Notes under the pieces: generated by a model
Database searches by the model: none
The model's input: the letters and a program-made list of their open reading frames with translations, nothing else
What the model was told of the DNA's origin: nothing
NCBI GenBank assembly: GCA_963668185.1
Contig: OY764162.1
Span: forward strand, 2,660,478 to 2,724,477
DNA from: Dehalococcoidia bacterium
GTDB taxonomy: Bacteria; Chloroflexota; Dehalococcoidia; Lucifugimonadales; G963668185
DNA length: 64,000 bases
Direction: 5' to 3'
Shown: positions 1 to 64,000 of the stretch, piece after piece
How the letters are laid out: every line of letters begins with the position of its first letter
Numbering within the stretch: the stretch's first letter is position 1
Translations under genes and position numbers: made by a program

Positions 1-82
1 GACGGTGAACGGGCACACCACTACGTCTTAGGCACGGCGCAACACAAATCACGCATTCGAAATTAGAGCTATTGGAGGACCA

Positions 83-1213
83 ATGGACCTGAAGGAACTG
101 AAGGAACTGAACAAGGCCGAAGTAGGGAATATCCGGATAAAGGTCATCGGCGTCGGCGGCGGCGGATCGAACGCGGTGTCCAGGATGTACCGCGAGCGAA
201 TCGCCGGCGTCGAGTACATGGTGATGAACACGGACAAGCAGGCGCTGCTAACGTCCGACGTTCCCTCCAAGCTGAGCATCGGCGACGAGATTGCCGATGG
301 CAAGGGCGTCGGCGGCGACCCGACGAAGGGCACGACCGCGGCGGAGGCAAACGAGGAAGAGATCGCGGCAGCCGTCAGGGACCAGGACATGATCTTCGTG
401 GCGGCAGGCATGGGCGGCGGCACGGGCACGGGCGGCGCGCCCGTGGTGGCGAAGGCGGCGAAGGAGGCCGGAGCGCTCACGGTAGGCGTGGTGACGCGCC
501 CGTTCGCGTTCGAGGGCCTTCACAGGGCCCGGTCTGCCGAGACGGGCATCCGCAAGCTGTGCGAGTTCGTGGACACGCTGCTGGTCATTCCGAACGAGCG
601 CCTGCACCTGGTCTGCCAGGAGGAAGTGACCGCCGAGAACGCGTTCGACTTGGCCGACGACGTGCTCCGCATCGGCGTGCAGTCGATCGCGGAGTTGATC
701 ACGGGCATCGGCGACATCAACCTCGACTTCGCCGACGTGCAGGCCGTGATGAAGGACTCCGGCCCCGCGTGGATGTCGATCGGCATCGGCACCGGCGAGA
801 ACCGGGCGGCCATGGCGGCCGAGGAGGCGATCACGAACCACCTGCTCGACGTGTCGATCGAGGGCGCGAAGGGCGTGCTGCTGAACGTGGCCGGAAACGA
901 CGACCTGCTGCTGTCCGAGCTCAACGAGGCGGCTGAGGTCATCAAGCGCGAGGTTGACCCCGAGGCGAACATCATCTTCGGCATGGTCACGAATCCGAAG
1001 ATGGGAGACCAGGTCAGGATCACGCTGATCGCGACCGGCTTCTCGGGCTCCGAGACGATAGTGGACCCGAACAGCGGAATGCAGGACCTGCTGACGGCGT
1101 CGCTGCTGGCCGACGAGTCGGAACTGGACCTGCCGCCGTTCCTGCGGCGCACGGCCAGGTCTCGCCGGCTCGAGCCCGCGGCAACGGCGAACAGCTTCAG
1201 CTGGAACTTCTAA
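83..1213 (+). CDS. ftsZ: Cell division protein FtsZ
   Basis: GVGGGGSNAV N-terminal motif, tubulin signature GMGGGTGTGG, T7 loop GDINLDFAD, C-terminal peptide LDLPPFLRR; GGAGG RBS upstream. Confidence 0.97.
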   Translation: MDLKELKELNKAEVGNIRIKVIGVGGGGSNAVSRMYRERIAGVEYMVMNTDKQALLTSDVPSKLSIGDEIADGKGVGGDPTKGTTAAEANEEEIAAAVRDQDMIFVAAGMGGGTGTGGAPVVAKAAKEAGALTVGVVTRPFAFEGLHRARSAETGIRKLCEFVDTLLVIPNERLHLVCQEEVTAENAFDLADDVLRIGVQSIAELITGIGDINLDFADVQAVMKDSGPAWMSIGIGTGENRAAMAAEEAITNHLLDVSIEGAKGVLLNVAGNDDLLLSELNEAAEVIKREVDPEANIIFGMVTNPKMGDQVRITLIATGFSGSETIVDPNSGMQDLLTASLLADESELDLPPFLRRTARSRRLEPAATANSFSWNF

Positions 1214-1269
1214 CCTCACATAGCTAACCCGATTCCGCTCGTGTGATTCGGGCCCTCCTCTAGGTGGAG

Positions 1270-1293
1270 CGGGCCGCCAGGAATGGCGGCCCG
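1270..1293 (+). terminator. Hairpin downstream of ftsZ, possible intrinsic terminator
   Basis: CGGGCCGCCA-GGAA-TGGCGGCCCG perfect 10-bp stem followed by a weak T-rich tail (TTCTGCTT). Confidence 0.45.
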
Positions 1294-1368
1294 TTCTGCT
1301 TGCGCGCAGTACGGAATCCAAAGTGTTAATATGCGCGCCGCAATACTGAAGTCTCGAGGAGGGGGCTG

Positions 1369-2286
1369 GTGAGCGATAATTCAGACCAGGGCGGGCTACC
1401 ACTTCACGACGCCGCCAGAGCCATGGGCGTCGAGTTCACGCAGGAGTTCGAAGCCCGCGACAGGACCGTCGAGGCCAACGGCCTGACCTTCCACTACCTG
1501 GAGTGGGGAGACGCCTCGAATCCGCCGGCGCTGCTGCTGCACGGCTTCGCGCAGACCTGCCACTCGTGGGACTTCGTGTCGCTCTCGCTTGCCGACAGGT
1601 TTCACGTGCACGCGCTGGACCAGCGAGGTCACGGCGACAGTTCGTGGGCGCCCGACGGGGACTACAGCCCGGAGACGCAGCAGACGGACATCCACGGCGT
1701 GGTGGAGGCGCTGGACCTGCGGGACTTCCTGCTGATGGGGCTGTCCATGGGCGGCAGGAACTCGTTCACGTACGCGGCGAATCACCCGGAGCGCGTGAAG
1801 GCGCTGGTGGTGGTGGACGCGGCGCCGGAGAACATGGCGGCGGGCGGGCAGAACATCAGGCGCTTCGTGCAGGGAGACGACGAGTTGCCGTCTGTCGAGG
1901 CGTTCGTGGACCGGGTGCTGGAGTTCAACCCGCGCCGGGACCGGAGCCAGGTCAGGGGCAGCATACGCCACAACCTGAGGCAGCTTCCGAACGGCAACTG
2001 GACGTGGAAGTACGACAAGCTGCTGCGAAGCTCGAACCGGCCTCTCAGGGGAGACGAGGGTCTTTCGGAACGGCTGTGGGGGTACCTGGGGCAGCTTCAG
2101 TGCCCAACTCTCGTAGTCCGGGGGAGCCACAGCGACATCGTGGCGCAGAACACGTTCGAGGAGATGTCGCGTCGGATACCGCGCGGGCAGGTGGTGACGG
2201 TGGAAGACGCGGGGCACATCGTGCCGGGGGACAACCCGGCGGGGTTCCAGAAGGCGGTGCTGAGCTTCGTGGACGAGTTGGGTTAG
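1369..2286 (+). CDS. Alpha/beta fold hydrolase
   Basis: LLLHGF oxyanion motif, DQRGHGDS, nucleophile elbow GLSMGG, C-terminal His in AGHIVPGDNP. Confidence 0.9.
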   Translation: MSDNSDQGGLPLHDAARAMGVEFTQEFEARDRTVEANGLTFHYLEWGDASNPPALLLHGFAQTCHSWDFVSLSLADRFHVHALDQRGHGDSSWAPDGDYSPETQQTDIHGVVEALDLRDFLLMGLSMGGRNSFTYAANHPERVKALVVVDAAPENMAAGGQNIRRFVQGDDELPSVEAFVDRVLEFNPRRDRSQVRGSIRHNLRQLPNGNWTWKYDKLLRSSNRPLRGDEGLSERLWGYLGQLQCPTLVVRGSHSDIVAQNTFEEMSRRIPRGQVVTVEDAGHIVPGDNPAGFQKAVLSFVDELG

Positions 2287-2340
2287 GCGCCGGAGCGTCG
2301 TTCGCGGACAGACCCTTCGACAGGCTCAGGGCGAACGGAC

Positions 2341-2754
2341 TTACGTGTCACTAGATGGGGCGCCGGCCTGGCGGATGCGCTCGGCTGCCTGGAGCAGCGC
2401 GGCGAGGCCGCTTCGCAGCTTGTCTGGATCAACGGGCACGGGAGCGATTTCGCCGGACTGGGCGAGTTCCAGTATGTTCGCGGCGACGCCGGACTCGCGG
2501 CCTGCGGTGCGGGACTGCATGATGATGAGGTTGGTCATCGTTTCCTTGAGTTCCTCGATGGGGCTGTCTTCGCCGGCCCTTGGGAGGGCGGTCTGCAGGC
2601 CGGTCAGCAGGCCGAGGCGCATCTCGCCGAGGTCCGTCAGCAGGCGGACGAGGCGGGCCAGCACCTCGGCGCGCAGGACGTAGCGGCCGTCTTCTTCGGT
2701 TCCGGCGGCGGACAGGAAGCTATCGACTACGGACTCGTTATGGCTTGTGGTCAC
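2341..2754 (-). CDS. Hypothetical helical protein
   Basis: ORF with genome-like codon usage; start placed at GTG 2754 behind AAGGAG (the ATG at 2781 comes from a repeat hairpin). Confidence 0.6.
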   Translation of the reverse strand: MTTSHNESVVDSFLSAAGTEEDGRYVLRAEVLARLVRLLTDLGEMRLGLLTGLQTALPRAGEDSPIEELKETMTNLIIMQSRTAGRESGVAANILELAQSGEIAPVPVDPDKLRSGLAALLQAAERIRQAGAPSSDT

Positions 2755-2771
2755 GGTGTTGCTCCTTGGGG

Positions 2772-3092
2772 TTCCGTTCATGGTTCGACAGGCTCGCCAC
2801 GAACGGAACGGAGCGCTGGCTCGCCACGAACGGTCCGGGCAACATAACAGACTCGCTCTAAGGCGTCTCTCATTGACAGTCCTAGATTCTTCGCTGCGCT
2901 AGGAATGACAGTGGGCCGCGAGCGCCTGCCCTGTGGCGGGGGGGCCTCGGTGTAGGGGCCGTTCGCAAAGAGCCTGCCCCGAGTCCCTCGAGGGGGCCGC
3001 GCGCGCCCACTGCCATTCCGAGTCCCCCGAGAGCCTGCCCAGATCCCCTCTAGTCCCTTCCCCAGTCTGCTGGGGAAGGTTAGGATGGGGTC
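2772..3092. repeat. Composite cluster of four palindromic repeat families
   Basis: CCGTTCATGGTTCGACAGGCTCGCCACGAACGG type; reversed GTCATTCC type (about 2880-2915); GTAG hairpin at 2952 carrying a 24-bp insert; CCCTTCCCCAGTCTGCTGGGGAAGG type at about 3056. Confidence 0.85.
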
Positions 3093-3136
3093 TCCGGCGC
3101 ACGAGCACGCAAGCGCCGCCCACGAGGAGGCCCCGC

Positions 3137-5074
3137 ATGACCCGCACCCCAACTCCAACCGAGTTCCTGAACTTCCAGACCGTCTCAGACCCCCAGATCA
3201 CGCCGGACGGCGAAGCCGTCGCGTTCACGGTCTCCGAGCCGCTCATACACGACACCGCGCTGCCGAAGTCGTCCGTCTGGCTCGTGTCCACGGACGGCGG
3301 CGGCCCGCGCCGGCTCACTGCCGACGGCGCGACCTCGTTCGCGCCGCGATGGTCGCCGGACGGCGGGACGCTCGCCCTCATCTCGGACCGGGAGCGCGAC
3401 GGTCAGCCGCAGATCTATCTCATGCCCCGGCGCTTCGGCGAAGCCGTGCGGTTCACCGACATGCGCGGCGGCGTGTTCGGCGGCGCGCGCGGCGTCAGCC
3501 CGATGGCATGGTCGCCGGACGGCTCGAAGCTCGCGTTCATGGCCGACGACCCGATCGCCGAGGGCGACAAGCGCCGCGGCTTCCGCGGCCAGGACCCGGT
3601 CGAGTTCGAGAAGGCGCCGTCTTACACGCGCCTGTACACCGTCGACGCTTCCACCGGCGAGGTCGGGTGCGTATCGCCGCCGGGCCTGCAGGTCTGGGAG
3701 TTCGCGTGGTCGAACGACGGCTCGCGCTTCGCCGCCTCCGTCACGGACCTGCCCTTCGAGTCGGACTGGTACCTGTGCCGCCTCGCCGTCTTCGCGCCCG
3801 GCGGCCCCGCGACCACGCTGTACGACGAGGAGCGCGCCGTCTCCGCCCCGTCGTGGTCGCCGGACGACAGCCGGGTCGCCTTCACGTCGTCCCACTGGAG
3901 CGACAAGTACGCCCAGCGCGGCGGTGTCTTCATCGTCCCGTCCGCCGGCGGCCCGCACCGCGAGGTCACGGAGGGCCACCCCCACACGTACGGCTGGATA
4001 CGGTGGTCTGAGGACGGCAAAGAGCTCCTGCTGTCCGGCTCGCTCGGCAGCAAGTACGGCCTCGTGCGCGTCGGCCTCGACACCGGCGACTACGAGAAGG
4101 TGTGGTCGGAGCTGTGCACGTTCGGCGAGGCCAGCTACCCCGCCCTCACGGTGGACGGCGCGGGCCGCATCGCCCTCGTGAAGGAGGACTCCGGCAGCCC
4201 GCGCGACGTCTGGCTCGCCGCGCCCGAAAACGGCGGCTTCGCCATGACGCAACTCACGAACATGAACCCCAGCGCCGCCGACCTGGACATCGGCGTCACC
4301 GAGGAGATCATCTACGAGGGCGCGGACGGCTGGGAGATGCAGGCCTTCCTGATCAGGCCGAAAGACGCGCCCGCGGGCACGCCGCTGCCGATGATCGTGG
4401 ACATCCACGGCGGCCCCTCCGGCGCGCACCAGAACTCGTACGCGCCCGCCTCACCCTTCAACCACGCCGAGGCGCTGGCCGCTCTCGGCTACGCCGTCCT
4501 CAAGCCGAACCCGCGCGGCAGCAACGGCTGGGGCCTGGAGTTCACCGAAAGCAACCTCGGAGACCAGGGCGGCAAGGACTGGCAGGACATCATGCTCGGC
4601 ATAGACCACTGCGTCGAGCGGGGCATCGCCGACCCGGACCGCCTCGGCGTCACCGGCAACAGCTACGGCGGGTACATGACGATGTGGGCCGTCACGCAGA
4701 CCGGCCGCTTCAAGGCCGCCGTCGCAGGCATGGGCATCAGCGAGTGGCGCAGCTTCCACGGCGTCACCGAGATCCAGAACTGGAACACGATCTACTACGC
4801 CCACGAAGACCAGTACGACCCCGACGGCAAGTACCGCGCGTTCGCCCCGCTCGCCCACATCGACAACGTGACCACGCCCACGCTGGTACTGCACGGCGAA
4901 GTGGACCACGTCTGCCCGGTGGACCAGGCCCGCCAGTTCTACCGCGCGCTCAAGGACAAGCGCGTCGAGGTCTCGCTGTGCGTCTATCCCCGCGAACCCC
5001 ACGGCTGGCGCGAACGCGAGCACATGCGCGACATCGCAAACCGCACCGTGCGCTGGCTGGCGGAGCGGGTGTAG
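3137..5074 (+). CDS. S9 family peptidase (acylaminoacyl/dipeptidyl peptidase-like, beta-propeller plus hydrolase)
   Basis: PD40-like WSPDG repeats, IHGGP, NPRGS, nucleophile GNSYGG, terminal Asp/His (VDHVC, EPHG); start at ATG 3137 after GAGGAGG. Confidence 0.92.
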   Translation: MTRTPTPTEFLNFQTVSDPQITPDGEAVAFTVSEPLIHDTALPKSSVWLVSTDGGGPRRLTADGATSFAPRWSPDGGTLALISDRERDGQPQIYLMPRRFGEAVRFTDMRGGVFGGARGVSPMAWSPDGSKLAFMADDPIAEGDKRRGFRGQDPVEFEKAPSYTRLYTVDASTGEVGCVSPPGLQVWEFAWSNDGSRFAASVTDLPFESDWYLCRLAVFAPGGPATTLYDEERAVSAPSWSPDDSRVAFTSSHWSDKYAQRGGVFIVPSAGGPHREVTEGHPHTYGWIRWSEDGKELLLSGSLGSKYGLVRVGLDTGDYEKVWSELCTFGEASYPALTVDGAGRIALVKEDSGSPRDVWLAAPENGGFAMTQLTNMNPSAADLDIGVTEEIIYEGADGWEMQAFLIRPKDAPAGTPLPMIVDIHGGPSGAHQNSYAPASPFNHAEALAALGYAVLKPNPRGSNGWGLEFTESNLGDQGGKDWQDIMLGIDHCVERGIADPDRLGVTGNSYGGYMTMWAVTQTGRFKAAVAGMGISEWRSFHGVTEIQNWNTIYYAHEDQYDPDGKYRAFAPLAHIDNVTTPTLVLHGEVDHVCPVDQARQFYRALKDKRVEVSLCVYPREPHGWREREHMRDIANRTVRWLAERV

Positions 5075-5087
5075 GCAGGAGACACCC

Positions 5088-6653
5088 ATGGCAACTTACG
5101 ACACCATCGTCATCGGCGCGGGCTCCGCCGGCGCCATCATCGCCGCGCGGCTGTCCGAGGACGCAGGCCGCTCCGTGCTCCTCATCGAGGCCGGCCCGGA
5201 CCACCCCGACTTCGAGACCATCCCCAGCCACATCAAGTACGGCTACGGCCATGAAGAGCGGGCGTGGGCCAAGATTCTCGGCCCCGGCTCTGAGCACAAC
5301 TGGCGCTACACCGCCAGGTCCACCGACCTTGCCGAGCCTATGCCCGTGCCCAGGGGGAAGGCCACCGGAGGCTCCAGCGCCGTCAACGCCCAGATCTTCC
5401 TGCGCGGCGTGCCGGAGGACTACGACTCCTGGGCCGAGATGGGCAACGACGAATGGAGCTTCCGCGACCTCCTGCCCTACTTCCGCATGAACGAGACGGA
5501 CCTGGACTTCCGGGACGACTTCCACGGCGCGGACGGCCCGATCATCGCCAGGCGCTTCCCGGAAGACGAGTGGACCTACGACCAAACCGCCTTCTACAGG
5601 GCCTGCCTCGCCGCCGGCTACCGGGACTGCCCCGACCACAACGACCCCGACTCCACCGGCGTCGGCCCGTCCCCGTTCAACAACCCCAACGGCGTCCGAT
5701 GGAGCACCGCGATCGGGTACCTTGGCCCCGCGCGGCACCGCGTTAACCTGACGATCCGCCCCGAATGCTTCGTGCACGGCCTGATCGTCGAAGGCAACAG
5801 GGCCGTCGGCGCACGGGTGGAGAGCGGCGGCGAGCTGTTCGAGGTCCACGGCAACGAGATCGTCCTCAGCGCCGGCGCAATCGGCTCTCCCCACCTTCTC
5901 CTATTGTCCGGCGTCGGCCCGGCCGCCAACCTCGAGTCCGCCGGCGTCCCGGTCGTCCGCGATCTGCCCGGCGTAGGCCGCAACCTCCGCGACCACCCGC
6001 AGGTGTCGGTGCTGTGGAAGACGAAGGACGATTACAGGATGGACGCGGCCGGGCCCTATATCCAGCAGATTCTGCGTTACACCGCCGAAGGCTCGCACCT
6101 GCGAAACGACATGCTGATCATCGCGCTGTCGGCGGCCACTCGCGCTCAATACTTCGCCGACGATTTGGAACCTTTCGGCATCGGCATGATCTGCTCCCTG
6201 TACCTCGCTGCGGGAGCGGGACGCCTCGAACTTGCCTCGCCAGACCCGCACACGCAGCCCATGCTCGACTACAACTTCCTCGAAGAGGAGTTCGACCGCC
6301 GCCGCCTGCGCGAGGCGGTACGCATCTGCCTGGACCTCGCCCAACACGACGAAATCGCCGGCATAATCGAGGAGCGTTTCCAGCCCACAGACGCGGACCT
6401 GGAGTCGGACGACGCGCTCGACGAGTGGCTGCTGCGCCAGGCCACCACAAGCCACCACGTCTCCGGCACCTGCAAGATGGGGCCCGCCTCCGACCCCCTG
6501 GCCGTAGTCGATCAGCGCGGCAACGTCCACGGCATCGAAAACCTGCGCGTCGCCGACGCCTCCATCATGCCGGACTGCATCCGGGCCAACACTAACGTAA
6601 CATCCATGGTCATCGGCGAACGCATCGCCGACTGCATCCGGCAGGGCAAGTAG
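5088..6653 (+). CDS. GMC family oxidoreductase (choline dehydrogenase-like)
   Basis: GAGSAG FAD motif, PRGKATGGSSAVN, GVGRNLRDHP, HVSGTCKMG, LRVADASIMP. Confidence 0.93.
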   Translation: MATYDTIVIGAGSAGAIIAARLSEDAGRSVLLIEAGPDHPDFETIPSHIKYGYGHEERAWAKILGPGSEHNWRYTARSTDLAEPMPVPRGKATGGSSAVNAQIFLRGVPEDYDSWAEMGNDEWSFRDLLPYFRMNETDLDFRDDFHGADGPIIARRFPEDEWTYDQTAFYRACLAAGYRDCPDHNDPDSTGVGPSPFNNPNGVRWSTAIGYLGPARHRVNLTIRPECFVHGLIVEGNRAVGARVESGGELFEVHGNEIVLSAGAIGSPHLLLLSGVGPAANLESAGVPVVRDLPGVGRNLRDHPQVSVLWKTKDDYRMDAAGPYIQQILRYTAEGSHLRNDMLIIALSAATRAQYFADDLEPFGIGMICSLYLAAGAGRLELASPDPHTQPMLDYNFLEEEFDRRRLREAVRICLDLAQHDEIAGIIEERFQPTDADLESDDALDEWLLRQATTSHHVSGTCKMGPASDPLAVVDQRGNVHGIENLRVADASIMPDCIRANTNVTSMVIGERIADCIRQGK

Positions 6654-6662
6654 CTCCGCCCC

Positions 6663-6691
6663 TTGACATAACCGAACAGGTGCACTACCAT
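6663..6691 (+). promoter_or_regulatory. Sigma70-type promoter upstream of the lipoprotein array
   Basis: TTGACA (6663-6668), 17-bp spacer, TACCAT (6686-6691); ATG at 6698. Confidence 0.5.
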
Positions 6692-6894
6692 GAACTCATG
6701 TTCACAAGAAGCGGCCTCCATCACAACGCAGAATCCGGACCCGCAACCGCCGCGCGTTCCGTTTCGTTCGCGGTGAGCCTATGCAGTCCGTTCGTGGTGA
6801 GCCTGTCGAGCCATGAGCGAGCCGCGCGGCGCATGAGCTATGTCCTTACCCGGCCGGGACGCCTGCATCAGGCCAGTCGAGGGCCGCGCGTTCG

Positions 6895-7020
6895 GTGTCT
6901 CATAATTGTCTCATTTCGTCTCAGATCTGCTTCATTTCTGCCTCAAAAGCGTCTCAAAGCCGTCTCATCGCCACAGCCTCCCAGATACGGAATGAGACGA
7001 TATGAGACAAAATGAGACAC
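6895..7020. repeat. Helically phased GTCTCA array facing an inverted TGAGAC array
   Basis: GTCTCA or variants at 6897, 6908, 6918, 6929, 6940, 6951, 6962; TGAGAC at 6993, 7003, 7013. Confidence 0.85.
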
Positions 7021-7045
7021 TTCTTCGGGAGTTCAACGTCTCCGC

Positions 7046-7247
7046 CCTCACTGTCATTTCGAGTCCCTCGAGGAATCTAGGACGCCCCGCACTCCACCAA
7101 CGGCTTTCCTGGCGGCAAGCCACGCATTCGGCCAGGACAGGACGCATTCGGCAACGGCGCGTTTTGGATTCCCTTCGAGGGACTCAGGGCAGGCTCTCTC
7201 TCGATTCGCTCGATCGGAATGACAGGAGACGCGAGACAACAGCAATG
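7046..7247. repeat. About 200-bp REP-doublet-like leader, copy 1
   Basis: Bounded by CTGTCATTTCGAG and GGAATGACAG; closely similar to 11107-11306; ends at a lipoprotein start codon. Confidence 0.85.
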
Positions 7248-9134
7248 ACACATCGCGGCTACGTAGCGAGGTTACTATGTCTCTATCTGCCGACCCTCGT
7301 GTCCTGTGTGCTGTTGGCCGTTGTGTCCGCGTGCGGCACGGGCGACAGTGCGGTTTCTGGCGTCGAAACACCGGATCCTACAGCTACGGTTGAGATTGAG
7401 GACAACGCTGCGGTGGTCGGGGACATGATCATCCTCACGCCCACGGTTGAAGTTGAGGACGACAGCGACAGCGCGGCTTCCGGCGTTACGCCTGTCCCCA
7501 CACCGACGGCTGAGAACATATATCAACCTGTGAACGACGTCAGCGCGTTCGCAAGCGACACACCGACGGCTGAGGCCGATTCTTCGGCGGGGTATGACGT
7601 ATACATCAGCGGTGAATGGCTTGTGCCGCCCTCGCTGGATGAGCAGATCTTCATGTCGGACACGATCGTGCGGGCGACGCTGAAGTCTGCGACTTCGACG
7701 ACGGTGACTGCCCCAAGCGAGGGCGATGGATCGGTGTCATACCTGTCCGTGCATGAGTTGCGGTTCACGGTCCATGAGTACCTGAAGGGCAGTGGCCCAT
7801 CCGAAATACTAGTGGTTGCGCGGGGTGGCGACTATGGTAACGAAGCGTACGCGACGGTTGCGAAGGCGCGCGAGGCGGCGGACTGGACCATGTCACAACG
7901 AACCACGACGTGGGATGATCGCCAGGGAGTGCTCTTCCTGATGACGCTTGATGGTAGGGCGTTTTGGGACGGTACGCCAAGCCCGTACCATACCCAGTAT
8001 GTTCCGACCACTCCCGGGGGCGGCTCGGCATCATCAGCGACGACCACAGCGTTTGCGATATACACGGGCGCTCCTTACGAAGAGTGGTGGGTCTACACTG
8101 TCGATACGCTCAGCCGCGGGTGGCTGCCTATGGGATCTGCTCCGGCGGGCGGCAGCCCCGACAACGCGTCGGGAGCGGCCAGCGTATCGTTCATCGAGGA
8201 CGGTTCGAAGACACCGTATTCTACGGTCACGCTGGGGGAGATTCGCACCAAGATAACCGAGATGGCGGCCACACTGAAGGCGGGGGAGGGTATCGCCAGA
8301 TACCGTGAGTGCGTTCATCATAAGATTGGGCGGGAGCGGATGCGCCGGGCATACCCATGGACGCCGAAACAGTACGAGGCGACGCTGGCCTCCGGTTTGG
8401 CCGCAGGAACAGAAGCGTACAGAAGAAGAGATGGGGGTGAGCCAAAGCACCCGCTCTTCTACGTAACCGGCACGGACAAAGACTACTTTCAGGCCCCCAT
8501 CGTCGATGAGGACTCAGACCCGTACAACGGGTTCTTTCGCACGCTTTCCACCACGCGGCCACTGCTCGCAGGGACGTACAGCGTCAAGCATAACGTACAG
8601 GATTACGGGCAGGTACCCTGCAACTTCAAGCCGGACGATGCGTACTCTGAGTGGACAGTGACGGTCACCGCCCCCTCCGGCACGGTGCACGAGGCGTTCT
8701 TCGACCCGGCGTCCACGTTCCTGGGCGTCGGCGCGAGCGGGGGCGCGGGCGTGATCTCTCCCGCGTCGTTCAACGTCGGCGGCGCGACCACCACGATCAC
8801 GCGGATAGTAGTGTCGTTTGGCAGCATGGTCTCCATGCAGATATCGCCGTCCGTGTCGCTGTCCGGCAAGCACGTCGAGTTCATCAAGGTGGACGGCACA
8901 GTGGCCGCGAGGCTCTCGTTCGATAAGGGGGACCTTGGCGGCGGCATCGGCATCGACGGGGCCGGCGCAGGCAACGGCACCAGCACAGCGGAGTCGGCGG
9001 TGTCGGCGCAAGCGCAAGCGCAGATAGCCGCCGCGCTGGCCGAGGCGCAGGCCACGGGAAGCAAGATGTACTTCTGGTTCGTATCCAGCGCCCCGTGGAA
9101 GGCGGGGGACAAGCTGATGCTGCGCATACGGTAG
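7245..9134 (+). CDS. Lipoprotein of unknown function, paralog P1
   Basis: Signal peptide with lipobox VSAC; T/P/D/E-rich stalk; conserved SLDEQI, HELRF and HEAFFDP motifs and C-terminal WKAGDKLMLRIR. Confidence 0.85.
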   Translation: MTHRGYVARLLCLYLPTLVSCVLLAVVSACGTGDSAVSGVETPDPTATVEIEDNAAVVGDMIILTPTVEVEDDSDSAASGVTPVPTPTAENIYQPVNDVSAFASDTPTAEADSSAGYDVYISGEWLVPPSLDEQIFMSDTIVRATLKSATSTTVTAPSEGDGSVSYLSVHELRFTVHEYLKGSGPSEILVVARGGDYGNEAYATVAKAREAADWTMSQRTTTWDDRQGVLFLMTLDGRAFWDGTPSPYHTQYVPTTPGGGSASSATTTAFAIYTGAPYEEWWVYTVDTLSRGWLPMGSAPAGGSPDNASGAASVSFIEDGSKTPYSTVTLGEIRTKITEMAATLKAGEGIARYRECVHHKIGRERMRRAYPWTPKQYEATLASGLAAGTEAYRRRDGGEPKHPLFYVTGTDKDYFQAPIVDEDSDPYNGFFRTLSTTRPLLAGTYSVKHNVQDYGQVPCNFKPDDAYSEWTVTVTAPSGTVHEAFFDPASTFLGVGASGGAGVISPASFNVGGATTTITRIVVSFGSMVSMQISPSVSLSGKHVEFIKVDGTVAARLSFDKGDLGGGIGIDGAGAGNGTSTAESAVSAQAQAQIAAALAEAQATGSKMYFWFVSSAPWKAGDKLMLRIR

Positions 9135-9159
9135 GGGCGGGCCCGGCGTCCGCCCCTAC
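9131..9159 (+). repeat. GTAG-tagged hairpin overlapping the P1 stop codon
   Basis: GTAGGGGCGG...CCGCCCCTAC; the TAG of the tag is the P1 stop. Confidence 0.7.
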
Positions 9160-9179
9160 GACGGCAGGCACGAGGATAA

Positions 9180-11012
9180 GTGATGGACCACGGGCGGTAC
9201 ATTCCGGCGATGATCGCGGCCTGCGCACTGCTCGTCATCGTAACTGCATGCGGCACGAATGGCGACGACAGGGCGGTGGTCACACCCACGGCTGCGATTA
9301 AGGGCAATGGGACAACTATCGGCAGTTCAATCGACCCCACACCGACGGCTGATGCTGAGGAAAACGCCACAGAGGCTGGGAACTCGGTTGTCCCCACACC
9401 AACGGCTGATGCTGGTGGAGAGGCCGTAAGTTCGATCGAACCGATGCCAACCCCCATTGACATTGACCAGCTTCTGGCCGAGTTGTTTGCGAGCGACAAC
9501 ATCTCAGAATTAGAGACTTCGGGAGCCGTTACAGTGTCCCATAATCCGGCATGGAGTGTGCCGCCCTCGTTGGATGAGCAGATCTACTATTCGGATGTTA
9601 TCGCGCGCGCGTCGCTGAAATCTGCAACTTCGACGACAGAGAAAGTTGTCGGAGGGTATCAACCCGTGCATGAGTTGCGGTTCATCGTCCACGAGTACCT
9701 GAAGGGCAGCGGACCGTCCGAAATCCTGGTGGTCGCGCGCGGCGACGAGGACACGTACAAGACTGTCACGAAAGCACACGAAGTCGCTGGCTATACCATG
9801 TCTCGTCGAACCACAACGTGGGACAACCGTCAAGGTGTGCTCTTCCTGAGGACGCTCGACGGTTCGTCGAGATTTGTAGCTAGGTACGCCTCTGCAAACG
9901 CAACCGGAGCGGCGACCACCACGGCGTTTGCGATGTACTCGGGCGCCCCTTACGAAGGATGGTGGGAGCACACTGTCGATACGTTGAGCCGCGGGTGGTT
10001 GCCAGCAGGGGATGCCGCAGGTGGGAACTTGGAAGGTGGGGCGTCGGGCGCGTCCAGCGTGGTGTTCATCGAGGACGGCTCGAAGACGCCGTACTCCACG
10101 GTCACGTTAGGAGAGCTTAAGACCAAGATATCCGAGATGACGGCCACGCTGAAGGCAGGGAAGGACATTGCGGGGTACGAGGAGTGCATACGTCGCATGA
10201 TTGCGGGGGAGCGGAATTATCGCGCGACCAAGTGGGAACCACTGCAAATGAAAGTGTCTCTGGCTTCCGGTTCGTCGACCGGTACCGAGATCTTCAGGAG
10301 GAGAGATAACGATCGTGAACCGAAGTATCTAATTTACTACGTGACCGGCGCGGACAAGGACTACTTCCAGGCCCCCATCGTCGACGAGGACTCAGACTCG
10401 TCCAACGGGTACTTCTATACGCTCTCCACCACTCGCCCACTGCCCGCAGGGACGTACAACATCAAGCATCATCTGCGAAGTCCATGGCAGGTACCATGCA
10501 ACTTCAAGCCGGATCGCTCCAACTATGCGCAGTGGACGGTAACGGTCACCGCGCCGTCCGGCACGGTGCACGAGGCGTTCTTCGACCCGGCGTCTACGTC
10601 CCTCGGCGTCGGCGCGAGCGGCGGCGCGGGCGTCATCTCCCCGGCGTCGTTCAACGCCGGCGGCGCGACCACCACGATCACCCGGATCATAGTGTCGTTC
10701 GGCAGCATGGTCACCATGCAGATATCGCCGTCCGTGTCGCTGTCCGGCAAGCACGTCGAGTTCATCAAGGTGGACGGCACCATGGCGGCAAGGTTCTCGT
10801 TCGATAAGGGGGACCTGGGTGGCGGCATCGGCATCGACGGGTCCGGCGCTGGCAACGGCACCAGCACGGCGGCGGCGGTGACGGCGGAGGCGCAAGCGCA
10901 GATAGCGGCGGCGATGGCCGAAGCCCAGGCCACGGGAAGCAAGATGTACTTCTGGTTCGTGTCCAGCGCCCCGTGGCAGGCCGGGGATAAGCTGATGCTG
11001 CGGATACGGTAG
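9180..11012 (+). CDS. Lipoprotein of unknown function, paralog P2
   Basis: Lipobox VTAC; same architecture and near-identical C-terminal domain as P1. Confidence 0.85.
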   Translation: MMDHGRYIPAMIAACALLVIVTACGTNGDDRAVVTPTAAIKGNGTTIGSSIDPTPTADAEENATEAGNSVVPTPTADAGGEAVSSIEPMPTPIDIDQLLAELFASDNISELETSGAVTVSHNPAWSVPPSLDEQIYYSDVIARASLKSATSTTEKVVGGYQPVHELRFIVHEYLKGSGPSEILVVARGDEDTYKTVTKAHEVAGYTMSRRTTTWDNRQGVLFLRTLDGSSRFVARYASANATGAATTTAFAMYSGAPYEGWWEHTVDTLSRGWLPAGDAAGGNLEGGASGASSVVFIEDGSKTPYSTVTLGELKTKISEMTATLKAGKDIAGYEECIRRMIAGERNYRATKWEPLQMKVSLASGSSTGTEIFRRRDNDREPKYLIYYVTGADKDYFQAPIVDEDSDSSNGYFYTLSTTRPLPAGTYNIKHHLRSPWQVPCNFKPDRSNYAQWTVTVTAPSGTVHEAFFDPASTSLGVGASGGAGVISPASFNAGGATTTITRIIVSFGSMVTMQISPSVSLSGKHVEFIKVDGTMAARFSFDKGDLGGGIGIDGSGAGNGTSTAAAVTAEAQAQIAAAMAEAQATGSKMYFWFVSSAPWQAGDKLMLRIR

Positions 11013-11106
11013 GGGCCCATCTCAATCCTTCGAGGGACTCAGGGCATGCCTTCCCCAGCAGACTGGGGAAGAGGAGGGAGTCATGCTGCGGATACGGTAG
11101 GGGCGG

Positions 11107-11306
11107 CCTCACTGTCATTTCGAGCGCAGCGAGAAATCTTGGACCTCCCGCATGCCGCCAACCCCCGTCCCCGGCAAACCGCGCATTCGGCCAGGCCAGG
11201 ACGCATTCGGCAACAGGGCGTCTTGGATTCCCTTCGAGGGACTCAGGGCAGGCTCTCTCTCGCTTCGCTCGATCGGAATGACAGGGGGCGCGAGACAACA
11301 GCAATG
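11107..11306. repeat. About 200-bp REP-doublet-like leader, copy 2
   Basis: Homologous to 7046-7247, including the nested CTTCGAGGGACTCAGGGCAGGCTC module. Confidence 0.85.
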
Positions 11307-13127
11307 AAACGTTGCGGTTACGTCATCAGATTGCGGCGTTCTATCCTGCCGCCCCTCGCGTCCTGTGCGCTGTTGCTCATTGCCGCCGCGTGCGGTATGG
11401 GCGATAGTATGGTTTCTGACGGCGCAACACCAGTTCCTACAGCTACGGCTGAGGTTGAGGACGACGCCGGAGTGACCGGGGACACGATCGTCCCCACGCC
11501 TGTGGCTGAGGTTGAGGACGACAACGCAGCTTCCAGCGCAACACCTGTTCCCACACCGTCAACTGAAGCTGTGAACGAGAACGAGACTGAAGTGGACTCA
11601 GATGAAGTGTACGTGTACAGCGGAGGCCATACGCTCAAGAACCCCGCATGGTCTGTGCATCCCTCGCTGGACGAGCAGATCTTCAGGTCGGATGTGATCG
11701 TGCGTGCGACGTTGAAGTCGGCGACCTCGACGACGGAGAAGGTTGTTGGAGGATATAGGGCCGTGCATGAGTTGCGGTTCACCGTCCACGAGTACCTGAA
11801 GGGAAGCGGACCTTCCGAAATCCTGGTGGTCGTACGCGATAAGGAGGATGAGTACTCGCCGGACAGGTACGCCACAATAGCGAAGGCGCAGGAGGTGGCT
11901 GACAGTACCATGTCCCGTCGAAACACGGCCTGGGACGGACGCCAGGGGGTACTCTTCCTGAGTAAGCTTGATGGTTCCGGATATCTTGCTCGATATGCCG
12001 CTGCCACGTCCACGGCGTTTGCGATACGCACGGGTGCCCCTTACGAAGCGTGGTGGGACTACTCGGTCGATACGCTGAGCCGCGGGTGGCTGCCCGCGGA
12101 GAAGGCAGGCGGAAGCTCGGAAGGCGGGGCGTCGGGTGCGGCCAGTGTGGCGTTCGTCTCGGGTGGCTCCGGGTTCGTCACTGCCGGCGGCTCGATGACA
12201 GCGTACTCTACTGTCACTTCGTGGGAAATCAAGTCACGCATAGCCCAGATGGCGGCCACGCTGAAGGCCGGGCATGGCATCGCCGGGTACAGAGAGTGCA
12301 TTAACAACAAGATCACGCGGGAGCGTGTGTATCGCGCCAGAGTATCGTGGGCACCGACACAGTACACAGCGACGCTGCCCTCCGGTTCGGCGACAGGAAC
12401 AGAGGTGTATAGGAAACGGAAGACGTCCGCAGAGCCGAAGTACATCCAGTACTATGTGACCGGCGCGGACAAAGACCACTTCCATGCCCCGATCGTTGAT
12501 GAGGACTCCAGTGCGTATAACGGGTACTTCCGCACGCTTACCATCGCACGCCCGCTGCCAGCAGGCACGTACAGCGTCAAGTATCACATGTGGCATTTCG
12601 ACTATTTTCCTTGTAATTACAAGCCGGATAACAACTACTCGGAATGGACCGTAACGGTCACCGCGCCCTCCGGCACGGTACATGAGGCGTTCTTCGACCC
12701 GGCGTCTACGTCCCTCGGCATCGGGGCTAGCGGCGGTCAGGGCACCGTCTCCCCGGCGTCGTTCAACGTCGGCGGCGCGACTACCACGATCACGCGGATA
12801 GTAGTGTCGCTCGGCAGCATGGTGTCCATGTCGGTATCGCCGTCCGTGTCGCTGTCCGGCAAGCACGTCGAGTTCATCAAGGTGGACGGCACCATGGCGG
12901 CAAGGCTCTCGTTCGACGCGGGGGACCTCAAGGGCGGCATCGGCATCGGCGGGGCCGGCTCCGACACAGGCACCAGCACGGCGGAGGCGGGGGTGTCGGC
13001 GGAGGCGCACGCGGAGATAGCCGCGGCGATGGCGGAGGCGCAGGCCACGGGAAGCAAGATGTACTTCTGGTTCGTGTCCAGCGCCCCGTGGAAGGCGGGG
13101 GACAAGCTCATGCTGCGGATCCGGTAG
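11304..13127 (+). CDS. Lipoprotein of unknown function, paralog P3
   Basis: Start at ATG 11304 by homology to the P1 leader; lipobox AAAC; same architecture. Confidence 0.85.
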   Translation: MKRCGYVIRLRRSILPPLASCALLLIAAACGMGDSMVSDGATPVPTATAEVEDDAGVTGDTIVPTPVAEVEDDNAASSATPVPTPSTEAVNENETEVDSDEVYVYSGGHTLKNPAWSVHPSLDEQIFRSDVIVRATLKSATSTTEKVVGGYRAVHELRFTVHEYLKGSGPSEILVVVRDKEDEYSPDRYATIAKAQEVADSTMSRRNTAWDGRQGVLFLSKLDGSGYLARYAAATSTAFAIRTGAPYEAWWDYSVDTLSRGWLPAEKAGGSSEGGASGAASVAFVSGGSGFVTAGGSMTAYSTVTSWEIKSRIAQMAATLKAGHGIAGYRECINNKITRERVYRARVSWAPTQYTATLPSGSATGTEVYRKRKTSAEPKYIQYYVTGADKDHFHAPIVDEDSSAYNGYFRTLTIARPLPAGTYSVKYHMWHFDYFPCNYKPDNNYSEWTVTVTAPSGTVHEAFFDPASTSLGIGASGGQGTVSPASFNVGGATTTITRIVVSLGSMVSMSVSPSVSLSGKHVEFIKVDGTMAARLSFDAGDLKGGIGIGGAGSDTGTSTAEAGVSAEAHAEIAAAMAEAQATGSKMYFWFVSSAPWKAGDKLMLRIR

Positions 13128-13209
13128 GCGGGGCCGGCTTCTGCGCCTGCGCTACAATGCAGGTGTCGGAGCGGGACATTCGCTTTCGCGCAGACGTCGG
13201 AAGGGGACG

Positions 13210-14988
13210 ATGCTCTACATGCGGCACATTCTGGCGGCGACCGTGTGCTGTGCCCTAGTGGTTGCCATAGCTGCGTGCGGCACGGACGCCGATGGCGCCA
13301 CGCCTGCCGCTGGCGTCGAGGCTGGCCCAGCCTCGCCTAGCTCCACTTTCGCCACACCCACGGCTGAAGTCGAGGCAGATGAGGGTACTTCAGAGAGTTC
13401 GGTGATCTATTCGCCAGCCCCGTATGATGAAAGCGAGTCCTCTTCAGCGGACCCAGACGATGATGAGGGCGAGACTGAAGTGTACCAAACCCACGCACAC
13501 CGGAGCCCAGCGTCCTTTGCCTCGGCCTCGCTGGATGAGCAGATATACTATTCGGACGTGATAGCGCGCGCGACGCTGAAGTCGGCGACTTCGACGGCAG
13601 AGACTGTCCTTGGCGAAGGCGGCTCTGCCGCCACGTATCGGCCCGTGCAGGAGCTTCGATTCACCGTACACGAGTACCTGAAGGGAAGGGGGCAGTCCGA
13701 GGTATTGGTTGTCGTGCGTGGGGACAGGACGTACGCAACTGCCGCGACGGCGCGCGAGGAGGTGGACTTTGCCATGTTGTTCCGAAACACGACCTGGGAC
13801 AACCGCCAGGGAGTGCTCTTCCTGAGGACGCTCGACGGTTCGTCTAGATTTGTGGCTCGGTACACCTCTGCCAACGCAACCGGAGCAGCGACCACTTCCG
13901 CATTCGCGATGTACACGGGCTCCACTTACGAAGAGTGGTGGGACTATACCGTCGATGGGCTCAGCCGCGGGTGGCTGCCCGCCGGAGACGCTGCGGCATC
14001 TGGAAGCTCGGACGGGGTATCGGGCGCGGCCAGCGTGTCGTTCATAGAGGACGGCTCGGAGACGCCGTACTCTACAGTCACGTTGGGGAAGCTTAAGACC
14101 AAGATAGCTGAGATGGCGGCCACGCTGAAGGCCGGCGAGGGCATCGCAGGGTACGAAGAGTGCATGAAGATAAGATTTCGGCGTGAGAGGATACGCCGCA
14201 TAAATCCATGGACACCGCTTCAGTACAAGGCGACGCTGGCCTCCGGTTCGGCGACCGGGACAGAGGTCTTCAGAGAACGGAAAACCACTCCAGAGCCGAA
14301 GTATCTCCACTACTACGTGACCGGCGCTGACAAGGACTACTTCCAAGCCCCCATCGTCGATGAGGACTCAGACCCGTACAACGGGTACTTCCGCACGCTC
14401 TCCACCACCCGCCCACTGCCAGCAGGGACGTACAGCGTCAAGTTTAACTTACAGCATTACAAACACTTCCCCTGTAACTTCAAGCCGGATGACGCGTACG
14501 ATCAGTGGACGGTAACGGTCACCGCCCCCTCCGGCACGGTGCATGAGGCGTTCTTCGATCCGGCGTCCACGTTCTTGGGCGTCGGCGCGAGCGGCGGCGC
14601 GGGCGTCATCTCCCCCGCGTCCTTCAACGTCGGCGGCGCGACCGCCACGATCACGCGGATAGTAGTGTCGTTCGGCAGCATGGTCTCCATGCAGATATCG
14701 CCGTCCGTCTCGCTGTCCGGCAAGCACATCGAGTTCATCAAGGTGGACGGCACAGTGGCGGCAAGGCTCTCGTTCGATAAGGGGGACCTCAAGGGCGGCA
14801 TCGGCATCGGCGGGGCCAGCGCTGGCAACGGCACCAGCACGGCGGAGGCGGCGGTGTCGGCGGCGGCGCACGCGGAGATAGCCGCGGCAATGGCCGAGGC
14901 GCAGGCCACGGGAAGCAAGATGTACTTCTGGTTCGTGTCCAGCGCCCCGTGGAAGGCGGGGGACAAGCTCATGCTCCGTATCCGGTGA
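13210..14988 (+). CDS. Lipoprotein of unknown function, paralog P4
   Basis: Lipobox IAAC; same architecture. Confidence 0.85.
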   Translation: MLYMRHILAATVCCALVVAIAACGTDADGATPAAGVEAGPASPSSTFATPTAEVEADEGTSESSVIYSPAPYDESESSSADPDDDEGETEVYQTHAHRSPASFASASLDEQIYYSDVIARATLKSATSTAETVLGEGGSAATYRPVQELRFTVHEYLKGRGQSEVLVVVRGDRTYATAATAREEVDFAMLFRNTTWDNRQGVLFLRTLDGSSRFVARYTSANATGAATTSAFAMYTGSTYEEWWDYTVDGLSRGWLPAGDAAASGSSDGVSGAASVSFIEDGSETPYSTVTLGKLKTKIAEMAATLKAGEGIAGYEECMKIRFRRERIRRINPWTPLQYKATLASGSATGTEVFRERKTTPEPKYLHYYVTGADKDYFQAPIVDEDSDPYNGYFRTLSTTRPLPAGTYSVKFNLQHYKHFPCNFKPDDAYDQWTVTVTAPSGTVHEAFFDPASTFLGVGASGGAGVISPASFNVGGATATITRIVVSFGSMVSMQISPSVSLSGKHIEFIKVDGTVAARLSFDKGDLKGGIGIGGASAGNGTSTAEAAVSAAAHAEIAAAMAEAQATGSKMYFWFVSSAPWKAGDKLMLRIR

Positions 14989-14989
14989 G

Positions 14990-15130
14990 GCCCCATCTCA
15001 ATCTTCCCCAGCAGACTGGGGAAGAGGCCAGAGGCCCCACCCGGGCCACCCCTTGATTCCGGCCTTCGCCGGAATGACGATGGGGATAGGAGATTGGCGG
15101 TAGGCTCCAGCAGACTGGGGAAGGGGGCAG
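14990..15130. repeat. Repeat cluster between P4 and the ThDP gene
   Basis: Reversed CTTCCCCAGTCTGCTGGGGAAG copies (about 15004 and 15106) and reversed CGTCATTCCGGCGAAGGCCGGAATC (about 15055-15080). Confidence 0.75.
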
Positions 15131-15143
15131 AGGCCCCGGCCCC

Positions 15144-16862
15144 CTATGACCCCGTCATCTTGTACTGTGGCGCCACGCTGCCGCCTTCCGGGATTCCCAT
15201 GGGCATCCGCACGTCCAGGAGCATCGGGCGGCCCTCACGCGCTACGGTTTCCAGCGACTCGCTGATCGTGCTCTCCACGCTCGCCTCGTCGGTCACGCGC
15301 CGGCCCTCGACGCCGAACGCGTCGGCGATCGCCGCGGGGTCCATGCCCTGGAGCGCGACGAAGTTGTAGTCCCCGTTCCGGCTCATGAGTCCGCCTGAGC
15401 CTTGGAAGGAGTTGGCCACGATGCCGTAAGACTCGTTGTTGGGTATCACGTAAAGCACGGGTACGCCGTGATGGGCTGCCGTCCACATCGCCGAGTCCGC
15501 GTAGTAGAGCGAGCCGTCGCCCACGAGGCCGGCGACCGGCTTGTCGGGCGCGCCGAGCTTGGCTCCGACCGCCGCACCTACGCCGTACCCTTCCGAGCCT
15601 CCGGCCGGGCTGATGTAAACGTTGTTCCCGCCGTTTCCGCCCAGGATCTCGATGGGCGTTGCGAACTGCTCCATCGTGATGAGCCCGCCGCCCTGCTTCT
15701 CCATAGCCGCGTCGAGGGCGTCGGCCAGCACCCAGCCTCGCACCTTGTCCTGCTCCGGGCCTCTGCGCTGGGCGTCGCGCCGCCTTTCGCTTCGGACGTT
15801 TGCCGCGGCCTGCCGCGCCTTCTCCCGCCTCTCCTCGGCGTTTGACGGCGCGAGCTCTCCTTCGAGCAGTTCGTTGAGTCGCTCGACTGTCCGCAGTTCG
15901 TCGGCCAGTATCGCCAAGTCCAGGCCGGGGACGTTCTTCAGGTGGTCGATGCCTGAGCCGACGGCGAACGTCCTGTCCGCCCCTGCGTACGCCTGGTAGT
16001 GGTCGGCGCTCCATACCTTCGTCGGCCGGGTCCCGATGAAGGCGATGCAGTCCGGCTGCCACTCCTGGATCACCGAGTCGACCCGCCTCCCCGTATGCAG
16101 CGGGTGCTTGATCGAAACGCTTCTCATGTCGCCCGCAACAACGGCGCCCGCGTTGATCGCTAGCGCCGTCGTGGCCGCCTCGGCCCCGCTCTTCCACACG
16201 CCGTCGCCCACGCAGATCAGCGGTCGTTCAGCCCCTTGCAGGTACTGTGCGGCCTCCAGAAGATCGTCGTCCGAAGGCATGCCCGCTCTCACCTGCGGGA
16301 ACGGGCCCTCGGCGATCGTGGCGGTGGTCTGCGCATGACCCAGCAGCCGGTCGTACACCGCCAGGTGCACTGGCCCCACGGGCGGCGTCAGGGCCACTCG
16401 GATCGCCCGCTCCACCGCAGGAGCCAGCCCTTCGGCCTCGATCACCGTCCAGTTCGCCTTGGTGAACGGGGCCGAGATTGCCGTCGGCCCCACATTGTGG
16501 GTTACGTCCAGCTCCACGTAGTCGCCCCTGCTGCCCGTGTCGCCTACGAAGGTGATGATCACCACCGGCAGGCTGCCGCCCCAGACGTTGATGAGCTGCC
16601 CCAGGCACTGGGCGAGCCCGGCCCCAAGATGCACCGTCATAACTGCCGCGCCCTTTGAAGCCTGCGCGAAACCGCCGGCCGTGGCGGTCACGGAGCCTTC
16701 GTGCAGGCTGACGATGCCGTGAATGTCCGGATTCGAGTGAATCGCATCGAAGAACAGGGCTTCCCTGGAGCCGGGATTGTTGAAGACGTACTTGACGCCG
16801 CTGGCAACCAACTGCTCCACGATCACTTGGCACGGGTTGCCGGTGAACTGCCTTGAATCCAT
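15144..16862 (-). CDS. Thiamine pyrophosphate-dependent enzyme (benzoylformate decarboxylase/acetolactate synthase-like)
   Basis: VFNNPGSRE, LHEG catalytic Glu, ThDP motif GDGS...NNESYG; start placed at MDSRQF. Confidence 0.9.
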   Translation of the reverse strand: MDSRQFTGNPCQVIVEQLVASGVKYVFNNPGSREALFFDAIHSNPDIHGIVSLHEGSVTATAGGFAQASKGAAVMTVHLGAGLAQCLGQLINVWGGSLPVVIITFVGDTGSRGDYVELDVTHNVGPTAISAPFTKANWTVIEAEGLAPAVERAIRVALTPPVGPVHLAVYDRLLGHAQTTATIAEGPFPQVRAGMPSDDDLLEAAQYLQGAERPLICVGDGVWKSGAEAATTALAINAGAVVAGDMRSVSIKHPLHTGRRVDSVIQEWQPDCIAFIGTRPTKVWSADHYQAYAGADRTFAVGSGIDHLKNVPGLDLAILADELRTVERLNELLEGELAPSNAEERREKARQAAANVRSERRRDAQRRGPEQDKVRGWVLADALDAAMEKQGGGLITMEQFATPIEILGGNGGNNVYISPAGGSEGYGVGAAVGAKLGAPDKPVAGLVGDGSLYYADSAMWTAAHHGVPVLYVIPNNESYGIVANSFQGSGGLMSRNGDYNFVALQGMDPAAIADAFGVEGRRVTDEASVESTISESLETVAREGRPMLLDVRMPMGIPEGGSVAPQYKMTGS

Positions 16863-16945
16863 GAGTGTTTCCTCCAATCGTCGGGCCGGTGTTGCTGGAG
16901 ATGTTACGCGATTTCCGCTCGCTCGGCCCCCTTTTCGTCGAATCG

Positions 16946-18256
16946 TCACTCCAACTTCAGTATGGACGGATAGACTCTGACGAGGACTACCGTGTACACG
17001 GCCAGGGCTACCGAGCCGATGAACGTCGAGACCTGGACGCCGTACCACTCCGCCAGCGCGCCTGCCAGCAAAGCCGTAACGGGGAAGCCGCCCCACGTGG
17101 CCATCGAAAGTCCGGCGATCCGCCCGCGCATGTTGTCCGGGACGATCGCCTGTATGGCCCCGTTTGTGGCCGTGTAGAAGAAGCCCTGCGACCCGTTCAC
17201 CACCGTGAGCAGTATCATTCCGGCGATGAACCAGGGCAGAAGGGACACGGCGGCCATCGCTACCGTCGCGACGGCGGTCACCAGCAGGATCATCACTCCC
17301 CTGCGCCTGACGTTGCTGAGCGTGGCCAGCAGCGCGGCTCCAATCAGCATCCCCAGACCGCCGGTCAGGTAGAGGAGCCCAAGCCCGGACGGGCCTACGT
17401 TGTACACCTCTGCCGCATAGACGGGCAGCAGGCCCGCGATGAACGGGTACATGAACAACGGGGCCGAAAGCTGTAGGACCAGCAGAGCCAGCACGTTCGG
17501 GTTACCCTTGACGTACTTCGCCCCCTCGATCAGGCCCGCGATGGCTTCCGAAGGCCTGGGCTTTGGCTCGCCGGAAACGCGCACTCGTATCGTCAGGGCG
17601 ATCGCGGCGGCGATGAAGAACAGGACCGCCTCGGCAATGAGCGTCGGGCCCCCGCCTGCGTACTCGATCATCAGCCCGCCCAACGCGGGAATCGCCAGGC
17701 GCGTGGAAGCTCTGCCCATATTGGAAAGGGCGAACGCGTTGATCAGGCCTTTCCTGGGCACGCTGTTCGCGATAATCGAAGCGACCGCCGGCTCGTTAAC
17801 CGTCCAGGAGAAGCCCACGAGGAGCATGAACGCGATTATCTGGGCCTCGGCTACGTATCCGGTGATTACTCCCAGGCCAAGGGCCGCGGCCAGTCCGCCC
17901 TGGTAAGCGTAGATCGCCGCCAGCACCTTGCGGCGGTCCATGGCGTCCACCAGGAACCCGCCGAACGGGGACATGATGAGGAGCGGCACCGCCTCCAGGC
18001 TGGCCACGAGGCTGGTTATGAACGGCGACTTCGTAACGTCGTAGATCAGCCAGCCGATGACGACCTGCTGGAGAAAGTAACCCCCGCCCGCAAGTGAGAT
18101 GGTGACGAACAGCAACCTGAACGCGCCGAAGCGGAACGCCTCGAATGTTTGGGCAAGCGCCGGCAGGCCGGGGAACCTCGCTCTCGGCGCGTTCGGGAGC
18201 GCCTCCTCGCCCGGTGTCTGAGGCGGCTGGGGCGGAGTGGACGTGGTGTCTGCCAT
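16946..18256 (-). CDS. MFS transporter
   Basis: About 12 hydrophobic segments, GFLVDAMDRRKV motif A, DMRGRIAG. Confidence 0.9.
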   Translation of the reverse strand: MADTTSTPPQPPQTPGEEALPNAPRARFPGLPALAQTFEAFRFGAFRLLFVTISLAGGGYFLQQVVIGWLIYDVTKSPFITSLVASLEAVPLLIMSPFGGFLVDAMDRRKVLAAIYAYQGGLAAALGLGVITGYVAEAQIIAFMLLVGFSWTVNEPAVASIIANSVPRKGLINAFALSNMGRASTRLAIPALGGLMIEYAGGGPTLIAEAVLFFIAAAIALTIRVRVSGEPKPRPSEAIAGLIEGAKYVKGNPNVLALLVLQLSAPLFMYPFIAGLLPVYAAEVYNVGPSGLGLLYLTGGLGMLIGAALLATLSNVRRRGVMILLVTAVATVAMAAVSLLPWFIAGMILLTVVNGSQGFFYTATNGAIQAIVPDNMRGRIAGLSMATWGGFPVTALLAGALAEWYGVQVSTFIGSVALAVYTVVLVRVYPSILKLE

Positions 18257-18317
18257 TAGAGTTGGCGAATTATAAGTCGGAGCGTGTCCGTGCGGGCGAG
18301 ATCTTCAGATAAAGGCG

Positions 18318-19142
18318 CTAGGAGAACAGTGCGGCGGCCTCGGCCTCGCACCTTCTCCGCTCGGCGTCGGTCAGCGGCTCGTACGTCGAGGCCGTCTCGA
18401 CGTTCGACACGATCCTGTCCGGATAGCGCGCTCCCGGTATGGCTACCGATACCCTCGGGTCTGAGAGCACGTACCGGAGCAGCATGGACGGGGTCAGGAA
18501 CTCGTTGGCGTTCTCGCTGCTCATCCGGTTCCGTATCGCGCTCGTCCTCCCGGAGCCGCCGAGCGGCCTCATCACTATGACGCCAACATCCTCTTGCTCC
18601 GCTAGGGCCAGCAAAGGCTCGGACTCGGTGTAGAACGCGGAGTACTCCAGCATGACTGCGCCAAACTCGCCGGATCTGATCGCCCGCTCGACGATATCGA
18701 GGCTGTGCGAGGACACCGCGATGTGGCCGATCAGGCCCCTGTACTGCGCGACCTTCAGCCCGTTGAGCGCGCCGTCTTCGGCCATGACCTCGTCCCAGGC
18801 CTCCTGCGTGGAAACGTCGTGCAGATGGTAGAGCGCGATGTGCCTGCTGCCGAGGACGCTCAGGCTCCGGTCCACGTCGTACTGGACGCCGTTGATCCCC
18901 CGGCTCATAGACTTGGTTGACACGTACACGCCCGCGTCGCCTCGCTCGCGAAGCACCTGCCCCAGCAGGTACTCGCTGCCCTCGTACTCGCGGCCGGAGT
19001 CGATGAAGTTGATGCCCAGGTCAAGGGCTGTCTGTATGGTCGTCGAGCCTTCAGGGATCTGGGGCGTGTCCATCGCGCCCAGTCCCAGTTCGGTCACCAT
19101 CAGGCCGGTCTTTCCCAGCCGGCGCTCTTTAATGCGAGACAA
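18318..19142 (-). CDS. Aldo/keto reductase
   Basis: RRLGKTG...LGLG, FIDSGREY, STK, LYHLH, IAVSSH; TTG start after AAGGAGGT. Confidence 0.88.
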   Translation of the reverse strand: MSRIKERRLGKTGLMVTELGLGAMDTPQIPEGSTTIQTALDLGINFIDSGREYEGSEYLLGQVLRERGDAGVYVSTKSMSRGINGVQYDVDRSLSVLGSRHIALYHLHDVSTQEAWDEVMAEDGALNGLKVAQYRGLIGHIAVSSHSLDIVERAIRSGEFGAVMLEYSAFYTESEPLLALAEQEDVGVIVMRPLGGSGRTSAIRNRMSSENANEFLTPSMLLRYVLSDPRVSVAIPGARYPDRIVSNVETASTYEPLTDAERRRCEAEAAALFS

Positions 19143-19307
19143 GGCGCCACCTCCTTGTCGGCGTCCAGGTCCGGGCCGTGGACGCAAGCATAGCGCGAAC
19201 CGCGGCTCTGCGGACGCCGAAATGGGACGTAATTCATCCCAATTCCTGTTCGCGGTATTCAATCATCGGCTAGAATCGGGCGCAGCCGTTCGCAGAGGTG
19301 AAACTGG

Positions 19308-20960
19308 ATGACATCGGAAGCAGATCCCCGGTCACGGGACAAGGCATCGATCTATGGCAGGTACAACAAGCCTGAACGCCACGTTCCGGTCGTGGTCGTC
19401 GGCGCCGGCGTCGCGGGGACAGCCGCAGCCGTCGAGGCGGCCAGGGCGGGAGTCGAGGTGCTCCTGATCGACGAGAACCCCATAGACCTCGGCATGATGT
19501 CTCTGGACGTTCCGCTTTTCTTCGGCCAGCGCATGCTTACCACCGTTCAGAACAGGGCAAGCATGCTCCAGCGTCTGGTCCTGTCCAGCGAGGGCCTCGC
19601 CGCCGCTGAGGAAGCGGGCGCGGAGTTGATGCTCGGCCATTACGTCTGGGGGGCCTTTCGCAACTCGGCCAACGTGCGGGAGTTGGAAGGGCCGATGGTC
19701 GGCGTGGCCGACGAAGACCGCACCTGGTGCATCGGGTACGACAGGCTCATCGTCGCCGCCGGCGCCCGCGACATGGGCATGGCCTTCCCCGGTTGGGACA
19801 AGGCCGGCGTGATGGGCGCCAACGGGGCGTGGTCCCTCATCAGCCGATACCGCGCGCTCACCTCGCAGCGCATGGTGATCGTCGGCTCCGGCGACCTGGG
19901 CCTGAAGACCGCCGAGGCCGCGCTCGATAACGGAGTGGAAGTCGCCGCCATCGTAGAAGTCGAGGACCGCGTGCTGGGAGACGAAGACCTGGCGCGGAAG
20001 CTGCGTGAGCGCGGCGTCGAAATGCACACGTCGCACACAGTCGCGAGCGCCGAGGGCTCGGGCGATGAGGTCGAGGGCGTCCGCATCGTTCAGGTTGACT
20101 CCGGTCTCAGGCCGGTGTCCGGGTCGGAGAAGGCGCTGGAGTGCGACACGATTGTGCTCGCGATCGGGCTGGTGCCGAACATAGAGCTTCTGGCCCTCCT
20201 GGGCGCGGACACGCCGTTCAGGTCTGAGCACGGCGGCTTCTCCGCCACGGTCGACGAGTGGATGCGGACCAGCGCTCCAAACGTGTACGCCGCCGGCGAC
20301 GTGGCCGGCTGGCACGGCGCGATGGCGCTGGACGACGAAATCGCGGCTCAGCAGGGCCGCCTCGCTGGGATGGCGGCGGCGGAGTCGCTCGGCGCGGCCA
20401 CCGGGGAACAGGCCCGCGAGCTGCGCTCGGAGTTGGACAGGCTGAACGGCGCCTCCCCAGGTCCTGTGCACGGCCATTTCCGCAAGTGGATGGTCTCTCA
20501 GATCAACGCGGACGGGTGGGGAGCCTACACGTGTCTGTGCGAGGAGGTCACTCGCCGGGAGCTATGCGACGTGCAGCCGCCGAGGTACCTGGAGTGGCAA
20601 TCGGAGCAGATGAGCGCCCGCAGCCTTTCCACGCTCTTGGAAGACGGCCCGGTCAACCAGGACCAGATCAAGAGGCTCACCAGGGCGGGGATGGGCTACT
20701 GCCAGGGGAGGCGATGCCGCGAGCAGGTCTCGCTCCTGCTGGCCGAGGAAGCGGGGATCGACGTATCACAGATTCCCATGCCCACATACCGCCCGCCGGT
20801 CAGGCCGTTGCCCCTGCGCATCATGTCCGCGGAAGACGAAGACGAAGAGACCCGTGAGCATTGGACCGGTTGGTTCGGATTCGAAAGGATCTTCAGGTCA
20901 GGCGTTGGGGGGCTTGGGCCTCCTCCCGGCCGTCGCCGCCGGTGGAGGACTGTCCGATAG
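19308..20960 (+). CDS. FAD/NAD-dependent oxidoreductase with C-terminal BFD-like [2Fe-2S] domain (opine oxidase A/HcnB/sarcosine oxidase alpha-like)
   Basis: GAGVAG, LIVAAGA, VYAAGD, CLCEEVT...KRLTRAGMGYCQGRRC. Confidence 0.85.
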   Translation: MTSEADPRSRDKASIYGRYNKPERHVPVVVVGAGVAGTAAAVEAARAGVEVLLIDENPIDLGMMSLDVPLFFGQRMLTTVQNRASMLQRLVLSSEGLAAAEEAGAELMLGHYVWGAFRNSANVRELEGPMVGVADEDRTWCIGYDRLIVAAGARDMGMAFPGWDKAGVMGANGAWSLISRYRALTSQRMVIVGSGDLGLKTAEAALDNGVEVAAIVEVEDRVLGDEDLARKLRERGVEMHTSHTVASAEGSGDEVEGVRIVQVDSGLRPVSGSEKALECDTIVLAIGLVPNIELLALLGADTPFRSEHGGFSATVDEWMRTSAPNVYAAGDVAGWHGAMALDDEIAAQQGRLAGMAAAESLGAATGEQARELRSELDRLNGASPGPVHGHFRKWMVSQINADGWGAYTCLCEEVTRRELCDVQPPRYLEWQSEQMSARSLSTLLEDGPVNQDQIKRLTRAGMGYCQGRRCREQVSLLLAEEAGIDVSQIPMPTYRPPVRPLPLRIMSAEDEDEETREHWTGWFGFERIFRSGVGGLGPPPGRRRRWRTVR

Positions 20961-21108
20961 ACGTTAGGCGCGGTTCCGTTTCGTTCGTGGTGAGCCTGTC
21001 GAACCATGAGCGGGCTGCTGACCTCTATACTAGGTCGTCACCTATAACGAAACGGAAACGTATGCGCGCTGGCAATGACACGCTTGCGAGAGCAATCAGG
21101 AGGAAACG

Positions 21109-22263
21109 ATGGCACAGGTAGATGGAGCGACAGTCGTCGTAATCGGCGGCGGCGTGATCGGGCTTAGCTCGGCATGGTGGCTGGCCCGAAGCGAGGTCGA
21201 TGTCATCGTTATCGAGAGAGGGTTCGTCGGAGGCGAGGCTTCCGGGCGCAATGGCGGGCAGACGCTTCACCTGTACAGCCCGTTCGGCATGGAGGAACAG
21301 CGCCTCTGGCCGATGATGGACGAGATGCTCGGCTACCCCACCGAGTGGCACGTTGGCAACATGTCCGTCGGCTTTGACGAGGACTCGCTGGAGTTCCAGA
21401 AGCAGATGGTCCAGCGAGAGTTGGACATGGGCTTCAAAGCCGAGGTTATCGACGCCCAGCAGGTGAGGGAGCTCGTGCCTCTCATAAACAGGGACGTCGT
21501 AGGCGGAATCAAGCGGCAGCACGGCGGCCACGCCAATCCGCAGCGCACGGTGCAGGCGTTCGCGTGGGCGCTGCAGGACCTGGGCGGCCGCATATACCAG
21601 AATCACACCGCCACGGGGTTGACGGTTGAGGGAGACCGCGTCACTTCCGTGATCACCGACAGGGGCGAGTTCGCCGCCGATTACGTGATCAACGCGGCAG
21701 GCCCGTCCACGGGCATGATCGCCGAGATGGCCGGCGTGGATCTACCGCTCGCGCACGGACGCGTCGAGCAGATCGTGACCGAGCCGCTCCCTCCAATGTG
21801 GCCCGGCAACGTGGCCGGCAACGGCGTGTACGGTCGTCAGACCAAGCGCGGCAATCTCGCGTACGGCGGAGGCCCACACGAATGGATCGACGTCACCGAC
21901 CTGTCTGAGCCGGAGAAGCGCACGACGCCGCTAATCCGGAATCTGGCCCGCCGCGTGATGCACCTCTACGGCGAAGCGAGGGACCTTCGCGTCATCCGGA
22001 GTTGGGGCGGCGTCGTAGAGCAGACGCCCGACGGGCAGCCCGTTATCGACAGGCTGGACAACCCGTCCAACTTCATCATTGCCACCATGTCCAGCGTCGG
22101 CTTCGGCCTGTCGCCGGCCGTCGGCAGGGCAGTAAGCGAACTCGTCATCAGCGGCGAGGTGAGCTTCACGGACATCAGCGAACTGAGCATGAGCCGGTTC
22201 GCCGATGTTGGCCCCAACTGGCGGGAAGAACAGGGCTGGATTCCCGCCCCCCAGCGCGAATAG
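21109..22263 (+). CDS. DAO-family FAD-dependent oxidoreductase (opine oxidase B/HcnC/sarcosine oxidase beta-like)
   Basis: GGGVIG, ASGRNGG, INAAG, TPDGQPVI, GFGLSPAVG. Confidence 0.88.
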   Translation: MAQVDGATVVVIGGGVIGLSSAWWLARSEVDVIVIERGFVGGEASGRNGGQTLHLYSPFGMEEQRLWPMMDEMLGYPTEWHVGNMSVGFDEDSLEFQKQMVQRELDMGFKAEVIDAQQVRELVPLINRDVVGGIKRQHGGHANPQRTVQAFAWALQDLGGRIYQNHTATGLTVEGDRVTSVITDRGEFAADYVINAAGPSTGMIAEMAGVDLPLAHGRVEQIVTEPLPPMWPGNVAGNGVYGRQTKRGNLAYGGGPHEWIDVTDLSEPEKRTTPLIRNLARRVMHLYGEARDLRVIRSWGGVVEQTPDGQPVIDRLDNPSNFIIATMSSVGFGLSPAVGRAVSELVISGEVSFTDISELSMSRFADVGPNWREEQGWIPAPQRE

Positions 22264-22284
22264 CTCTATCGCTGGGCGGCTGCC

Positions 22285-23265
22285 TTAGCCGTCCGCGCCT
22301 GAAGTGTGCGCCACCGGCAGGGGTTCGGTGGGAGCGGCGATCTTCGCTTGCTCGGTCCTCTTCTTTATCCGTTTTGGCAGGCGGATCATTGCCTGCTTGG
22401 CGACCGAAGCTCCGTAGAGGAATATGATCGCGGCAGTCCAGGCGCCGCCCAGCAGGATTACCGCGGAGCTCAGGGAGCCGTAAACCGCGTTCCGTTCTCC
22501 CAGCAGGTCCGCCGACCAGAGGAACAGCAGCTTAATCGGCTCGTGGATGAACACCGCGGTGCACGCGCCGATTATCGGCCCGCGCCATCCGATCCGTACT
22601 CCCGGCGCGACCTTGTAAACGATCGCGAACGCGCATCCTGTGAGTACGAACGGGACAATCAGCGTAACGTACTCGATCATGCGAAGTACGGCGGGGTTGA
22701 AGGTGGGCGCCACCTCGTTCGCTTCCACCGCGTGCGCCGCAAGCCGGAACGCGATGCCCATTCCAATGGAAATCAGGAAGACTATGCTCATCAACGCGGT
22801 CACTACCAGGCCGGTTGCGCTGCTTACCGACCACGTCGGAGGCCTGCGTCCGTACACCCGGTTCACCGCTCGGCTTGCGGCCATGAAGAGCCCCAACGAC
22901 CCTATCAGCACGCCTCCCAGCGCCACCACGCTGGCAGCCACCCTGGCGTGGAAGAGCTGGTCCACGGCCGATTGCAGAAAGTCGCCGGACGTCGGGAGGA
23001 AGAAGATGACCATGTCGGTAATGGACCTTCGCAGGAACTCCTCGTCCACGAACGCAGACAACACCAGGATAGTCAAAGAGGCCATCGGGAACAGGGACAG
23101 AATCGTGAAGAAGGCCAGCGTCGCGGCCAGATCGGGCCCGTCGCGCCGCATGAGATGCACGAGGGCCGTCCAGAAGAAGCGGACCACGCGCCGCGCGCCG
23201 GCGCGGACCTGCGGCACATGGGTGTCTCGCAGGTTGGAGGCGATCTCTGCTCTGTCGATTCTCAT
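22285..23265 (-). CDS. YihY/BrkB family membrane protein
   Basis: AATLAFFTILSLFP, ASRAVNRVY, YGSLSSAVILL, FLYGA pattern. Confidence 0.85.
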   Translation of the reverse strand: MRIDRAEIASNLRDTHVPQVRAGARRVVRFFWTALVHLMRRDGPDLAATLAFFTILSLFPMASLTILVLSAFVDEEFLRRSITDMVIFFLPTSGDFLQSAVDQLFHARVAASVVALGGVLIGSLGLFMAASRAVNRVYGRRPPTWSVSSATGLVVTALMSIVFLISIGMGIAFRLAAHAVEANEVAPTFNPAVLRMIEYVTLIVPFVLTGCAFAIVYKVAPGVRIGWRGPIIGACTAVFIHEPIKLLFLWSADLLGERNAVYGSLSSAVILLGGAWTAAIIFLYGASVAKQAMIRLPKRIKKRTEQAKIAAPTEPLPVAHTSGADG

Positions 23266-23547
23266 GAGATTGACACAGAACGCAATGCGCCCCTTGCTGC
23301 GCGCGAGTCAGTTCGCTTGGATGCCGTGCGCAGCCCTGGGTCCGGTTGGTGCGGTGTGCTGTCCATTAGTTGATCGGGCATCAGAATAGCGCAAAACTCG
23401 GTCTCCTGTCACCTTGCGCAGTCCTTTCGTATCTGTTCAGACCCCGTGAGATGCAAGTCCGTTCGCCCTGAGCCTGTCGAAGGGCACGCCCTCAGCCGAC
23501 GCCCGTTATGGTTCGACAAGCTCCCGAATCCGCTCATGGTGGGCTTA

Positions 23548-23904
23548 TCAGTCTTCGGAATCGTAGTCGTACACGGCGGGCAGCGGCTCCTCCGCTCCGG
23601 CCCTTTGTACTTCCGAGCCCGGCCCTGAGTCATCCGCGAACCGGGCCATCGGAATCGCCGGCATGGTCATCACGTCCACGCCGGCGGACTGGCCGAGGTG
23701 GACGGAGTACCGCGCGACGGCCTCGTTGTCCGGCGCCTCCACGATGTTCACAAAATCGTAGCTGCCCAGAACTGCGTACACGCCAAGCAGATTTACGTCG
23801 GGCGACTTTATCTGCCGCTGGGCATGTAGCAGCGAGTCCGGCTCATGGGTCAGCTTCTCCCGCCCGTCAGGCAGCAGCTTCAGTAGCTGGATGAACGTTG
23901 GCAT
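23548..23904 (-). CDS. GYD domain-containing protein
   Basis: LGSYDFVNIVEAPD motif and typical length. Confidence 0.8.
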   Translation of the reverse strand: MPTFIQLLKLLPDGREKLTHEPDSLLHAQRQIKSPDVNLLGVYAVLGSYDFVNIVEAPDNEAVARYSVHLGQSAGVDVMTMPAIPMARFADDSGPGSEVQRAGAEEPLPAVYDYDSED

Positions 23905-23976
23905 TCTGGCACTCCTTCTAGGTCGTTACATAGGCTACTATGATTGGTGCGTGGAATCATCTTTGGAGAAGAGACA

Positions 23977-24522
23977 ATGAGCGCACGTCCCGCAAGAATG
24001 AGCGACGAAGCCGTCTCAGCCGCCACCGGCAGAGACTGGAGCGAGTGGTTCGCCGTCCTCGATGACGCGGGCGCCGCGAAGATGAAGCACGCCGACATTG
24101 CCCGCATGGTCGGCGTGCAGCACGAAGTCTCCGGCTGGTGGGCGCAGACCGTGACCGTGGAGTATGAGCGCGAGCGCGGCCTGCGGGACGTCCACCAGAC
24201 CGCGCGCGGCTACGAAGTCAGCGTGAGCAAGACGGTTCCAGCGTCCGTCGAGTCCCTGTTCGCCGTGTGGGACGACGACCGCCGGCGCGGAGAATGGCTC
24301 GGCGCGTCCATGAAATCCAGAAAGGCTAACCTGAACAAGTCCATGCGCTTGGAGACGGGTGAGCGCGGCAGCGACCTGTCCGTCAGCTTCTACCCCAGGG
24401 CGCATGACCGCTGTCAGGTCGTGGTCCAGCAGACCAAGCTCGCCGATCGCGATGAAGTAGAAGACCGCCGCGCCTTCTGGAAAGACGCCCTGGCACAGTT
24501 GCCGGATGCCGCCCAGCCATAG
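23977..24522 (+). CDS. DUF4287-like/SRPBCC-like hypothetical protein
   Basis: DEAVSAATGRDWSEW...HADIA...GWWAQTVTVEYER N-terminus and a START-like C-terminus. Confidence 0.65.
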   Translation: MSARPARMSDEAVSAATGRDWSEWFAVLDDAGAAKMKHADIARMVGVQHEVSGWWAQTVTVEYERERGLRDVHQTARGYEVSVSKTVPASVESLFAVWDDDRRRGEWLGASMKSRKANLNKSMRLETGERGSDLSVSFYPRAHDRCQVVVQQTKLADRDEVEDRRAFWKDALAQLPDAAQP

Positions 24523-24542
24523 TTCGTTCGCCGCAACCCCGC

Positions 24543-24604
24543 GTAGGGGCGCTTCGCGAAGCGCCCTCCCCCGTTCGTGGTGAGCTTGTTCGAACCATGA
24601 ACGG
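24543..24604. repeat. GTAG hairpin plus CCGTTCGTGGTGAGCTTG-type hairpin
   Basis: GTAGGGGCGCTTCGCGAAGCGCCC then CCGTTCGTGGTGAGCTTGTTCGAACCATGAACGG. Confidence 0.8.
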
Positions 24605-24621
24605 CACGTCCGCCCCTGCGT

Positions 24622-24650
24622 TTGATTCGAGACGCGCTCGCTCGTAGAAT
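24622..24650 (+). promoter_or_regulatory. Sigma70-type promoter for the GcvT-family gene
   Basis: TTGATT, 17-bp spacer, TAGAAT. Confidence 0.5.
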
Positions 24651-24727
24651 TCGGAGCAAGCCGTACACGCAGACCCCGCCGGGCTGTCGTGCGTACATAC
24701 GGACATCCATAGATTCAGGAGAAAACA

Positions 24728-25864
24728 ATGCCGCAGGTAAATCCAGACAGGACGCAGTTGTTGGGACCGCGTTACGTGTTCTCGCCCTACTTCGAGGCCA
24801 CGGAACAGGCCGGAGCCTTCCAGTACGTCCCTTACAATCGCGTCCATTGGCCCGTAAACTACGGCAACGACCCGGACGAGCAGTACAGCGCCGTCACCGA
24901 GCGCGTAGGGCTGATGGACGTCGCCTGCGAGCGCCCCGTAGAGATCCGCGGCCCGGACGCCCAGTCCTTCACCGACTACCTGTGCACGCGCGACCTCTCC
25001 ACCATCGGCGCTGACCAGGCGCGCCACACCGCCGTCTGCGAGCCAGACGGCACCCTCTACTGCGAGGCCATGGTCCTGAAGCTGGAGGACGATGTCATGT
25101 GGGTCTTCAACGGCCCCTCCGACTTCGACATCTGGGCGCGCGCCATAGCCGCCCACACCGACTACGACATCACGGAAATCCTCGTCACGAGAGTTGCCCC
25201 GATCGGTCTCCAGGGGCCGAGGTCCTACGACATCATGAAGGCAGTGGCCCCGGCAGCCGCCGACATGCGCTTCTTCCGCTGGGTGCGCGTTCCGATCGCT
25301 GGCGTGGACACCGTTGTCGTGCGGAGCGGATGGAGCGGCGAGTACGGCTTCGAGCTATGCCCCGTAAACGCGAGCGAGGCGATGGGCGTCTGGAATGCGC
25401 TCGTCGATGAGGGCGAGCAGCACGGCCTCATGATCACCAGCATGACCGGCCCCCGCTACGAGCGGGGCGTAACCGACACCACGCACGGCTGGAACCTCGG
25501 CCTGAACCCCTACGAAGCGCGGCTGGGCCGAGTGGTCAACCTGAACGCCGGCCCGTTCGTCGGCAAAGAAGCCCTGCAGCGCATCCATGACGAAGGCCCA
25601 AGCCGCAAGTCCGTCGGCTTGTTCCTGGACGTGGAGTCGCTCCCGCGCATGGAAGCGAACTGGCCCGTAACCTCCGAAGGCAGGAGCGCAGGCGTCCTTC
25701 TGGACTACACCTACTCCCGCATGTTCGGTCGCCACATCGCCCGCGCCCTCGTGGACGCCTCCATAGAGGTCGGCCAGACCATAACCATCCACCACCCGGA
25801 TGGCGAAGCCAGCGCCGAAGTCACGACCATCCCGTTCCCAGACTCCGGCACCGCCAAAGCCTGA
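24728..25864 (+). CDS. Aminomethyltransferase-family (GcvT/DmdA-like) folate-binding protein
   Basis: VGLMDVACERPVEIRGPDA, LQGPRS, RSGWSGEYGFE. Confidence 0.85.
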   Translation: MPQVNPDRTQLLGPRYVFSPYFEATEQAGAFQYVPYNRVHWPVNYGNDPDEQYSAVTERVGLMDVACERPVEIRGPDAQSFTDYLCTRDLSTIGADQARHTAVCEPDGTLYCEAMVLKLEDDVMWVFNGPSDFDIWARAIAAHTDYDITEILVTRVAPIGLQGPRSYDIMKAVAPAAADMRFFRWVRVPIAGVDTVVVRSGWSGEYGFELCPVNASEAMGVWNALVDEGEQHGLMITSMTGPRYERGVTDTTHGWNLGLNPYEARLGRVVNLNAGPFVGKEALQRIHDEGPSRKSVGLFLDVESLPRMEANWPVTSEGRSAGVLLDYTYSRMFGRHIARALVDASIEVGQTITIHHPDGEASAEVTTIPFPDSGTAKA

Positions 25865-25994
25865 ACCACTAATTCTTGAAAGGAGCGCCTCCTACCCCTG
25901 TCACTCCGAACACCCATACTGTCATTTCGAGCGAAGCGAGAAATCTAACAGTGCCCGTACGCATGACACGCTGCTCTCTGGCTGAGACCCTCGC

Positions 25995-26738
25995 ATGACC
26001 GCGGCGCCAGAATTCATCCTCGGCTTCGATCCAGGTGGACAGAAAGCCTTTGGCTGGAGCGTATGCAAACGGGACCGTGACGGCAGATTGTGCCGTGTGG
26101 AGACTGGTGTGGTGAGTAACGCCGAAGAAGCACTCTGTGCAGTCAAGGGGAAAGTTGGAGCCTCCAGAGTCTTGGCAACAGGCATCGACGCTCCATTACT
26201 CTGGAGCAAGAAGGGGAATAGAGAGATTGACCGCAAGATCAGATGCGAGTTGAGTGAGAAGTGTTTCGAGACACGCTGCCGGAAGAGAAGCAAGAGACAA
26301 GTGCACGAAACGGTTCAGCACATCAATAGTTTACGAGGTGCGTGCACAGTTCAAGGTGTCTTGCTGGCAAAGTATCTTAGCGAAGAGCATCCCCATGCAA
26401 AGATTACGGAGACGCATCCCAAGGCCTTGTCCTTTCTGCTAAGGTGCGAGTGCGAATGCTCGAAAGAGCACGAGTGTCAGGACGAATGCAGAGAGCTTTG
26501 TCGCTTGCTAGAAGCTACACTAGATAAGAAGAAAGTTGAGGAACACCAATGCGGAAAGGAGGAGCCCAAGCGAGACAGGCGCGATGCCGTCATTTCTGCG
26601 TATGCCGCTTGGTCAATGCTCAATCAACTTGAGTTGAAGCCCCATGACCGCACATGGAGTAATCTTTACGAGCAGGAACCCAATCCTCTTCGACCATTCG
26701 GCACTTGCGTAAGCTACTGGATGCCAATTACGCCATAG
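25995..26738 (+). CDS. DUF429-like predicted nuclease (RNase H-like)
   Basis: GFDPGG N-terminus, GIDAPL, ITETHP, RRDAVISAYAA; visibly lower GC than its neighbours. Confidence 0.7.
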   Translation: MTAAPEFILGFDPGGQKAFGWSVCKRDRDGRLCRVETGVVSNAEEALCAVKGKVGASRVLATGIDAPLLWSKKGNREIDRKIRCELSEKCFETRCRKRSKRQVHETVQHINSLRGACTVQGVLLAKYLSEEHPHAKITETHPKALSFLLRCECECSKEHECQDECRELCRLLEATLDKKKVEEHQCGKEEPKRDRRDAVISAYAAWSMLNQLELKPHDRTWSNLYEQEPNPLRPFGTCVSYWMPITP

Positions 26739-26753
26739 TGAGGAGCACTCCCC

Positions 26754-28148
26754 ATGACCCATCCTGACATCGCCCTGATGGCCCACCTGATGCGCCGCGC
26801 CGGCTTCGGCGCTCCCAGGACCGAGCTCGAAGCACGCGCCGCCGCCGGCTACGAGGCCACCGTCGAAGAGCTTCTGTCCCCCGAAGACCAGGAGCCGGTG
26901 GACATCTTCGAGTTCCTGCGCTACCACCCAAGCCACTGGAAGCCCGGCACCCTCGGCGGCGTCGGCCAGGCAAGCTGGGTGTACCGCATGATCGCCACCA
27001 ACGCGCCGCTCCAGGAGAAGATGACCCTCTTCTGGCACCAGATCTTCGCCACAGGCGTCTCCAAGGTCGACCACTACCACGAAGTAACCGCCATGGTGGA
27101 CATGTTCCGGGACATCGGCATGGGCAAGTTCCGCGACATCGTCACCGGCGTCGCTAAGAACCCGGCCATGATCTTCTGGCTCGACAACCACGAGAACCAC
27201 GCATACGCCGTCAACGAGAACTGGGGCAGGGAGCTTCTCGAACTCTTCACCATGGGCGTCGGCAACTACACTGAGGAAGACGTTTACGAGGCCAGCCGCG
27301 CCTTCACGGGCTGGACGATAACGCCCAACCTGCCGCGGTTCACCATGGGCCGGTTCGACTGGGAGTTTGAGTACCGCGACCACGATCACGACCACACGGA
27401 GAAGAACTTCCTCGGTCACACCGGCAACTTCAACGGCGAAGACGTGATCGAGATCATCCTCGACCACCCGCAGTGCTCCCGGTTCATCGCCCGCCACCTG
27501 TACAACTACTTCGTTGCGGACGAGCCGCAGGTCCCCGCATGGAACGACACGCCGCCCAGGGACCCGGAGGCCGTTGAGGCTATAGCCGCCGCCCTGCGAG
27601 AGTCGGACTACGACATGCGCCACGCCCTGCGTGTGCTCTTCAACTCGGACTTCTTCAAGGACGCCCGCTTTGCCAGGGTGAAAAGCCCGGCTGAGGCCGT
27701 CATCGGCGCCCTGCGCCTCGCCGGCGGCAACGACTTTCCCGGCCCCTTCATGGTCGACTACGCTGAGGCCATCACCAACATGGGACAGGAGTTGCTGAAC
27801 CCGCCCTCGGTTGAAGGCTGGCACACCGGCGTCGAGTGGATCAACACAGGCTCCTCGGTCAAGAGGATCAACTTCTTCGCGGAGGTCCTGGGCGACGTGG
27901 GCCGCCCCGGCATTCACGAAATGCTCACTCGATTGAAGGCCCGGGGCGAGCTTTCGCCCGACGAGTTCGTCGACGGCTGTCTGGACCTCATGGGCCCCGT
28001 CGAAGTGACCGAGGACACTCACCGCGAGCTTGTAGATCACGCCGCCCAGTCCGGCCCGGTCGACTGGACCGGCAACGGGGCGTCGGAGACGCGCTTCTCC
28101 GAGATGGTGCAGTTGATCGCGTCCACAAGAGACTACCAGTTCGCATAG
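26754..28148 (+). CDS. DUF1800 family protein
   Basis: HLMRRAGFG, LQEKMTLFWH, NENWGRELLELFTMG, PPSVEGW. Confidence 0.9.
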   Translation: MTHPDIALMAHLMRRAGFGAPRTELEARAAAGYEATVEELLSPEDQEPVDIFEFLRYHPSHWKPGTLGGVGQASWVYRMIATNAPLQEKMTLFWHQIFATGVSKVDHYHEVTAMVDMFRDIGMGKFRDIVTGVAKNPAMIFWLDNHENHAYAVNENWGRELLELFTMGVGNYTEEDVYEASRAFTGWTITPNLPRFTMGRFDWEFEYRDHDHDHTEKNFLGHTGNFNGEDVIEIILDHPQCSRFIARHLYNYFVADEPQVPAWNDTPPRDPEAVEAIAAALRESDYDMRHALRVLFNSDFFKDARFARVKSPAEAVIGALRLAGGNDFPGPFMVDYAEAITNMGQELLNPPSVEGWHTGVEWINTGSSVKRINFFAEVLGDVGRPGIHEMLTRLKARGELSPDEFVDGCLDLMGPVEVTEDTHRELVDHAAQSGPVDWTGNGASETRFSEMVQLIASTRDYQFA

Positions 28149-28192
28149 GGAAGCAGCGCCGTGACCACTCAAATCATCGCCAACACAATCAA

Positions 28193-28229
28193 CCCCTTCC
28201 CCAGTCTGCTGGGGAAGGCTGGGATGGGG
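28193..28229 (+). repeat. CCCTTCCCCAGTCTGCTGGGGAAGG-type hairpin repeat
   Basis: Same family as 3056, 41918 and the copies inside 50597-51850. Confidence 0.85.
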
Positions 28230-28267
28230 TTCTGCATCGCACGAATGGGATCCGGTGAGGTTCGCTA

Positions 28268-29299
28268 ATGGTTACTCAAATCATCGCCAATAGGGTTTAC
28301 GACTACAGTCACGCCATTGGCGGCAGGGACATGATGAAGCCGTACAGCCTCGCATTGGCGTCGGGCAACGTTCTGTACCTGGTGAATCGCCTCATCTCCG
28401 GCCTGGCGCAGGTCCGCGCGGGGGCCGGAATCCCTACACAGATCAAGAAGATCGACACAGGCGCCGCTCCGGGGCAGGAGGAACTTCTGGCGGAGTTCGG
28501 CGTCATGGGCGAAGGCGAAGACCAGGTCTATTGGCCGTCCGGCATCGCCTGCGACAGCGCCGGCAACGTGTACGTCGCCGACGAGTGGCGGAACCGCATC
28601 GCCGTGTTTGACGGTGACGGACGTTTCCTCCGCGCGTGGGGAGAGCAGGGGAGTGGCGAAGGCCAGATCCTCGGCCCGTCCGGCCTGCAGTTCGACGTCG
28701 ACGACAACCTGTACGTCGTCGATGGCCGCAACCACCGCGTCCAGAAGTTCACCGGCGGCGGCGAGCGCATCGGCGGCTGGGGATCGCAGGGCTCCGGCCC
28801 CGGGCAGTTCGACTCGCCCTGGGGCCTGACCATCGACCATAACGGCGATGTGTACGTCGCCGACCACAAGAACAACCGCGTCCAGAAATTCACGCCCGAA
28901 GGCGAGTACCTGATGGAGTTCGGCAGCTACGGCGAAAAAGTGGGCGAGTTGAACCGCCCCACAGATGTCGCCGTCGACCCGGACGGAGACGTCTACGTTT
29001 GCGACTGGGCCAACAACCGCGTCAACGCATACGACAGCGCCGGCGCGCCCATCACCACGTTCGTAGGCGACGCCGCCGAGCTATCGAAGTGGCAGCAGCA
29101 GTTCGTCGACTCCAACGAAGGCGAGAAGCTGGCTAGGCGAAGGGCAGTGGACAAAGAAATCGGCTGGCGTCTCGCCATGCCCACCGCCGTCGAGTTCCAC
29201 CCCGCCAATAACTGGCTCATCATCTCAGACTACCAGCGCGGCCGCTTCCAGATCTACGCCAAGCTAAGCGACTACGACGAACCTCAGTTCAACCTGTAA
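28268..29299 (+). CDS. NHL-repeat beta-propeller protein
   Basis: Repeated F/W..P.GIA.D..GNVYVAD..NHRVQKF units. Confidence 0.9.
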   Translation: MVTQIIANRVYDYSHAIGGRDMMKPYSLALASGNVLYLVNRLISGLAQVRAGAGIPTQIKKIDTGAAPGQEELLAEFGVMGEGEDQVYWPSGIACDSAGNVYVADEWRNRIAVFDGDGRFLRAWGEQGSGEGQILGPSGLQFDVDDNLYVVDGRNHRVQKFTGGGERIGGWGSQGSGPGQFDSPWGLTIDHNGDVYVADHKNNRVQKFTPEGEYLMEFGSYGEKVGELNRPTDVAVDPDGDVYVCDWANNRVNAYDSAGAPITTFVGDAAELSKWQQQFVDSNEGEKLARRRAVDKEIGWRLAMPTAVEFHPANNWLIISDYQRGRFQIYAKLSDYDEPQFNL

Positions 29300-29324
29300 G
29301 AGGTAAGAGGGGACGCCCGCATCA

Positions 29325-29698
29325 CTACGCCTCGGACGTGCCGTCCGTCCCGGCCAGCGCTAGAACGCCGTTCACGAAATCGTGCACAATCGCGCGGTCG
29401 TCCAAGATCTCGAACTCCTCCATGAAGTCGTGGTAGAAGTTGCGGTGAAACTTTTCCGCGGCGGCAAATCCGCCTCGTAGCGCTGGGTCGCCGGACTGGT
29501 CCGCAAGTTGCCGCACTGCCGTTTTCAGTGAGCGGTGACTTCCATCAGGCCATCCGTTGTTTTGTGCCGCTGCCATGACAGCATGAGAAGCGGCGCCCCA
29601 TAGCTTCTCGCAGGCTTGCAGCCGGTCTCCGACGCTGAATTCCTTGTCGGAGTCCCTCAAGAACGTTCTGGCGGTCTGGATATGCTCGACTGCGTTCA
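29325..29698 (-). CDS. PaREP1-family (HEPN-like) protein, copy 1
   Basis: QACEKLWGAASHA and AEKFHRNFYH motifs; start placed at MNAVEH. Confidence 0.75.
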
Positions 29699-29760
29699 TG
29701 GGATCAGGCCCCTCCATTTTCTTGCCTAAGCCAACACAGTTCATCTCTTGGCTTGGATTA

Positions 29761-29830
29761 TACCAAGCGCGGCCGCTTCCAAATCTACGCCAATCTAAGC
29801 GACTACGACGAACCCCAGTTCAACCTGTAG
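29761..29830 (+). pseudogene. Duplicated 3-prime stub of the NHL gene
   Basis: Near copy of 29231-29299 (RGRFQIYAxLSDYDEPQFNL stop) with a few substitutions and one indel. Confidence 0.85.
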
Positions 29831-29839
29831 CGCCCACCT

Positions 29840-30934
29840 TTACTCGATTACGTGCACCGGCTCGCCGACCACGTCCTCGCGCAGCGTCAGGCCCAGCCCC
29901 GGCGCGTCCGATGCCGTGATGTTCGGGCCGTCCCTCTCAGGAAAGCCGTCGGCCGTTTTCAGAGTCACGTAGTCCGTGAGGTCCGTGTAGCAGATCAGGT
30001 ACTTCGGGTCCGTGCTCGCCGCGAAGTGCAGCAGCGCGGAAGACACGATCTCGCTGCCCCAGGAGTCGTCCGGCACCACACTGATGCCCAGGTCCAGCGC
30101 AAGGTCTCGCATCTTCCTCGCCTTCGTCAGTCCGCCGACGCGCGCCACCTTGATCGCGATCATGTCCATCGCGCCAGCCTCGTACCCGCGAATGATGTCC
30201 TGCGGCGTCTCGATCAGTTCGTCCAGCTTCACCGGGAGCGGACACCGTCGCCGGAAGTCGATGCTCTCCTCCCACGTCAGGCACGGCTGCTCCATGATCA
30301 CCGGCAGGTCGCGAATCGCGTTCGCCACCGTGATCGCCTCCGTCAGTGTGTACCGGGTGTTCCCGTCCAGCAGCAGGATCTCGTCTGGGTTGAGAATGTC
30401 ACACACGGCCTCGATCGCTGGTATGTCCTGCTTGGGACTTCGGCCCACCTTCTGCTGGAACGCCCGGAAGCCCTCCGCCCGCTTCTCGAGACATGCGTCA
30501 ACAATCTCTTCCGTCGTCACCGGATACTCCGGCGGGAAGTAGATAGAGCGATACAGCGGCGCCTGCCCCTCGTACCGTCCGCCCAGCAGATCGCACACCG
30601 GCCGCCCCGTAGCCTGCCCCATGATGTCCCACAGCGCCATGTCCAGCGGCGACTTCACGTACAGGTCATGGCTGAAGAAGGCGTCCCACTTGCGGTTGAG
30701 CCGCTCGTAGTGGAACGGGTCCTCCCCGATGAGGTGTTCTGCGATTATCGGAATGCCCGCGATCGCCCCTTCCGCGAATCCGCGCATGTAATTCGCGTTG
30801 ATGGTGCACACCTCGCCGAGGCCGACGTGACCTTCGTCAGTTTCCATCTTCACGATTACCGTCCGACTCCCCCGCGAGGAGTTTTCCTTGAACGGCAGGA
30901 TTGCCGTATAGACCGATATCCTGGTTATCTTCAT
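29840..30934 (-). CDS. Mandelate racemase/muconate lactonizing enzyme family protein
   Basis: Q-x-K motif (FQQKVG), metal ligands in LDGN, MEQP and LDEL, AIKVARVGG; resembles the hydroxyproline/proline-betaine epimerase-dehydratase branch. Confidence 0.85.
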   Translation of the reverse strand: MKITRISVYTAILPFKENSSRGSRTVIVKMETDEGHVGLGEVCTINANYMRGFAEGAIAGIPIIAEHLIGEDPFHYERLNRKWDAFFSHDLYVKSPLDMALWDIMGQATGRPVCDLLGGRYEGQAPLYRSIYFPPEYPVTTEEIVDACLEKRAEGFRAFQQKVGRSPKQDIPAIEAVCDILNPDEILLLDGNTRYTLTEAITVANAIRDLPVIMEQPCLTWEESIDFRRRCPLPVKLDELIETPQDIIRGYEAGAMDMIAIKVARVGGLTKARKMRDLALDLGISVVPDDSWGSEIVSSALLHFAASTDPKYLICYTDLTDYVTLKTADGFPERDGPNITASDAPGLGLTLREDVVGEPVHVIE

Positions 30935-30944
30935 AAGTTGATCC

Positions 30945-32624
30945 TCACGCCAGCATGTACCGCCGGTTGAGCGGCACTTCCGTCACGGCCTGCGACGTTA
31001 CCGCCTCGCCGTCCACCGTCACCACTCGCTCCTTCGAGTCCACGCGCACCGCCGGGTAGCGCCGGTTGCGGACCATGTCATCGCGCGTCACGCCTCGAAC
31101 GCCGCGCACGGCCAGCAGCCTCCGCGCCGTCCGCAAACGCCGCGCCAACCCAAGCCCCAGCGACGCCTCCGACACGAACAACGCGCTCAGCGACGGCGCG
31201 GCCTCGCCCGACCCGCCGAACTGCGGCCCGTACGCCACCGGCTCCGCTCCGCCAACGCTAGCATTGCCCTCGCCCAGCGGCGCCCACGCGGTGAAGCCGC
31301 CCTTGATTACCTGCTCCGGCTTGATGCCGAAGAACTCCGGTCGCCACAGCACAATGTCCGCCATCTTGCCCGCCGCTATCGACCCCACGTAGTCCGATAT
31401 CCCGTGCGCGATTGCCGGGTTGATCGTGTACTTGGCGATGTACCGCAACACCCGCTCGTTGTCGTGCGCGTCCCTGTTCTCGTCCGCCTCCGCCTTCATC
31501 TTGTGTGCAAGCTGCCACGTCCGGCAGATCACCTCGCCGATGCGTCCCATCCCCTGCGAGTCCGAGTTGATGATCGGGATCGCCCCCATGTCGTGCAGCG
31601 CGTCCTCCGCCGCCATCGTCTCGCGCCGCAGCCTGTCGTCCAGCGCCGCCGCTTCCGCCGGGTCGTGCCTCCGCACGCCGTGGATGAGCGCCGTCATCGC
31701 GAAGTGCTCCCCGTGCGCGCCCACCGTGTACGGTATCGTTGGCGTCGTCGACGATGGGACGATGTTCCGCACGCCCGCCAGTTCCAGCACGTCCGGCGCG
31801 TGCCCGCCGCCCGCGCCCTCCACGTGGTACGCGTGCACGGTCCGACCGGCGATCGCGTCCACCGTCTCGTCCACGCGCGCCGACTCCTGCAGGCCGTCCG
31901 TGTGCAGCGCGACAGACACGTCGTGCGCGTCCGCAACCTTCAGGCACGCGTCGATCACGTCCGGGTACGCGCCCGTGTCCTCGTGCACCTTGAACCCGCA
32001 GGCCCCCGCCTCCAGGCTCTCTAGCATCGGCGCAGGATGCGTCGCGCTGCCCAGCCCTTGCAGCCCCACGTTGACCGGCATCCGCTCCAATGCCTCGAAC
32101 GTCCTGTGGATCTTGAACTGCGCGTTCTGCGACAGCCCGCCCCCTATCAGCGTGGTCATCCCGCTCGACACCGCCACCGGAATGAGCTTCGGCGTCACCA
32201 GGTGCACGTGGCTGTCCACGCCGCCCGGCGTCGCGATGAGTCCCGCGCCGAACCGGACCAGCGTGTTCGTCCCGATCTCCAGGTCCACGCCGTCCATGAT
32301 GTTCGGATTGCCGGCCCTGCCCACGCCCGTAATCAGCCCGTCCTTTATCCCGATGTCGCCCTTCATCACGCCCAGCAGCGGATCGATGATCAAGACGCCC
32401 GGGATCACGGTGTCGAGTTCGCTGTCGCCCGGCCTGCCGTGCCCCATCATCATCCCGGCCCGCACGTTCTTCCCCCAGCCGTACACAAGCTCGTTCCCGT
32501 ACTCCGCCAGATCCCGCTCCACCTCCACGATCAGGTTCGTATCGCCCAAACGCACCCTGTCCCCGGTCGTAGGGCCGTACTCCCGCGCATAGGTCTCTCT
32601 GTCGATCTCGTGAGCCAGCGTCAC
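30945..32624 (-). CDS. ureC: Urease alpha subunit, divergent
   Basis: DSHVH, FKVHED, LHTD, HAYHVEGAGGGHAPD, NSDSQGMGRIGEV. Confidence 0.88.
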   Translation of the reverse strand: MTLAHEIDRETYAREYGPTTGDRVRLGDTNLIVEVERDLAEYGNELVYGWGKNVRAGMMMGHGRPGDSELDTVIPGVLIIDPLLGVMKGDIGIKDGLITGVGRAGNPNIMDGVDLEIGTNTLVRFGAGLIATPGGVDSHVHLVTPKLIPVAVSSGMTTLIGGGLSQNAQFKIHRTFEALERMPVNVGLQGLGSATHPAPMLESLEAGACGFKVHEDTGAYPDVIDACLKVADAHDVSVALHTDGLQESARVDETVDAIAGRTVHAYHVEGAGGGHAPDVLELAGVRNIVPSSTTPTIPYTVGAHGEHFAMTALIHGVRRHDPAEAAALDDRLRRETMAAEDALHDMGAIPIINSDSQGMGRIGEVICRTWQLAHKMKAEADENRDAHDNERVLRYIAKYTINPAIAHGISDYVGSIAAGKMADIVLWRPEFFGIKPEQVIKGGFTAWAPLGEGNASVGGAEPVAYGPQFGGSGEAAPSLSALFVSEASLGLGLARRLRTARRLLAVRGVRGVTRDDMVRNRRYPAVRVDSKERVVTVDGEAVTSQAVTEVPLNRRYMLA

Positions 32625-32639
32625 TCCTCCTTCCTTTGG

Positions 32640-32678
32640 CCCCTTCTCCCCTACGCGGGAGAAGGCCGGGATGAGGGG
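32640..32678 (+). repeat. Hairpin repeat variant overlapping the ureB 3-prime end
   Basis: CCCCTTCTCCC-CTACGC-GGGAGAAGG-CCGGGATGAGGGG, same layout as the CCCTTCCCCAG family. Confidence 0.7.
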
Positions 32679-33049
32679 GAAACGTCCTCGTGCAGAAACC
32701 CCGCCTCTATCGCCCGCTCCACCGCAGCATCAGCGTCCGCCTCATCGAGCGCTCCGTTAACAAGCCCGTGGAACCCGTGCACGCGCCGCGCCCCGCCGAC
32801 ATCCACCAGCCGCACCCGCTTCCGCTCGCCAGGCTCCCAGCGAACAGCCGCACCCGCCGGTACATCGAGCCGCCTGCCGTACGCCGCTCTGCGGTCGAAC
32901 CGCAGCAGCCGGTTCGCCTCGAAGAAGTGGTAATGCGAAGTCACCGAAACCGCGTGTCCGGACGTGTTCTCCACCTCGATCGACACCGCCTCGCGCCCCG
33001 CGTTGCACAGGACCGTGCCCTCTCTGGTGAACACCTCTCCAGGCCTCAT
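32651..33049 (-). CDS. ureB: Urease beta subunit
   Basis: NAGRE, SHYHFFEAN, AYGRRLDVPAG.AVRWEPG, HGFHGLVNG. Confidence 0.9.
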   Translation of the reverse strand: MRPGEVFTREGTVLCNAGREAVSIEVENTSGHAVSVTSHYHFFEANRLLRFDRRAAYGRRLDVPAGAAVRWEPGERKRVRLVDVGGARRVHGFHGLVNGALDEADADAAVERAIEAGFLHEDVSPSSRPSPA

Positions 33050-33053
33050 GCCC

Positions 33054-33419
33054 TCATCCTTCCTGAGCTATGGAGAGAATCTTTTCGATGAAGTCCTCCA
33101 CCGATGGACGGGAGAACTGCAACTCTTCAAGTTCCATGAAACCGTGATAGAAGTTGGCGTGAAACTTCTCCGCGACGGCGAATCCGTCCCGTATGGAGTT
33201 GTCGCCGTATTCGATGCTGAGATCCCCCGCCGCCTTGCGCAGGGTGGCGTGAGTCCCGCACGGCCAGCCGCGCTGCCTGGCGACGGTTATCAGGGCCTGT
33301 GAAGCGGCGCCCCAGAGCTTCTCAGAACCCTGCATGTACTCTCCCACGGAAAACTCATGGTTCGCCCTTTCCAGAAATTCCCGCGCAGTTTCCGCGTGCT
33401 GCTCTACAGACATCACCAT
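33054..33419 (-). CDS. PaREP1-family (HEPN-like) protein, copy 2
   Basis: QGSEKLWGAASQA and AEKFHANFYH motifs; lies between ureA and ureB. Confidence 0.75.
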   Translation of the reverse strand: MVMSVEQHAETAREFLERANHEFSVGEYMQGSEKLWGAASQALITVARQRGWPCGTHATLRKAAGDLSIEYGDNSIRDGFAVAEKFHANFYHGFMELEELQFSRPSVEDFIEKILSIAQEG

Positions 33420-33440
33420 GATATGCCCCCTCGCTTTGCA

Positions 33441-33743
33441 CTACCGGATCGGATTGTCGATCACCACCAGCTTGTTCCCATCCGCGAAGTTCACCTCCAG
33501 CCGGATGCTGCTCACAAGCGACTCCACCCCATCCATCACGTCGTCCTTGGAAAGAATGCCCACCCCGCGCGTCTCGATCTCCTCGTAGCTCAGGCCCGCT
33601 CGCCCGTCCTCCAGCAGTTCGTCGCTGATAAGCGCCACCGCCTCAGGGTGGTTCAGCTTCAATCCCCGCGCTCTCCGACGACGCGCCATCTCCGCCACCG
33701 TGAAAATCGTAAGCCGGTCCATCTCCTTCGGCGTCAGCCGCAT
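33441..33743 (-). CDS. ureA: Urease gamma subunit
   Basis: MRLTPKEMDRL, ARGLKLNHPEAVALI, EVNFADGNKLV...NPI. Confidence 0.92.
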   Translation of the reverse strand: MRLTPKEMDRLTIFTVAEMARRRRARGLKLNHPEAVALISDELLEDGRAGLSYEEIETRGVGILSKDDVMDGVESLVSSIRLEVNFADGNKLVVIDNPIR

Positions 33744-33781
33744 CTGTCGCTCCTTGCGCCTGGATTCCGGGCGAACCTGCC

Positions 33782-33811
33782 TTGACTCCCCCGAATAGGA
33801 GGAGATACAAT
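33782..33811 (+). promoter_or_regulatory. Sigma70-type promoter
   Basis: TTGACT (33782-33787), 18-bp spacer, TACAAT (33806-33811). Confidence 0.5.
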
Positions 33812-33906
33812 CCTCTCAGGAATATTCCCTAGTGTCCGTCTTCAGGGGCGCACTCTAGGTTAGTATATCCACTGTAAAGCGGGGCGTTCGCAAGAGCGCC
33901 CCGCTT

Positions 33907-34350
33907 CTCCTTAGGACCTATTATTACCACTGCCTGCCGTATCACGGCAATCCTCCCACGGAGGACGAGCGCAAACGGTATTCGACGCAGAGAAGGTTCT
34001 TTGACTCCTTGGAGCGCCTACCCCGCTACAAGGTCAGACTGGGTCGGCTTGCGCGCCGCGTTGGCAAAGATGGAAGGCCGAGGTACTCGCAGAAGCGAGT
34101 CGACATCCTGCTGGGCGTGGACATGGTGCAGCTAGCTGCCAAGCAGGCGATTCAAGAAGCGGTGTTGCTGGCTGGAGACAGCGATTTCATCCCCGCCGTC
34201 GCCGCGGCCCAGTCCGAGGGCGTGGTGATCAGGCTGTTTCACGGACGACGCCCGCACAACGACCTGTGGCAAGTGGCTGACGAGAGGACTCAGATCACTC
34301 AAGACTTGATACAGTCGGTCTTGCTGGATCTCGCAACTTCGCAGGACTGA
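33907..34350 (+). pseudogene. 5-prime-truncated NYN/LabA (DUF88) nuclease
   Basis: Frame reads LLRTYYYHCLPY...QKRVDILLGVD...LAGDSDFIPAV; in-frame TAG at 33856 and no upstream FIDG motif or start codon. Confidence 0.7.
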
Positions 34351-34356
34351 GCGCCC

Positions 34357-35376
34357 CTACACATCCGCCACCAGCACCCACATCGGCGCCGCGCCCGCCG
34401 CGTACGTCTCCACGTGCGCGAGGCCGCCCGTATCCTGGTCGATCTCGTACACCGCTAGGTTCCCCGACTCCAGCCCCGACGCGTACAGGAAGCGCCCGTC
34501 CGGGTCCAGGCTGAACGCTCGCGGCACCGGCTCCGTCGGCACGATCGCCGTGCGCGTCAGCTGCCCCCAGTGCTCGTCCACCGCGAAGCACGCGATGCTG
34601 TTGTGGCCCCGGTTCGGCGCATACAGGAACCTGCCAGTGGACGCGATCTGTATCTGTGCGCACGTATTCTCGCCCTGATATCCGCGCGGCAGCGTCGATA
34701 CCGTACGCATGGGACTGAGCAACCCGTCGTAGATGCTCATCTCGTACGAGGTCACGCTGCTCCCCTGCTCGTTCGAGAAGTAGAACACGTTCATTCGCGG
34801 ATGGATGCAGAAGTGCCTCGGCCCCGCGTTCGGTTCAGGGGACAACTCCGGCTGAGTGTTCGGCGTCAGCCGCCCGGACTCCTGGTCGAACCCGTACTGC
34901 AATATCAGGTTCGGCCCAACGTCCCCCGCGATGTGCGGCACGAACGCGTACTGGTTAGCTGGGTCGGTCTGGATCGAGTGCGCCCCCTCGTACGTCTCGA
35001 TCTGCTGCACCGGCTCGGCCCCGCCTTCGCCGTCCAGCCGGTGCACCGTGACCATCCCCGCGAAGTAGTACGCGCCCATCAGGAACCGGCCTCGCTGGTC
35101 CGTCGCCAGGTAGCACGGGTCCGACGGCAACTCAATCGTGCCCACCGGCGTGAGACCCCCGCTCGCCGCGTCGATCCTATAGCTCGCCAGCCTGTTGTTC
35201 CCGCGCAGCCCCGCGTAGAGAAACTCCCGCCGCGGGTCGATGGCCAGCGGTGCCGGCCCGTCATTCGCGGCGGTGTCTCCGATCTTTGTCAGTCTCCCCG
35301 AGCCGCGGTCCGCCTCGTACGCCGCGATCCGGTTCTCGTCTTGAAGGGCCACGTAAACAAGTCTTGCCATGCCCAT
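34357..35376 (-). CDS. Lactonase-family beta-propeller (6-phosphogluconolactonase-like)
   Basis: PCYLATD, GAHSIQTDP, GPRHF, FLYAPNRGHNSIA, PRAFSLDP. Confidence 0.9.
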   Translation of the reverse strand: MGMARLVYVALQDENRIAAYEADRGSGRLTKIGDTAANDGPAPLAIDPRREFLYAGLRGNNRLASYRIDAASGGLTPVGTIELPSDPCYLATDQRGRFLMGAYYFAGMVTVHRLDGEGGAEPVQQIETYEGAHSIQTDPANQYAFVPHIAGDVGPNLILQYGFDQESGRLTPNTQPELSPEPNAGPRHFCIHPRMNVFYFSNEQGSSVTSYEMSIYDGLLSPMRTVSTLPRGYQGENTCAQIQIASTGRFLYAPNRGHNSIACFAVDEHWGQLTRTAIVPTEPVPRAFSLDPDGRFLYASGLESGNLAVYEIDQDTGGLAHVETYAAGAAPMWVLVADV

Positions 35377-35463
35377 TGCCTCCGGTATCTGTCGATTTAT
35401 TGCCGCCGGTCATTGTATGTTATCGGCTGAGCCGCGCCCTGCGGCAACCCATGGAGGTAGGCC

Positions 35464-37071
35464 ATGTCAGCCACCGTATCGTTCGAACCGCTCAGCCCGC
35501 TGTCGCTCCTGGAGAGAAGCGCCGCCGTTTACCCGGACAAGACCGCCATCGTCCACGGCGACAGACGTTACACGTACGCCCAGTTCCACGAGCGCGTCTG
35601 CCGCCTGTCGTCCGCTCTCAGGAAAGCCGGGGTAGGGAAGGGCGATCGCGTCGCCTTCCTCGTCCCCAACCTTCCCGCCATGCTCGAAGGCCACTTCGGC
35701 CCCCTGCGCGCGGGCGCGATCCTCGTCGCCATCAACATCCGCCTGTCCGCCCGCGAGATCGCGTACATCATCAACCACTCCGGCGCGAAGGTACTCGTGT
35801 TCGACACCGAGTTCGCTCCTGTCGTCCGCCAGGTCCGCCCCGACGTTCCCGGCGTAGACCTGTTCGTGCACGTCAACGATGGCGCTGGCATGGCGGACGA
35901 TATCCCCGGCCCCGACTACGAGTCGTTCCTGGCGTCCGGCTCGCCCTCGGACCCGAAAGTCCCGCTCGACTCGGAACTGGACACCATCGCGATCAACTAC
36001 ACGTCCGGCACCACAGGAATGCCCAAGGGCGTCATGTACCACGCCAGGGGCGCGTACCTCGCCGCCATCAGCGAGGCGCTGGAGATGGGCATAACATGGC
36101 GCAGCACATACCTCTGGACGCTGCCCATGTTCCACTGCAACGGCTGGTGCTTCACGTGGGGCGTGGCCGCCGTTGCCGGCACGAACGTCTGCCTGCGCCG
36201 CATCGACCCGGACTCGATCTTCGACCTCATCGAGTCCGAAGGCGTCACCCACATGTGCGGCGCACCGACGGTCCTTACCATGATGTACTCCTCGCCGTCC
36301 GCGGAGGGCCGCGATCTGTCCGGCCTCTTCATAGTCACCGCCGGCGCGCCTCCCGCCCCCCACGTCATCCGCACCATCGAGGGTATGGGCGCGACCATAC
36401 AGCACGCATACGGCCTTACCGAGACGTACGGCCCGCACACGCTCTGCGCCGACCAGCCCGGCTGGGACGAGCTTTCCGTCGACGAGCGCGCGAGGCTCAA
36501 GTCGCGGCAGGGCGTGCCATACCTGATGGCCGACCCCGGCCTGCGCGTGGTTGACAGCCACATGAACGACGTCCCGAAGGACGCCGAGACCATGGGCGAG
36601 GTCATCATGCGCGGCAACAACGTCATGTCCGGCTACTTCGACGACGCCTCCGCCTCCGAGAAGGCGTTCGAAGGCGGCTGGTTCCACTCCGGCGACCTCG
36701 GCGTCTGGCACCCCGACGGCTACATCGAGCTGAGGGACAGGGCAAAGGACGTCATAATCTCAGGCGGCGAGAACATCTCCACCCAGGAGGTCGAACGCGT
36801 CGTCATGGACCACCCCGCCGTCCTCGAGGTAAGCGTCGTCGGCGTCCCCGACGATCGGTGGGGCGAGACCCCCAAGGCGTTCGTCGTCAAGAAGCCCGAC
36901 GCCGAAGTGACCGAGCAGGACATCATCGACTTCTGCCGCGCCAACCTCGCCCGCTTCAAAGCCCCCAGGTACGTCGAGTTCGGCGATCTCCCCAAGACCG
37001 CCACCGGCAAGATCCAGAAGTTCGTCCTACGCGAACGCGAATGGGCCGGCCGCGAAAAACGCATCCAGTAA
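35464..37071 (+). CDS. Acyl-CoA synthetase/AMP-binding ligase
   Basis: YTSGTTGMPKG, YGLTET, GWFHSGD, DRAKDVIISGGEN, PKTATGKIQK. Confidence 0.93.
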   Translation: MSATVSFEPLSPLSLLERSAAVYPDKTAIVHGDRRYTYAQFHERVCRLSSALRKAGVGKGDRVAFLVPNLPAMLEGHFGPLRAGAILVAINIRLSAREIAYIINHSGAKVLVFDTEFAPVVRQVRPDVPGVDLFVHVNDGAGMADDIPGPDYESFLASGSPSDPKVPLDSELDTIAINYTSGTTGMPKGVMYHARGAYLAAISEALEMGITWRSTYLWTLPMFHCNGWCFTWGVAAVAGTNVCLRRIDPDSIFDLIESEGVTHMCGAPTVLTMMYSSPSAEGRDLSGLFIVTAGAPPAPHVIRTIEGMGATIQHAYGLTETYGPHTLCADQPGWDELSVDERARLKSRQGVPYLMADPGLRVVDSHMNDVPKDAETMGEVIMRGNNVMSGYFDDASASEKAFEGGWFHSGDLGVWHPDGYIELRDRAKDVIISGGENISTQEVERVVMDHPAVLEVSVVGVPDDRWGETPKAFVVKKPDAEVTEQDIIDFCRANLARFKAPRYVEFGDLPKTATGKIQKFVLREREWAGREKRIQ

Positions 37072-37196
37072 CCGACCCGGCCGAAACACGCGTGTAGGGG
37101 CGGTTCGTGAACCGCCCTGTGGGGTGACGGCGCCCATCCGCCCCCTTACCTCGTCTACCGCGTCGCTATCGCCATCATCTCAAGGTCGCGGCCATC

Positions 37197-38609
37197 CTAC
37201 ACAATAAGACTGATCGCCGCGCTCGCGATCCCTAGAAACAGCAGGAAGCCGATCACGTCCGTCACCGTCGTGACCAGCACCGCGGACGCCACCGCAGGGT
37301 CCAGCCCTACGCGCCGCAGGAACAGCGGCACCGCCGCGCCGACGCAGCCCGCGATCACCATGTTGCCGAGCATGGCTACTCCCAGAACCAGCCCCAGTCC
37401 CAGGTTCTGCTTCCAGAGTATCGCGATCGCCGCCACCAGCATGCCCAGCCACACCCCGTGCAGCAGCCCCAGCATCGCCTCCCGCACCAGCAGCCGGCGC
37501 GCCCCGATGCCCACCAGTTCCCCAAGCGCGATCGCCCGCACGATCAGCGTCAGCGTCTGCGTGCCGCCGATGCCGCCCTGTCCCGCGACCACCGGCAGGA
37601 ACGCCGCCAGCACCACCACCTGCGTCAGCGTCGACTCGAACAGCGCCACCGTTGCCGCCGCGAGAAACGTCGTCCCTAGGTTCACCGTGAGCCACGGCAG
37701 CCGCGTCCGCACCGAGTCGGACAGTGCGCCGTCCACCCTCTCGCCCGCCACGCTCGCCACCTGCTGCATCTGCCGCGTGTCCTGTTCCACCGTCGCGCCC
37801 AGCAGCGACTCCGCCAGAATCACGCCTTCCAGCCGGCCGTCCTTGACCACCGGCACCTGTGTCAGGTTGTAGTGCCTCTCAAGCCGGGCGCACTCCTCCG
37901 CTGGCGTGTCGGACGTCACCGTCGCCACGATTGCCGAGGCGATGTCCCGAACCGGTGTCGAGCCGTCCGCGAGCGCCAGGTCCACCATGCTGACCTGCCC
38001 TGCGAGCGCGCCGCCCTCTCCGACGGCGTACATGTGCGTGAGCTTATCCCGGTTCTCCCCGAACGCCCGCAGGCTCTCCCTCGCCGCCTCGGCCAATTCG
38101 CCCATGCCCACGGTCGGCAGCTCGGTCGACATCAGCCCGCCGGCCGTATCCGGCGAGTGGGCAAGAAGCTCGCTGGCCTCCTCAGGCTGCTCCAGCGACT
38201 CGGCCACTTTGCGGGTGGGCAGCATCGGCAGCCGGCGCAGTGTCGCCAGCGCCTGGCTCGGATGCACTTGGCTGAGCACGAACGTGAGTAGCTGCACCCC
38301 CAGCCGCGTTCCTACACGTCCCGCCACCACCGGGTTCATCTGCCGCAGCATCCACGACACCGTGTCCGGGGTCATGACCTGCACCATGGCCTCCCGGCCG
38401 CTTCGCGGCAGCCCCGCGACGATGCTTCCTATGTCGGCTGGATGGAGATACCGGATCCTCTCCCACGCCGAGCGCCCGTCTCCGGCGCTGAGCAGGTCCC
38501 GGACCTCGTCGGCGATGTCCTCCGCCTCTTCCAGCGAAATGGCCTGCGGCACAAAGGCCCCGGCTCCATGACCATGTTCGCCCCGAAACGTATTCTCGCT
38601 GTCGTTCAT
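37197..38609 (-). CDS. mgtE: Magnesium transporter MgtE
   Basis: HPADI, TAGGLM CBS pair, RLPWL.VN, GQGGIGGTQT, DPAVAS...TTVTD. Confidence 0.92.
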   Translation of the reverse strand: MNDSENTFRGEHGHGAGAFVPQAISLEEAEDIADEVRDLLSAGDGRSAWERIRYLHPADIGSIVAGLPRSGREAMVQVMTPDTVSWMLRQMNPVVAGRVGTRLGVQLLTFVLSQVHPSQALATLRRLPMLPTRKVAESLEQPEEASELLAHSPDTAGGLMSTELPTVGMGELAEAARESLRAFGENRDKLTHMYAVGEGGALAGQVSMVDLALADGSTPVRDIASAIVATVTSDTPAEECARLERHYNLTQVPVVKDGRLEGVILAESLLGATVEQDTRQMQQVASVAGERVDGALSDSVRTRLPWLTVNLGTTFLAAATVALFESTLTQVVVLAAFLPVVAGQGGIGGTQTLTLIVRAIALGELVGIGARRLLVREAMLGLLHGVWLGMLVAAIAILWKQNLGLGLVLGVAMLGNMVIAGCVGAAVPLFLRRVGLDPAVASAVLVTTVTDVIGFLLFLGIASAAISLIV

Positions 38610-38663
38610 GCTTGATCTCCGTGTAGCCTGGTTCTTCGTCGACGCTCCCCCATAAACGCAAGA

Positions 38664-38695
38664 ACGGTGCGGACCCCTTTCCGGCCCCGCACCGT
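38664..38695 (-). terminator. Hairpin after hsp20
   Basis: ACGGTGCGG...CCGCACCGT stem with TTCTT tail on the minus strand. Confidence 0.45.
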
Positions 38696-38724
38696 CCTAT
38701 GCTCGATGAAGCCGAAGCTGCCGC

Positions 38725-39201
38725 CTAGCTTCCGCCGCCCTCCAGCGTCGGCGCGTCTCCGACCTGCACCGTCAGCTGCCTCGCGCGCTTCTCCTCCGCC
38801 TTCGGTACCGTGATCGTCAGCACCCCGTGCTCGTATCGCGGCGCCACCTTGTCCGGCGCCACCGAGTCCGGCAGCCGCAGCGCCCGGTGGAACGACCCCG
38901 TCCTCCGCTCGCGCATGAGGTACGTGTCGCCTTCCTCCCGGTGCGACTCGGCGGTCTCGCCCTTGATCGTCAGCACGTTGTCCTCTATCGAGACCTGGAT
39001 GTCCTCCGGCGCCACTCCCGGCATCGACGCTCGGATCACCGTGTCGTCCCCGTTCCTCGTCACGTCCAGCGGCACAGCCCACGCCTCGATCTCAGGCGTC
39101 TCCGCCGGGTTCCGCGAAGAAGTGCCCACTCTCCGCCACAGCTTGTCCATCGCGTCCTGCATCTGCCTCATGTCGCTGAACGGGTCCCATCTCTGTACCA
39201 T
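38725..39201 (-). CDS. Hsp20/alpha-crystallin small heat shock protein
   Basis: WDPFSD, PLDV, ASMPGV, ERRTGSFHRAL.LP, YEHGVLTITVPK; start at MVQRWD. Confidence 0.93.
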   Translation of the reverse strand: MVQRWDPFSDMRQMQDAMDKLWRRVGTSSRNPAETPEIEAWAVPLDVTRNGDDTVIRASMPGVAPEDIQVSIEDNVLTIKGETAESHREEGDTYLMRERRTGSFHRALRLPDSVAPDKVAPRYEHGVLTITVPKAEEKRARQLTVQVGDAPTLEGGGS

Positions 39202-39314
39202 CTCCACATGTCTCCTTCTCGTCTTGACTCTTGCCGTATTAAGACCGTTCGCCCTGAGCTTGTCGAAGGGCCTTGCCGCCACATCGCAACCTCCTGACGT
39301 GCTATACGCCTTGA

Positions 39315-39343
39315 AGTATATGGCTTGATACAGTCCGTGTCAA
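39315..39343 (-). promoter_or_regulatory. Sigma70-type promoter of hsp20
   Basis: Minus strand TTGACA, 17-bp spacer, TATACT. Confidence 0.75.
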
Positions 39344-39344
39344 G
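39324..39344. promoter_or_regulatory. HAIR-like HspR operator
   Basis: CTTGATA-N7-TGTCAAG versus consensus CTTGAGT-N7-ACTCAAG; overlaps the hsp20 -35. Confidence 0.65.
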
Positions 39345-39380
39345 TCTATGTCTAGAACGCTACATGACACGGATACGCAG

Positions 39381-39409
39381 TTGACAAGCCGCTCGCCATG
39401 CGATATAAA
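39381..39409 (+). promoter_or_regulatory. Sigma70-type promoter of hspR
   Basis: TTGACA, 17-bp spacer, TATAAA; ATG at 39419. Confidence 0.75.
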
Positions 39410-39418
39410 CCACCTGCA

Positions 39419-39868
39419 ATGGCTATGAGACAGGCGCAGGGCATATACCTCATAAGCATGGTCGCCGAAACGCTCGACATGCACCCGCAGACACTCCGCA
39501 AGTACGAGCGCGCCGGCTTGGTCGAGCCGCTGCGTATGGGCACGCTCCGCACCTACTCCGACGAGGACATCGCCCGCCTCCGGCTGATCAAGCACTTCGT
39601 CGAGGGCCTGGGCCTCAACCTCGCCGGAGTCGAGATGGCCCTCTCCGTCACCAGCGATCTGCTGGAGCTTCGCCGGACGCTCGTCCGCGTGGCCGGCACC
39701 TCAACGGAGGTCGACCGCTCGCTCAGAAGGGTGGACCGCATGCTCGCCGGTTACGGCATCAGGGTCATAGACCGGAGCGCGCAGCACGACCCCCCCGGCC
39801 AAGAGACCACCGGCTACAGGCTGACCGTCAACGCCGAAGAGTCCGTCCACTTCACAGCACCCCGCTGA
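39419..39868 (+). CDS. hspR: MerR-family heat shock repressor HspR-like
   Basis: YLISMVAETLDMHPQTLRKYERAGL...R.YSDEDI...GLNLAGV; divergent from hsp20; start moved downstream of the promoter. Confidence 0.8.
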   Translation: MAMRQAQGIYLISMVAETLDMHPQTLRKYERAGLVEPLRMGTLRTYSDEDIARLRLIKHFVEGLGLNLAGVEMALSVTSDLLELRRTLVRVAGTSTEVDRSLRRVDRMLAGYGIRVIDRSAQHDPPGQETTGYRLTVNAEESVHFTAPR

Positions 39869-39869
39869 C

Positions 39870-40070
39870 CGCCCCAAATCCCCGTTCGCCCTCGTAGGGG
39901 CCGTTCGCGAACGGCCCTCCCCCCAACCCGTTCACCCTCGTAGTGGCGGGTCTCAGACCCGCCTTCCCCCGCAGATATCGCTGCCCGAAACACGCCCGTA
40001 GGCGCTGTTCCCGAACCACCCTCCCCCAAACCCCTTCACCCCCGTAGGGGCCGTTCGCGAACGGCCCTTG
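39870..40070. repeat. BIME-like tandem of four GTAG-tagged hairpins
   Basis: GTAG tags at 39894, 39940, 39998, 40044 with related C-rich linkers. Confidence 0.8.
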
Positions 40071-40077
40071 CCGCCCG

Positions 40078-41079
40078 CTATCCCCCCATCCGCCTCGCGA
40101 TCGCCGACGTCTCCACGCTCTCGGCCAGCAGCTTCGTAATCGCGTACACCGCCTTCGCGCTCGGCATAGGTACTTCCAGAATCTCGCCAATGTCGATCGG
40201 CGCGCCCACGACCGCGTCCAACTCAATTGACCGCGACGACTCCACGTCTTGAAGCATCGACGTCTTGTGCGGCCCCAACCCGCCCGCGATAACCGCCATG
40301 TTCTCGTTGATAGGCGTCGGCGCCTCCACCCCCAGCGCCTGGGCCACTTCGTTCCCCTCCTCCATCACCGCCCGCACGAGGTCCAGCACCTCCGAGTCCC
40401 AGCTAATCTCTCCGACGGTCGCCCTTGTAAGCGCGCTGATAGGGTTCATGCTCATGTTCTTCAGCAGCTTGTCCCATATCTCGGCCCGTATCTGAGGCGT
40501 CACCTCGCAGCGGACGCCCGCCGCCGCCATCGCCTCGGCCAGCGTCGAGCATCGCTCGCTCATCGCCCCGTCCGGCTCGCCTATCGAAATCTGGTTGCCC
40601 ATCAGGTGCTCCACAACGCCCGGCTCCGGCAACGAAGCCGCGAGGTCCGACACCACGCACCCGATCACGCGCTCGATTGGAATCTCCGCCGCCAGCCCGT
40701 CCGGGTCCAGCCGTTCCAGCATCGTCCCTTCCAGGTCGCCGCCGTGCCGCAGGAAGTACCACCACGGCATCCCGTTCTGCACCGTCACCACCGCCGTTCG
40801 CTCTCCCAGCAGCGGCGGCAGGCTCGGCGCAACCTCCGGCACGCTGTACGCCTTCACCGTCAGCAGCACGTAGTCCGCTGCGCCCGGCTCCCCGTAGTTG
40901 TCCGTCGCGCGCAGGCTTGTAGAAAAATCCCCGATCGGGCTCCGCACGGCCACGTCCCCCGCGCGCAGCGCTTTGAGTTTGCGCCCCCTCGCGATGAGCC
41001 ACGCCTCGTTCCCCGCCGCGCTCAGCTTCGCTCCCAGGTAAGTGCCTATGGCCCCCGCGCCAACAATCACGAACTTCAT
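40078..41079 (-). CDS. Ketopantoate reductase (PanE/ApbA) family protein
   Basis: GAGAIG, LTVKAY, VQNG, IWDKLLKN...NP, KTSMLQD...ELDA. Confidence 0.88.
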   Translation of the reverse strand: MKFVIVGAGAIGTYLGAKLSAAGNEAWLIARGRKLKALRAGDVAVRSPIGDFSTSLRATDNYGEPGAADYVLLTVKAYSVPEVAPSLPPLLGERTAVVTVQNGMPWWYFLRHGGDLEGTMLERLDPDGLAAEIPIERVIGCVVSDLAASLPEPGVVEHLMGNQISIGEPDGAMSERCSTLAEAMAAAGVRCEVTPQIRAEIWDKLLKNMSMNPISALTRATVGEISWDSEVLDLVRAVMEEGNEVAQALGVEAPTPINENMAVIAGGLGPHKTSMLQDVESSRSIELDAVVGAPIDIGEILEVPMPSAKAVYAITKLLAESVETSAIARRMGG

Positions 41080-41211
41080 TCCGCCAACCTCCGATCTCTA
41101 TATCTGCCGTTCAGCGCCGTGCTTCACCGATTGCGCTCACGCTGAAAGTATAAAGCCTTCGCATTCCGCAGGGGCCGAAAGCGGGTTAGAATCCCGGCGC
41201 AGGAGACGCCT

Positions 41212-41676
41212 GTGAAGAAAGTGTGGTCCGGGATAGTAGCCGTAGCCAGCGACTCCCTGGCATGGAAGGCGCTCTTAGTCGCAGCGTTGATCTACATCGC
41301 CTTGTATGTAGCGACTGACGTGTTGTTGGATAAAGACACCGCGGCTGGAGCTAAGGCCGCCGTACTCGCCCTTATTGCGGCGACCGGGATCGGCATCAAC
41401 ACGATCCCCGTAAGGGCGATGAAGGAGCCTAGCGTCCTAGACGATCAGGACACACCCCGCTGGATTCAACGGATGCGGAGATATCGAAGCGGGTTTGCGT
41501 CGGTAGTGGATGGCGTCGCAGTGGCCATACCTGCTACGGGCGGTTGGTTCGCCGCACAGCAATGGCTGCTGAGCGAAAGTACCGATAACTCATACTACGT
41601 GCTGATGACGCTGCTGGGCATGATAGCCCACGCGGGACTGTACCTCAGTCTAATGAGCCGGTTCCATCGGGGTTAG
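41212..41676 (+). CDS. Hypothetical membrane protein (about 4 TM)
   Basis: TAGAAT -10 and AGGAG RBS upstream; hydrophobic segments; lower GC. Confidence 0.65.
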   Translation: MKKVWSGIVAVASDSLAWKALLVAALIYIALYVATDVLLDKDTAAGAKAAVLALIAATGIGINTIPVRAMKEPSVLDDQDTPRWIQRMRRYRSGFASVVDGVAVAIPATGGWFAAQQWLLSESTDNSYYVLMTLLGMIAHAGLYLSLMSRFHRG

Positions 41677-41765
41677 ATTTTGAAATAGAGCCACACTCCC
41701 CAGGCAATCACGCTGAAGAACCCGATACTCCCCCAGATCATGCGCGTCTTCCGGTCCTTGTCCAT
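41673..41765 (-). CDS. 30-aa single-TM small protein
   Basis: MDKDRKTRMIWGSIGFFSVIAWGVWLYFKI; GGAGG RBS and TGnTATCCT extended -10 upstream. Confidence 0.5.
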   Translation of the reverse strand: MDKDRKTRMIWGSIGFFSVIAWGVWLYFKI

Positions 41766-41862
41766 GCTGCCCCTCCATAGTGCTAGGATAGCACACACCG
41801 CCGCGCCCGCCGGGGCAGTGCCAGGGTCTTTTCGTTTTCCGTTCGCCCTTGTATCTTGACTA

Positions 41863-41990
41863 TCCCTTCTCCCTTGAGAGCCTGCCCTGAGTCTGTCCAA
41901 GGGGTGAGAGCAAAAGTCCCTTCCCCAGTCTGCTGGGGAAGGCTAGGATGGGGTTTCCCCTCACCGTTCGCCCTGAACTTGTCGAAGGGC
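41863..41990. repeat. Composite repeat cluster
   Basis: Hairpin with nested 24-bp module (41878-41901), CCCTTCCCCAG type (41918), CCGTTCGCCCTGAACTTGTCGAAGGG (41964). Confidence 0.8.
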
Positions 41991-42039
41991 CACTAACCAC
42001 CAGCCACTAAAAACCAAAAACTAAAGGAAGGCACTCACA

Positions 42040-42960
42040 ATGACCGCCACCCGCTGGTACAAAGGCAACATCCACACCCACACCAACCTGTCCGACGGCG
42101 ACGCCACGCCCGAAGTGGCCGTCCGCTGGTACCGCGACCACGAGTACGACTTCCTCGTTCTCAGCGACCACAACCACCTCACCCTCTACGAGCACGCCGA
42201 GTCCGACTCCGGCGCGCCCCTGATGGTCCCCGGCGAGGAGGTCACCGTCGGCCTGCCGAACCCGGGGAAGCAGTACCAGATCCCCGTCCACATCATCGCC
42301 ATCGGCATCGACCGCATGGTCGAGCCCATCGACGCCGGCGACGTCGTCACCACCCTCCAGGCCAACATAAACGCCATCGCCGAGGCGGGAGGCATCTCCT
42401 CGATCGCCCACCCGAACTACCGTTGGGCCTTCGACCACCGCGAGATCGCCGCCGTCTCCGGCGCCGCCTGCATGGAGATCTTCACGCCGGACAGCAACAT
42501 AGACGGCGCGCCCGGCCGCTACAGCACGGAGCAGATCTGGGACAACGTCCTCTCCGCCGGGCGACCCATCTGGGGCGTCGCCGTAGACGATACCCACGAC
42601 TATTACGACTTCGCCCCCGGCAAGTTCAACCCCGGCAAAGGCTGGATCGTCGTCCGTGCCGCCGAACTCACGCGCGACGCCATCGTCGGCGGCATCGAGC
42701 GCGGCGACTTCTACGCCTCCACCGGCGTCGAACTCGACGAACTTGAAATCGACGAAGAAGGCATCAGTCTCCGCGTCCGCCAGAACGAAGACTGGGAATA
42801 CGCCGTCACCTTCACAGGCCGCGGCGGTACGACATTCGCCCAGACCGCCGGCCCCGAAGCCACCTACCGCTTCCGCGGCAACGAAGGCTACATCCGGGCC
42901 ACCGTAACCTGCTCCAACCCCATCAAAGCCTGGACCCAACCCGTCTTCCTGAGCGAGTAG
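42040..42960 (+). CDS. PHP-domain metallohydrolase (CehA/McbA-like), copy 1
   Basis: KGNIHTHT..SDG, SDHN, GEEVT, AHPN, VDDTHD. Confidence 0.85.
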   Translation: MTATRWYKGNIHTHTNLSDGDATPEVAVRWYRDHEYDFLVLSDHNHLTLYEHAESDSGAPLMVPGEEVTVGLPNPGKQYQIPVHIIAIGIDRMVEPIDAGDVVTTLQANINAIAEAGGISSIAHPNYRWAFDHREIAAVSGAACMEIFTPDSNIDGAPGRYSTEQIWDNVLSAGRPIWGVAVDDTHDYYDFAPGKFNPGKGWIVVRAAELTRDAIVGGIERGDFYASTGVELDELEIDEEGISLRVRQNEDWEYAVTFTGRGGTTFAQTAGPEATYRFRGNEGYIRATVTCSNPIKAWTQPVFLSE

Positions 42961-43023
42961 CAACACCCATCCCATCCGTCTGGGTGACGATTTGCAAATC
43001 GAAGCCGTTCAAGAGGAACGAAA

Positions 43024-43950
43024 ATGACCGGGACTCGTTGGTACAAGGGCAACATTCACACCCATACCGACCTGTCGGATGGCGACGCCACGCCCGAAGT
43101 CGCCGTCCGCTGGTACCGCGACCACGAGTACGACTTCCTCGTCCTCAGCGACCACAACCACCTAACCCTCTACGAACACGCCGAATCACAGTCCGGGCGT
43201 CCTCTGATGATTCCCGGCGAAGAGGTCACCGTCAACATCCCGAGGCCCGTCCGGGACCACCCTCTTCCGGCTCCCGTCCACGTCATCGCCATCGGCATCC
43301 GCAGGGTTGTCGAACCAATAAACACAGGCGATATAGTGACGACTCTCCAGGCCAACATCGACGCCGTCGCGGAGGCTGGCGGCATCTCCTCGATCGCCCA
43401 CCCCAACTACTTGTGGGCGTTCGATCACCGAGAGATCGCTGCCGTCAGCGGCGCGGCCTGCATGGAGATAGCCTCGCCGCACCGCAACGACAACGGCGCT
43501 CCCGGCCGCTACAGCACAATGCAGATTTGGGACAACGTACTCTCGGCCGGTCGGCCCATCTGGGGCGTCGCCGTCGACGACGCGCACAACTACTACGACT
43601 TCGGCCCCGGAATGTACAACCCTGGCAAGGGCTGGATCGTCGTCCGTGCCGCCGAACTTTCGCAGGACGCCATCGTCAACGGCATAGAGCGCGGCGACTT
43701 CTACGCCTCCACCGGCATAGAACTGGACGAACTGGAGACCGACGCCGAGGGCATCCGCCTCCGCATCCGCCAGCACGAAGACTGGGAGTACATCGTCACC
43801 TTCACAGGCCGCGGCGGTACGACATTCGCCCAGATCGCCGGCCCCGAAGCCACCTACCGCTTCCGCGGCAACGAAGGCTACATCCGAGCCACCGTAACCT
43901 GCTCCAACCCCATCAAAGCCTGGACCCAACCCATCTTCCTCAGCCAATAA
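43024..43950 (+). CDS. PHP-domain metallohydrolase (CehA/McbA-like), copy 2
   Basis: Tandem paralog of 42040-42960 with the same metal-ligand motifs. Confidence 0.85.
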   Translation: MTGTRWYKGNIHTHTDLSDGDATPEVAVRWYRDHEYDFLVLSDHNHLTLYEHAESQSGRPLMIPGEEVTVNIPRPVRDHPLPAPVHVIAIGIRRVVEPINTGDIVTTLQANIDAVAEAGGISSIAHPNYLWAFDHREIAAVSGAACMEIASPHRNDNGAPGRYSTMQIWDNVLSAGRPIWGVAVDDAHNYYDFGPGMYNPGKGWIVVRAAELSQDAIVNGIERGDFYASTGIELDELETDAEGIRLRIRQHEDWEYIVTFTGRGGTTFAQIAGPEATYRFRGNEGYIRATVTCSNPIKAWTQPIFLSQ

Positions 43951-43980
43951 CTGCGTCAACACAAGGGCTGCGTCGTCAAT

Positions 43981-44042
43981 GTAGGGGCGCTTCGCGAAGC
44001 GCCCTCCCCCTCGCCCCGTTCGCCCTGAGCCTGTCGAAGGGC
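43981..44042. repeat. GTAG hairpin plus CCGTTCGCCCTGAGCCTGTCGAAGGG
   Basis: Same two-part layout as 24543-24604. Confidence 0.8.
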
Positions 44043-44131
44043 CTCGCGCAAAACGCCGCCCGCCCTCACCGTCTATAATGCGCCCCCATACCCGAAACAC
44101 CCCGGCAGCGCCCGGCAAAGGAACAACCCGA

Positions 44132-45457
44132 ATGCCCACTCAGATCGAAGAACGCTTCATCCAACTGCACCCCAACTCCGCCGAGCGTTACGCCCAGTCC
44201 CGCGAAGTCTTCCCCGACGGAGTGACCCACGACGCCCGCCGCCTCAGGCCCTTCTCCCTGTTCTTCACCCACGCCGAAGGCCCCGCCAAGTGGGACGTCG
44301 ACGGCAACCGCGTCATCGACTACTTCGCCGGGCACGGCGCGCTGATCCTCGGCCACTCCAACCCCGCCATCGTCGAGGCCGTCACCGAGCAGATCACGAA
44401 GGCAACCCACCTCGGCGGCTGCGGCGACATGGAGAACGAGTGGGGCCGCCGCGTCAAGAACCTGATCCCCTCCGCCGAGCGCGTGCGCTTCACAAGCTCC
44501 GGCACAGAAGCCACCATGATGGCCCTCAAGCTCGCCCGCGCCTACACCGGCAAAGACAAGATCATCAAGTTCGAGGAGCACTTCCACGGCTGGCACGACT
44601 ACGTCGTCGTCGGCTCCGGGTCCGGCGGCGTCCCCGGCGCGACCGCCGGCACCGTGATCGTGCTCCCGCCCAACGACATCGGCCTCGTCGCCCAGGCCGT
44701 CCGCGATAACGACGTCGCCGCCATCATCATCGAACCCACCGGCGCGCACATGGGCGCGGACCCCGTCAATCCCGCCTTCCTGACCGAACTTCGCCAGCTG
44801 ACGGAGCAGGAGGGCGTCGTCCTCATCTTCGACGAAGTCGTGACCGGCTTCCGCACCTCGAAGGGCGGCGCGCAGGCCTTCTACGGCGTCACGCCCGATC
44901 TCACCACCATGGCTAAGATACTCGCCGGCGGCCTTCCCGGCGGCGGCGTCGCCGGCAAGGCCGAGATCGTGAACATGATCGAGAGTAGCGGCAACGCCCT
45001 GCACGACGCCGCCGAGCGCGTCTCGCACCCCGGCACCTTCAACGCCAACCCGCTCTCCGCCGCCGCCGGCGCGAAGGGCCTCGAACTCATCGAGACCACG
45101 CCCGTAAACGACACCGTCGACGCCATGGGAACCCGCCTCCGCGACGGCCTGAACGATCTCCTGTCCCGCATGGAGGTCCCCGGCTGCGCCTGCGGACACC
45201 CGTCAGCCGTCTTCCTGCGCCTCGGACTCGACCGCGAGTGCGACGGAGGCGCCCACTGCTCCGCCTCGCTCGAAGAGATGCACGCCGCCAGGAACGGCGC
45301 AGTCGAGTCCCAGCTGAACCTCGCGCTCCTCAACCACGGCGTCCAGAGCGGCACCCGCTTCCTGCTCACCGCCTCCCACACCGAGCAGGACATCGACACC
45401 ACCATAGCCGCCGCCGAAGCCGCCCTCCACGAAGTCCGCACTGAAGGCCTAATCTAA
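44132..45457 (+). CDS. Class III aminotransferase (glutamate-1-semialdehyde aminomutase-like)
   Basis: WDVDGN..IDY, RFTSSGTEAT, FHGWHD, LIFDEVVTGFR, PLP Lys in TTMAKILAGG, GTFNANP. Confidence 0.9.
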   Translation: MPTQIEERFIQLHPNSAERYAQSREVFPDGVTHDARRLRPFSLFFTHAEGPAKWDVDGNRVIDYFAGHGALILGHSNPAIVEAVTEQITKATHLGGCGDMENEWGRRVKNLIPSAERVRFTSSGTEATMMALKLARAYTGKDKIIKFEEHFHGWHDYVVVGSGSGGVPGATAGTVIVLPPNDIGLVAQAVRDNDVAAIIIEPTGAHMGADPVNPAFLTELRQLTEQEGVVLIFDEVVTGFRTSKGGAQAFYGVTPDLTTMAKILAGGLPGGGVAGKAEIVNMIESSGNALHDAAERVSHPGTFNANPLSAAAGAKGLELIETTPVNDTVDAMGTRLRDGLNDLLSRMEVPGCACGHPSAVFLRLGLDRECDGGAHCSASLEEMHAARNGAVESQLNLALLNHGVQSGTRFLLTASHTEQDIDTTIAAAEAALHEVRTEGLI

Positions 45458-45604
45458 GCGCCGCAGAACTGGTTGCTGTGCGATTCCGAGCGAATGTTCC
45501 CTCTAACTGTCATTCTGAGGAGCGCAGCGACGAAGAATCTAAGACTTCCCGCCCACAGCGTCACCGCCGCTAAGCCGTAAGTACCCCAGCAAGACGCCCG
45601 CCCC

Positions 45605-47251
45605 TTGGAAATCCACCAAGCACTCTTCTCTATAGGCCTCCTGATCGTCCTCGCGAAGCTCCTCGAAGGAATCTTCAAGAGGTTCGGACTCAGCTCCATC
45701 ATCGCCTACGCCGTCGCCGGAATACTGCTCGGCCCCGTCGGCGGGCTGGTCGGGCCTGGCCCCGAAGTGGAAGTCGTCCTCGGCATCGGCATCTTCATCT
45801 TCTTCTTCCTGATCGGCCTCGAAGAGCTTGACCTCCGGGGCTTCCTCGCCGCGATCCGCGGCCGCCTCTTCGTAGCCTCCATACTGTCAGTCGCTATTTC
45901 CCTGCTGGTGTCCCTCTCCGTAACTACCGACATCTTCTTCGATCTGGGCCTGGGCCTCAGCCTTACGCAGGCCCTCGGTCTCGCCGGAGTCCTGTCCCTG
46001 TCCAGCCTCGGGATCGTCGCCAACGTGCTGGTCGCCGAAGGGCGTCTGAGGGATCCCGTGGGCGTTCAGATCTTTACCGCCGTGATAATCGCCGAACTGA
46101 TCGCCCTCTCCGTCGTCGTGTTCGCCATCAGCGAGCACTTCTACTCCTCCGGCCCCGAACACACCCTGGACTGGCTCAGCGTCACCACTGTCATCGCCCA
46201 GATAATCGCGTTCACGGTCGTCACCTGGTTCGTGTCCACCAGGATTCTCCCGAAGGTCATAGTCGCCCTTCACCGCTTCATGCAGGTCCCGCAGCTCTCC
46301 TTCGGACTGCTGCTCGGCGGCCTGTTCCTCGTCGTAGCCGGGGCCGAACAAGTCGGACTGCACGGCTCCCTCGGCGCGCTGCTCTTCGGCGCCGCCCTGT
46401 CCATGCTGCCCTACCAGGTGCGGCGCGACATCATGCCCGGCATGAGAGGCGCCGCCGAGGGCTTTTTCGTCCCTCTCTTCTTCGCCTCCGCCGGCCTGCA
46501 ATTCAGCCTGGACTTCCTGGAGCTTGCGCCCCGCACCATAGTCGCGCTCACGTTGGTGCCGCTCGCCGGCAAGTTCGCCGCCTCCTTCATCAGCGCGTAC
46601 GTCACCCGCCTGAACGCGCCCCTGGCCACCGCCTCCGGCCTCATGGCCAAGGGCGTGGCCGAAATCGCGCTTCTCCTCCTCTTGCTTCAGACCGGCGCAA
46701 TCGACAAGGGAGTCTTCTCCCTGCTCATTCTCGTCATGTTCCTCTACATCCTGCTCACGCCGATGGGCATCAGCTACGCGATAAGAAGGTTGAAGCGCAC
46801 GGAGGCGTTCACTCAGGAAGACCCGATTCCGCCCTCGATGGAGCGCTTCGCGCTGGTCGACATCAAGGTCGACCACATCCTCGACCGCTCCAGGAGCCAC
46901 CCGGACCAGTCCCTGACCGTAAGGGCCTTCGCCGAGAACTGGCTGCTGCCCGAACAGCACGACTACGTCGTCGTCGATGACGGCAAGCTCGCCGGAATCG
47001 TGTCGCTCGGCATGTTGCGCTACCTGCCCCGCAGCGAGTGGGAACGCACGCCCCTGTCCAGAGTGCTCCGCAGGACCGCCCCTAACGCCTACTCCGGAGA
47101 CTACGTCGAAGACGTCCTGCAGCGCATGACCGAGAACTCCCTCACCGTACTCCCCGTACTGGACACCGACACCGACGAGTTCGCCGGCTCCATCTCAAGC
47201 CACGAAGTCCTCGAAATGATCGTAATCACATCCCAGGGCCGCGAAATCTAA
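45605..47251 (+). CDS. Cation:proton antiporter (CPA2) with C-terminal CBS domains
   Basis: GILLGP, FLIGLE, LFFASAG, GKF, KGVAE; CBS-like tail. Confidence 0.85.
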   Translation: MEIHQALFSIGLLIVLAKLLEGIFKRFGLSSIIAYAVAGILLGPVGGLVGPGPEVEVVLGIGIFIFFFLIGLEELDLRGFLAAIRGRLFVASILSVAISLLVSLSVTTDIFFDLGLGLSLTQALGLAGVLSLSSLGIVANVLVAEGRLRDPVGVQIFTAVIIAELIALSVVVFAISEHFYSSGPEHTLDWLSVTTVIAQIIAFTVVTWFVSTRILPKVIVALHRFMQVPQLSFGLLLGGLFLVVAGAEQVGLHGSLGALLFGAALSMLPYQVRRDIMPGMRGAAEGFFVPLFFASAGLQFSLDFLELAPRTIVALTLVPLAGKFAASFISAYVTRLNAPLATASGLMAKGVAEIALLLLLLQTGAIDKGVFSLLILVMFLYILLTPMGISYAIRRLKRTEAFTQEDPIPPSMERFALVDIKVDHILDRSRSHPDQSLTVRAFAENWLLPEQHDYVVVDDGKLAGIVSLGMLRYLPRSEWERTPLSRVLRRTAPNAYSGDYVEDVLQRMTENSLTVLPVLDTDTDEFAGSISSHEVLEMIVITSQGREI

Positions 47252-47263
47252 CAACGCGCCCCC

Positions 47264-47620
47264 TCACATATACAGCCTCGGCGCCGGCATCAACTCATGG
47301 TTCGTCGTATCCGCGATCAGCCCCAGCGATTGAAGCGTCGTCGCCCCAAGCAAGAACTGCCCCTCCTCCCCAAACACAACCGGACTCGGAGCCTCCACGC
47401 CATTCACCCGAATAAGAGCTGAACCAACCGGCATAGCCCTCTCCCGGCCGTCCGCAAGAGTGAAAGTCAACACCCGTGTCGGAGTCACCCCCACGCGCTC
47501 GCGCAGCAACGAGTCCGGCAACACCGTGAACGTAGCGCCCGTATCCACAAGCGCCTCCACCCACTCCGGCTCTCCGCCGTTCCCATTGCTCACCCCGACC
47601 TGCGCCTTGAAAACCCCCAT
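47264..47620 (-). CDS. Retropepsin-like (clan AA) aspartyl protease
   Basis: LVDTGA catalytic motif, LADG, LLGATTLQSLGL. Confidence 0.85.
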   Translation of the reverse strand: MGVFKAQVGVSNGNGGEPEWVEALVDTGATFTVLPDSLLRERVGVTPTRVLTFTLADGRERAMPVGSALIRVNGVEAPSPVVFGEEGQFLLGATTLQSLGLIADTTNHELMPAPRLYM

Positions 47621-47650
47621 GCTAAACGCCCATCTCCATAGATTTCACAA

Positions 47651-49072
47651 TCAGCCCGCGCTCAGTATAGACGAAAACGGCCGCGCCTCCTCGAACGCCG
47701 CCGACGCCGCGATCACTGTGCTCTCGCCCCCGAACCGGCCCACCACGTGCAGCCCGATCGGCAGCCCGTCAGAAGATAACCCGCACGGAACGCTGGCCGC
47801 CGTGTGCCCGATCATGTTGATCGGGTACGTGAACGGCGTATAGCCGCTGAACCAGTGCACCCGCTTGCCCGCAATCACCTCCGGCGGCTCGCCCACCGGG
47901 AACGCCGTCGTCGCCATCGTCGGGCTCAGCAGCACGTCGTACCGCTCGAACAGGTCCGCAAACTGCGCCTTCAGCACGTCCACGTACCCCAGCGCCCGCG
48001 CGTACTCCGTCCCCGTGACCGCCTTCCCCTGCTCGAAGAAGTCCCGCCCGTACTCCGTAAGCTCGTCCTCGCGCCCATCCACGTAGTCCGCGACTCCCGC
48101 GTACGCCGATACTTTGAACAGCGCCCAGAACGGCTCGAACGCGCCCTCCAGCGAAACGTCCGCCTCCTCCACCGAGCAGCCCATCTCCTCGAACGCCCGC
48201 GCCGCCCGCTCGCACGTCTCCGCCACCTCCGGGTCCACCGTCGCGTACCCGTAGTCCGCGCTCCAGCCGACCCGCAGCCCGCTCACGCCACGGTCAGCCG
48301 CCGCCAGGTAGTCCTCCGGCTCGTCCCGCAGCGACCCCGGGTCCTCCGCGTCGTACCCCGCCAGCGCCTGAAGGTACAGAGCCGCGTCCCGCACCGTCCG
48401 CGTCATCGGCCCCGACTGGCTGAACAGGTTCGCGACTCGCGGCAGCATCGGCGCGCCCGTCACGCGCGGCACCCGGCCCTGCGACGGCTTGATCCCGTAC
48501 ACCCCGCAGTAGCTCGACGGTATCCTGATTGAGCCCCCGCCGTCGCTCCCCGACGACACCGTGCACAGCCCCGCCGCCAGCGCCGCCCCCGCGCCCCCGC
48601 TCGACCCGCCCGGCGTCCGATCCGTGTTCCACGGGTTCCTGCCGTGGTCGCCCAGCCGGTTCATCGTGTGCCCCAGCAGCCCGAACTCCGGCGTGTTCGT
48701 CTTCCCCAGCATCACCGCGCCCGCGCTCAGCGTCCGCCGCACCACCGCCGAGTCCGCATCCGGCACCCGGTCCTCGAACAGCAGCGACCCGCTCGTCGTC
48801 CGCACCCCCGCCGTCATCTCCAGGTCCTTGATCGACACCGGCACCCCGTGCAGCGGCCCCAGCTCGTCGCCCCGCATCACCGCCGACTCCGCCTCCCGAG
48901 CCGCGTCCAGCGCCGACTCAGGCGTCACCGTAAGATACGAGTTCAGCGACCCGTCCAGCCGCTCGATCCTCTCCAGAAACACCTCCGCGACCTCCACCGG
49001 CGAAACCTCCCGCCGAGCGATCATCCCCCTAAGCTCCAAAGCCGAAACAAACGCCAACTCATCCTTAGTCAC
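47651..49072 (-). CDS. Amidase signature family enzyme
   Basis: GVPVSIKD, GKTNTPEFG, GGSSGG, GSDGGGSIRIP; GTG start at 49072. Confidence 0.92.
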   Translation of the reverse strand: MTKDELAFVSALELRGMIARREVSPVEVAEVFLERIERLDGSLNSYLTVTPESALDAAREAESAVMRGDELGPLHGVPVSIKDLEMTAGVRTTSGSLLFEDRVPDADSAVVRRTLSAGAVMLGKTNTPEFGLLGHTMNRLGDHGRNPWNTDRTPGGSSGGAGAALAAGLCTVSSGSDGGGSIRIPSSYCGVYGIKPSQGRVPRVTGAPMLPRVANLFSQSGPMTRTVRDAALYLQALAGYDAEDPGSLRDEPEDYLAAADRGVSGLRVGWSADYGYATVDPEVAETCERAARAFEEMGCSVEEADVSLEGAFEPFWALFKVSAYAGVADYVDGREDELTEYGRDFFEQGKAVTGTEYARALGYVDVLKAQFADLFERYDVLLSPTMATTAFPVGEPPEVIAGKRVHWFSGYTPFTYPINMIGHTAASVPCGLSSDGLPIGLHVVGRFGGESTVIAASAAFEEARPFSSILSAG

Positions 49073-49122
49073 ATCAATCACCTCGCCTTCCGTCAAACAA
49101 ACCGCGGCCCAATCCAAAAACC

Positions 49123-49222
49123 GTAGGGGCCGTTCGCGAACGGCCCAATCCCGCACGGCAGATTAACACCCCTCGACCCGCACTCCAGCATTGCCGTCAT
49201 ACCGGCGGGGGCCGGTATCCAG
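49123..49222. repeat. GTAG hairpin and CGTC hairpin upstream of DUF4268
   Basis: GTAGGGGCCGTTCGCGAACGGCCC (49123) and CGTCATACCGGCGGGGGCCGGTATCCAG (about 49195). Confidence 0.8.
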
Positions 49223-49308
49223 AGGGGCCGGGGGAACTCCGCCTCTGCTAAACTCCGTAGATATCCTATTGGCAGCTAGGTACGTCTGCCAACAAAGGAA
49301 AGCAAACC

Positions 49309-50265
49309 ATGACCAGTGTAGTAGAACTCGCAAACATCGAGAATGTCGATATTCGCCGTGCTTGGCCCAACGAAGCTTCGAACTTCACCCCATGGCTCGC
49401 CGAGAACCTCGACAGGCTGGGCAACGCCTTGGGCTTGGAATTGGAACTGCTGGGCCGGGAGGCAGAGGTAGGACCATTCAAGCTGGACATCCTCGCCCAG
49501 GAGACTGGCACTAATCGCAAAGTGATAGTCGAGAACCAACTTGAGATTACTGATCATAGTCATCTCGGACAGTTGCTCACATACGCCTCAGGGTACGATG
49601 CTAAGGTTATCGTATGGGTAGCTGGTCAGTTTAAGGACGAGTACCGCCAAGCCCTGGACTGGCTGAATCAGCTATCGCCAGAGGACATCGAGTTCTTCGG
49701 AGTCGTTGTCGAACTTTGGCAAATTGGAGATTCTGCGCCTGCTCCGCACTTCAAAGTCATCTCATCACCCAACGACTGGCAAAAGGACTGGCAAAAGGGC
49801 AGGATGAGCCCAACTTCTGCCCCGTCGGAACGCAACGAACGCTATCGCAGATTCTTCCAAGACCTTATCGATACCCTAAGGCAAGAACACGGATTCACGA
49901 ATGCGCGAAAGGGGCAGCCACAGAATTGGTATACCTTTTCGTCTGGCGTCAGCGGATTCAATTACTCAACTTTCTTTGCATCTGACAATATGGCTAAGGT
50001 AGGAATCTACATCGACTGTGGCCAGAAGGAGCAGAATGAGGAGTACTTCGAGCAATTGAGGGAGCAGCAGGATTCGTTGGGCACGACCTTCGACGAACCG
50101 CTGCAATGGCTCAGACTGGACAATCGACGAGCATGCAGGATCGTGGTTCAAACTCCCGGTAGCATTGACGACGACGATGAAGCTCTAAATCACATCCACG
50201 ACTGGATGATCCAGAACGTCATGAGGTTCAAAACTGTCTTCGGTCCCAAGCTAAGCGAACTCTAG
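49309..50265 (+). CDS. DUF4268-domain protein with PD-(D/E)xK-like N-terminal domain
   Basis: FTPWLAEN, LDILA...VIVENQL..TDHSHLGQLLTYA, C-terminal PQNW, GIYID, L.W.RLD; lower GC. Confidence 0.8.
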   Translation: MTSVVELANIENVDIRRAWPNEASNFTPWLAENLDRLGNALGLELELLGREAEVGPFKLDILAQETGTNRKVIVENQLEITDHSHLGQLLTYASGYDAKVIVWVAGQFKDEYRQALDWLNQLSPEDIEFFGVVVELWQIGDSAPAPHFKVISSPNDWQKDWQKGRMSPTSAPSERNERYRRFFQDLIDTLRQEHGFTNARKGQPQNWYTFSSGVSGFNYSTFFASDNMAKVGIYIDCGQKEQNEEYFEQLREQQDSLGTTFDEPLQWLRLDNRRACRIVVQTPGSIDDDDEALNHIHDWMIQNVMRFKTVFGPKLSEL

Positions 50266-50281
50266 TCACAGCCCACCACGT

Positions 50282-50465
50282 GCAGGGGGCGCTTCGCGAA
50301 GCCCCCGCCCTCTCCAGAACCCCGTCATTCCGGCATTCACGCGCCAGCGTGAACCGGGGCCAGCCGGAATCCAGCAGGGCGGGCGGGGCCACCGCCCTTC
50401 CTCCTGTCATTCCGATCGAGCGAAGCAGCCCTCTGTCGTTCCGAGTCCCCCGAGGAACCTACAGC
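50282..50465. repeat. Composite repeat cluster with branched CGTC hairpin
   Basis: GCAG/GTAG-type hairpin, branched hairpin 50323-50374, CTGTCATTCCGATCGAG and GAGTCCCCCGAGG pieces. Confidence 0.8.
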
Positions 50466-50560
50466 CTCACGCCCTCCACAAACGCCCGCCCCCATCAACC
50501 AACCGCCCGTCCGCTCCCCACTCGCCACTATTCACTATCCACCATCCACTCCCCCTCCCC

Positions 50561-50589
50561 TTGACACACTGGTACGCGCCCGCTATCCT
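50561..50589 (+). promoter_or_regulatory. Sigma70-type promoter, probably leaderless transcript
   Basis: TTGACA, 17-bp spacer, TATCCT; ATG 7 nt after the -10 at 50597. Confidence 0.7.
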
Positions 50590-50596
50590 AGAACCC

Positions 50597-51850
50597 ATGG
50601 ATACCGGAGCGCACACCATATCACCAATACAACGCATCGTCCGAGAAGAAACCGACGACGGCAGACTCATCGTCCGTTTCCTAGTCGCCGCCATGCAGGA
50701 CCAGATCCGCGGCGCCAAGCCCTACCACAGGCTAGACGCCGCGCGCCAACTCATCAAACTCGGCTTCGAAGAAGCCAAAGAGTTCGCCTCCATCAAACCC
50801 CTTCCCCAGTCTGGCGGAGCCTGCCCCGAGTCCCTCGAGGGGGAAGGACGGGATGGGGCTCCCACAGACACCCTCGACACCACCGGCCTAAACCCCGACC
50901 TCGCACGCTTCATACGAGCCGAGACCGACGGAGGACGTCAAGCCATACGATTCCTCATAGACGTCATGCTAGGCTTCATGCCCGGCTTCGGCCCCCACCA
51001 CCGCATAGACGCCGCCAAAGAACTGCTGCGCCGAGGCTTCGACGACGCACCCGGCCCCCTAGACCACGACACCTACGCCGACGCAGAACTAAACCCCCTT
51101 CCCCAGTCTGCTGGAGCCTCCCTCAAACCCCTTCCCCAGTCCGCTGGAGCCTCCCTCAAACCCCTTCCCCAGTCTGCTGGGGAAGGCCGGGATGGGGTTC
51201 CCGACATCCTAGCCGGCTACGAACCCCCGTACTCCAACACATACGGCCACAGCGGAGACACCGGCTTCGACAATCGAGCCGTCTCCAAAGCGACAGACGC
51301 CCTGCTGGACGCCGTCGGCAGGCGCCCGACGCCCCCGGACCCCAGAGTCGTTTACCCCTCCAAACGCGGCAGCATCATCATACACAACGGAGAGGAGCAC
51401 TACTTCAGCGAACACGCCCGGCCGGCCGTCGAAAGGTCCATAGCGGCCGGCGAAATCATAGACGCGGTCAAGCGCATCCGCGAATCATGCCGCGGCCCCA
51501 TCCGCATCGCGTGCCGCCACGGCACAGCATCCTGCGACTGCGAATCCGACCCCTGGGCCGAACACCCCAACGACCCGCACGCCCCCGGCGCCGAACCCCC
51601 CGACGGCTCACCCGACCCGTCTGACCCCTTCCCCAGTCTGCTGGGGAAGGCCGGGATGGGGTCCTCCGACAACCCCTCCGTCATTCCCGCGAAGGCGGGA
51701 ATCCATCCGCCCGAACCCGCCGAAGTCGAACCCGACCCGTCTGACCCCTTCCCCAGTCTGCTGGGGAAGGCCGGGATGGGGTCGGCCGGCGCGTCTCACA
51801 CCGAACCCGCCGATGACCCACCCGCCACCCCGGCAGAAAACCCGCCCTGA
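50597..51850 (+). CDS. Hypothetical protein with duplicated helical domain and in-frame repeat insertions
   Basis: Two copies of RxETDxGRxxxRFL...HRxDAAxxLxxxGF; repeat-derived peptides KPLPQSAG, PFPSLLGKAGMG, ACPESLEG, VIPAKAGIH. Confidence 0.65.
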   Translation: MDTGAHTISPIQRIVREETDDGRLIVRFLVAAMQDQIRGAKPYHRLDAARQLIKLGFEEAKEFASIKPLPQSGGACPESLEGEGRDGAPTDTLDTTGLNPDLARFIRAETDGGRQAIRFLIDVMLGFMPGFGPHHRIDAAKELLRRGFDDAPGPLDHDTYADAELNPLPQSAGASLKPLPQSAGASLKPLPQSAGEGRDGVPDILAGYEPPYSNTYGHSGDTGFDNRAVSKATDALLDAVGRRPTPPDPRVVYPSKRGSIIIHNGEEHYFSEHARPAVERSIAAGEIIDAVKRIRESCRGPIRIACRHGTASCDCESDPWAEHPNDPHAPGAEPPDGSPDPSDPFPSLLGKAGMGSSDNPSVIPAKAGIHPPEPAEVEPDPSDPFPSLLGKAGMGSAGASHTEPADDPPATPAENPP

Positions 51851-51861
51851 TGCCCTCAGGT

Positions 51862-51940
51862 GTAGAGGCGCTTCGCGCCGCGCCATCTGTCATTCCCGCA
51901 TTCCTGCGACAGCAGGAACCCGGGGCTGGCGGGAATCCAG
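51862..51940. repeat. GTAG hairpin plus branched CGTC hairpin
   Basis: Homologous to 50282-50374 with compensatory stem changes. Confidence 0.8.
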
Positions 51941-52044
51941 TTGAGCGGGGAGTCACGCCTTCCAACCGCCGCAACGGCGGAGGAGTGTTACACAGGGGGC
52001 GGCCTGTGTAACATCGTGGGTGGGCGCGTTATAGACTGCCGGCC

Positions 52045-52422
52045 TCAGTTCGTGATGTACGTGTGCGTGATGACTTCCCAGACGTGGCCGTCTGCGCACT
52101 CGAAGTAGAAGCCGCGCCCGTTGTGCTCGTAGTTGATCTTGCCGTCCGTTCGAGAGCGCGGTCCGCTCCCGTAAACGACTCCCTCGTCCTTGATGCGCTG
52201 CAGGACCTCGTCGAACTCCTCGTCAGAGGCCAGGAAGCAGTAGTGGTTGGACTGCGGGTTGTCCGAGTTGTCGAAGTCCAGCGTCAGCATGTCGTTGACC
52301 TTGACCGGCGCGAAGTGCCCCCACGGCCCTTCGTACGTGAGCCCGAACAGCTTGGCGATGAACTTAGCGGACTTCTCCTTGTCGTAGGCCGGAACGATCG
52401 TGTGGTCTAGCTGCAATGCCAT
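52045..52422 (-). CDS. VOC/glyoxalase family protein
   Basis: LDHTIV...DKEKSAKF, HYCF, GRGFYF...GHVWEVIT. Confidence 0.88.
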   Translation of the reverse strand: MALQLDHTIVPAYDKEKSAKFIAKLFGLTYEGPWGHFAPVKVNDMLTLDFDNSDNPQSNHYCFLASDEEFDEVLQRIKDEGVVYGSGPRSRTDGKINYEHNGRGFYFECADGHVWEVITHTYITN

Positions 52423-52488
52423 GCGGCGCCTCCTGGGTGTACCGTTTCGTTAGTGGTAAGCTTGCTGAAACCGTTCGTGAGGAGCAAA

Positions 52489-52626
52489 ATGCGCAAATTG
52501 GTCCCCACTTTGCTGATTCTCCCGCCGCTCATTGGCATTTTTGCGGTTACGATCTGGTTCTCAATGAAGAACTTGGAATGGGCATTCAGGTTGGTCACGG
52601 GCATTATTTTCAGCATGTGGGAATAG
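52489..52626 (+). CDS. 45-aa hydrophobic small protein (not in the ORF track)
   Basis: MRKLVPTLLILPPLIGIFAVTIWFSMKNLEWAFRLVTGIIFSMWE; GAGGAG RBS 4 nt upstream. Confidence 0.45.
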   Translation: MRKLVPTLLILPPLIGIFAVTIWFSMKNLEWAFRLVTGIIFSMWE

Positions 52627-52628
52627 CT

Positions 52629-53261
52629 CTAGAACCCTTGAATATCCACTCCGATGGACACCATGTACATGGCGACCATGATAGCGACAATAAGGCCTGC
52701 TACAAGCCACGAGTACGCGATGATAAAGGGGACCAAGTAGCCGTAGTTCAGTGCGTCTGGGATAGTTGTATCGTCAATTGACGAATTCCGGAAATGCACT
52801 TCGTCGTACCTGTCCGATCGGTACATTCGATAAAGCCATCTGGCTGATATGAACATCGTGACTCCGCAAGCCAAAGTTAAGGCTCCGAGCAACACAGTTG
52901 CGAAGATTGCAGAGCCAATGCTTGCATCAGGAGCGACGTATCCGGTCTCAGTGCCAAGTGTGTACTCCCAAATCCACATGCTCTCCAAAGCAAATCCCGC
53001 AGCTGCTCCGATGCAGATTGCGTAGGCGAAGAAGTAGATGACCACCATGGCAGCGGAAGGGAGGCAGCGCCCGAAGATTCGAGCAACCACGTAAGGCCAA
53101 GGGAAGATGAACGCGCCAAAAGCCATGCCAGCCACAGCGAACTGCAAGACTTCTCGTTTCCTGACGAACGCAAATGTCGTGCAGAGTAGGCAAGAGACTA
53201 TTGCTGTCACTGCCCCTGCGGTGGCCAGCAGAGCTAGGGCAAATATGGTCATTATGCCCAT
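52629..53261 (-). CDS. Hypothetical polytopic membrane protein (about 5-6 TM)
   Basis: Multiple hydrophobic segments; lower GC. Confidence 0.65.
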   Translation of the reverse strand: MGIMTIFALALLATAGAVTAIVSCLLCTTFAFVRKREVLQFAVAGMAFGAFIFPWPYVVARIFGRCLPSAAMVVIYFFAYAICIGAAAGFALESMWIWEYTLGTETGYVAPDASIGSAIFATVLLGALTLACGVTMFISARWLYRMYRSDRYDEVHFRNSSIDDTTIPDALNYGYLVPFIIAYSWLVAGLIVAIMVAMYMVSIGVDIQGF

Positions 53262-53280
53262 GCGCTACGCTCCACGAGGC

Positions 53281-53517
53281 TTAAGGTGTAATGGGAGAGA
53301 CGATATCGCCGTGAATCTGGATGATGTCCCGGTAGCGTCCGAATGGGGTGCTTGGCTTCTTACTGTAAGGCGCCAACTTGGAGACAGGCCGGCCGTGCTT
53401 GGTGATCACGATCTCTTCGCCGGTCTCCGCCACCTCGTCCATAAGCTTCAGGCACCTTGCCTTGAACTCGGATGCCTTGATCGTCCGGGAACTTGTGATA
53501 CTGCTGTCTTTGGGCAT
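53281..53517 (-). CDS. Phd/YefM family antitoxin
   Basis: IKASEFKARCLKLMDEVAETGEEIVITKHGRPVSKL. Confidence 0.85.
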   Translation of the reverse strand: MPKDSSITSSRTIKASEFKARCLKLMDEVAETGEEIVITKHGRPVSKLAPYSKKPSTPFGRYRDIIQIHGDIVSPITP

Positions 53518-53581
53518 CGTTCACCGCCCTCTGTGGTGTGAACGCAATCTTAGCATGGCGATGGACGCCACCCCTCAGCCG

Positions 53582-56326
53582 TCAGTCCGCCACGGGCGCA
53601 GGCTCCCTCGCGCCGCCCGGCTCCGCCGCCGCGGGGTCCGCGTCCGGCTTCATGATGCGCACCGCGCAGACCTTGTACTCCGGGATCTTCGAGTCCGGAT
53701 CCAGCGCCGAGTTCGTCAGGAAGTTGGCGGCGTGATCCCGCAGCTTCACGAACGGCACGAAGATCTCGCCCGCGCGCTGCTTCTCGGTGTACAGCACGCG
53801 GCCTTCCAGGTCCCCCCGGCGTGAGCGCACCCGTATCCACTCGCCGTCCGCGGCGCCGTACTTCTCGCCGTCCGCCGGATTCATCGCCACCTCTAGCTCT
53901 GGCGACCGCGCCATCAGCCTGTCCGCGCGCCGCGTGATCGTGCCGCCGTGCCAGTGGTACAGGACGCGGCCCGTGTTGAGGATCAGCGGGAACCGCTCGG
54001 ACGGCAGCTCGTCCGCCGCCGGCCCCTGGTCGAAGGCGACGAACTTGGCGCGGTCGCCGCGCGGGAAGTCGGTCTCGTACAGGTAGCGTGTGCCCGCGTG
54101 GTCCGGGTCCGGGCACGGCCACTGGATGCCGCCCGCGTCCAGCCTGTCGTAGTCGATGCCGGCGATTATCGGCGTCAGTCTCGCCATCTCGCCCCAGATC
54201 TCCGAAGGATGGCCGTACGCGAACTGGCCCTCCACGCCGAGGCCGAGCTTCGCGCTCAACCGGCGCGCCGTCTCGCAGACGATCTGCCAGTCCGGCTTGC
54301 TGACCCCCGGCGCATCGACGGCCTTGCGCACTCTCTGTACCCTGCGCTCGCTGTTCGTGAAGGTGCCGTCCTTCTCGGCGAAGCTCGCCGCCGGCAGCAC
54401 GACGTCGGCAACCTCGGCGGTCTCGTGCATGAAGATGTCCTGGACGACGAGGAACTCCAGGTTGGCGAACGCCTTCTCGGCGTGGTGTAGGTCCGGCTCG
54501 CTCAGCAGCGGGTTCTCGCCGGTGACCCAAGCGGCCTTTATGCGACCGTCGAGCATTCCGTTGACGATCTCGGTTGCGACCAGGCCCCTCTCGCCGGGCA
54601 GCGGACCGCCCCACGCGCCTTGGAACTTTTCGAGGTTGGCGGCAAGGGCCTGGTAGCCGGGGAAGTTGTCCGGCAGGCAGCCCGCGTCGCCGCAGCCCTG
54701 CACGTTGTTCTGCCCCCGCAACGGTGAGATGCCGTTGCCCGGCTTGCCCAACTGTCCCGAAAGGAAGGACAGGTTCAGCAGGCCGTGCGCGTTCGCCGTG
54801 CCCATCGTGTGCTGCGTGATGCCCATGCCCCAGATCAGGCAGGAGCCGCTGAACGGCGGACGCGCGTACATCCGCGCCGCCTCCGCAATGTCGTCGGCGG
54901 AAACGCCGGTGATGCCGGAGACGTAGTCGAGTTCGTACTTGTCCACGACCGAGAGCCACTCGTCGAAGCCCTCAGTCCTGTTCTCGACGAACTCCTGGTC
55001 CCACAGGCCCTCGTCCAGGATGACCTTGGCCATGCCGTTCAGCAGGGCAACGTCCGTGCCCGGCCTGGGCCGGAGCCACAGGTCCGCGAAGTCGCACATG
55101 TCGATGCGGCGCGGATTGATGACGACGAGCTTCGCGCCGCGCTCGACTACTGCCCGCCGCATCCGCGAGGCCGCGACGGGGTGGTTGGAGTTGGCGTCCG
55201 AGCCGATGATGACGAGGCAGCCCGCGTCCTCGTAGTCGGCGTACGAGTTGCTGGTCGCGCCGCTGCCGAGCGCGGTCAGCATCGCCTCCACCGACGGCGC
55301 GTGGCAGAGGCGGGTGCAGTGGTCGATGTGGTTGGAACCCATGACGAGCCGAGCGAACTTCTGCTGGACGTAGCCGTCTTCGTTGGTGCACTTGGCCGAG
55401 CAGAAGGTGGCGAAGGTGTCGCCCCGGTACGCGGGCAGACGCTCGGCAATGACGTCCATCGCCTCTTCCCAAGTGGCGGGCGTAAGCTCCCCGTTCCGCC
55501 TGACGAGCGGCGTGGTGAGCCGGTCCTTGTGGTGTACGAACGTGTACCCGAAGCGCCCCTTCACGCACAGCATCCCGAGGCTCGACTGGTTGTCGGGATC
55601 GTCCAGCATTCGAAGGATGCGGTCGTTCTCGTCAACCTCCGCCTTGATGCCGCAGCCCACGCCGCAGTATGGGCAGACCGTGCTGACGGTCCTGACCGGG
55701 TTGGGCACGGGCGCCTTAAGCTCGATCGCCCCGGTCGGGCAGACGGAAAGGCACTGGCCGCAGGTCGTGCAGACCGACTCCAGCAGCGGCCTGTCCATGA
55801 ACGTGCCGATGCGCGCGTCCGTCCCTGAGCCGAGAACGTCTATCGCGCCGATGAACTGGTGGCCGTCCTGGCACGCCTGCGCGCAGCGGCCGCACATGAT
55901 GCAGTCCGACATGGCGATGTTGAAGACCGGGTTGCTCGTGTCGATGGGCTGCCTGTCCCGGCCCGTCCAGCGCGGTGCGCTGAGGCCGTGACGCTCGGCG
56001 GCGATGGTCAGTTCCTTGTACTCCTGGTGCCCGTTCGGTTCGAGCATCGCCATCGTGAGTTCGAGCACGCCGCGCCGGAGATCGACGGTCTCCTCGGCGT
56101 CGGTGCGTACCTGCATGCCGTCGGCGGCGGGCACCGAGCAGGAGGCCGGGAACCCGCGAACGCCGTCGATCTGCACGAGGCAGGTGCGGCAGGCGGCGAT
56201 CGCGTTCATGTCCGGGTCCTTGCAGAGTTGCGAGATGTAGATGCCGGACGCGTTTATCGCGTCCAGCACGGACGAGCCTTCGTCCACCTCCACCAACTTG
56301 CCGTTGACGGACAGCGTCACTGCCAT
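53582..56326 (-). CDS. fdhF: Formate dehydrogenase alpha subunit (Cys-type, Mo/W-bisPGD) with N-terminal Fe-S domains
   Basis: [2Fe-2S] C..CRTC..C, two CxxCxxCxxxC, CPYCGVGC, HCTRLCHAPS, LRGQNNVQG, PEYKVCAV. Confidence 0.92.
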   Translation of the reverse strand: MAVTLSVNGKLVEVDEGSSVLDAINASGIYISQLCKDPDMNAIAACRTCLVQIDGVRGFPASCSVPAADGMQVRTDAEETVDLRRGVLELTMAMLEPNGHQEYKELTIAAERHGLSAPRWTGRDRQPIDTSNPVFNIAMSDCIMCGRCAQACQDGHQFIGAIDVLGSGTDARIGTFMDRPLLESVCTTCGQCLSVCPTGAIELKAPVPNPVRTVSTVCPYCGVGCGIKAEVDENDRILRMLDDPDNQSSLGMLCVKGRFGYTFVHHKDRLTTPLVRRNGELTPATWEEAMDVIAERLPAYRGDTFATFCSAKCTNEDGYVQQKFARLVMGSNHIDHCTRLCHAPSVEAMLTALGSGATSNSYADYEDAGCLVIIGSDANSNHPVAASRMRRAVVERGAKLVVINPRRIDMCDFADLWLRPRPGTDVALLNGMAKVILDEGLWDQEFVENRTEGFDEWLSVVDKYELDYVSGITGVSADDIAEAARMYARPPFSGSCLIWGMGITQHTMGTANAHGLLNLSFLSGQLGKPGNGISPLRGQNNVQGCGDAGCLPDNFPGYQALAANLEKFQGAWGGPLPGERGLVATEIVNGMLDGRIKAAWVTGENPLLSEPDLHHAEKAFANLEFLVVQDIFMHETAEVADVVLPAASFAEKDGTFTNSERRVQRVRKAVDAPGVSKPDWQIVCETARRLSAKLGLGVEGQFAYGHPSEIWGEMARLTPIIAGIDYDRLDAGGIQWPCPDPDHAGTRYLYETDFPRGDRAKFVAFDQGPAADELPSERFPLILNTGRVLYHWHGGTITRRADRLMARSPELEVAMNPADGEKYGAADGEWIRVRSRRGDLEGRVLYTEKQRAGEIFVPFVKLRDHAANFLTNSALDPDSKIPEYKVCAVRIMKPDADPAAAEPGGAREPAPVAD

Positions 56327-57946
56327 TCAGCCACCTCCCGATTCGATTCTGTTTTCGAACGCGTCTCCGAAGAAATGTAATGCGCTCAGCACGGGATTGC
56401 CCGCAAGCTGGCCCAGGTTGCACAGCGAGGCGGCGTTGATCACGTTCGCCAGGTGTTTCAACTCCTCCATGTCCTCGCTTGTGCCGGAGCCTGAAATCAC
56501 GCGGTCCAGCGCGGCCACCTGCAGCGGCGTGCCCTCGCGGCACGGCGTGCACTTGCCGCACGACTCGTCGGCGTTGTAGGCGGCCAGGTCTCGGACCACG
56601 TCCAGCACGTCCAGCCGCTCGTCGAGGGGGACGACGCCGCCCGCGCCGAGCATAACCCCGGAGTCGTGGAGCGATCCCGGCATGATCGGCGTGTCGATCA
56701 TGTCCGCGGACATGACGCCGCTTGAGGGGCCGCCGACCGCGAGCGTGGTTATCGAGCGCCCGGACTCCGGGCCGCCGCCAACGTCGTGAATCAACTCGCG
56801 CAGTGTCGTGCCCATCGGGGCCTCGACCATGCCGGGACGCCTGACCGAGCCGCTGAGGCTGATCAGCTTCGTCCCCCGCGCATCCCCGGAGCCGACGGCT
56901 GAGTAAGCGTCGCTGCCGGCAGACAGGATGTACGGCGTGGAGGCGATGGTCTCGGCGTTGTTGATGACGGTGGGCCGCGCCCACAGCCCGGCGATGACCG
57001 GCAGCGGGTCCTTCATGCGGGGCTCGCGGCGCTTGCCTTCCATCGTGTTCAGCATGGTGGTCTCGTCCCCGCAGACGTAGCCGCCCGCGCCGCGCCTGAC
57101 CTCGGCCTCGACGGCCCAGCCGGAGCCGAGCACGTCTCCGCCGACAAGCCCCAGCGCACGGGCCTGGTCGATCGCGTTCTGAACGCGCTGCGCCGACAGG
57201 TTCGCCTCGGCGTTGATGTACAGATATACCTGGTCCAGCCCGGCGGCGTACGCGGCGATCAGGCAGCCCTCCAGTAGCTGGAAGGGGAGCCCTTCCATGA
57301 GGTGCCTGTCCTTGAAGATGCCCGGCTCGCCCTCCTCGCAGTTGACGACGAGATACTTCGGCCTGCCCGGATTTGACCTCGCCCCGCGCCACTTGATCGC
57401 GGCCGGGAAGTACGCGCCGCCCCTGCCGCGCAGGCCGGAGTCGGAGACGGTCTCGATCACGTCTTCCGGCGCGCCCGACAGCGCCTTGGCGAGGCCCTCG
57501 AAGCCGCCCTCGCCGATGTACTCGTCCACGCCGACGGCGTCCACTTCGCCCATGCCCCTGGTTGTCGCCCGGTGCTGCGGGGCGAAGAACTCCTCAACCT
57601 GCGCGCCAACGTCCGGGTTCACCGGCTCGCCGCCGCCATTCGCCGCGCCGGCAACGATGGAGGCCACGTCGTCGAGGGTTACGCGGCAGTGTCGTATCTG
57701 GTCGCCGTCCGCCGTCGTCACGAGCGCCTGCGGCCCGGCGAAGCACGCGCCGTCGCAGCCTGTGGTGACTACGTACGCTGTATCGGGCAACCCGGCTTCG
57801 ATATCCCTTGCTACTTCTGCCGCGCCGACTGCCTGCGAGCAGTGGCCGACCTGTACCGCGATCCGGGTCTTCCCGGCGCGAGCGTCGAGGCGCTCCCGCG
57901 CGGACGCCGCGATGCGCGCGAAGGACTGCGCCGCCTTCTCGCTCAC
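56327..57946 (-). CDS. NuoF/FdsB-like NADH-binding flavoprotein subunit with N-terminal thioredoxin-like Fe-S domain
   Basis: GLRGRGGA.FP, EGEPG.FKDR, GAGGYVCGDET, ESCGKCTPCREG...SLC; GTG start overlapping the upstream stop (GTGA). Confidence 0.9.
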   Translation of the reverse strand: MSEKAAQSFARIAASARERLDARAGKTRIAVQVGHCSQAVGAAEVARDIEAGLPDTAYVVTTGCDGACFAGPQALVTTADGDQIRHCRVTLDDVASIVAGAANGGGEPVNPDVGAQVEEFFAPQHRATTRGMGEVDAVGVDEYIGEGGFEGLAKALSGAPEDVIETVSDSGLRGRGGAYFPAAIKWRGARSNPGRPKYLVVNCEEGEPGIFKDRHLMEGLPFQLLEGCLIAAYAAGLDQVYLYINAEANLSAQRVQNAIDQARALGLVGGDVLGSGWAVEAEVRRGAGGYVCGDETTMLNTMEGKRREPRMKDPLPVIAGLWARPTVINNAETIASTPYILSAGSDAYSAVGSGDARGTKLISLSGSVRRPGMVEAPMGTTLRELIHDVGGGPESGRSITTLAVGGPSSGVMSADMIDTPIMPGSLHDSGVMLGAGGVVPLDERLDVLDVVRDLAAYNADESCGKCTPCREGTPLQVAALDRVISGSGTSEDMEELKHLANVINAASLCNLGQLAGNPVLSALHFFGDAFENRIESGGG

Positions 57947-58407
57947 TGCCGCGCTCCGGCGATCAGCGCCCGGACCGACTCTACGGTCGCGCGCCCATGC
58001 CAGCGGTGGTCGAACTCGACGGCGGGAGCGACGCCGCACAGGAAGCCGCACTCGACCTCCTCGAAGGTGATCGCGCCGTCGGTCGTCGTCTGGCCGGACG
58101 GCAGGCCGAGGTCGTCGGAGACCGCGCTCGCGATGTCGCGTCCGCCCTGCTGCCAGCACGGCAGGCCGGTGCATACGCGCAGCACATGAGCGCCCGGCTT
58201 GTCGATGCGCAACTCGGTGTAGCTGGTGGCCGCGCCGTACACCTCGCTGGCCGGCATCCCGAGGTGCCATCCGACCACCTCCATGCCCCAGTCGGGCAGA
58301 TGGCCGAACTGCTCGTGCAGGAAGTGCAGCGCGGGCAGAAGCTGGCCGTGGTCACGGGGAAACCTGTCCCGCAGCGCCCTGCGAAGGGTCCTCTGGTCTG
58401 TGATCAA
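57943..58407 (-). CDS. NuoE/FdsG-like [2Fe-2S] subunit
   Basis: LLPALH...GHL, SEVYG.ATSY, CxxxxC (CTGLPC) and CxxxC (CGFLC) then AP. Confidence 0.88.
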   Translation of the reverse strand: MITDQRTLRRALRDRFPRDHGQLLPALHFLHEQFGHLPDWGMEVVGWHLGMPASEVYGAATSYTELRIDKPGAHVLRVCTGLPCWQQGGRDIASAVSDDLGLPSGQTTTDGAITFEEVECGFLCGVAPAVEFDHRWHGRATVESVRALIAGARQ

Positions 58408-58486
58408 TACATTCTCAATAGGGGAAGGGCCAGACGTACTGGCACGCCCGGATTGCCGCAAACCCTATATCAACGCCCCCGATTGT

Positions 58487-60313
58487 TCAAGAAAAGGCGT
58501 GCAGGGGCAGGCCGAGTTCGGCCAGCTTCCCGTCTGGGATGAGGCCGTCGGCAGTCCAGCCGCGGGCGCGATAGTAGCCGTCGATCATGTCGTCTAGCTC
58601 CCGCCGCGTCAGGCGCACGCCCTTGACCGGCGCGTCTGAGAGGGCCTCGGACAGCGCGCGTGGCGGCAGGCCGTCGTCGGCTCGCGTCCAGCCCTCGCGG
58701 ATGTTGAACAGCTTCCTGAGATTGTTGATGCGCTCGCCCGCCTTCCTGAGATCGTCGGCCGATGTTTGCCAGCCGGTCACGTGGCCGTAGATCTCGGCCG
58801 ACTCCTCGTACAGGTCGTCGAACGCCTTCCTGAGGAACTTGCACCAGATCAGGGAGTCCAGCACTGCCGAGAAGTCCTCGCCGTCGGCGGTGATCTTGCC
58901 GCGCCGCTCATCCACCGCAAGCCTGTCCACGTGCGCCGAGAAGTCGGCCTCGTACGCCGACGATCTGTTGTGGCACGCGCCACGCGTGCTGACCGCTAGG
59001 CCCAGCGCCATGGTCTTGAGCGATCTCGGCTCGTAGCCCGGCATCTCCAGGCCCTTCACGTGCATGGCCCAGTCTTCGGAGCCATGGCCGATCTTGCGAG
59101 AGGCGTCGCGCACGCCTCCGGCGAGCAGGTCGCCGATGCCGCGCCGCTCCGCGATGAGCCGGAGGGCGGCGGCTAGCGCGTCGGCGTTGCCGAATCGAAG
59201 GTCCAGGCCCCCCGTGTCTTCCGAAGTCAGGATGCCCTTCTCGAAGCACTCCATCGCCCACGCGACGGTCGCGCCGGCGCTGATCGTGTCCATGCCGGCG
59301 TCGTCGCAGTAGTGGGAGGCGCGTATCACGGCGTTGGCGTCGGATACGCCCACGAGCGGGCCGAGGGCGAAGCTGCTCTCGTACTCCATGCGCCCCCGAG
59401 ACTGCTTGCCGCCGTCGGTTGTGACGACGATCTGCTCGCAGCCGATGGTGCAGTTCGCGCAGTGCGCGTTGCGGACGTGGTGAGTCGTGCGCAGTTCCTC
59501 GCCGCTCACGCCTTCCGCGCCGTCGAACGTCGCCGCGCTGAAGTTGCGGGTGGGCAGTGAGCCAAGGCGGTTGAACACGAGCATGTTCGCGACCGTGCCC
59601 ATGTTGCGGTACTTCTCGGTGGCGTCGCCCAGGCTTCGGCGGGTCAGGTCGGCGCCTATGCGCCGCAGCGCGTCCGGAGCGTGCACCGGCACGGATGCGC
59701 CGCCCTTGACGGCGATGGCCTTGAGGTTCTTCGACCCCATGACGGCGCCCGTTCCCGTGCGCCCAGCTTGGCGGCCCCCGTCGTTGCTGATGCTGGCGAA
59801 CCGCACCAGGTTTTCGCCGGCCGGCCCGATGCAGGCCACGCGCACACCCCGGCCAAGCATGTTCTTGACGGCGGCCTCCGTATCGCCCGTGCCGAGCCCG
59901 GCAAGGTCGGCGGCGTCCTCGAATCTGACTCCGGCCTCGTCTATAACGAGCAGAGTTGGACTTGCCGCGCGGCCCAGGATGACGACGGCGTCGCAGCCGG
60001 TCTTCTTCAGTTCGGGCGCGAGGAAACTGGACGATAGCGAGTCGCCAATGAACCCGGTGAGCGGCGACTTGGCGGCGACGGCGAACTTGCTTGACGTCGT
60101 GAGCCTGCTCCCCACGAGGGGGCTGGTGGCGAAGATGAGCGGGTTGTCCGGGCCGAGCGGGTCGGCCCCCGCAGGGCAGAACTCGTAGAGCAGGTACGCG
60201 GCAAGGCCCGCCCCGCCTATGAAGTCCCTCAGCACGCGCGAATCCAGGGACTCCCACCTGCTGGACGAATCGGAGAGATCTACGACCAGTATCCTGCCGT
60301 TGTAACCGAACAC
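58487..60313 (-). CDS. aor: Aldehyde:ferredoxin oxidoreductase (AOR/WOR family)
   Basis: GYNGRIL.VDLS, KSPLTG, GPAGENLV, GRTG.GAVMGSKNLKAI, CANCTIGC, GMDTIS, KGLEMPGYEPR. Confidence 0.92.
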   Translation of the reverse strand: MFGYNGRILVVDLSDSSSRWESLDSRVLRDFIGGAGLAAYLLYEFCPAGADPLGPDNPLIFATSPLVGSRLTTSSKFAVAAKSPLTGFIGDSLSSSFLAPELKKTGCDAVVILGRAASPTLLVIDEAGVRFEDAADLAGLGTGDTEAAVKNMLGRGVRVACIGPAGENLVRFASISNDGGRQAGRTGTGAVMGSKNLKAIAVKGGASVPVHAPDALRRIGADLTRRSLGDATEKYRNMGTVANMLVFNRLGSLPTRNFSAATFDGAEGVSGEELRTTHHVRNAHCANCTIGCEQIVVTTDGGKQSRGRMEYESSFALGPLVGVSDANAVIRASHYCDDAGMDTISAGATVAWAMECFEKGILTSEDTGGLDLRFGNADALAAALRLIAERRGIGDLLAGGVRDASRKIGHGSEDWAMHVKGLEMPGYEPRSLKTMALGLAVSTRGACHNRSSAYEADFSAHVDRLAVDERRGKITADGEDFSAVLDSLIWCKFLRKAFDDLYEESAEIYGHVTGWQTSADDLRKAGERINNLRKLFNIREGWTRADDGLPPRALSEALSDAPVKGVRLTRRELDDMIDGYYRARGWTADGLIPDGKLAELGLPLHAFS

Positions 60314-60365
60314 GTCTGCCTCAGAGGTTTAATCGCTATAGCAGCATTGTACCTAACGCCGTTCG

Positions 60366-60677
60366 CTAGCCCCCGGAAAGGCTGGAGAAGAGCAGCAGCG
60401 CGTCGCCGTCGGCGAGGGACACCGGCTCGTCGGCAACGAACAGGTTGCCGTTCAGGTTGAATGTGTAGCTGGGCGCGAGGTCCGCGCCATCTTCGCGTAT
60501 GGCCACGCCGACTAGCTCAGGGCAGGCGCCGGCGAGGGCGCGCGCCACGTCAGCGCGGCGGGACCGCGCGGGCACGGCGACGTCAACGGCGGCGCGCCCG
60601 TAGGCGAGCCGGGCTGAGCCGAACAGCTCCACGGCGACGCGGACGGAGGGGCGTTCAGGACGGTGCGCGGTTTCCAC
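60366..60677 (-). CDS. moaD: MoaD/ThiS family sulfur carrier
   Basis: VELFG, beta-grasp pattern, C-terminal SGG; adjacent to AOR and mobA. Confidence 0.75.
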   Translation of the reverse strand: METAHRPERPSVRVAVELFGSARLAYGRAAVDVAVPARSRRADVARALAGACPELVGVAIREDGADLAPSYTFNLNGNLFVADEPVSLADGDALLLFSSLSGG

Positions 60678-60789
60678 TTGCGATGCCTTGGGCTTTACGG
60701 CCTACTGGAGATTCAATATCTTCCAACTGTACCGCCGTTGATAGTCTGCCTCGCTCCATATCGCACCCCACTCGACGTTCTTCCCCGCG

Positions 60790-61587
60790 CTACGTCGGTC
60801 TCTGCAAGGCCAACGTGAGCCATGCCGGCAATGCTGCCCGGGGGTTCTCGTTCCAGTCCAGCAGGCTGTCGTCAGTTCCCGGCAAGTACGAAAAGCCTTG
60901 CCAGAATCTTGAGTCGCCGGCGGGACTCTCCAAGATTCGCCGTAGGATGAACCCCGCGGTCGTCAGAGGGTTGAGAATGTCTGCAAGAGTCCAGTTGAAC
61001 CTGAATGCACCTTCCTTCCGGTCCTTGAAAGGCCCGGTTTCCCAATATGGTTTTGCAACCTCAATCGGTAGAACCTGGTCTTTCCAAGGACGCTGGAAGG
61101 GGTGGATGTCGTAACAAACGTAGTGCCCGCCTGGCCGCAGGATGCGATACATCTCACTGAAGACCGCCTGCAGGTCTGCAATCCAAACGAAGAATCCGTT
61201 GGATGAGAAGACCAGATCGAACTCCGCGTTCCCGATAAGACTTAGATCGGCGGCATCAGCCTGCACAAACTTGATTGGCAACCTCAGGTGTCCCGCTCGT
61301 TTCGAGGCTACCGCCAGGCGCCGCTCGGAGATATCTACCGAGGTGACATTTGCTCCCATCCCGGAAAAAGCGAAGGCAGCGTGGTTGTCCCCACTACCAA
61401 CAATGCATACGTCTTTGCCAGGCACTGCACCGACGACCTCGCGAGCCAGTCCAAGCCCGCCTCCTGCGAAGGCTATGTCAGGATCGGAAGGGCAGCGTTG
61501 CCAAAGCCCGCCTTCTTCTTCAAGCTCCTCCCACCACTCCGCGACCTCGTTCCAGTACCGCCGGTTGGCTTGGTGCCTAGTACTCAT
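60790..61587 (-). CDS. Class I SAM-dependent methyltransferase
   Basis: VCIVGSGD motif I, VTSVDIS, FDLVFS, RILRPGG; codon style differs from its neighbours. Confidence 0.85.
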   Translation of the reverse strand: MSTRHQANRRYWNEVAEWWEELEEEGGLWQRCPSDPDIAFAGGGLGLAREVVGAVPGKDVCIVGSGDNHAAFAFSGMGANVTSVDISERRLAVASKRAGHLRLPIKFVQADAADLSLIGNAEFDLVFSSNGFFVWIADLQAVFSEMYRILRPGGHYVCYDIHPFQRPWKDQVLPIEVAKPYWETGPFKDRKEGAFRFNWTLADILNPLTTAGFILRRILESPAGDSRFWQGFSYLPGTDDSLLDWNENPRAALPAWLTLALQRPT

Positions 61588-61609
61588 TCAGGCGTTTCGC
61601 TCCCATGCT

Positions 61610-62227
61610 CTACACCCACCGCTCCTCGGCTGCCAGCGCTTCGCCACGGTCGAGGTCAGCCTGGGTGTTCACGTTGAAGAAGCTCAAACGGTCCGGATCT
61701 AACTCCGCGACTTCCGACTCCGAGACAGACCTGACGCGCACGTCCTTGAAGAAGCCGGCGATCTTGAACCGACCGGCTTCGAGTCTGGGCCGGATGTGTT
61801 CGAGGCACGCCTTGCCGTAGAGGGCGTGGGTGGGTTCCGGCCTGCCGTCAAGCTCCGGTACAACCACGTCGAAGCCTGGCCGCAGCGCCATCAGTCGCCG
61901 CAGCAGCGCCACGTTCAGGAACGGCATGTCGCAGGCGACGACCAGCCCCCACGCGGAGTTGGCGGCGTGAAGCCCGGTGTAGATTCCGCCGAGTGAGCCG
62001 CTGTCCGGGTATGCGTCGGTAACTACGCGCACGTCCGAAGGCAGCGGCAGGGCAGCCGCCTGCTCCATGTTGGCGACTACAAGGACGGTCTCGTCGGCAA
62101 CTTCACCGACGCGGCTGAGCACACGGTCGATCAGCAACTCCCCGCCGACGCGTTCGAGAGCCTTGTTCCTGCCGAGCCGTCGGCTCAACCCGCCCGCGAG
62201 CACAATCGCCGTCAGATCAGCGTCCAT
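61610..62227 (-). CDS. mobA: Molybdenum cofactor guanylyltransferase
   Basis: LAGGLSRRLGRNKA, GSLGGI, VACDMPF, EPTHALY, FFNVNT. Confidence 0.92.
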   Translation of the reverse strand: MDADLTAIVLAGGLSRRLGRNKALERVGGELLIDRVLSRVGEVADETVLVVANMEQAAALPLPSDVRVVTDAYPDSGSLGGIYTGLHAANSAWGLVVACDMPFLNVALLRRLMALRPGFDVVVPELDGRPEPTHALYGKACLEHIRPRLEAGRFKIAGFFKDVRVRSVSESEVAELDPDRLSFFNVNTQADLDRGEALAAEERWV

Positions 62228-62286
62228 ACCCCTACTTTAGCCTGTCCGGGCAGCAATTGCCGACAGTTCCGGACGGATGGTGCGGG

Positions 62287-63018
62287 CTAACGCCCCTGCG
62301 AGAGCCGGTCGATCAGGCGCTGTGGCAGTCCGGCGTCTGTCATCTTGCGCTGCGTCTCAGCCACGTCGTACTCGGTACGGTGATGGTAGATCGCGCCCTC
62401 GTCGGAGTCGTAAACGGCGTAGCTTGCCCTGGGATCGCCGTCCCTCGGCTGTCCCACCGAGCCGGGGTTGATCAGCATCCTTTCGCTGCCCAGAGACACC
62501 GGGGAGTCTTCCGGGAAGGTGACGAACGCCGTCGAGTTCTCGACGGGCACGCACAGGAACGGGACGTGCGAGTGTCCCAGGAGGCACCAGTTGGTGTCGA
62601 AGTGCAGGAAGCTGACCACCGCGGACGCCTGCGAAACGACGTACTCCCAAACGGGGTCGCGCGGGCTTCCGTGCACCAGGGTGAACTCGCCCTGTTCCAC
62701 CTTCAACGGTTGGGCGGCCAGGGCCCCCGCTTGCTCCGGGTCCAGCTGGGCTGCGGTCCACCTGTTCGCCTCGGCGGCGTACTGGTTGAAGGCCTCCACG
62801 CTGAGGCGGCCGGCCGCCGCGAGGTCGTGATTGCCTGCGACGGCGATGTGCTCGTGCTTCTGGAGCAGCCTCAGGCATTCGACCGGGTCCGGCCCGTAAC
62901 CGACCAGGTCGCCCAGTGACCAGATCTGGGAGAAGCCGCCGCGCCGCGTCGCGTCGTCGATAACGCTGGTAAAGGCTTCGAGGTTTGAGTGGACGTCCCC
63001 GACTATGAGCGCTCTCAC
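62287..63018 (-). CDS. Metallophosphoesterase (calcineurin-like)
   Basis: GDVHSN, LGDLVGYG, GNHD, VHGSP, GHSH, NPGSVGQPRD. Confidence 0.92.
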   Translation of the reverse strand: MRALIVGDVHSNLEAFTSVIDDATRRGGFSQIWSLGDLVGYGPDPVECLRLLQKHEHIAVAGNHDLAAAGRLSVEAFNQYAAEANRWTAAQLDPEQAGALAAQPLKVEQGEFTLVHGSPRDPVWEYVVSQASAVVSFLHFDTNWCLLGHSHVPFLCVPVENSTAFVTFPEDSPVSLGSERMLINPGSVGQPRDGDPRASYAVYDSDEGAIYHHRTEYDVAETQRKMTDAGLPQRLIDRLSQGR

Positions 63019-63134
63019 TGGACTCCTTGTTGAGCACTGTCCGAATGTGAACCTATAATACATTCGCATCCATCACATCACTATCGGGCAGGCGACCGCT
63101 GTCAGACCAAAGCTCACCCACCGAAGACCGCCTC

Positions 63135-63611
63135 GTGCTGGAGGTCGTGACCGGCTCGCCGGAGGAAACTCGCGAGGTGGGCGCGATCATGGCCAGGAAC
63201 GCCATGCCCGGCCACGTGTACCTGCTGGTGGGCGATCTAGGCGCGGGCAAGACGTGCCTCACGCAGGGCATCCTCATGGGGCTCGGCGGGAACGAGTACG
63301 CCCGCAGCCCCACGTTCGTGCTGACGGCGGAGTACGAGGGACGGCTGCGGCTCTACCACTTCGATCTGTACCGCTTGGAGTCGGCGTCCGAGCTCCTGGA
63401 CCTTGGAATAGACGAGTACCTGGAGGCCGGCGGCGTCTGCGTGATCGAGTGGGCGGACCGTTTTCGCGAGTGGTTGCCGGCCGGCGCGCTGGACGTGAGC
63501 ATCGGCAGCCTCGGCGAGTCGCGCCGCCGGTTCGTCTTCAGCGGCCCGCGAAGCACGTACGGCGGCCTGATGCGCGAACTGGCCTCGGCTGCGAGCGGCG
63601 CGCCGGCCTAG
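63135..63611 (+). CDS. tsaE: tRNA threonylcarbamoyladenosine biosynthesis ATPase TsaE
   Basis: GDLGAGKT, SPTF, YHFDLYRL, VIEWAD. Confidence 0.95.
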   Translation: MLEVVTGSPEETREVGAIMARNAMPGHVYLLVGDLGAGKTCLTQGILMGLGGNEYARSPTFVLTAEYEGRLRLYHFDLYRLESASELLDLGIDEYLEAGGVCVIEWADRFREWLPAGALDVSIGSLGESRRRFVFSGPRSTYGGLMRELASAASGAPA

Positions 63612-63619
63612 GGCAGACG

Positions 63620-64000
63620 ATGCAGTTGCTCATCGACACCTCGACGAGGTACGCGGCGGTTGGGCTGTCGGTCGACGGCGAACTCATCGCCCACACGGCG
63701 TGGCTTTCCCAGCAGAACCACTCGGTGGAGTTGATTCCGGCCATCCGGCGGCTGATGGAATCGCGCGGCGCCGAGGTTGACGACCTGAGCGCGGTCTTCG
63801 CTGCAAGAGGCCCCGGCGGGTTCAGCGCGCTCCGGGTCGGGCTGACCACGGCGAAGGCCATGGCCATAACGGCAGAGTTGCCGCTGGTCTCGATCGGCAC
63901 GCTGGAACTCGAGCTGCACCCGTACCGATGCCTCGGACGCCCGGCGTGGGCCGTCATAGACGCGGGCAGGGACATGCTGTACGTGGGCAGGTCCGAGGGC
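63620..64000 (+). CDS. tsaB: TsaB (partial, runs off the window)
   Basis: My translation: MQLLIDTST...HSVELIPAI...GPGGFSALRVG.TTAK; follows tsaE. Confidence 0.9.
   Translation, partial: MQLLIDTSTRYAAVGLSVDGELIAHTAWLSQQNHSVELIPAIRRLMESRGAEVDDLSAVFAARGPGGFSALRVGLTTAKAMAITAELPLVSIGTLELELHPYRCLGRPAWAVIDAGRDMLYVGRSEG

What the first reader, a model, noticed from the sequence alone, without database searches (positions are those of the whole stretch)
29231..29830. PaREP1 gene enclosed by a roughly 69-bp duplication of the NHL 3-prime end
29231-29299 recurs at 29761-29830 with a few substitutions, one indel and a different stop (TAA versus TAG). With the 5-prime stub, the NHL gene has remnants of a second allele on both sides. 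Inference: an incoming [repeat-NHL-PaREP1] segment replaced the interior of a resident NHL gene, or PaREP1 integrated via an att-like gene end without a local integrase.
Basis: partly seen in the sequence, partly recalled or inferred. Interest (0 to 1): 0.65.

Follow-up and report, generated by a model that had tools for sequence, protein, structure and literature searches.

The report
PaREP1 cassette inside duplicated gene end
A small accessory gene (PaREP1, a HEPN-fold protein) was inserted long ago just after the stop codon of an NHL-repeat gene in an uncultured Chloroflexota bacterium, copying the last 69 bases of that gene so it stayed intact; this enzyme-free-looking "insertion with long target duplication" is already known for restriction-modification genes.

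Summary
Window 29231-29299 recurs at 29761-29830: 64 nt at 95% without gaps, 69/70 nt with one 1-nt indel, TAA versus TAG. The pair is unique in the 2.78-Mb genome. It brackets a 461-bp cassette that holds one gene, PaREP1 (Pfam PF05942, 124 aa, minus strand).

A congener (G001) has the empty NHL/MR_MLE junction with one copy of the repeat. Three metagenome relatives (L016-L018) carry the same cassette and stub, including the stub's extra A. So this was one old insertion. PaREP1 is inherited and constrained (dN/dS about 0.1, dS 0.7-1.1). The downstream copy is a decaying relic.

The 5' stub is also real, but it belongs to a separate 107-nt hairpin-repeat module. L018 has the PaREP1 cassette and stub without that module.

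Its second idea, entry at a gene end with no local integrase, fits.

The closest known kind is "insertion with long target duplication" (Furuta et al. 2010). A second PaREP1 paralog (prmC locus) and several toxin-antitoxin cassettes in this genome have the same layout.

Verdict: new member of a known kind, moderate interest. The joining mechanism is inferred, not shown.

The parts
26754..28148 (+). DUF1800 gene, the conserved left neighbour
   Evidence: Pfam PF08811, E 2.3e-99. It is syntenic in G001-G003, L017 and L018.
28161..28184 (+). 5' stub: the ancestral start of the NHL gene (GTG plus 7 codons), still 13 nt after the DUF1800 stop. It now opens a 35-codon upstream ORF (28161-28268) whose TAA overlaps the NHL ATG (TAATG).
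   Evidence: All three congeners and L018 start NHL exactly here. It matches 28268-28291 at 19 of 24 positions.
28191..28235 (+). REP-like hairpin element (CCCTTCCCCAG TCTG CTGGGGAAGG ... GGGATGGGGT). It is the core of the 107-nt module inserted at NHL codon 8/9. This is an event separate from the PaREP1 insertion.
   Evidence: There are 189 exact-core copies in the genome and 8 in the window against 0 expected. The module is absent in L018 and G001-G003. It is present in L016 and L017, and tandemly repeated in L017.
28268..29299 (+). Intact NHL-repeat beta-propeller gene (343 aa)
   Evidence: Pfam NHL, E 1.3e-32. Orthologues in G001-G003 are 81-87% identical at the amino-acid level. dN/dS is 0.13-0.15.
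29231..29299 (+). T: the last 69 nt of NHL including the TAA stop. This is the upstream, functional copy of the duplicated target.
   Evidence: It diverges only 6-10% between G000, L017 and L018.
29300..29760 (-). Inserted 461-bp cassette: a 25-nt tail, the PaREP1 gene, and a 61-nt leader with a GGAGG ribosome-binding site
   Evidence: It is absent from G001, which has the empty site. It is orthologous in L016, L017 and L018.
29325..29699 (-). PaREP1 / HEPN-T gene (124 aa; the longest ORF would run to 29744)
   Evidence: PF05942, E 2.8e-14, with a weak HEPN hit. There are 572+ homologues, mostly 121-125 aa. H85 and N87 are invariant and R86 is not conserved. dN/dS is 0.08-0.13 against the L017 and L018 orthologues.
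29761..29830 (+). T': the displaced copy of the NHL 3' end (70 nt, extra A, TAG). It is a non-coding relic continuous with the ancestral downstream DNA.
   Evidence: It aligns with the single copy at the G001 empty site together with the following spacer. The same stub, with the same extra A, is in L016, L017 and L018. It diverges 13-21% between species.
29840..30934 (-). Enolase-superfamily (MR_MLE) gene, the conserved right neighbour. It is co-directional with PaREP1.
   Evidence: Pfam PF13378 and PF02746. It is syntenic in G001-G003 and L016-L018.

Best explanation
A 461-bp single-gene cassette carrying a PaREP1 (HEPN-T type) gene was inserted once, long ago. It landed in the 9-nt gap between the convergent NHL and enolase-superfamily genes, immediately after the NHL stop codon. 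The same event duplicated the last 69 nt of NHL.

The upstream copy (T) keeps the NHL gene whole. The downstream copy (T') is a slowly decaying relic. This is the pattern called 'insertion with long target duplication'.

Shown here:
- an empty site with one copy of T in a congener;
- an orthologous cassette and stub in three other genomes;
- near-identity of T and T' at their origin;
- purifying selection on PaREP1;
- no recombinase gene in or near the cassette.

Inferred:
- The joining was done by host replication or recombination, as two illegitimate, microhomology-level joins or template switches. The second join landed 69 nt behind the first.
- It was not done by a cassette-encoded or site-specific enzyme.
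- In this compact genome, only insertions that rebuilt the gene end survived selection.

The 5' stub and hairpin repeat is a second, independent event of the same general type.
For: The repeat is real and unique.

Empty site and hotspot:
- G001 has NHL-TAG, a roughly 50-nt spacer and MR_MLE, with a single T. T' plus its downstream DNA aligns to it.
- The junction has four states: empty (G001), a roughly 420-nt filler (G002), a DnaJ-domain gene with no stub (G003), and PaREP1 plus stub (G000, L016-L018).

One old event:
- L016, L017 and L018 share the cassette, its boundaries and the stub's extra A.
- The ancestral T' equals the ancestral T plus one A.
- PaREP1 has dN/dS 0.08-0.13 and dS 0.74-1.06. 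NHL has dS 0.64 for G000 versus L018.
- T' diverges 13-21% and T 6-10%.

No enzyme in sight:
- The cassette encodes no recombinase.
- The genome has no Ku and only two tyrosine recombinases, of 298 and 320 aa.

The same layout recurs:
- At a second PaREP1 paralog next to prmC, with empty sites in G001 and G003.
- Around BrnT/BrnA, Phd/PIN, DUF4160/DUF2442 and DUF2283 cassettes in this genome.
- At PaREP1 loci in other Dehalococcoidia (L097, L065, L085).

The published pattern: repeats longer than 30 bp, variable in length, often spanning a start or stop codon so that the target gene stays intact, with no linked mobility gene (PMC2853133).
Against: - The molecular mechanism is not observed. The event is old (dS about 1), so the junctions may have changed. 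The only junction clue is a weak TACC(A) similarity at the right join.
- T ends exactly at the stop codon. A random-breakpoint model does not predict this, although the spacer is only 9 nt.
- The stub has diverged less than the adjacent spacers (14% versus 20-35%; small numbers, not significant). Gene conversion or some constraint may be acting on it.
- At the prmC locus the stub is a foreign allele. At least some of these layouts therefore arise by recombination with DNA from relatives, not by self-duplication.
- One look-alike (the vapBC 51-nt repeat) turned out to be a local rearrangement. Another is a tRNA 3' end, which points to classical integration.
- Close PaREP1 relatives at other sites show no flanking duplication.
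Confidence: 0.72

Rival explanations
1. One incoming DNA segment, [hairpin repeat - NHL allele - PaREP1], replaced the interior of the resident NHL gene by illegitimate joins inside the gene. The first 8 and last 23 resident codons were left as stubs.
For: Both stubs lie exactly where the ancestral gene ends lay. The G000 5' stub reads GTG ACC, like G002. The working start reads ATG GTT, like G001 and G003.
Against: L018 has PaREP1 and the 3' stub but an undisturbed 5' end. In L017 the 5' stub is identical to the working start, and the 107-nt module is tandemly repeated and also precedes a second, divergent NHL gene. The ancestral 3' stub equals the ancestral gene end plus one A. NHL is not anomalously diverged relative to DUF1800: 86% versus 87.5% identity to G003. 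The NHL tree is a star, with no discordant placement.
Confidence: 0.06
2. Site-specific integration: a small integrative element, or the decayed rump of one, used the NHL 3' end as its attachment site and carried a surrogate copy of it, as prophages e14 and 21 do in E. coli icd. The integrase acted in trans or has since been lost.
For: The layout (gene - element - displaced 3' end) is the same as for such elements (my own knowledge of icd and tRNA integrations). The same genome has a 2-kb cassette bracketed by a 73-nt tRNA 3' end.
Against: There is no integrase in the cassette or the neighbourhood. Only two Xer-sized tyrosine recombinases exist in the genome. The cassette is 461 bp with the same boundaries in four genomes. 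Close PaREP1 relatives sit at other sites without this T. T and T' were near-identical at origin.
Confidence: 0.08
3. Import from a relative by one homologous and one illegitimate crossover (homology-facilitated illegitimate recombination). A fragment [NHL 3' end - PaREP1] from a donor that already had PaREP1 downstream of NHL anchored in NHL. Its other end joined 69 nt upstream of the resident stop, so T is donor DNA and T' is resident DNA.
For: The prmC stub in this genome is clearly from another lineage. Its dN to its own gene is 0.33, as far as G001 and G002, while the gene is 0.10 from G003; the stub is still an open 76-codon frame. ComEC is present. Most published cases of insertion with long target duplication are in naturally competent species.
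Against: At the NHL site, T and T' were near-identical at origin. This requires a donor from the same population. It also only moves the origin of the NHL-PaREP1 junction back one step.
Confidence: 0.1
4. Plain tandem duplication of NHL followed by decay. A second NHL copy was reduced to its last 69 nt, and PaREP1 landed between the copies.
For: L017 does carry two tandem NHL genes.
Against: The extra L017 copy is the upstream one and is only about 75% identical, so it is a divergent paralogue and not a recent duplicate. The left edge of the stub is identical in all four genomes and abuts the cassette directly. There is no other NHL debris. This model needs three events where one suffices.
Confidence: 0.04

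Closest known systems
[quoted passage not shown] 2000, Gene 259:99; Furuta, Abe and Kobayashi 2010, PMC2853133)
   Same: A short accessory unit is flanked by direct repeats longer than 30 bp. These repeats are single-copy at the empty site of a related genome. Their length varies from case to case. They often span a start or stop codon, so the target gene survives. No integrase or transposase is linked. Tandem amplification through the repeats is seen in relatives (L065, L085 and the L017 5' module).
   Different: The cargo is a lone HEPN-fold PaREP1 gene (and, elsewhere in this genome, toxin-antitoxin pairs), not restriction-modification genes. The host is an uncultured Dehalococcoidia-type Chloroflexota. 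The event is ancient and fixed across several species, not a strain polymorphism. One sister case (prmC) carries a foreign-allele stub.
PaREP1/PaREP8 family, the HEPN-T (Parep1/8) clade (Anantharaman et al. 2013, PMC3710099; Pfam PF05942)
   Same: The Pfam match is well above threshold. The conserved H is kept and the R of Rx4-6H is not conserved. The family is multi-copy (at least 15 paralogues here) and often in tandem. It is associated with variable regions, as paREP1/8 genes are at Pyrobaculum indels (PMC3558965).
   Different: The family was described as archaeal. Here, and in hundreds of metagenome relatives, it is bacterial (Dehalococcoidia). There is no adjacent MNT or REase partner at this locus. 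No function has been tested.
Prophages and islands that integrate into the 3' end of a gene and carry a replacement end (e14 and phage 21 in icd; tRNA and tmRNA islands). From my own knowledge.
   Same: The gene stays intact and a displaced 3' fragment is left on the far side of the insert.
   Different: Those elements encode an integrase and are kilobases long. Here the insert is 461 bp with one non-recombinase gene.
Chromosomal type II toxin-antitoxin cassettes
   Same: A small, patchily distributed accessory unit sits in short intergenic gaps. The same genome shows BrnTA, Phd-PIN and DUF4160/DUF2442 pairs with the same repeat bracket.
   Different: This is a single gene with no recognisable antitoxin. 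Toxicity is untested.

Membership tests
Insertion with long target duplication (Furuta et al. 2010 criteria) | The insert is flanked by direct repeats longer than 30 bp that are not a dispersed repeat | tested here: met
   Repeats of 69 and 70 nt, found only at these two places in the genome
Insertion with long target duplication (Furuta et al. 2010 criteria) | A related genome has an empty site in which the repeat occurs once and aligns with both copies | tested here: met
   G001 has NHL-TAG-spacer-MR_MLE with a single T
Insertion with long target duplication (Furuta et al. 2010 criteria) | No linked mobility gene; insert shorter than 20 kb; repeat is not a tRNA or known att | tested here: met
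   The insert is 461 bp and holds only PaREP1. The neighbours are DUF1800, NHL, MR_MLE and urease. T is protein-coding.
Insertion with long target duplication (Furuta et al. 2010 criteria) | The cargo is a restriction-modification system (a screen criterion of the published work) | tested here: not met
   The cargo is PF05942 PaREP1. For this reason the finding is filed as a new member, not as an instance already described.
PaREP1 / HEPN-T (Parep1/8) | A match to Pfam PF05942 above the gathering score | tested here: met
   53.5 bits against a cut-off of 24.4, E 2.8e-14
PaREP1 / HEPN-T (Parep1/8) | The conserved H of the HEPN motif is kept while the R is not conserved (PMC3710099, Table 1) | tested here: met
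   H85 and N87 are invariant in 32 homologues. Position 86 is R here and A in the consensus.
PaREP1 / HEPN-T (Parep1/8) | HEPN four-helix fold | tested here: inconclusive
   There are only weak sequence hits to 2q00/2jpu (E 0.095) and 2hsb (E 0.91). No structure was predicted.
Integrase-mediated integrative element with a gene-end att | An integrase is encoded in or next to the element | tested here: not met
   There is none in the cassette or neighbourhood. The genome has two tyrosine recombinases, far away at 578 kb and 2609 kb.
Integrase-mediated integrative element with a gene-end att | The element-borne surrogate gene end differs from the displaced native end outside a short identical core | tested here: not met
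   The ancestral T' equals the ancestral T plus one A over the whole 69 nt
Type II toxin-antitoxin module | Two adjacent co-transcribed genes, toxin and antitoxin | tested here: not met
   The 461-bp insert holds a single 124-aa gene

The most novel reading that the evidence does not exclude
PaREP1 (HEPN-T) genes and toxin-antitoxin pairs of Dehalococcoidia may form a class of recombinase-less cassettes. Their 'mobility device' would be the duplicated end of a host gene.

Once bracketed by T and T', the unit could do three things using only host homologous recombination:
- loop out as a T-bearing circle;
- amplify into [cassette+T]n arrays;
- re-enter the same gene end of naive relatives.

This is the life cycle that Kobayashi's group hypothesised for restriction-modification systems but never demonstrated.

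The observations that fit:
- 2 of 13 PaREP1 loci in this genome are bracketed by a gene-end duplicate, against roughly 20 such brackets among all genes;
- the L065 and L085 arrays, and L097;
- the foreign-allele stub at prmC;
- similar unverified notes from other genomes of this scan.
Probability: 0.15. Interest if true: 0.6.

Novelty: new member of a known kind. Interest (0 to 1): 0.35.

Why it matters
- **Extends a known pattern.** It shows that the poorly understood 'insertion with long target duplication' route is not peculiar to restriction-modification genes or to competent proteobacteria. The same route also places HEPN-type and toxin-antitoxin cassettes into the tight intergenic gaps of streamlined Chloroflexota genomes.
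- **Annotation.** It explains gene-end 'stubs' that could otherwise be mis-annotated as pseudogenes or as signs of allele replacement.
- **A dated example.** The cassette, stub and empty site are spread over at least seven genomes. This could be used to ask how long such relics persist and whether they are kept alike by gene conversion.
- **Limit.** It does not reveal a new kind of system.

Tried and rejected
- **Exact look-up of the 139-aa ORF in public assemblies.** It found nothing. A near-identical copy (P0001, 99%) came from the homology search instead.
- **Second allele at the 3' end.** Rejected. Every difference in this genome is private to one copy, and the other copy keeps the state of the relatives.
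- **Imported NHL body.** Rejected. Sliding-window identity and a tree show no discordance.
- **Conserved cassette ends shared by PaREP1 paralogues (attC-like).** Nothing beyond the coding HxNFY region matches.
- **Flanking duplications at the next-closest PaREP1 homologues (L019-L021).** None found.
- **Survey of 78 Dehalococcoidia PaREP1 loci.** 13 have flanking direct repeats, against 1 of 156 distant control windows. Nine of the 13 are simply tandem PaREP1 arrays and one is a REP element. Only L097, L065 and L085 are true neighbour-gene stubs, so the enrichment is not significant by itself.
- **Empty-site checks for two other bracketed cassettes.**
  - For one, synteny is not conserved.
  - The other (vapBC) proved to be a local rearrangement, because G003 has vapBC plus an extra gene at that place.
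- **NHEJ as the joining route.** Unlikely, because Ku is absent.
- **Promoter and terminator scan.** Nothing informative.

Full report
**Setting.** Its PaREP1 relatives come from Dehalococcoidia MAGs.

The local gene order is as follows:
- DUF1800 (26754-28148, +)
- NHL-repeat protein (28268-29299, +)
- PaREP1 (minus strand)
- an enolase-superfamily MR_MLE gene (29840-30934, -)
- a urease-like alpha subunit

**The observation.** The repeat finder returns 29235-29298 versus 29766-29829: 64 nt, 95% identical. Local alignment extends the homology to TACCA at 29231 and 29761. That gives 69 versus 70 nt, with one extra A in the downstream copy. The upstream copy ends in TAA and the downstream copy in TAG. 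A whole-genome BLAST finds the sequence nowhere else.

The 5' stub is real too. GTG ACC ACT CAA ATC ATC GCC AAC at 28161-28184 mirrors the working start ATG GTT ACT CAA ATC ATC GCC AAT at 28268-28291.

Between the two starts lies a hairpin element (28191-28235). It belongs to a REP-like family with 189 exact-core copies in the genome.

**What relatives show about the 3' end.** Three genomes of the same genus carry the orthologous NHL gene (81-87% amino-acid identity). Their NHL/MR_MLE junctions differ:
- In G001, NHL ends in TAG and is followed after about 50 nt by MR_MLE. The window's stub and the DNA after it align with this single copy. G001 is therefore an empty site.
- G002 has an unrelated filler of about 420 nt with other small repeats.
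- G003 has a 440-aa DnaJ-domain membrane protein gene and no stub.

The junction is a hotspot with four states.

The homology search found PaREP1 proteins 83-99% identical to this one. Their contigs (L016, L017, L018) carry the gene at the same place, between NHL and MR_MLE. The cassette boundaries are the same. The stub is the same too, including the odd ...GGATTA|TACCAAGCG... join with the extra A. So this was one insertion in a common ancestor.

Evidence on its age and on selection since then:
- PaREP1 has evolved under strong constraint: dN/dS is 0.08-0.13, with dS 0.74-1.06.
- The adjacent NHL gene is comparable: dS 0.64 and dN/dS 0.13 for G000 versus L018.
- The consensus of the four stubs equals the consensus functional end plus one A.
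- The substitutions seen in this window are later private changes. CAA and AAT arose in the stub; CCT and TAA arose in the gene. L017 and L018 still end the gene in TAG.
- The stubs differ 13-21% between species and the functional ends 6-10%. The other non-coding parts of the cassette differ 20-35%.

The stub is therefore a relic. It is somewhat better preserved than its surroundings. I cannot explain this with confidence; the possibilities are gene conversion from T, weak constraint, or chance.

**What relatives show about the 5' end.** In G001-G003 and in L018, NHL starts 13 nt after the DUF1800 stop. That is exactly where the window's stub lies.

G000, L016 and L017 have a 107-nt insertion after codon 8. 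It consists of the hairpin element, 32 further bases with a GGTGAGG ribosome-binding site, and a fresh copy of the first 8 codons. The stub plus hairpin reads as a 35-codon ORF whose TAA overlaps the NHL ATG. This frame is kept in L017.

In L017 the module is tandemly repeated. It also precedes a second, only about 75%-identical NHL gene.

L018 combines the PaREP1 cassette and 3' stub with an untouched 5' end. The simplest reading is two independent events. A single 'replaced interior' event would need a later precise deletion in L018. It also finds no support in gene divergence: NHL is 86% and DUF1800 87.5% identical to G003, and the NHL tree is a star.

**A pattern in this genome.** PaREP1 has at least 15 paralogues here. 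One of them lies at genome 1929443-1929844, between an intact prmC and a 76-codon prmC 3' stub. G001 and G003 have the empty prmC site.

That stub is not a self-copy:
- Its dN to the resident gene is 0.33, as far as the G001 and G002 orthologues.
- The resident gene is 0.10 from G003.
- The stub is still an open frame that keeps the family's conserved residues.

It therefore came from another lineage's working gene.

A genome self-comparison found further small units bracketed by unique direct repeats of 42-169 nt. Their cargo is:
- BrnT/BrnA
- Phd/PIN
- DUF4160/DUF2442
- DUF2283
- a PIN pair
- an AbiE-like pair

Not all of these are the same thing:
- The AbiE-like unit is bracketed by a tRNA 3' end, which fits classical integration.
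- The vapBC repeat arose by a local rearrangement.
- In the BrnTA case and in a two-gene case, the repeat duplicates the 3' end of the adjacent gene.

**Beyond this genome.** Among 78 Dehalococcoidia PaREP1 loci:
- L097 has PaREP1 bracketed by a copy of the downstream gene's start, beginning at its ATG.
- L065 and L085 have [PaREP1 + neighbour 3' stub] units in tandem.
- Most other flanking repeats are plain tandem PaREP1 arrays.

Earlier notes of this scan describe the same layout in other genomes. I treat them as leads only.

**Mechanism.** The cassette encodes only a HEPN-fold protein, with H85 and N87 invariant and R not conserved, as described for HEPN-T Parep1/8. Nothing in it could cut or join DNA. 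The genome has no Ku and only two Xer-sized tyrosine recombinases. ComEC is present.

I therefore favour host-mediated illegitimate joining or template switching, in which the second join fell 69 nt behind the first. Selection would then keep only products that left both convergent genes intact. This step is inferred, not shown.

The prmC case shows that recombination with DNA from relatives also produces such stubs.

**Comparison with the literature.** Furuta, Abe and Kobayashi (PMC2853133) define 'insertion with long target duplication' for restriction-modification systems. Its features are repeats longer than 30 bp that vary in length, an empty site in a relative, and no linked mobility gene. 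The repeats often span a start or stop codon so that the target gene stays intact. They also suggest amplification through the repeats.

The present case meets every structural criterion. It differs in cargo and host. It is a new member of that kind, not a new kind.

**Limits.**
- The event is old, so the junction details may not be original.

Noticed in passing
window 28161-28268: The 5' stub plus hairpin repeat forms a 35-codon upstream ORF (MTTQIIANTINPFPSLLGKAGMGFCIARMGSGEVR*). Its TAA overlaps the NHL ATG (TAATG). The frame and the overlap are kept in L017, which suggests translational coupling after the repeat landed in codon 8/9.
   Followed up: partly
L017:1895-3480 (minus strand): This contig has two tandem NHL genes. 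The DUF1800-proximal copy is only about 75% identical to all orthologues. The 107-nt [8 codons + hairpin + RBS] module stands once before the first gene, which also has an extra 42-nt internal duplication. It stands twice in tandem before the second gene.
   Followed up: partly
genome C1:1928966-1930215 (outside the window): A PaREP1 paralogue flanked by identical 34-nt REP copies lies between an intact prmC and a 76-codon prmC 3' stub. The stub is a foreign allele (dN 0.33 to the resident gene), and it abuts a 250-aa gene that G002 also has next to prmC.
   Followed up: yes
genome C1:1781279-1783412: A 2-kb unit with an AbiEii-like gene (weak hit) and an HTH gene is bracketed by a 73-nt, 98.6%-identical copy of a tRNA 3' end. 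This is a classical att signature, yet no integrase is inside the unit.
   Followed up: no
genome C1:2008466-2009278, 1151409-1152739, 2754136-2755035, 1103304-1103953, 351028-353299: BrnT/BrnA, Phd/PIN, DUF4160/DUF2442 and DUF2283 cassettes, and a low-GC two-gene unit, are each bracketed by unique direct repeats of 53-169 nt. In the BrnTA and two-gene cases the repeat duplicates the adjacent gene's 3' end.
   Followed up: partly
genome C1:2248160-2248919; L026, L027: The 51-nt repeat around vapBC is not an insertion scar. G003 has vapBC plus a 176-aa gene at this site, and G002 has remnants. In G000 that gene was replaced by a copy of the vapB leader, which now supplies VapC's last codons and extends the start of the enolase-like gene.
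   Followed up: yes
window 29761-29830 versus L016-L018: The relic stub has no indels among four genomes beyond the shared extra A. It has diverged 13-21%, less than the adjacent cassette spacers (20-35%) and far less than dS (0.7-1.1). The G000 copy has only about 3 changes from the ancestral state, against 9-11 in L017 and L018. Gene conversion from the working copy is possible.
   Followed up: partly
window 29299/29300; 28161; L097:2412; genome 351120: In several cases the outer edge of the duplicated target coincides, to within 0-1 nt, with a start or stop codon. Short spacers may explain this, but it was not tested statistically.
   Followed up: no
whole genome: At least three REP-like hairpin families are very abundant: CCCTTCCCCAGTCTGCTGGGGAAGG, CGTTCGCCCTGAGCCTGTCGAAGGGC and GTCATTCCCGCGAAGGCGGGAATCC. 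Only two weak Y1-transposase (RAYT-like) matches exist, at 1030345 and 2121819.
   Followed up: no
window 33066-33413 (minus strand): A second PaREP1 paralogue (48% identical) sits 3.3 kb away, inside the urease-like gene cluster.
   Followed up: no
L065:2285-2987, L085:2478-3373, L097:2412-2904: In other Dehalococcoidia, PaREP1 genes occur as tandem [PaREP1 + stub of the neighbour's 3' end] units (L065, L085). In L097 a PaREP1 gene is bracketed by a copy of the first roughly 65 nt of the downstream TPP-enzyme-like gene.
   Followed up: partly

What the first reader, a model, noticed from the sequence alone, without database searches (positions are those of the whole stretch)
30945..32624. Urease alpha subunit with intact metal ligands but remodelled substrate pocket and flap
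The HxH, carbamylated Lys (FKVHED), two His and Asp (SDSQ) ligands are all present. Against canonical urease recalled from memory (Klebsiella type): (1) the GGG-to-PVN segment is 19 aa (LSQNAQFKIHRTFEALERM) instead of about 29, losing the GTGPxxGTxATTxTPG loop that carries a substrate-contacting Ala; (2) the flap MLMVCHHL becomes MTALIHGV, losing the Cys and second His; (3) SDSQAMGR becomes SDSQGMGR. Inference: a larger pocket and a substrate other than urea, i.e. a possibly undescribed urease-fold amidohydrolase.
Basis: partly seen in the sequence, partly recalled or inferred. Interest (0 to 1): 0.72.

Follow-up and report, generated by a model that had tools for sequence, protein, structure and literature searches.

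The report
Chaperone-free, short-loop urease-like enzyme
This gene encodes the catalytic subunit of an intact urease-type enzyme from a large, unstudied branch of the family that has lost a pocket loop and all nickel-chaperone genes, so it may split substituted ureas rather than plain urea, although that has not been shown.

Summary
On the minus strand, 30945-32624 encodes a 559-aa UreC-like protein. It keeps all six metal ligands and the catalytic His, Asp and Arg. It lacks 10 residues of the loop that carries the urea-binding Ala, has the flap MTALIHGV, and reads SDSQGMGR.

These are clade traits, not a one-off. At least 595 species genomes carry the two sequence motifs that mark this type (Dehalococcoidia, Actinomycetota, Rokubacteria and others). 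The short-loop proteins form a clade (SH-aLRT 99-100) separate from the canonical ureases sampled, and no solved urease shows the deletion.

The enzyme lacks the usual urease support genes:
- The 97%-complete genome has no ureD, ureF, ureG, UrtA or NiCoT.
- 76 of 79 other carrier genomes lack ureG.
- The three exceptions also hold a second, canonical ureC.

In an actinobacterial subclade, 15 of 79 loci hold an agmatine-deiminase-family gene inside the operon. That enzyme type makes N-carbamoyl amines.

My best reading (0.5) is a self-activating ureido-amidohydrolase acting on a substituted urea. The main rival (0.35) is a true, chaperone-free urease that salvages urea made by the genome's agmatinases. 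No substrate was tested. I found no paper describing this clade.

The parts
33441..33743 (-). ureA-like gene (gamma subunit, 100 aa), first gene of the operon
   Evidence: Pfam Urease_gamma 122 bits. NCBIfam NF009712 125.4 bits, above the cut-off of 123. An AGGAG ribosome-binding site precedes the ATG.
33054..33419 (-). PaREP1-family gene inserted between ureA and ureB (121 aa)
   Evidence: Pfam PaREP1 54.6 bits. It is absent from this position in the three same-genus genomes. About 16 paralogous loci occur in the genome.
32651..33049 (-). ureB-like gene (beta subunit, 132 aa; the last ~10 aa are specific to this genome)
   Evidence: Pfam Urease_beta 126.6 bits. In congeners UreB ends at ...FLHKED/REE/KEK, about 10 aa earlier.
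32642..32665 (-). 24-nt hairpin-forming sequence spanning the ureB stop codon and the start of the ureB-ureC spacer
   Evidence: CCTTCTCCC-GCGTA-GGGGAGAAGG, seen. Its first part encodes the C-terminal extension of UreB. The equivalent stretch is absent in congeners.
30945..32624 (-). ureC-like gene: catalytic alpha subunit, 559 aa (the finding)
   Evidence: Pfam Urease_alpha plus Amidohydro_1. NF009686 subfamily 733.6 bits (cut-off 354). TIGR01792 equivalog 663.8 bits, below the cut-off of 680. AlphaFold2 model pTM 0.86. Foldseek TM 0.88-0.90 to ureases at 43-48% identity.
32079..32135 (-). Shortened loop and helix after the GGG strand (residues 164-182, LSQNAQFKIHRTFEALERM); site of the 10-aa deletion
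   Evidence: In the model, strand 156-161 is followed by helix 169-178.
31674..31697 (-). Active-site flap segment MTALIHGV (residues 310-317); the catalytic His315 is kept
31542..31565 (-). SDSQGMGR: metal-ligand Asp355 with the clade-wide Ala->Gly358 change
29840..30934 (-). Enolase-superfamily (MR/MLE) gene starting 10 nt after the ureC stop; probably co-transcribed; linked to ureC at genus level only
   Evidence: Pfam MR_MLE_N and MR_MLE_C. The best NCBIfam match is cis-3-hydroxy-L-proline dehydratase, 323 bits, below the cut-off of 500. The closest solved chain is 4mgg. Synteny is kept in G001 and G003; in G002 the copy next to ureC survives only as a fragment, with a fuller, interrupted copy about 4 kb away. 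No recurrent enolase gene was found in other families.
29325..29744 (-). Second PaREP1-family gene at the end of the gene run
   Evidence: Pfam PaREP1 53.5 bits. 48% identical to the copy between ureA and ureB.
34357..35376 (-). 7-bladed lactonase-family gene upstream of ureA (genus-level synteny; about 600 nt gap, so probably a separate transcript)
   Evidence: Pfam Lactonase 247.8 bits. Synteny shown.

Best explanation
UreC-like, together with the UreA-like and UreB-like subunits, forms an active urease-fold hydrolase. A carbamylated Lys212 bridges two metal ions held by His139, His141, His241, His267 and Asp355. The bridging hydroxide attacks the carbonyl of a ureido group that is polarised by His214. 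Flap His315 and Arg331 assist departure of the nitrogen leaving group, which leaves carbamate to decay to CO2 and NH3.

The enzyme belongs to a distinct, widespread short-loop clade with three properties:
- It matures without UreD, UreF or UreG, so the metal centre assembles by itself. The metal is unknown.
- It has lost the loop carrying one of the two backbone carbonyls that clamp the urea NH2, and the other is changed to Gly.
- Its flap varies between subclades.

I infer that the physiological substrate is a mono-N-substituted urea (an N-carbamoyl amine or N-carbamoyl amino acid) rather than free urea, or in addition to it, with specificity differing between subclades. In this genus the co-operonic enolase-superfamily gene resembles enzymes that act on proline derivatives. 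That hints weakly at an N-carbamoyl amino or imino acid.

Shown: the fold, the ligands, the separate clade, the absence of accessory genes and the purifying selection. Inferred: self-activation, a widened pocket and a non-urea substrate.
For: - Intact ligands and catalytic residues, invariant across 38 clade members. dN/dS is 0.07-0.10.
- A separate clade: SH-aLRT 100 for 31 rows and 99 for 91 rows.
- The deletion removes the stretch that holds K. aerogenes Ala167 / S. pasteurii Ala170, and Ala363/366 is Gly358. The role of both carbonyls in binding the urea nitrogen is described in PMC7433671.
- The flap is conserved within subclades but differs between them: MTAxxH, MMWSVHGMN, MILAVHGGS, MKLIVHEGN.
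- The own genome is one contig, 96.6% complete, with no ureG, ureD or ureF, no UrtA equivalog and no NiCoT.
- None of 79 related loci has UreD/F/G within 8 kb. 76 of 79 of those genomes lack UreG anywhere.
- The three genomes with UreG also have a second ureC that scores like a canonical one. It lies on the UreG contig in two of them. The two types therefore coexist.
- A same-order genome has a canonical 572-aa ureC with ureF, ureG and ureD, urea-type ABC transporter genes and glnA.
- In the actinobacterial subclade, 15 of 79 loci hold a PAD_porph (agmatine-deiminase-family) gene inside the operon in at least three different gene orders. That enzyme type produces N-carbamoyl amines.
Against: - Nothing here measures a substrate or a pocket volume.
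- All residues known to be needed for urea hydrolysis are retained (K. aerogenes His219, Asp221, His320, Arg336, Gly277, Met364). Another backbone carbonyl could replace the lost Ala.
- The own genome has no PAD_porph gene. The deiminase link therefore concerns a subclade only 51-54% identical to this protein.
- No neighbour other than ureA and ureB is conserved across the Dehalococcoidia subclade.
- The genome encodes two agmatinase-equivalog enzymes, which release urea, and has no urea carboxylase. A urea-salvaging urease would make physiological sense.
- Bacillus subtilis has an active urease without accessory genes (from my own knowledge).
- The PAD-family proteins score below the agmatine deiminase equivalog cut-off (295-326 against 381.8 bits), so their product is not established.
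Confidence: 0.5

Rival explanations
1. It is a genuine urease (urea amidohydrolase) of a divergent lineage that activates without UreD/F/G, with nickel or another metal. It recovers nitrogen from urea made inside the cell or diffusing in.
For: - All metal ligands and catalytic residues are kept.
- All three subunit types are kept.
- The score lies just below the urease equivalog cut-off (663.8 against 680).
- The genome has two agmatinase equivalogs and a third arginase-family gene, which release urea. It has no urea carboxylase, so this would be its only route to urea nitrogen.
- Precedents exist for ureases without chaperones: Bacillus subtilis, and the iron urease UreA2B2 of Helicobacter mustelae (PDB 3qga appears among the hits; the functional facts are from my own knowledge).
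Against: - The urea-clamping loop, which is full-length in every canonical urease compared here, is deleted, and the flap is remodelled.
- The flap differs between subclades, which is unexpected if all bind the same small substrate.
- The short-loop type coexists with a canonical urease and its chaperones in three genomes.
- There is no UrtA equivalog.
- Sister-clade operons contain a deiminase-family gene whose expected product is a substituted urea.
- The iron urease 3qga aligns over 13 more residues than the query, so it shows no such deletion.
Confidence: 0.35
2. It hydrolyses a different class of small carbonyl-nitrogen or imino-nitrogen compound, not a ureido compound. Candidates are formamide or another short amide, a carbamate ester, or guanidine.
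For: The pocket is remodelled. Canonical ureases already show weak activity on formamide, acetamide and hydroxyurea (from my own knowledge). Amidase-signature genes lie directly after ureC in L069, L078, L081 and L088.
Against: The residues that polarise a urea-type carbonyl and protonate a nitrogen leaving group are all kept. No context gene points specifically to these compounds. No guanidine riboswitch or any other Rfam element was found in the window or in five PAD-linked loci.
Confidence: 0.1
3. It is a non-catalytic or decaying urease remnant left after loss of the accessory genes.
For: There are no accessory genes. A PaREP1-family gene is inserted within the operon. Urease-alpha homologues that lack the HxH motif exist in public data.
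Against: - dN/dS is 0.07-0.10.
- All ligands are invariant across phyla.
- All three subunit genes are intact, with ribosome-binding sites before ureA and ureC.
- The clade is kept in at least 595 species genomes.
Confidence: 0.03

Closest known systems
Canonical nickel urease alpha subunit (UreC of Klebsiella aerogenes and Sporosarcina pasteurii; jack bean urease; EC 3.5.1.5)
   Same: The same two-domain fold (TM 0.88-0.90 at 43-48% identity). The same six metal ligands, including the carbamylated Lys. The same catalytic His, Asp and Arg. The same gamma and beta partner subunits.
   Different: A 10-aa deletion of the GTGPxxGTxATTxTPG loop that holds Ala167/170. Ala363/366 is Gly. The flap is MTALIHGV instead of MLMVCHHL. 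HIH is HVH, and HTDT is HTDG. There are no UreD/E/F/G genes and no urea transporter. The protein falls in a separate clade.
Ureases that work without accessory proteins: Bacillus subtilis UreABC and the iron urease UreA2B2 of Helicobacter mustelae (PDB 3qga)
   Same: Structural genes without dedicated maturation genes. Self-assembly of the metal centre is therefore plausible.
   Different: 3qga aligns over 564 residues against 551 of the query, so it shows no such deletion. That both enzymes are urea-specific is from my own knowledge. I did not examine the B. subtilis sequence here.
Streptomyces coelicolor SCO5525-SCO5526 and the S. avermitilis 'ure(AB)C-only' clusters
   Same: Urease structural genes alone, without accessory genes, alongside a second complete urease cluster in the same genome (PMC2492869). 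This resembles the actinobacterial subclade with fused ureAB seen here.
   Different: Whether these proteins belong to the short-loop clade was not tested, because no Streptomyces sequence was available. Their function is uncharacterised as far as I could find.
N-carbamoylputrescine amidohydrolases (the CN-hydrolase AguB/NCPAH and the amidase-signature type described in 2025)
   Same: They catalyse the reaction proposed for the deiminase-linked sister subclade: hydrolysis of an N-carbamoyl amine made by agmatine deiminase (PMC12283126).
   Different: Unrelated folds and mechanisms. That paper does not list a urease-fold enzyme among the known routes. The own genome has no agmatine-deiminase-family gene.
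Cyclic amidohydrolases of the same superfamily (hydantoinase/dihydropyrimidinase, allantoinase)
   Same: A TIM-barrel fold. These enzymes have a binuclear centre bridged by a carbamylated Lys and act on ureido groups (from my own knowledge).
   Different: Only distantly related (E 5.5e-4 by sequence, TM 0.43-0.49). They lack the gamma and beta subunits and the urease N-terminal domain.

Membership tests
Urease alpha subunit (UreC, EC 3.5.1.5; TIGR01792 equivalog) | Urease_alpha N-terminal domain plus an amidohydrolase TIM barrel | tested here: met
   PF00449 143 bits and PF01979 178 bits. Foldseek TM 0.88-0.90 to solved ureases.
Urease alpha subunit (UreC, EC 3.5.1.5; TIGR01792 equivalog) | Score at or above the curated equivalog cut-off | tested here: not met
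   TIGR01792 663.8 bits against a cut-off of 680. Other equivalogs score 592-637 against cut-offs of 907-1083. Only the subfamily model NF009686 passes (733.6 against 354).
Urease alpha subunit (UreC, EC 3.5.1.5; TIGR01792 equivalog) | Six metal ligands: HxH, carbamylated Lys, two His, Asp | tested here: met
   His139, His141, Lys212, His241, His267 and Asp355, all invariant in 38 clade members.
Urease alpha subunit (UreC, EC 3.5.1.5; TIGR01792 equivalog) | Catalytic and substrate residues (K. aerogenes His219, Asp221, His320, Arg336) | tested here: met
   His214, Asp216, His315 and Arg331.
Urease alpha subunit (UreC, EC 3.5.1.5; TIGR01792 equivalog) | Conserved loop GGGTGPxxGTxATTxTPG supplying the Ala167/170 carbonyl, and Ala363/366 | tested here: not met
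   Ten residues including the ATT Ala are missing, and Ala363/366 is Gly358. Their role is described in PMC7433671.
Urease alpha subunit (UreC, EC 3.5.1.5; TIGR01792 equivalog) | Flap motif MLMVCHHL | tested here: not met
   The flap reads MTALIHGV; only the Met and the catalytic His are kept.
Urease alpha subunit (UreC, EC 3.5.1.5; TIGR01792 equivalog) | Gamma and beta partner subunits encoded alongside | tested here: met
   ureA-like at 33441-33743 and ureB-like at 32651-33049. These are the only genes linked to ureC across the 79 loci.
Urease alpha subunit (UreC, EC 3.5.1.5; TIGR01792 equivalog) | Maturation by UreD/UreF/UreG | tested here: not met
   None in the own genome. None within 8 kb in any of 79 loci. 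UreG is absent from 76 of 79 carrier genomes.
Urease alpha subunit (UreC, EC 3.5.1.5; TIGR01792 equivalog) | Hydrolysis of urea; nickel in the active site | not testable with these tools
   This needs enzyme assays and metal analysis.
Short-loop, accessory-free urease-like clade (defined here) | A 10-11-aa deletion after the GGG/AG strand, plus YH[VI]EGxGGGH and [IV]NSDSQGM | tested here: met
   The query falls in the Dehalococcoidia subclade (19 rows, SH-aLRT 100) of the 91-row clade.
N-carbamoyl-amine amidohydrolase acting after an agmatine-deiminase-family enzyme (proposed for the actinobacterial subclade) | A PAD_porph gene in the same operon or genome | tested here: not met
   tblastn with seven PAD_porph query sequences finds nothing in the own genome. 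The link is seen only in 15 actinobacterial-subclade loci.

The most novel reading that the evidence does not exclude
The whole short-loop clade is not a set of ureases. It would be a family of chaperone-free ureido-amidohydrolases with subclade-specific substrates, present in at least 595 species genomes, most of them uncultured Chloroflexota, Actinomycetota, Rokubacteria/Methylomirabilota, Nitrospirota and Planctomycetota. In the deiminase-linked actinobacterial operons it would be an N-carbamoyl-amine (for example N-carbamoylputrescine) hydrolase, giving a further, urease-fold route from agmatine-type guanidines to amines. In this Dehalococcoidia genus it would act on an N-carbamoyl amino or imino acid processed together with the neighbouring enolase-superfamily enzyme. 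'ureC' annotations in these lineages would then not indicate urea use.
Probability: 0.4. Interest if true: 0.8.

Novelty: new variant of a known kind. Interest (0 to 1): 0.62.

Why it matters
Urease is a textbook enzyme: it has one accepted substrate, an almost invariant active site, and an obligatory nickel-chaperone system. This gene belongs to a branch found in hundreds of species that breaks all three expectations, yet every source name retrieved here calls its members 'urease subunit alpha'.

If the branch hydrolyses substituted ureas, three things follow:
- It would add new reactions to the urease fold, possibly including a further route in polyamine or guanidine catabolism.
- It would provide a natural model for how a binuclear carbamyl-lysine centre assembles without chaperones.
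- Surveys that use ureC as a marker would overestimate urea utilisation by soil and deep-ocean Chloroflexota, Actinomycetota and Rokubacteria.

If the proteins turn out to be true ureases, they would still form a large natural group of chaperone-independent ureases. That is of interest for metal biology and for expressing urease in other hosts.

Tried and rejected
- **Literature.** Six full-text searches and reads of four papers found no description of this clade or of a urease/agmatine-deiminase operon. The ure(AB)C-only clusters of Streptomyces are mentioned in PMC2492869, but I could not place them in the tree.
- **Conserved neighbours in the Dehalococcoidia subclade.** Apart from ureA and ureB, nothing recurs beyond lineage-level synteny. 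A COG1228-type amidohydrolase lies 4-6 kb away in 7 of 22 loci, which is too loose to use.
- **The enolase-superfamily neighbour as a family-wide partner.** Rejected. It is linked only within the genus.
- **Riboswitches or other RNA elements.** None in the window or in five deiminase-linked loci.
- **Promoter and terminator scan of 29000-35600.** Nothing on the minus strand.
- **Naming a cultured carrier.** A second homologue search, starting from an actinobacterial member, returned only metagenomic proteins.
- **Pocket volume.** Model coordinates are not exposed, so the 'larger pocket' claim rests on sequence alone.
- **Wider context of the deiminase-linked locus L074.** Not informative. ureA-ureB-ureC-PAD looks like a self-contained four-gene unit.
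- **The hairpin at the ureB stop / ureB-ureC junction as a dispersed repeat.** One copy in the window, and two approximate matches (up to 4 mismatches) elsewhere on the searched strand of the genome.
Full report
**What is there.** The ORF at 30945-32624 lies on the minus strand. It has a GTG start behind a GGAGGA ribosome-binding site and encodes 559 aa. It carries the urease alpha N-terminal domain and the amidohydrolase barrel. It passes NCBI's urease-alpha subfamily model (733.6 bits against a cut-off of 354). It falls just below the TIGR01792 equivalog cut-off (663.8 against 680) and far below the other equivalog cut-offs.

- The spacer between GGG and PVN is 19 aa instead of 29.
- The flap reads MTALIHGV instead of MLMVCHHL.
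- SDSQAMGR is SDSQGMGR.

Numbering relative to K. aerogenes urease is +5 before the gap and -5 after it, for every motif:

| This protein | K. aerogenes | Role |
|---|---|---|
| His139, His141 | His134, His136 | metal ligands |
| Lys212 | Lys217 | carbamylated bridging ligand |
| His214 | His219 | substrate binding |
| Asp216 | Asp221 | active site |
| His241 | His246 | metal ligand |
| His267 | His272 | metal ligand |
| Ile314 | Cys319 | flap |
| His315 | His320 | catalytic flap His |
| Gly316 | His321 | flap |
| Arg331 | Arg336 | active site |
| Asp355 | Asp360 | metal ligand |
| Gly358 | Ala363 | urea-binding carbonyl |
| Met359 | Met364 | pocket |

The catalytic flap His is therefore kept. 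The His that is lost is the neighbouring, non-catalytic one.

The deleted stretch contains the 'ATT' Ala (K. aerogenes Ala167, S. pasteurii Ala170). This assignment comes from counting along the K. aerogenes sequence as I remember it, anchored on the numbering map above. According to the structure-based review of Mazzei, Musiani and Ciurli (PMC7433671), the backbone carbonyls of Ala170 and Ala366 hold the Ni(2)-bound urea nitrogen, and Ala366 with Gly280 holds the distal nitrogen. Here one of these residues is deleted and the other is Gly.

The AlphaFold2 model (pTM 0.86, mean pLDDT 77.8) has strand 156-161 followed directly by helix 169-178. It matches solved ureases with TM 0.88-0.90.

**Operon.** On the minus strand the order is:
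- ureA-like (33441-33743)
- a PaREP1-family gene (33054-33419)
- ureB-like (32651-33049)
- ureC-like (30945-32624)
- an enolase-superfamily gene starting 10 nt after the ureC stop (29840-30934)
- a second PaREP1-family gene (29325-29744)

. The order lactonase, ureA, ureB, ureC, enolase-superfamily gene, NHL, DUF1800 is kept in two of the three same-genus genomes. In the third, the enolase-superfamily gene next to ureC survives only as a fragment. None of the three has the PaREP1 gene between ureA and ureB. Within the genus, ureC has dN/dS of 0.07-0.10, so it is a working gene.

**A clade, not an oddity.** Nearly all of the best 120 homologues in the 5.8-billion-protein collection share the short spacer and SDSQGMGR; one reads SDSQGFGR and one lacks the motif. 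The best 80 hits are all metagenome-assembled genomes. They are labelled Dehalococcoidia (which includes this genome's closest relatives), other Chloroflexota, Rokubacteria/Methylomirabilota, Nitrospiraceae, Planctomycetota, many Actinomycetota, and Dormibacterota.

In maximum-likelihood trees the short-loop proteins form one clade apart from canonical ureases. This clade includes a small group with a 4-5-aa deletion. Support is SH-aLRT 100 for 31 rows and 99 for 91 rows. Three large subclades each have support of 100:
- Dehalococcoidia (19 rows, including the query)
- a Rokubacteria/Nitrospirota/Planctomycetota group (9 rows)
- an Actinomycetota/Limnocylindria group (50 rows)

The flap is conserved within each subclade but differs between them, while the catalytic His and the Arg336 equivalent never change. 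Five further positions next to metal ligands are fixed differently from the three canonical sequences: Ile->Val140, Thr->Gly244, Asn->Thr294, Ser->Asn353 and Ala->Gly358. Every solved urease aligns over 10-15 more residues than the query, so no member of this clade has a solved structure.

**No maturation machinery.**
- The own genome is one contig of 2.78 Mb, 96.6% complete. It has a single urease alpha gene. It has no match to ureG (the model also detects HypB-type GTPases in control genomes), ureD or ureF.
- It has no UrtA equivalog; the best score is 56.9 bits against a cut-off of 492.75. It has no NiCoT permease.
- tblastn with UreD, UreF and UreG from a canonical locus found nothing within 8 kb of ureC in any of 79 related loci.
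- Genome-wide, UreG is absent from 76 of the 79 genomes.
- The three genomes that do have UreG each have two urease alpha genes. One scores like a canonical enzyme (178-194 bits on PF00449), and in two genomes it lies on the UreG contig. The other scores like the short-loop type (133-147 bits) and lies elsewhere.
- As a contrast, a genome of the same order carries a 572-aa canonical ureC followed by ureF, ureG and ureD, with urea-type ABC transporter genes and glnA beside it.

The chaperones therefore travel with the canonical enzyme, never with this one, and the two types can coexist.

**Context clues to the substrate.** Across the 79 loci only ureA and ureB (or a fused ureAB) are consistently linked to ureC. 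In the actinobacterial subclade, 15 loci hold a PAD_porph gene inside the operon. It scores 346 bits on Pfam (one representative) and 295-326 bits on the agmatine deiminase equivalog (three representatives), below the cut-off of 381.8. It occurs in four gene orders:
- PAD-ureA-(ureB)-ureC
- ureAB-PAD-ureC
- ureA-ureB-ureC-PAD
- PAD-ureAB-ureC

These arrangements fall in several sub-lineages. Enzymes of that family convert a guanidino group into a ureido group, as in agmatine to N-carbamoylputrescine. The natural next step is hydrolysis of a mono-substituted urea.

Amidase-signature genes directly follow ureC in four loci, and Opp/Dpp-type ABC transporter genes are frequent nearby. That note is a lead, not independent support.

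The link does not extend to this genome. It has no PAD_porph gene, and in the Dehalococcoidia subclade the neighbours vary: PhyH, gamma-glutamyltranspeptidase with an MFS transporter, DUF1989, and a loosely linked amidohydrolase.

The only local hint is the probably co-transcribed enolase-superfamily gene. Its best family match is cis-3-hydroxy-L-proline dehydratase (323 bits, below the cut-off of 500). Its closest solved relatives are 4mgg, 2rdx, 2pmq, 4h2h and 4e8g. From my own knowledge, several of these act on hydroxyproline or proline betaines. This is a weak, genus-level hint that the substrate is an amino- or imino-acid derivative.

**The case for an ordinary function.** Nothing needed for urea hydrolysis is missing except the Ala170 loop, and another carbonyl might take its place. 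The genome encodes three arginase-family proteins. Two of them pass the agmatinase equivalog cut-off, so urea is produced inside the cell. There is no urea carboxylase. This enzyme would therefore be the cell's only way to recover that nitrogen. Ureases without chaperones have precedents (from my own knowledge): B. subtilis, and the iron urease of H. mustelae, which aligns over 13 more residues than the query.

**Verdict.**
- High confidence: this is an intact, selected catalytic subunit of a three-subunit urease-fold metallohydrolase. It belongs to a large, distinct clade that lacks accessory genes and is uncharacterised as far as I could find.
- About 0.5: its physiological substrate is a substituted urea.
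- About 0.35: it is a self-activating true urease.
- About 0.1: it acts on another small amide, carbamate or guanidine.
- About 0.03: it is inactive.

I found no publication on the clade.

Noticed in passing
window 33054-33419 and 29325-29744 (minus strand): Two PaREP1-family genes, 48% identical to each other, lie inside and at the end of the ureABC-enolase gene run. The one between ureA and ureB is absent at that position in all three same-genus genomes. About 16 paralogous loci occur in the genome. They look like small genes that insert repeatedly without breaking operons.
   Followed up: partly
window 32642-32665: A 24-nt hairpin-forming sequence (CCTTCTCCC-GCGTA-GGGGAGAAGG) spans the ureB stop codon, and UreB is about 10 aa longer than in congeners. 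In congeners the ureB stop comes earlier and the ureC start follows closely. This suggests a small insertion that was absorbed into the reading frame.
   Followed up: partly
L053, L059, L061, L065, L071, L072, L074, L075, L076, L084, L087, L089, L095, L099, L101 (near position 8000 in the full-length loci): Short-loop urease operons, mostly from Actinomycetota, contain an agmatine-deiminase-family (PAD_porph) gene in four different gene orders. This suggests a two-step pathway from guanidine to ureido compound to amine that uses a urease-fold enzyme.
   Followed up: partly
L036 7317-9683 and 15257-17623: One Dehalococcoidia genome carries two tandem copies of the short-loop ureABC unit about 8 kb apart.
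   Followed up: no
proteins P0141, P0148, P0152, P0161, P0163, P0165, P0171, P0184: Full-length urease-alpha homologues in public data lack the HxH motif, and most lack further ligand motifs as well. They group together in one tree (SH-aLRT 84), but two of them nest among the canonical rows in the other. They may be non-catalytic urease-like proteins.
   Followed up: no
L069, L078, L081, L088 (directly after ureC): An amidase-signature gene (NF005686 500 bits, above the cut-off of 465) follows ureC in one actinobacterial sub-lineage. In two of these loci (L069, L088) Opp/Dpp-type ABC transporter genes lie a few kb downstream.
   Followed up: partly
L020 (genome G002) 2574-7320: In one same-genus genome only a 114-aa fragment of the enolase-superfamily gene remains next to ureC. 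A fuller copy, itself interrupted into two pieces, lies about 4 kb away. This points to a local rearrangement.
   Followed up: no
own genome C1:1796137-1803672: Two agmatinase-equivalog genes lie within 7 kb of each other, and a third, divergent arginase-family gene lies at 1898961-1899791. That is several ureohydrolases for a 2.8-Mb genome.
   Followed up: partly

What the first reader, a model, noticed from the sequence alone, without database searches (positions are those of the whole stretch)
50597..51850. Promoter-bearing gene that has absorbed at least eight repeat copies in frame, in two reading frames
The CCCTTCCCCAGTCTGCTGGGGAAGG repeat is read as PLPQSAGEGRDG (about 50790 and a 33-bp tandem at 51092-51199) and as PFPSLLGKAGMG (54-bp identical copies at 51610 and 51730). 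The gene also holds the 24-bp module (ACPESLEG) and a CGTC hairpin (VIPAKAGIH). The frame stays open for 417 codons behind TTGACA-17-TATCCT. Inserts fall outside the two copies of a helical domain ending HRxDAAxxLxxxGF. Established parallel: Rickettsia palindromic elements in coding sequences. Inference: repeat-driven linker evolution; the protein might itself relate to the repeats.
Basis: partly seen in the sequence, partly recalled or inferred. Interest (0 to 1): 0.65.

Follow-up and report, generated by a model that had tools for sequence, protein, structure and literature searches.

The report
Multicopy gene with repeat-built protein linkers
This is a real gene, one of 21 near-identical copies in an uncultured Dehalococcoidia genome, whose floppy linkers and tail are built from the genome's own small hairpin repeats read in frame; this is a dense example of a phenomenon already known from Rickettsia and other bacteria.

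Summary
ORF 50597-51850 (417 codons) sits behind TTGACA-17-TATCCT. It holds eight repeat units: six R1 units read in two frames, one nested 24-26-bp module and one CGTC hairpin. These units encode about 25% of the protein.

The gene is real. It is one of 21 dispersed, intact paralogs, plus 5 copies of a sister subfamily. The family is found only in Dehalococcoidia. Its two helical domains are under purifying selection (dN/dS 0.06-0.25), and the small C-domain less clearly so (0.63). All repeat-coded stretches are predicted disordered.

The paralogs differ mainly in which repeats their linkers hold. Three keep a repeat-free linker 1. All 60 R1-to-R1 spacings inside the family are multiples of 3, against 21 of 47 elsewhere. 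Coding copies are a stop-free R1 subtype: 2 of 76 carry a stop triplet, against 128 of 212 elsewhere.

The paralogs recombine and evolve in concert. Congeners show empty sites.

The idea that the protein serves the repeats is not supported. R1 is abundant in congeners that lack the subfamily.

Protein function is unknown. DNA binding is plausible, because a rare relative carries an Mrr nuclease domain behind the same N-terminal module.

This is a new variant of a known kind. Expression could not be checked.

The parts
50323..50374 (+). CGTC-tagged branched hairpin repeat upstream of the gene. It belongs to the mosaic of small repeats that precedes most paralogs.
   Evidence: Sequence. Direct-repeat families D5 and D7 pair it with 51887-51940. 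The upstream alignment of 21 paralogs shows a mosaic of such units.
50525..50550 (+). Array of the heptad CCACTAT, 3.7 copies, directly upstream of the -35 box. It is a possible operator or UP-like element.
   Evidence: TRF. The motif CCACTAWNCACTAT has 26 hits in the genome, and 24 of them lie at family promoters.
50561..50589 (+). Sigma-70-type promoter TTGACA-17-TATCCT. The -10 box ends 7 nt before the ATG and there is no Shine-Dalgarno sequence, so the mRNA is probably leaderless.
   Evidence: Promoter scan. The site is conserved in all 21 paralogs. The cassette TTGACA-N17-TAnnnT-AGAACSYATG occurs 26 times in the genome: the 21 subfamily-A and 5 subfamily-B genes and nowhere else.
50597..51850 (+). 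Coding sequence, 417 aa. It is a member of the 21-copy subfamily A.
50624..50758 (+). Helical domain 1, a three-helix bundle (aa 10-54) ending in HRLDAARQLIKLGF.
   Evidence: AF2 pLDDT is about 90. dN/dS among paralogs is 0.25. The domain is conserved across hundreds of Dehalococcoidia proteins.
50795..50863 (+). Repeat content of linker 1: one R1 unit read in frame A (PLPQS..GEGRDG), split in its loop by the nested 24-26-bp module at about 50815-50840 (ACPESLEG).
   Evidence: Paralogs show three states of this linker: empty, R1 only, and R1 plus the module.
50894..51037 (+). Helical domain 2 (aa 100-147), ending in HRIDAAKELLRRGF.
   Evidence: AF2 pLDDT is about 90. dN/dS is 0.06 among paralogs and 0.05 against the positional ortholog.
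51092..51202 (+). Repeat content of linker 2: a 33-bp tandem made of two truncated R1 units and one full unit, read in frame A.
   Evidence: TRF gives period 33, 2.6 copies and 96% identity. The 33-bp unit has 30 copies in the genome, 29 of them inside family genes.
51203..51556 (+). C-domain specific to subfamily A: a helix, a beta-hairpin (SIIIH-NG-EEHYF) and a long helix, followed by a Cys/His-rich stretch.
   Evidence: AF2 pLDDT is 55-77. No fold match was found. dN/dS is 0.63 among paralogs and 0.36 against the ortholog.
51614..51664 (+). First R1 unit of the tail, read in frame B (DPSDPFPSLLGKAGMGS). It forms a two-tier hairpin.
   Evidence: The RNA fold is -31.4 kcal/mol with z = -3.85.
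51674..51709 (+). CGTC-tagged REP hairpin (R2) in the tail, read as PSVIPAKAGIHP.
   Evidence: R2 has 120 copies in the genome; 13 lie in family genes and all 13 are co-oriented with the gene.
51734..51784 (+). Second R1 unit of the tail, frame B. The 54 bases around it are identical to those of the first tail unit.
51827..51850 (+). Conserved C-terminal end ..ATPAENPP followed by TGA. Thirteen paralogs share it after 11 different tail lengths.
51887..51940 (+). Branched hairpin repeat downstream of the gene, a direct repeat of the unit at 50323-50374.

Best explanation
The ORF is a functional, probably leaderless, gene. It belongs to a multicopy family found only in Dehalococcoidia. The protein has two N-terminal three-helix domains, a small C-domain, two disordered linkers and a disordered tail.

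Small REP-like palindromes of the host genome have entered those disordered parts. They are R1, the CGTC hairpin R2, and the nested 24-bp modules. Only arrangements that keep the frame and carry no stop codon survive. That is why the coding copies are a stop-free R1 subtype, and why all spacings are multiples of three.

Once inside, units grow by tandem duplication, as in the 33-bp array. Other small modules then nest inside them. Recombination and gene conversion between the 21 paralogs copy and shuffle them.

Shown:
- The gene is real and its two helical domains are under purifying selection.
- Repeat content varies between paralogs but stays in frame.
- A repeat-free state of linker 1 exists.
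- The coding copies are a stop-free subtype.
- The paralogs are mosaic and evolve in concert.
- Congeners have empty sites.

Inferred:
- The repeats entered by insertion, and were not born in the gene.
- Gene conversion is what spreads them.
- The repeat peptides are neutral spacers.
- The N-terminal module binds DNA.
For: Real gene:
- There are 21 intact paralogs of 348-510 aa.
- dN/dS is 0.25 for domain 1 and 0.06 for domain 2, and 0.63 for the C-domain.
- The profile search finds 620 relatives, counted as cluster representatives at 50% identity. All named genome hits are Dehalococcoidia or Chloroflexota MAGs.

Disorder: every repeat-coded stretch has pLDDT below 50, while the helical domains are at about 90.

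Variable content: linker 1 has 13 lengths and linker 2 has 14, all multiples of three. All 21 tails end at one of two conserved stop contexts.

Empty state: three paralogs have an 84-nt repeat-free linker 1, homologous to the linker of the congener's genes.

Selection on frame:
- All 60 R1-to-R1 spacings inside the family are multiples of three, against 21 of 47 outside.
- Stop triplets occur in the R1 3' tail in 2 of 76 copies inside, against 128 of 212 outside.

Amplification inside the family:
- 76 of 288 R1 cores lie in 0.93% of the genome, and all 76 are co-oriented with the gene.
- 29 of 30 copies of the 33-bp unit lie in family genes.

Recombination: 188 of 276 pairs of informative sites fail the four-gamete test.

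Concerted evolution:
- Positional orthologs in G303 (OZ220745.1) have dS of 0.58-0.84, like the flanking genes at 0.45-0.82.
- Paralog dS within the genome is only 0.10-0.20.
- The tree splits by genome.

The same happens in other lineages with other repeats. Metagenome homologs P0041-P0043 carry different REP-like peptides in the same linkers.
Against:
- The filled linker 1 is not a clean insertion. Forty-five nt replace 27 nt of the empty state, so the entry mechanism is not resolved.
- The 76-of-76 co-orientation is not explained by stop avoidance. By my own reading of the sequence, the reverse complement of the family's R1 subtype has no stop in any of its three frames.
- No mobilising enzyme could be tied to R1. 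The two RAYT-like genes are not flanked by it.
- The C-domain has dN/dS of 0.63 among paralogs, so part of the protein may be under relaxed constraint.
- Frame B avoids stops with any R1 subtype, so the tail copies give weaker evidence of selection than the linker copies.
Confidence: 0.78

Rival explanations
1. The protein is the partner of the repeats, as a binder, nuclease or mobiliser, in the way that RAYT serves REPs or Ssn serves Neisseria hairpin repeats. On this view the repeats sit in and around the gene because of that partnership.
For: - R1 is enriched 28-fold in family genes.
- Every copy is embedded in mosaic repeat arrays.
- The N-terminal module stands where a DNA-binding domain would stand in one Mrr-nuclease fusion, P0191.
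- The predicted C-domain has a beta-hairpin followed by a helix, with conserved H, N, E and H residues.
Against: - R1 has 98 and 64 copies in congeners G301 and G302, which have no subfamily-A gene. It has only 21 copies in G303, which has 22 such genes.
- There is no hit to any nuclease or transposase family in Pfam, NCBIfam, PHROGs or PADLOC.
- There is no fold match.
- Subfamily B has the same N-terminal module and promoter but no repeats.
Confidence: 0.07
2. The repeats were born in the gene. On this view R1 began as a linker-coding segment of this family, and the intergenic copies are dispersed fragments of it.
For: With the looser 18-nt core, 31% of R1-type units lie in family genes. Twenty-nine of 30 copies of the 33-bp unit are family-only.
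Against: - Repeat-free linker 1 exists in three paralogs and in the congener's orthologs.
- R1 is common in congeners that lack the subfamily.
- The intergenic consensus is a different subtype that carries a stop.
- Relatives in other lineages carry the REP families of their own genomes in the same linkers.
Confidence: 0.05
3. The repeat stretches are selected for a function of their own. They might act as mRNA hairpins that pause ribosomes between domains or stabilise the message. Alternatively they might provide programmed variation in linker length, like a contingency locus.
For: - The in-frame hairpins are very stable: -31.4 kcal/mol with z = -3.85.
- They sit exactly between domains.
- All 76 are in one orientation.
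- Almost every paralog has a different linker.
Against: - Three paralogs and the whole G303 set do without R1 in linker 1.
- Repeat load follows the genome's R1 abundance: 288 R1 copies and a mean protein of 408 aa here, against 21 copies and about 315 aa in G303.
- Truncated 33-bp units cannot form the R1 hairpin.
Confidence: 0.08
4. The frame is open by chance in GC-rich DNA, and the repeats are really intergenic. The ORF is an artefact or a decaying gene.
For: The region has 66% GC, and by my reading of its sequence the R1 subtype found in the gene has no stop in any of the six frames.
Against: - P(open) is about 2.5e-4.
- All 21 paralogs are intact despite dozens of indels.
- The helical domains on both sides of the linkers are under purifying selection, and the C-domain beyond linker 2 is kept in frame in all 21 paralogs.
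- Positional orthologs are conserved.
Confidence: 0.01

Closest known systems
Rickettsia palindromic elements (RPE) inserted in frame in protein genes (Ogata et al. 2000, Science; own knowledge; also mentioned in PMC3733652)
   Same: Genome-wide palindromic repeats lie inside real genes and are read in frame. They sit in regions that tolerate extra residues, and homologs without the insert exist.
   Different: RPEs are about 100-150 bp and usually single. Here the units are 24-47 bp. They are nested and tandem, read in two frames, and fill 25% of the protein. They are concentrated in one 21-copy family, where they are copied between paralogs. There is no sequence relation to RPEs.
Intragenic GTAG/CGTC-tagged REPs (Di Nocera, De Gregorio & Rocco 2013, BMC Genomics 14:522, PMC3733652)
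   Same: These are 20-40-bp REPs found inside genes. The authors argue they are neutral because they lie in flexible linkers. Clusters encode up to 43-82 aa. The R2 unit here has the CGTC tag followed by a hairpin.
   Different: R1, the main unit here, has no GTAG or CGTC tag in its genome-wide consensus. The load is higher, at 106 aa in five blocks. The paralog series records gain, nesting and tandem growth directly.
Neisseria intergenic mosaic elements and Correia-type repeat arrays around variable genes (own knowledge)
   Same: Each gene copy is embedded in mosaics of several small repeat families. Those mosaics can serve as substrates for recombination.
   Different: Here the repeats are also inside the reading frame. 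No DNA-uptake or pilin-type variation system is involved.
Concertedly evolving paralog families, for example the Helicobacter pylori bab/hom outer-membrane genes (own knowledge)
   Same: Paralogs within a genome are more alike than positional orthologs between genomes, and their site patterns are mosaic.
   Different: The product is a cytoplasmic protein of unknown function with its own leaderless promoter cassette. There are 21 copies and no signal peptide.

Membership tests
In-frame palindromic-repeat insertions (RPE-like phenomenon) | The same palindromic unit is dispersed through the genome, including between genes. | tested here: met
   There are 288 R1 cores with up to 2 mismatches, against 0 for the control pattern. 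Of these, 212 lie outside the family. Five of the 8 window copies lie in gaps between the long ORFs listed, by comparison of coordinates.
In-frame palindromic-repeat insertions (RPE-like phenomenon) | The unit lies inside a real gene and keeps the frame, and homologs without it exist. | tested here: met
   The domains on both sides are conserved and the two helical domains are under purifying selection. Three paralogs and the G303 orthologs lack R1 in linker 1. All 60 spacings inside the family are multiples of 3.
In-frame palindromic-repeat insertions (RPE-like phenomenon) | The insert-bearing protein is expressed. | not testable with these tools
Rickettsia RPE families proper | Sequence and size of an RPE (about 100-150 bp, Rickettsia lineage). 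| tested here: not met
   The units are 24-47 bp. R1 was found only in this genus, in 4 of 4 congeners and in none of 3 more distant relatives.
CGTC-tagged REPs (Di Nocera 2013) | A short palindrome with the tetranucleotide CGTC at one end, in high copy number. | tested here: met
   This holds for R2 only. CGTC lies at 51679-51682 and is followed by the stem ATTCCCGC/GCGGGAAT. R2 has 120 copies.
CGTC/GTAG-tagged REPs (Di Nocera 2013) | The same tag on the main repeat, R1. | tested here: not met
   The consensus of the 212 R1 copies outside the family is cctctgryCCCTTCCCCAG..GGATGGGG, with no conserved CGTC or GTAG.
REP/RAYT pair (REPtron) | A Y1/HUH transposase gene flanked by the repeat it mobilises. 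| tested here: not met
   Two RAYT-like ORFs score 23.3 and 25.3 bits against PF01797. No R1, R2, R3, R4 or R6 unit lies within 600 bp of either.
Insertion sequence or transposon | A transposase domain, terminal inverted repeats and a target-site duplication. | tested here: not met
   No Pfam, NCBIfam or PHROG domain was found. The conserved unit is only the promoter plus the gene, with two alternative 3' ends and no inverted repeats. The empty-site comparison shows no duplication.
Phage small terminase / HTH DNA-binding proteins | A significant profile or fold match. | tested here: inconclusive
   Only weak hits were found, and only for distant homologs: phrog_641 at E 0.0095 and phrog_15261 at E 3.7e-4. 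The window protein has none. Foldseek found nothing below E 0.1.
Mrr / type IV restriction endonuclease | An Mrr_cat PD-(D/E)xK catalytic domain. | tested here: not met
   The domain is absent from the window protein. It matched only 2 of the 139 relatives scanned; P0191, the one identified, scores E 7.8e-33.

The most novel reading that the evidence does not exclude
The unit made of the heptad array, the consensus leaderless promoter and the tandem three-helix protein may be an undescribed kind of self-propagating gene cassette in Dehalococcoidia. On this reading:
- the N-terminal module binds DNA, perhaps its own CCACTAT heptads;
- the C-terminal part is an exchangeable effector (an Mrr nuclease in a few relatives, and the small His/Asn-bearing beta-hairpin-plus-helix domain here);
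- copies spread to new intergenic sites by recombination through the REP arrays that flank them.

The in-frame repeats would then be scars of that way of life.
Probability: 0.12. Interest if true: 0.7.

Novelty: new variant of a known kind. Interest (0 to 1): 0.45.

Why it matters
In-frame REP or RPE insertions are usually seen one at a time, so it is hard to tell how they arise and what selection does to them. Here one genome holds 21 copies of the same gene at different stages: empty, filled, nested and tandemly expanded. A congener carries positional orthologs, and two congeners have empty sites. This makes a natural series in which insertion, frame and stop filtering, slippage and gene conversion can each be measured.

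The work also flags an undescribed, lineage-restricted family of about 20 copies per genome. Its promoter is unusually close to consensus and gives a leaderless message. Nobody knows what the family does. It makes up about 1% of the genome of an uncultured, probably sponge-associated Dehalococcoidia lineage.

Tried and rejected
- Fold assignment. The full-length AF2 model and a C-domain-only model were searched against PDB, and the full-length model against BFVD. No hit fell below E 0.1. My idea that the C-domain is a His-Me/HNH finger therefore has no support.
- Family assignment. Pfam, PHROGs, NCBIfam and PADLOC, and a PDB sequence profile, gave nothing for the window protein.
- Conserved neighbour gene or operon. 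None was found among the 21 loci within about 6-7.5 kb on either side.
- tRNA-linked integration. Only 2 of 21 copies lie within 1 kb of a tRNA gene, and random placement reaches this in 25% of trials.
- Link to a RAYT. Two RAYT-like genes exist but are not flanked by the repeats.
- Empty-site test for the window's own copy. It was not possible, because the two flanks lie 160 kb apart in G301 and G302 and 88 kb apart in G303. Two other loci were used instead.
- R1 inside other genes. Fifty-eight copies outside the family lie in stop-free frames of at least 200 codons. Many are near frame ends and all six frames occur, so no claim is made.
- I first read the family as evolving about four times faster than its flanks. 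Per-domain values corrected this: the domains are 68-90% identical between orthologs, and the low overall identity comes from the linkers.

Full report
**1.

The ORF 50597-51850 (+, 417 aa) and the site TTGACA-17-TATCCT at 50561-50589 are as described. The -10 box ends 7 nt before the ATG and there is no Shine-Dalgarno sequence. The mRNA is therefore most likely leaderless; this is an inference.

The 25-nt core CCCTTCCCCAGTCTGCTGGGGAAGG (R1) has 8 matches in the window, against 0 in shuffles. It has 288 matches in the 2.78-Mb single-contig genome.

Inside the ORF the repeat stretches are:
- 50795-50863: R1 in frame A, with a nested 24-26-bp module.
- 51092-51202: a 33-bp tandem ending in a full R1, frame A.
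- 51614-51664 and 51734-51784: R1 in frame B, within 54 identical bases.
- 51674-51709: a CGTC-tagged hairpin.

This gives eight units in two frames, and 106 of 417 residues (25%) are repeat-coded. The frame is not open by chance: P is about 2.5e-4, 4 of 20,000 shuffles stay open, and the other five frames carry 3-16 stops.

**2. It is a real gene of a multicopy family**

The protein has no Pfam, NCBIfam, PHROG or PADLOC match. It does have 21 dispersed full-length paralogs in its own genome, all intact at 348-510 aa. A sister subfamily B has 5 further copies that share only the N-terminal module.

A relative in the same genus, G303 (OZ220745.1), has 22 subfamily-A and 5 subfamily-B copies. 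Two other congeners have a single B-type copy each. None of 300 evenly sampled genomes of the class has the family. A profile search of 1.84 billion cluster representatives finds 620 relatives. All named genome hits are Dehalococcoidia or Chloroflexota MAGs, several of them from sponge bins.

Among the 21 paralogs, dN/dS is 0.25 for domain 1, 0.06 for domain 2 and 0.63 for the C-domain.

AlphaFold2, run with 120 sequences, gives two three-helix domains (aa 10-54 and 100-147) at pLDDT of about 90. It gives a moderately confident C-domain, made of a helix, a beta-hairpin and a long helix. Every repeat-coded stretch has pLDDT below 50.

**3. The paralogs are a natural series of repeat gain**

The three conserved blocks are almost identical across paralogs. 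Linker 1, linker 2 and the tail differ in which units they hold:
- R1 as PLPQSAGEGRDGV;
- 33-bp half units as PLPQSAGASLK/S;
- the nested modules ACPESLEG and EEPVLSPSK;
- NPFVVSLSNH;
- R1 as DPFPSLLGKAGMGS;
- SVIPAKAGIH.

Linker 1 has 13 lengths and linker 2 has 14. All 21 tails, with 19 lengths, end at one of two conserved stop contexts.

Three paralogs keep an 84-nt repeat-free linker 1, which is homologous to the linker of the G303 genes. Other paralogs show R1 alone, R1 plus a nested module, or two to three R1 units. The filled state replaces 27 nt with 45 nt, so it is not a simple insertion.

**4. Selection keeps the frame**

Inside family genes, all 60 spacings between neighbouring R1 units are multiples of three, across 14 different values. 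Outside, only 21 of 47 are. Unit length alone therefore does not explain the open frame.

The consensus of R1 copies outside the family carries TAG or TGA in its 3' tail (GG(T/C)TAGGATGGGG or GATTGAGATGGGG). That would be a stop in frame A. Such triplets occur in 128 of 212 copies outside the family, but in only 2 of 76 inside. The inside copies use GGCCGGG, GGCAGGG or GGACGGG instead.

Frames A (55 copies) and B (21 copies) are used. The third frame, which is rich in Cys and Trp, is never used.

**5. Why this family holds so many repeats**

Family genes are 0.93% of the genome but hold 26% of R1 cores. They hold 31% when a looser 18-nt core is used, and 29 of the 30 copies of the 33-bp unit. 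Every unit of every repeat type is co-oriented with the gene: 76/76, 13/13, 9/9 and 3/3.

The paralogs recombine. Of 276 pairs of informative sites, 188 fail the four-gamete test.

At least three loci are positional orthologs between this genome and G303, with flanking proteins 83-97% identical. For the pair examined, the ortholog dS is 0.58-0.84 and the flanks are at 0.45-0.82. Within-genome paralog dS is only 0.10-0.20, and the tree splits cleanly by genome.

So the copies are homogenised within each genome. An insertion that enters one copy can then be spread to the others; this step is inferred.

Repeat load follows the genome's R1 count. This genome has 288 R1 copies and a mean protein length of 408 aa. 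G303 has 21 copies and a mean of about 315 aa. Metagenome homologs from another lineage carry different REP-like peptides in the same linkers.

**6. Gain and loss of whole copies**

At the locus of the paralog at genome position 426180, two convergent genes are separated by:
- 47 bp (a hairpin) in G302;
- 85 bp containing R1- and R3-like pieces in G301;
- 2.3 kb here;
- 3.2 kb in G303.

In the last two genomes the interval holds the family gene plus a repeat mosaic.

At the locus of the paralog at 523196, the gene lies about 480 bp downstream of a tRNA-Cys gene. G301 and G302 have about 585 bp of unrelated DNA there.

No inverted repeats, target duplication, transposase or constant neighbour gene were found.

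The window's own copy sits at a synteny breakpoint.

**7. The repeats do not depend on this protein**

R1 has 98 and 64 copies in the two congeners without subfamily A. It has only 21 copies in the congener with 22 such genes, and it is absent outside the genus. Two RAYT-like genes exist but are not flanked by R1, R2, R3, R4 or R6.

**8. What the protein does is open**

No fold match was found. There are three hints.
- Distant homologs give weak PHROG hits, including a small-terminase family.
- Two of the 139 relatives scanned match Mrr_cat. In the one identified, P0191, the same N-terminal module sits in front of an Mrr-type restriction nuclease domain (E 7.8e-33), where Mrr has its DNA-binding domain.
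- A CCACTAT heptad array and the promoter cassette occur in the genome only at the 26 family genes.

I take DNA binding by the tandem three-helix module as the most likely activity, at about 40%.

**9. Comparison with what is known**

In-frame palindromic repeats in genes are known from Rickettsia RPEs (own knowledge) and from GTAG/CGTC REPs. For the latter, clusters encode up to 43-82 aa and the authors already suggested neutral placement in flexible linkers (PMC3733652).

R2 meets the CGTC-REP definition. R1 does not.

The new elements are the density, the nesting, the use of two frames, the stop-free coding subtype, and the 21-paralog series with concerted evolution, all in an undescribed family.

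Earlier notes of this scan describe the same family in other genomes. I used them as leads only.

Noticed in passing
window 49309-50265 and 52045-53261: The gene is flanked by lower-GC DNA (54-55%, against about 65%). On one side is a DUF4268 protein. On the other are a glyoxalase-like protein and a 210-aa ORF with no Pfam match. The two flanks of this copy lie 160 kb apart in congeners G301 and G302 and 88 kb apart in G303, so the copy sits at a synteny breakpoint.
   Followed up: partly
window 50525-50550: A CCACTAT heptad array lies directly upstream of the -35 box. The motif and the leaderless promoter cassette occur in the genome almost only at the 26 family genes. This genome has only 34 sites fitting a generic TTGACA/-10/ATG leaderless layout, and 26 of them are this family.
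   Followed up: partly
G000:C1 1446645, 1524819, 1659202, 1873537, 2183394: Five subfamily-B genes of about 375 aa (one is truncated to 175 aa) share the promoter cassette and the tandem N-terminal module. They have a different acidic C-terminal half and no repeat-derived peptides.
   Followed up: partly
protein P0191 (metagenome relative): The family's N-terminal module is fused to a C-terminal Mrr_cat/type IV restriction nuclease domain (E 7.8e-33). Two of the 139 relatives scanned match Mrr_cat; only P0191 was identified. Its contig was not inspected.
   Followed up: partly
G000:C1:1030279-1030989 (-) and 2121588-2122136 (+): Two RAYT-like HUH/Y1 transposase ORFs carry the motifs HVHGIV / HLHGII and NYYEHIIR / NYYERIVR. 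They are not flanked by any of the repeat families seen in the finding.
   Followed up: partly
G301:C1:1127824-1139807: This congener has long, regular R1 arrays with periods of about 107, 131 and 178 nt. Their nature (coding or not) was not examined.
   Followed up: no
window 50323-50374 and 51887-51940: Two related branched hairpin repeats bracket the gene as direct repeats. Similar units occur upstream of many paralogs but not at fixed positions.
   Followed up: partly
window 3055, 11049, 15002, 28194, 41918: By comparing coordinates, the other five R1 cores of the window all lie in gaps between the long ORFs listed, at gene ends. This is the usual REP habitat.
   Followed up: no
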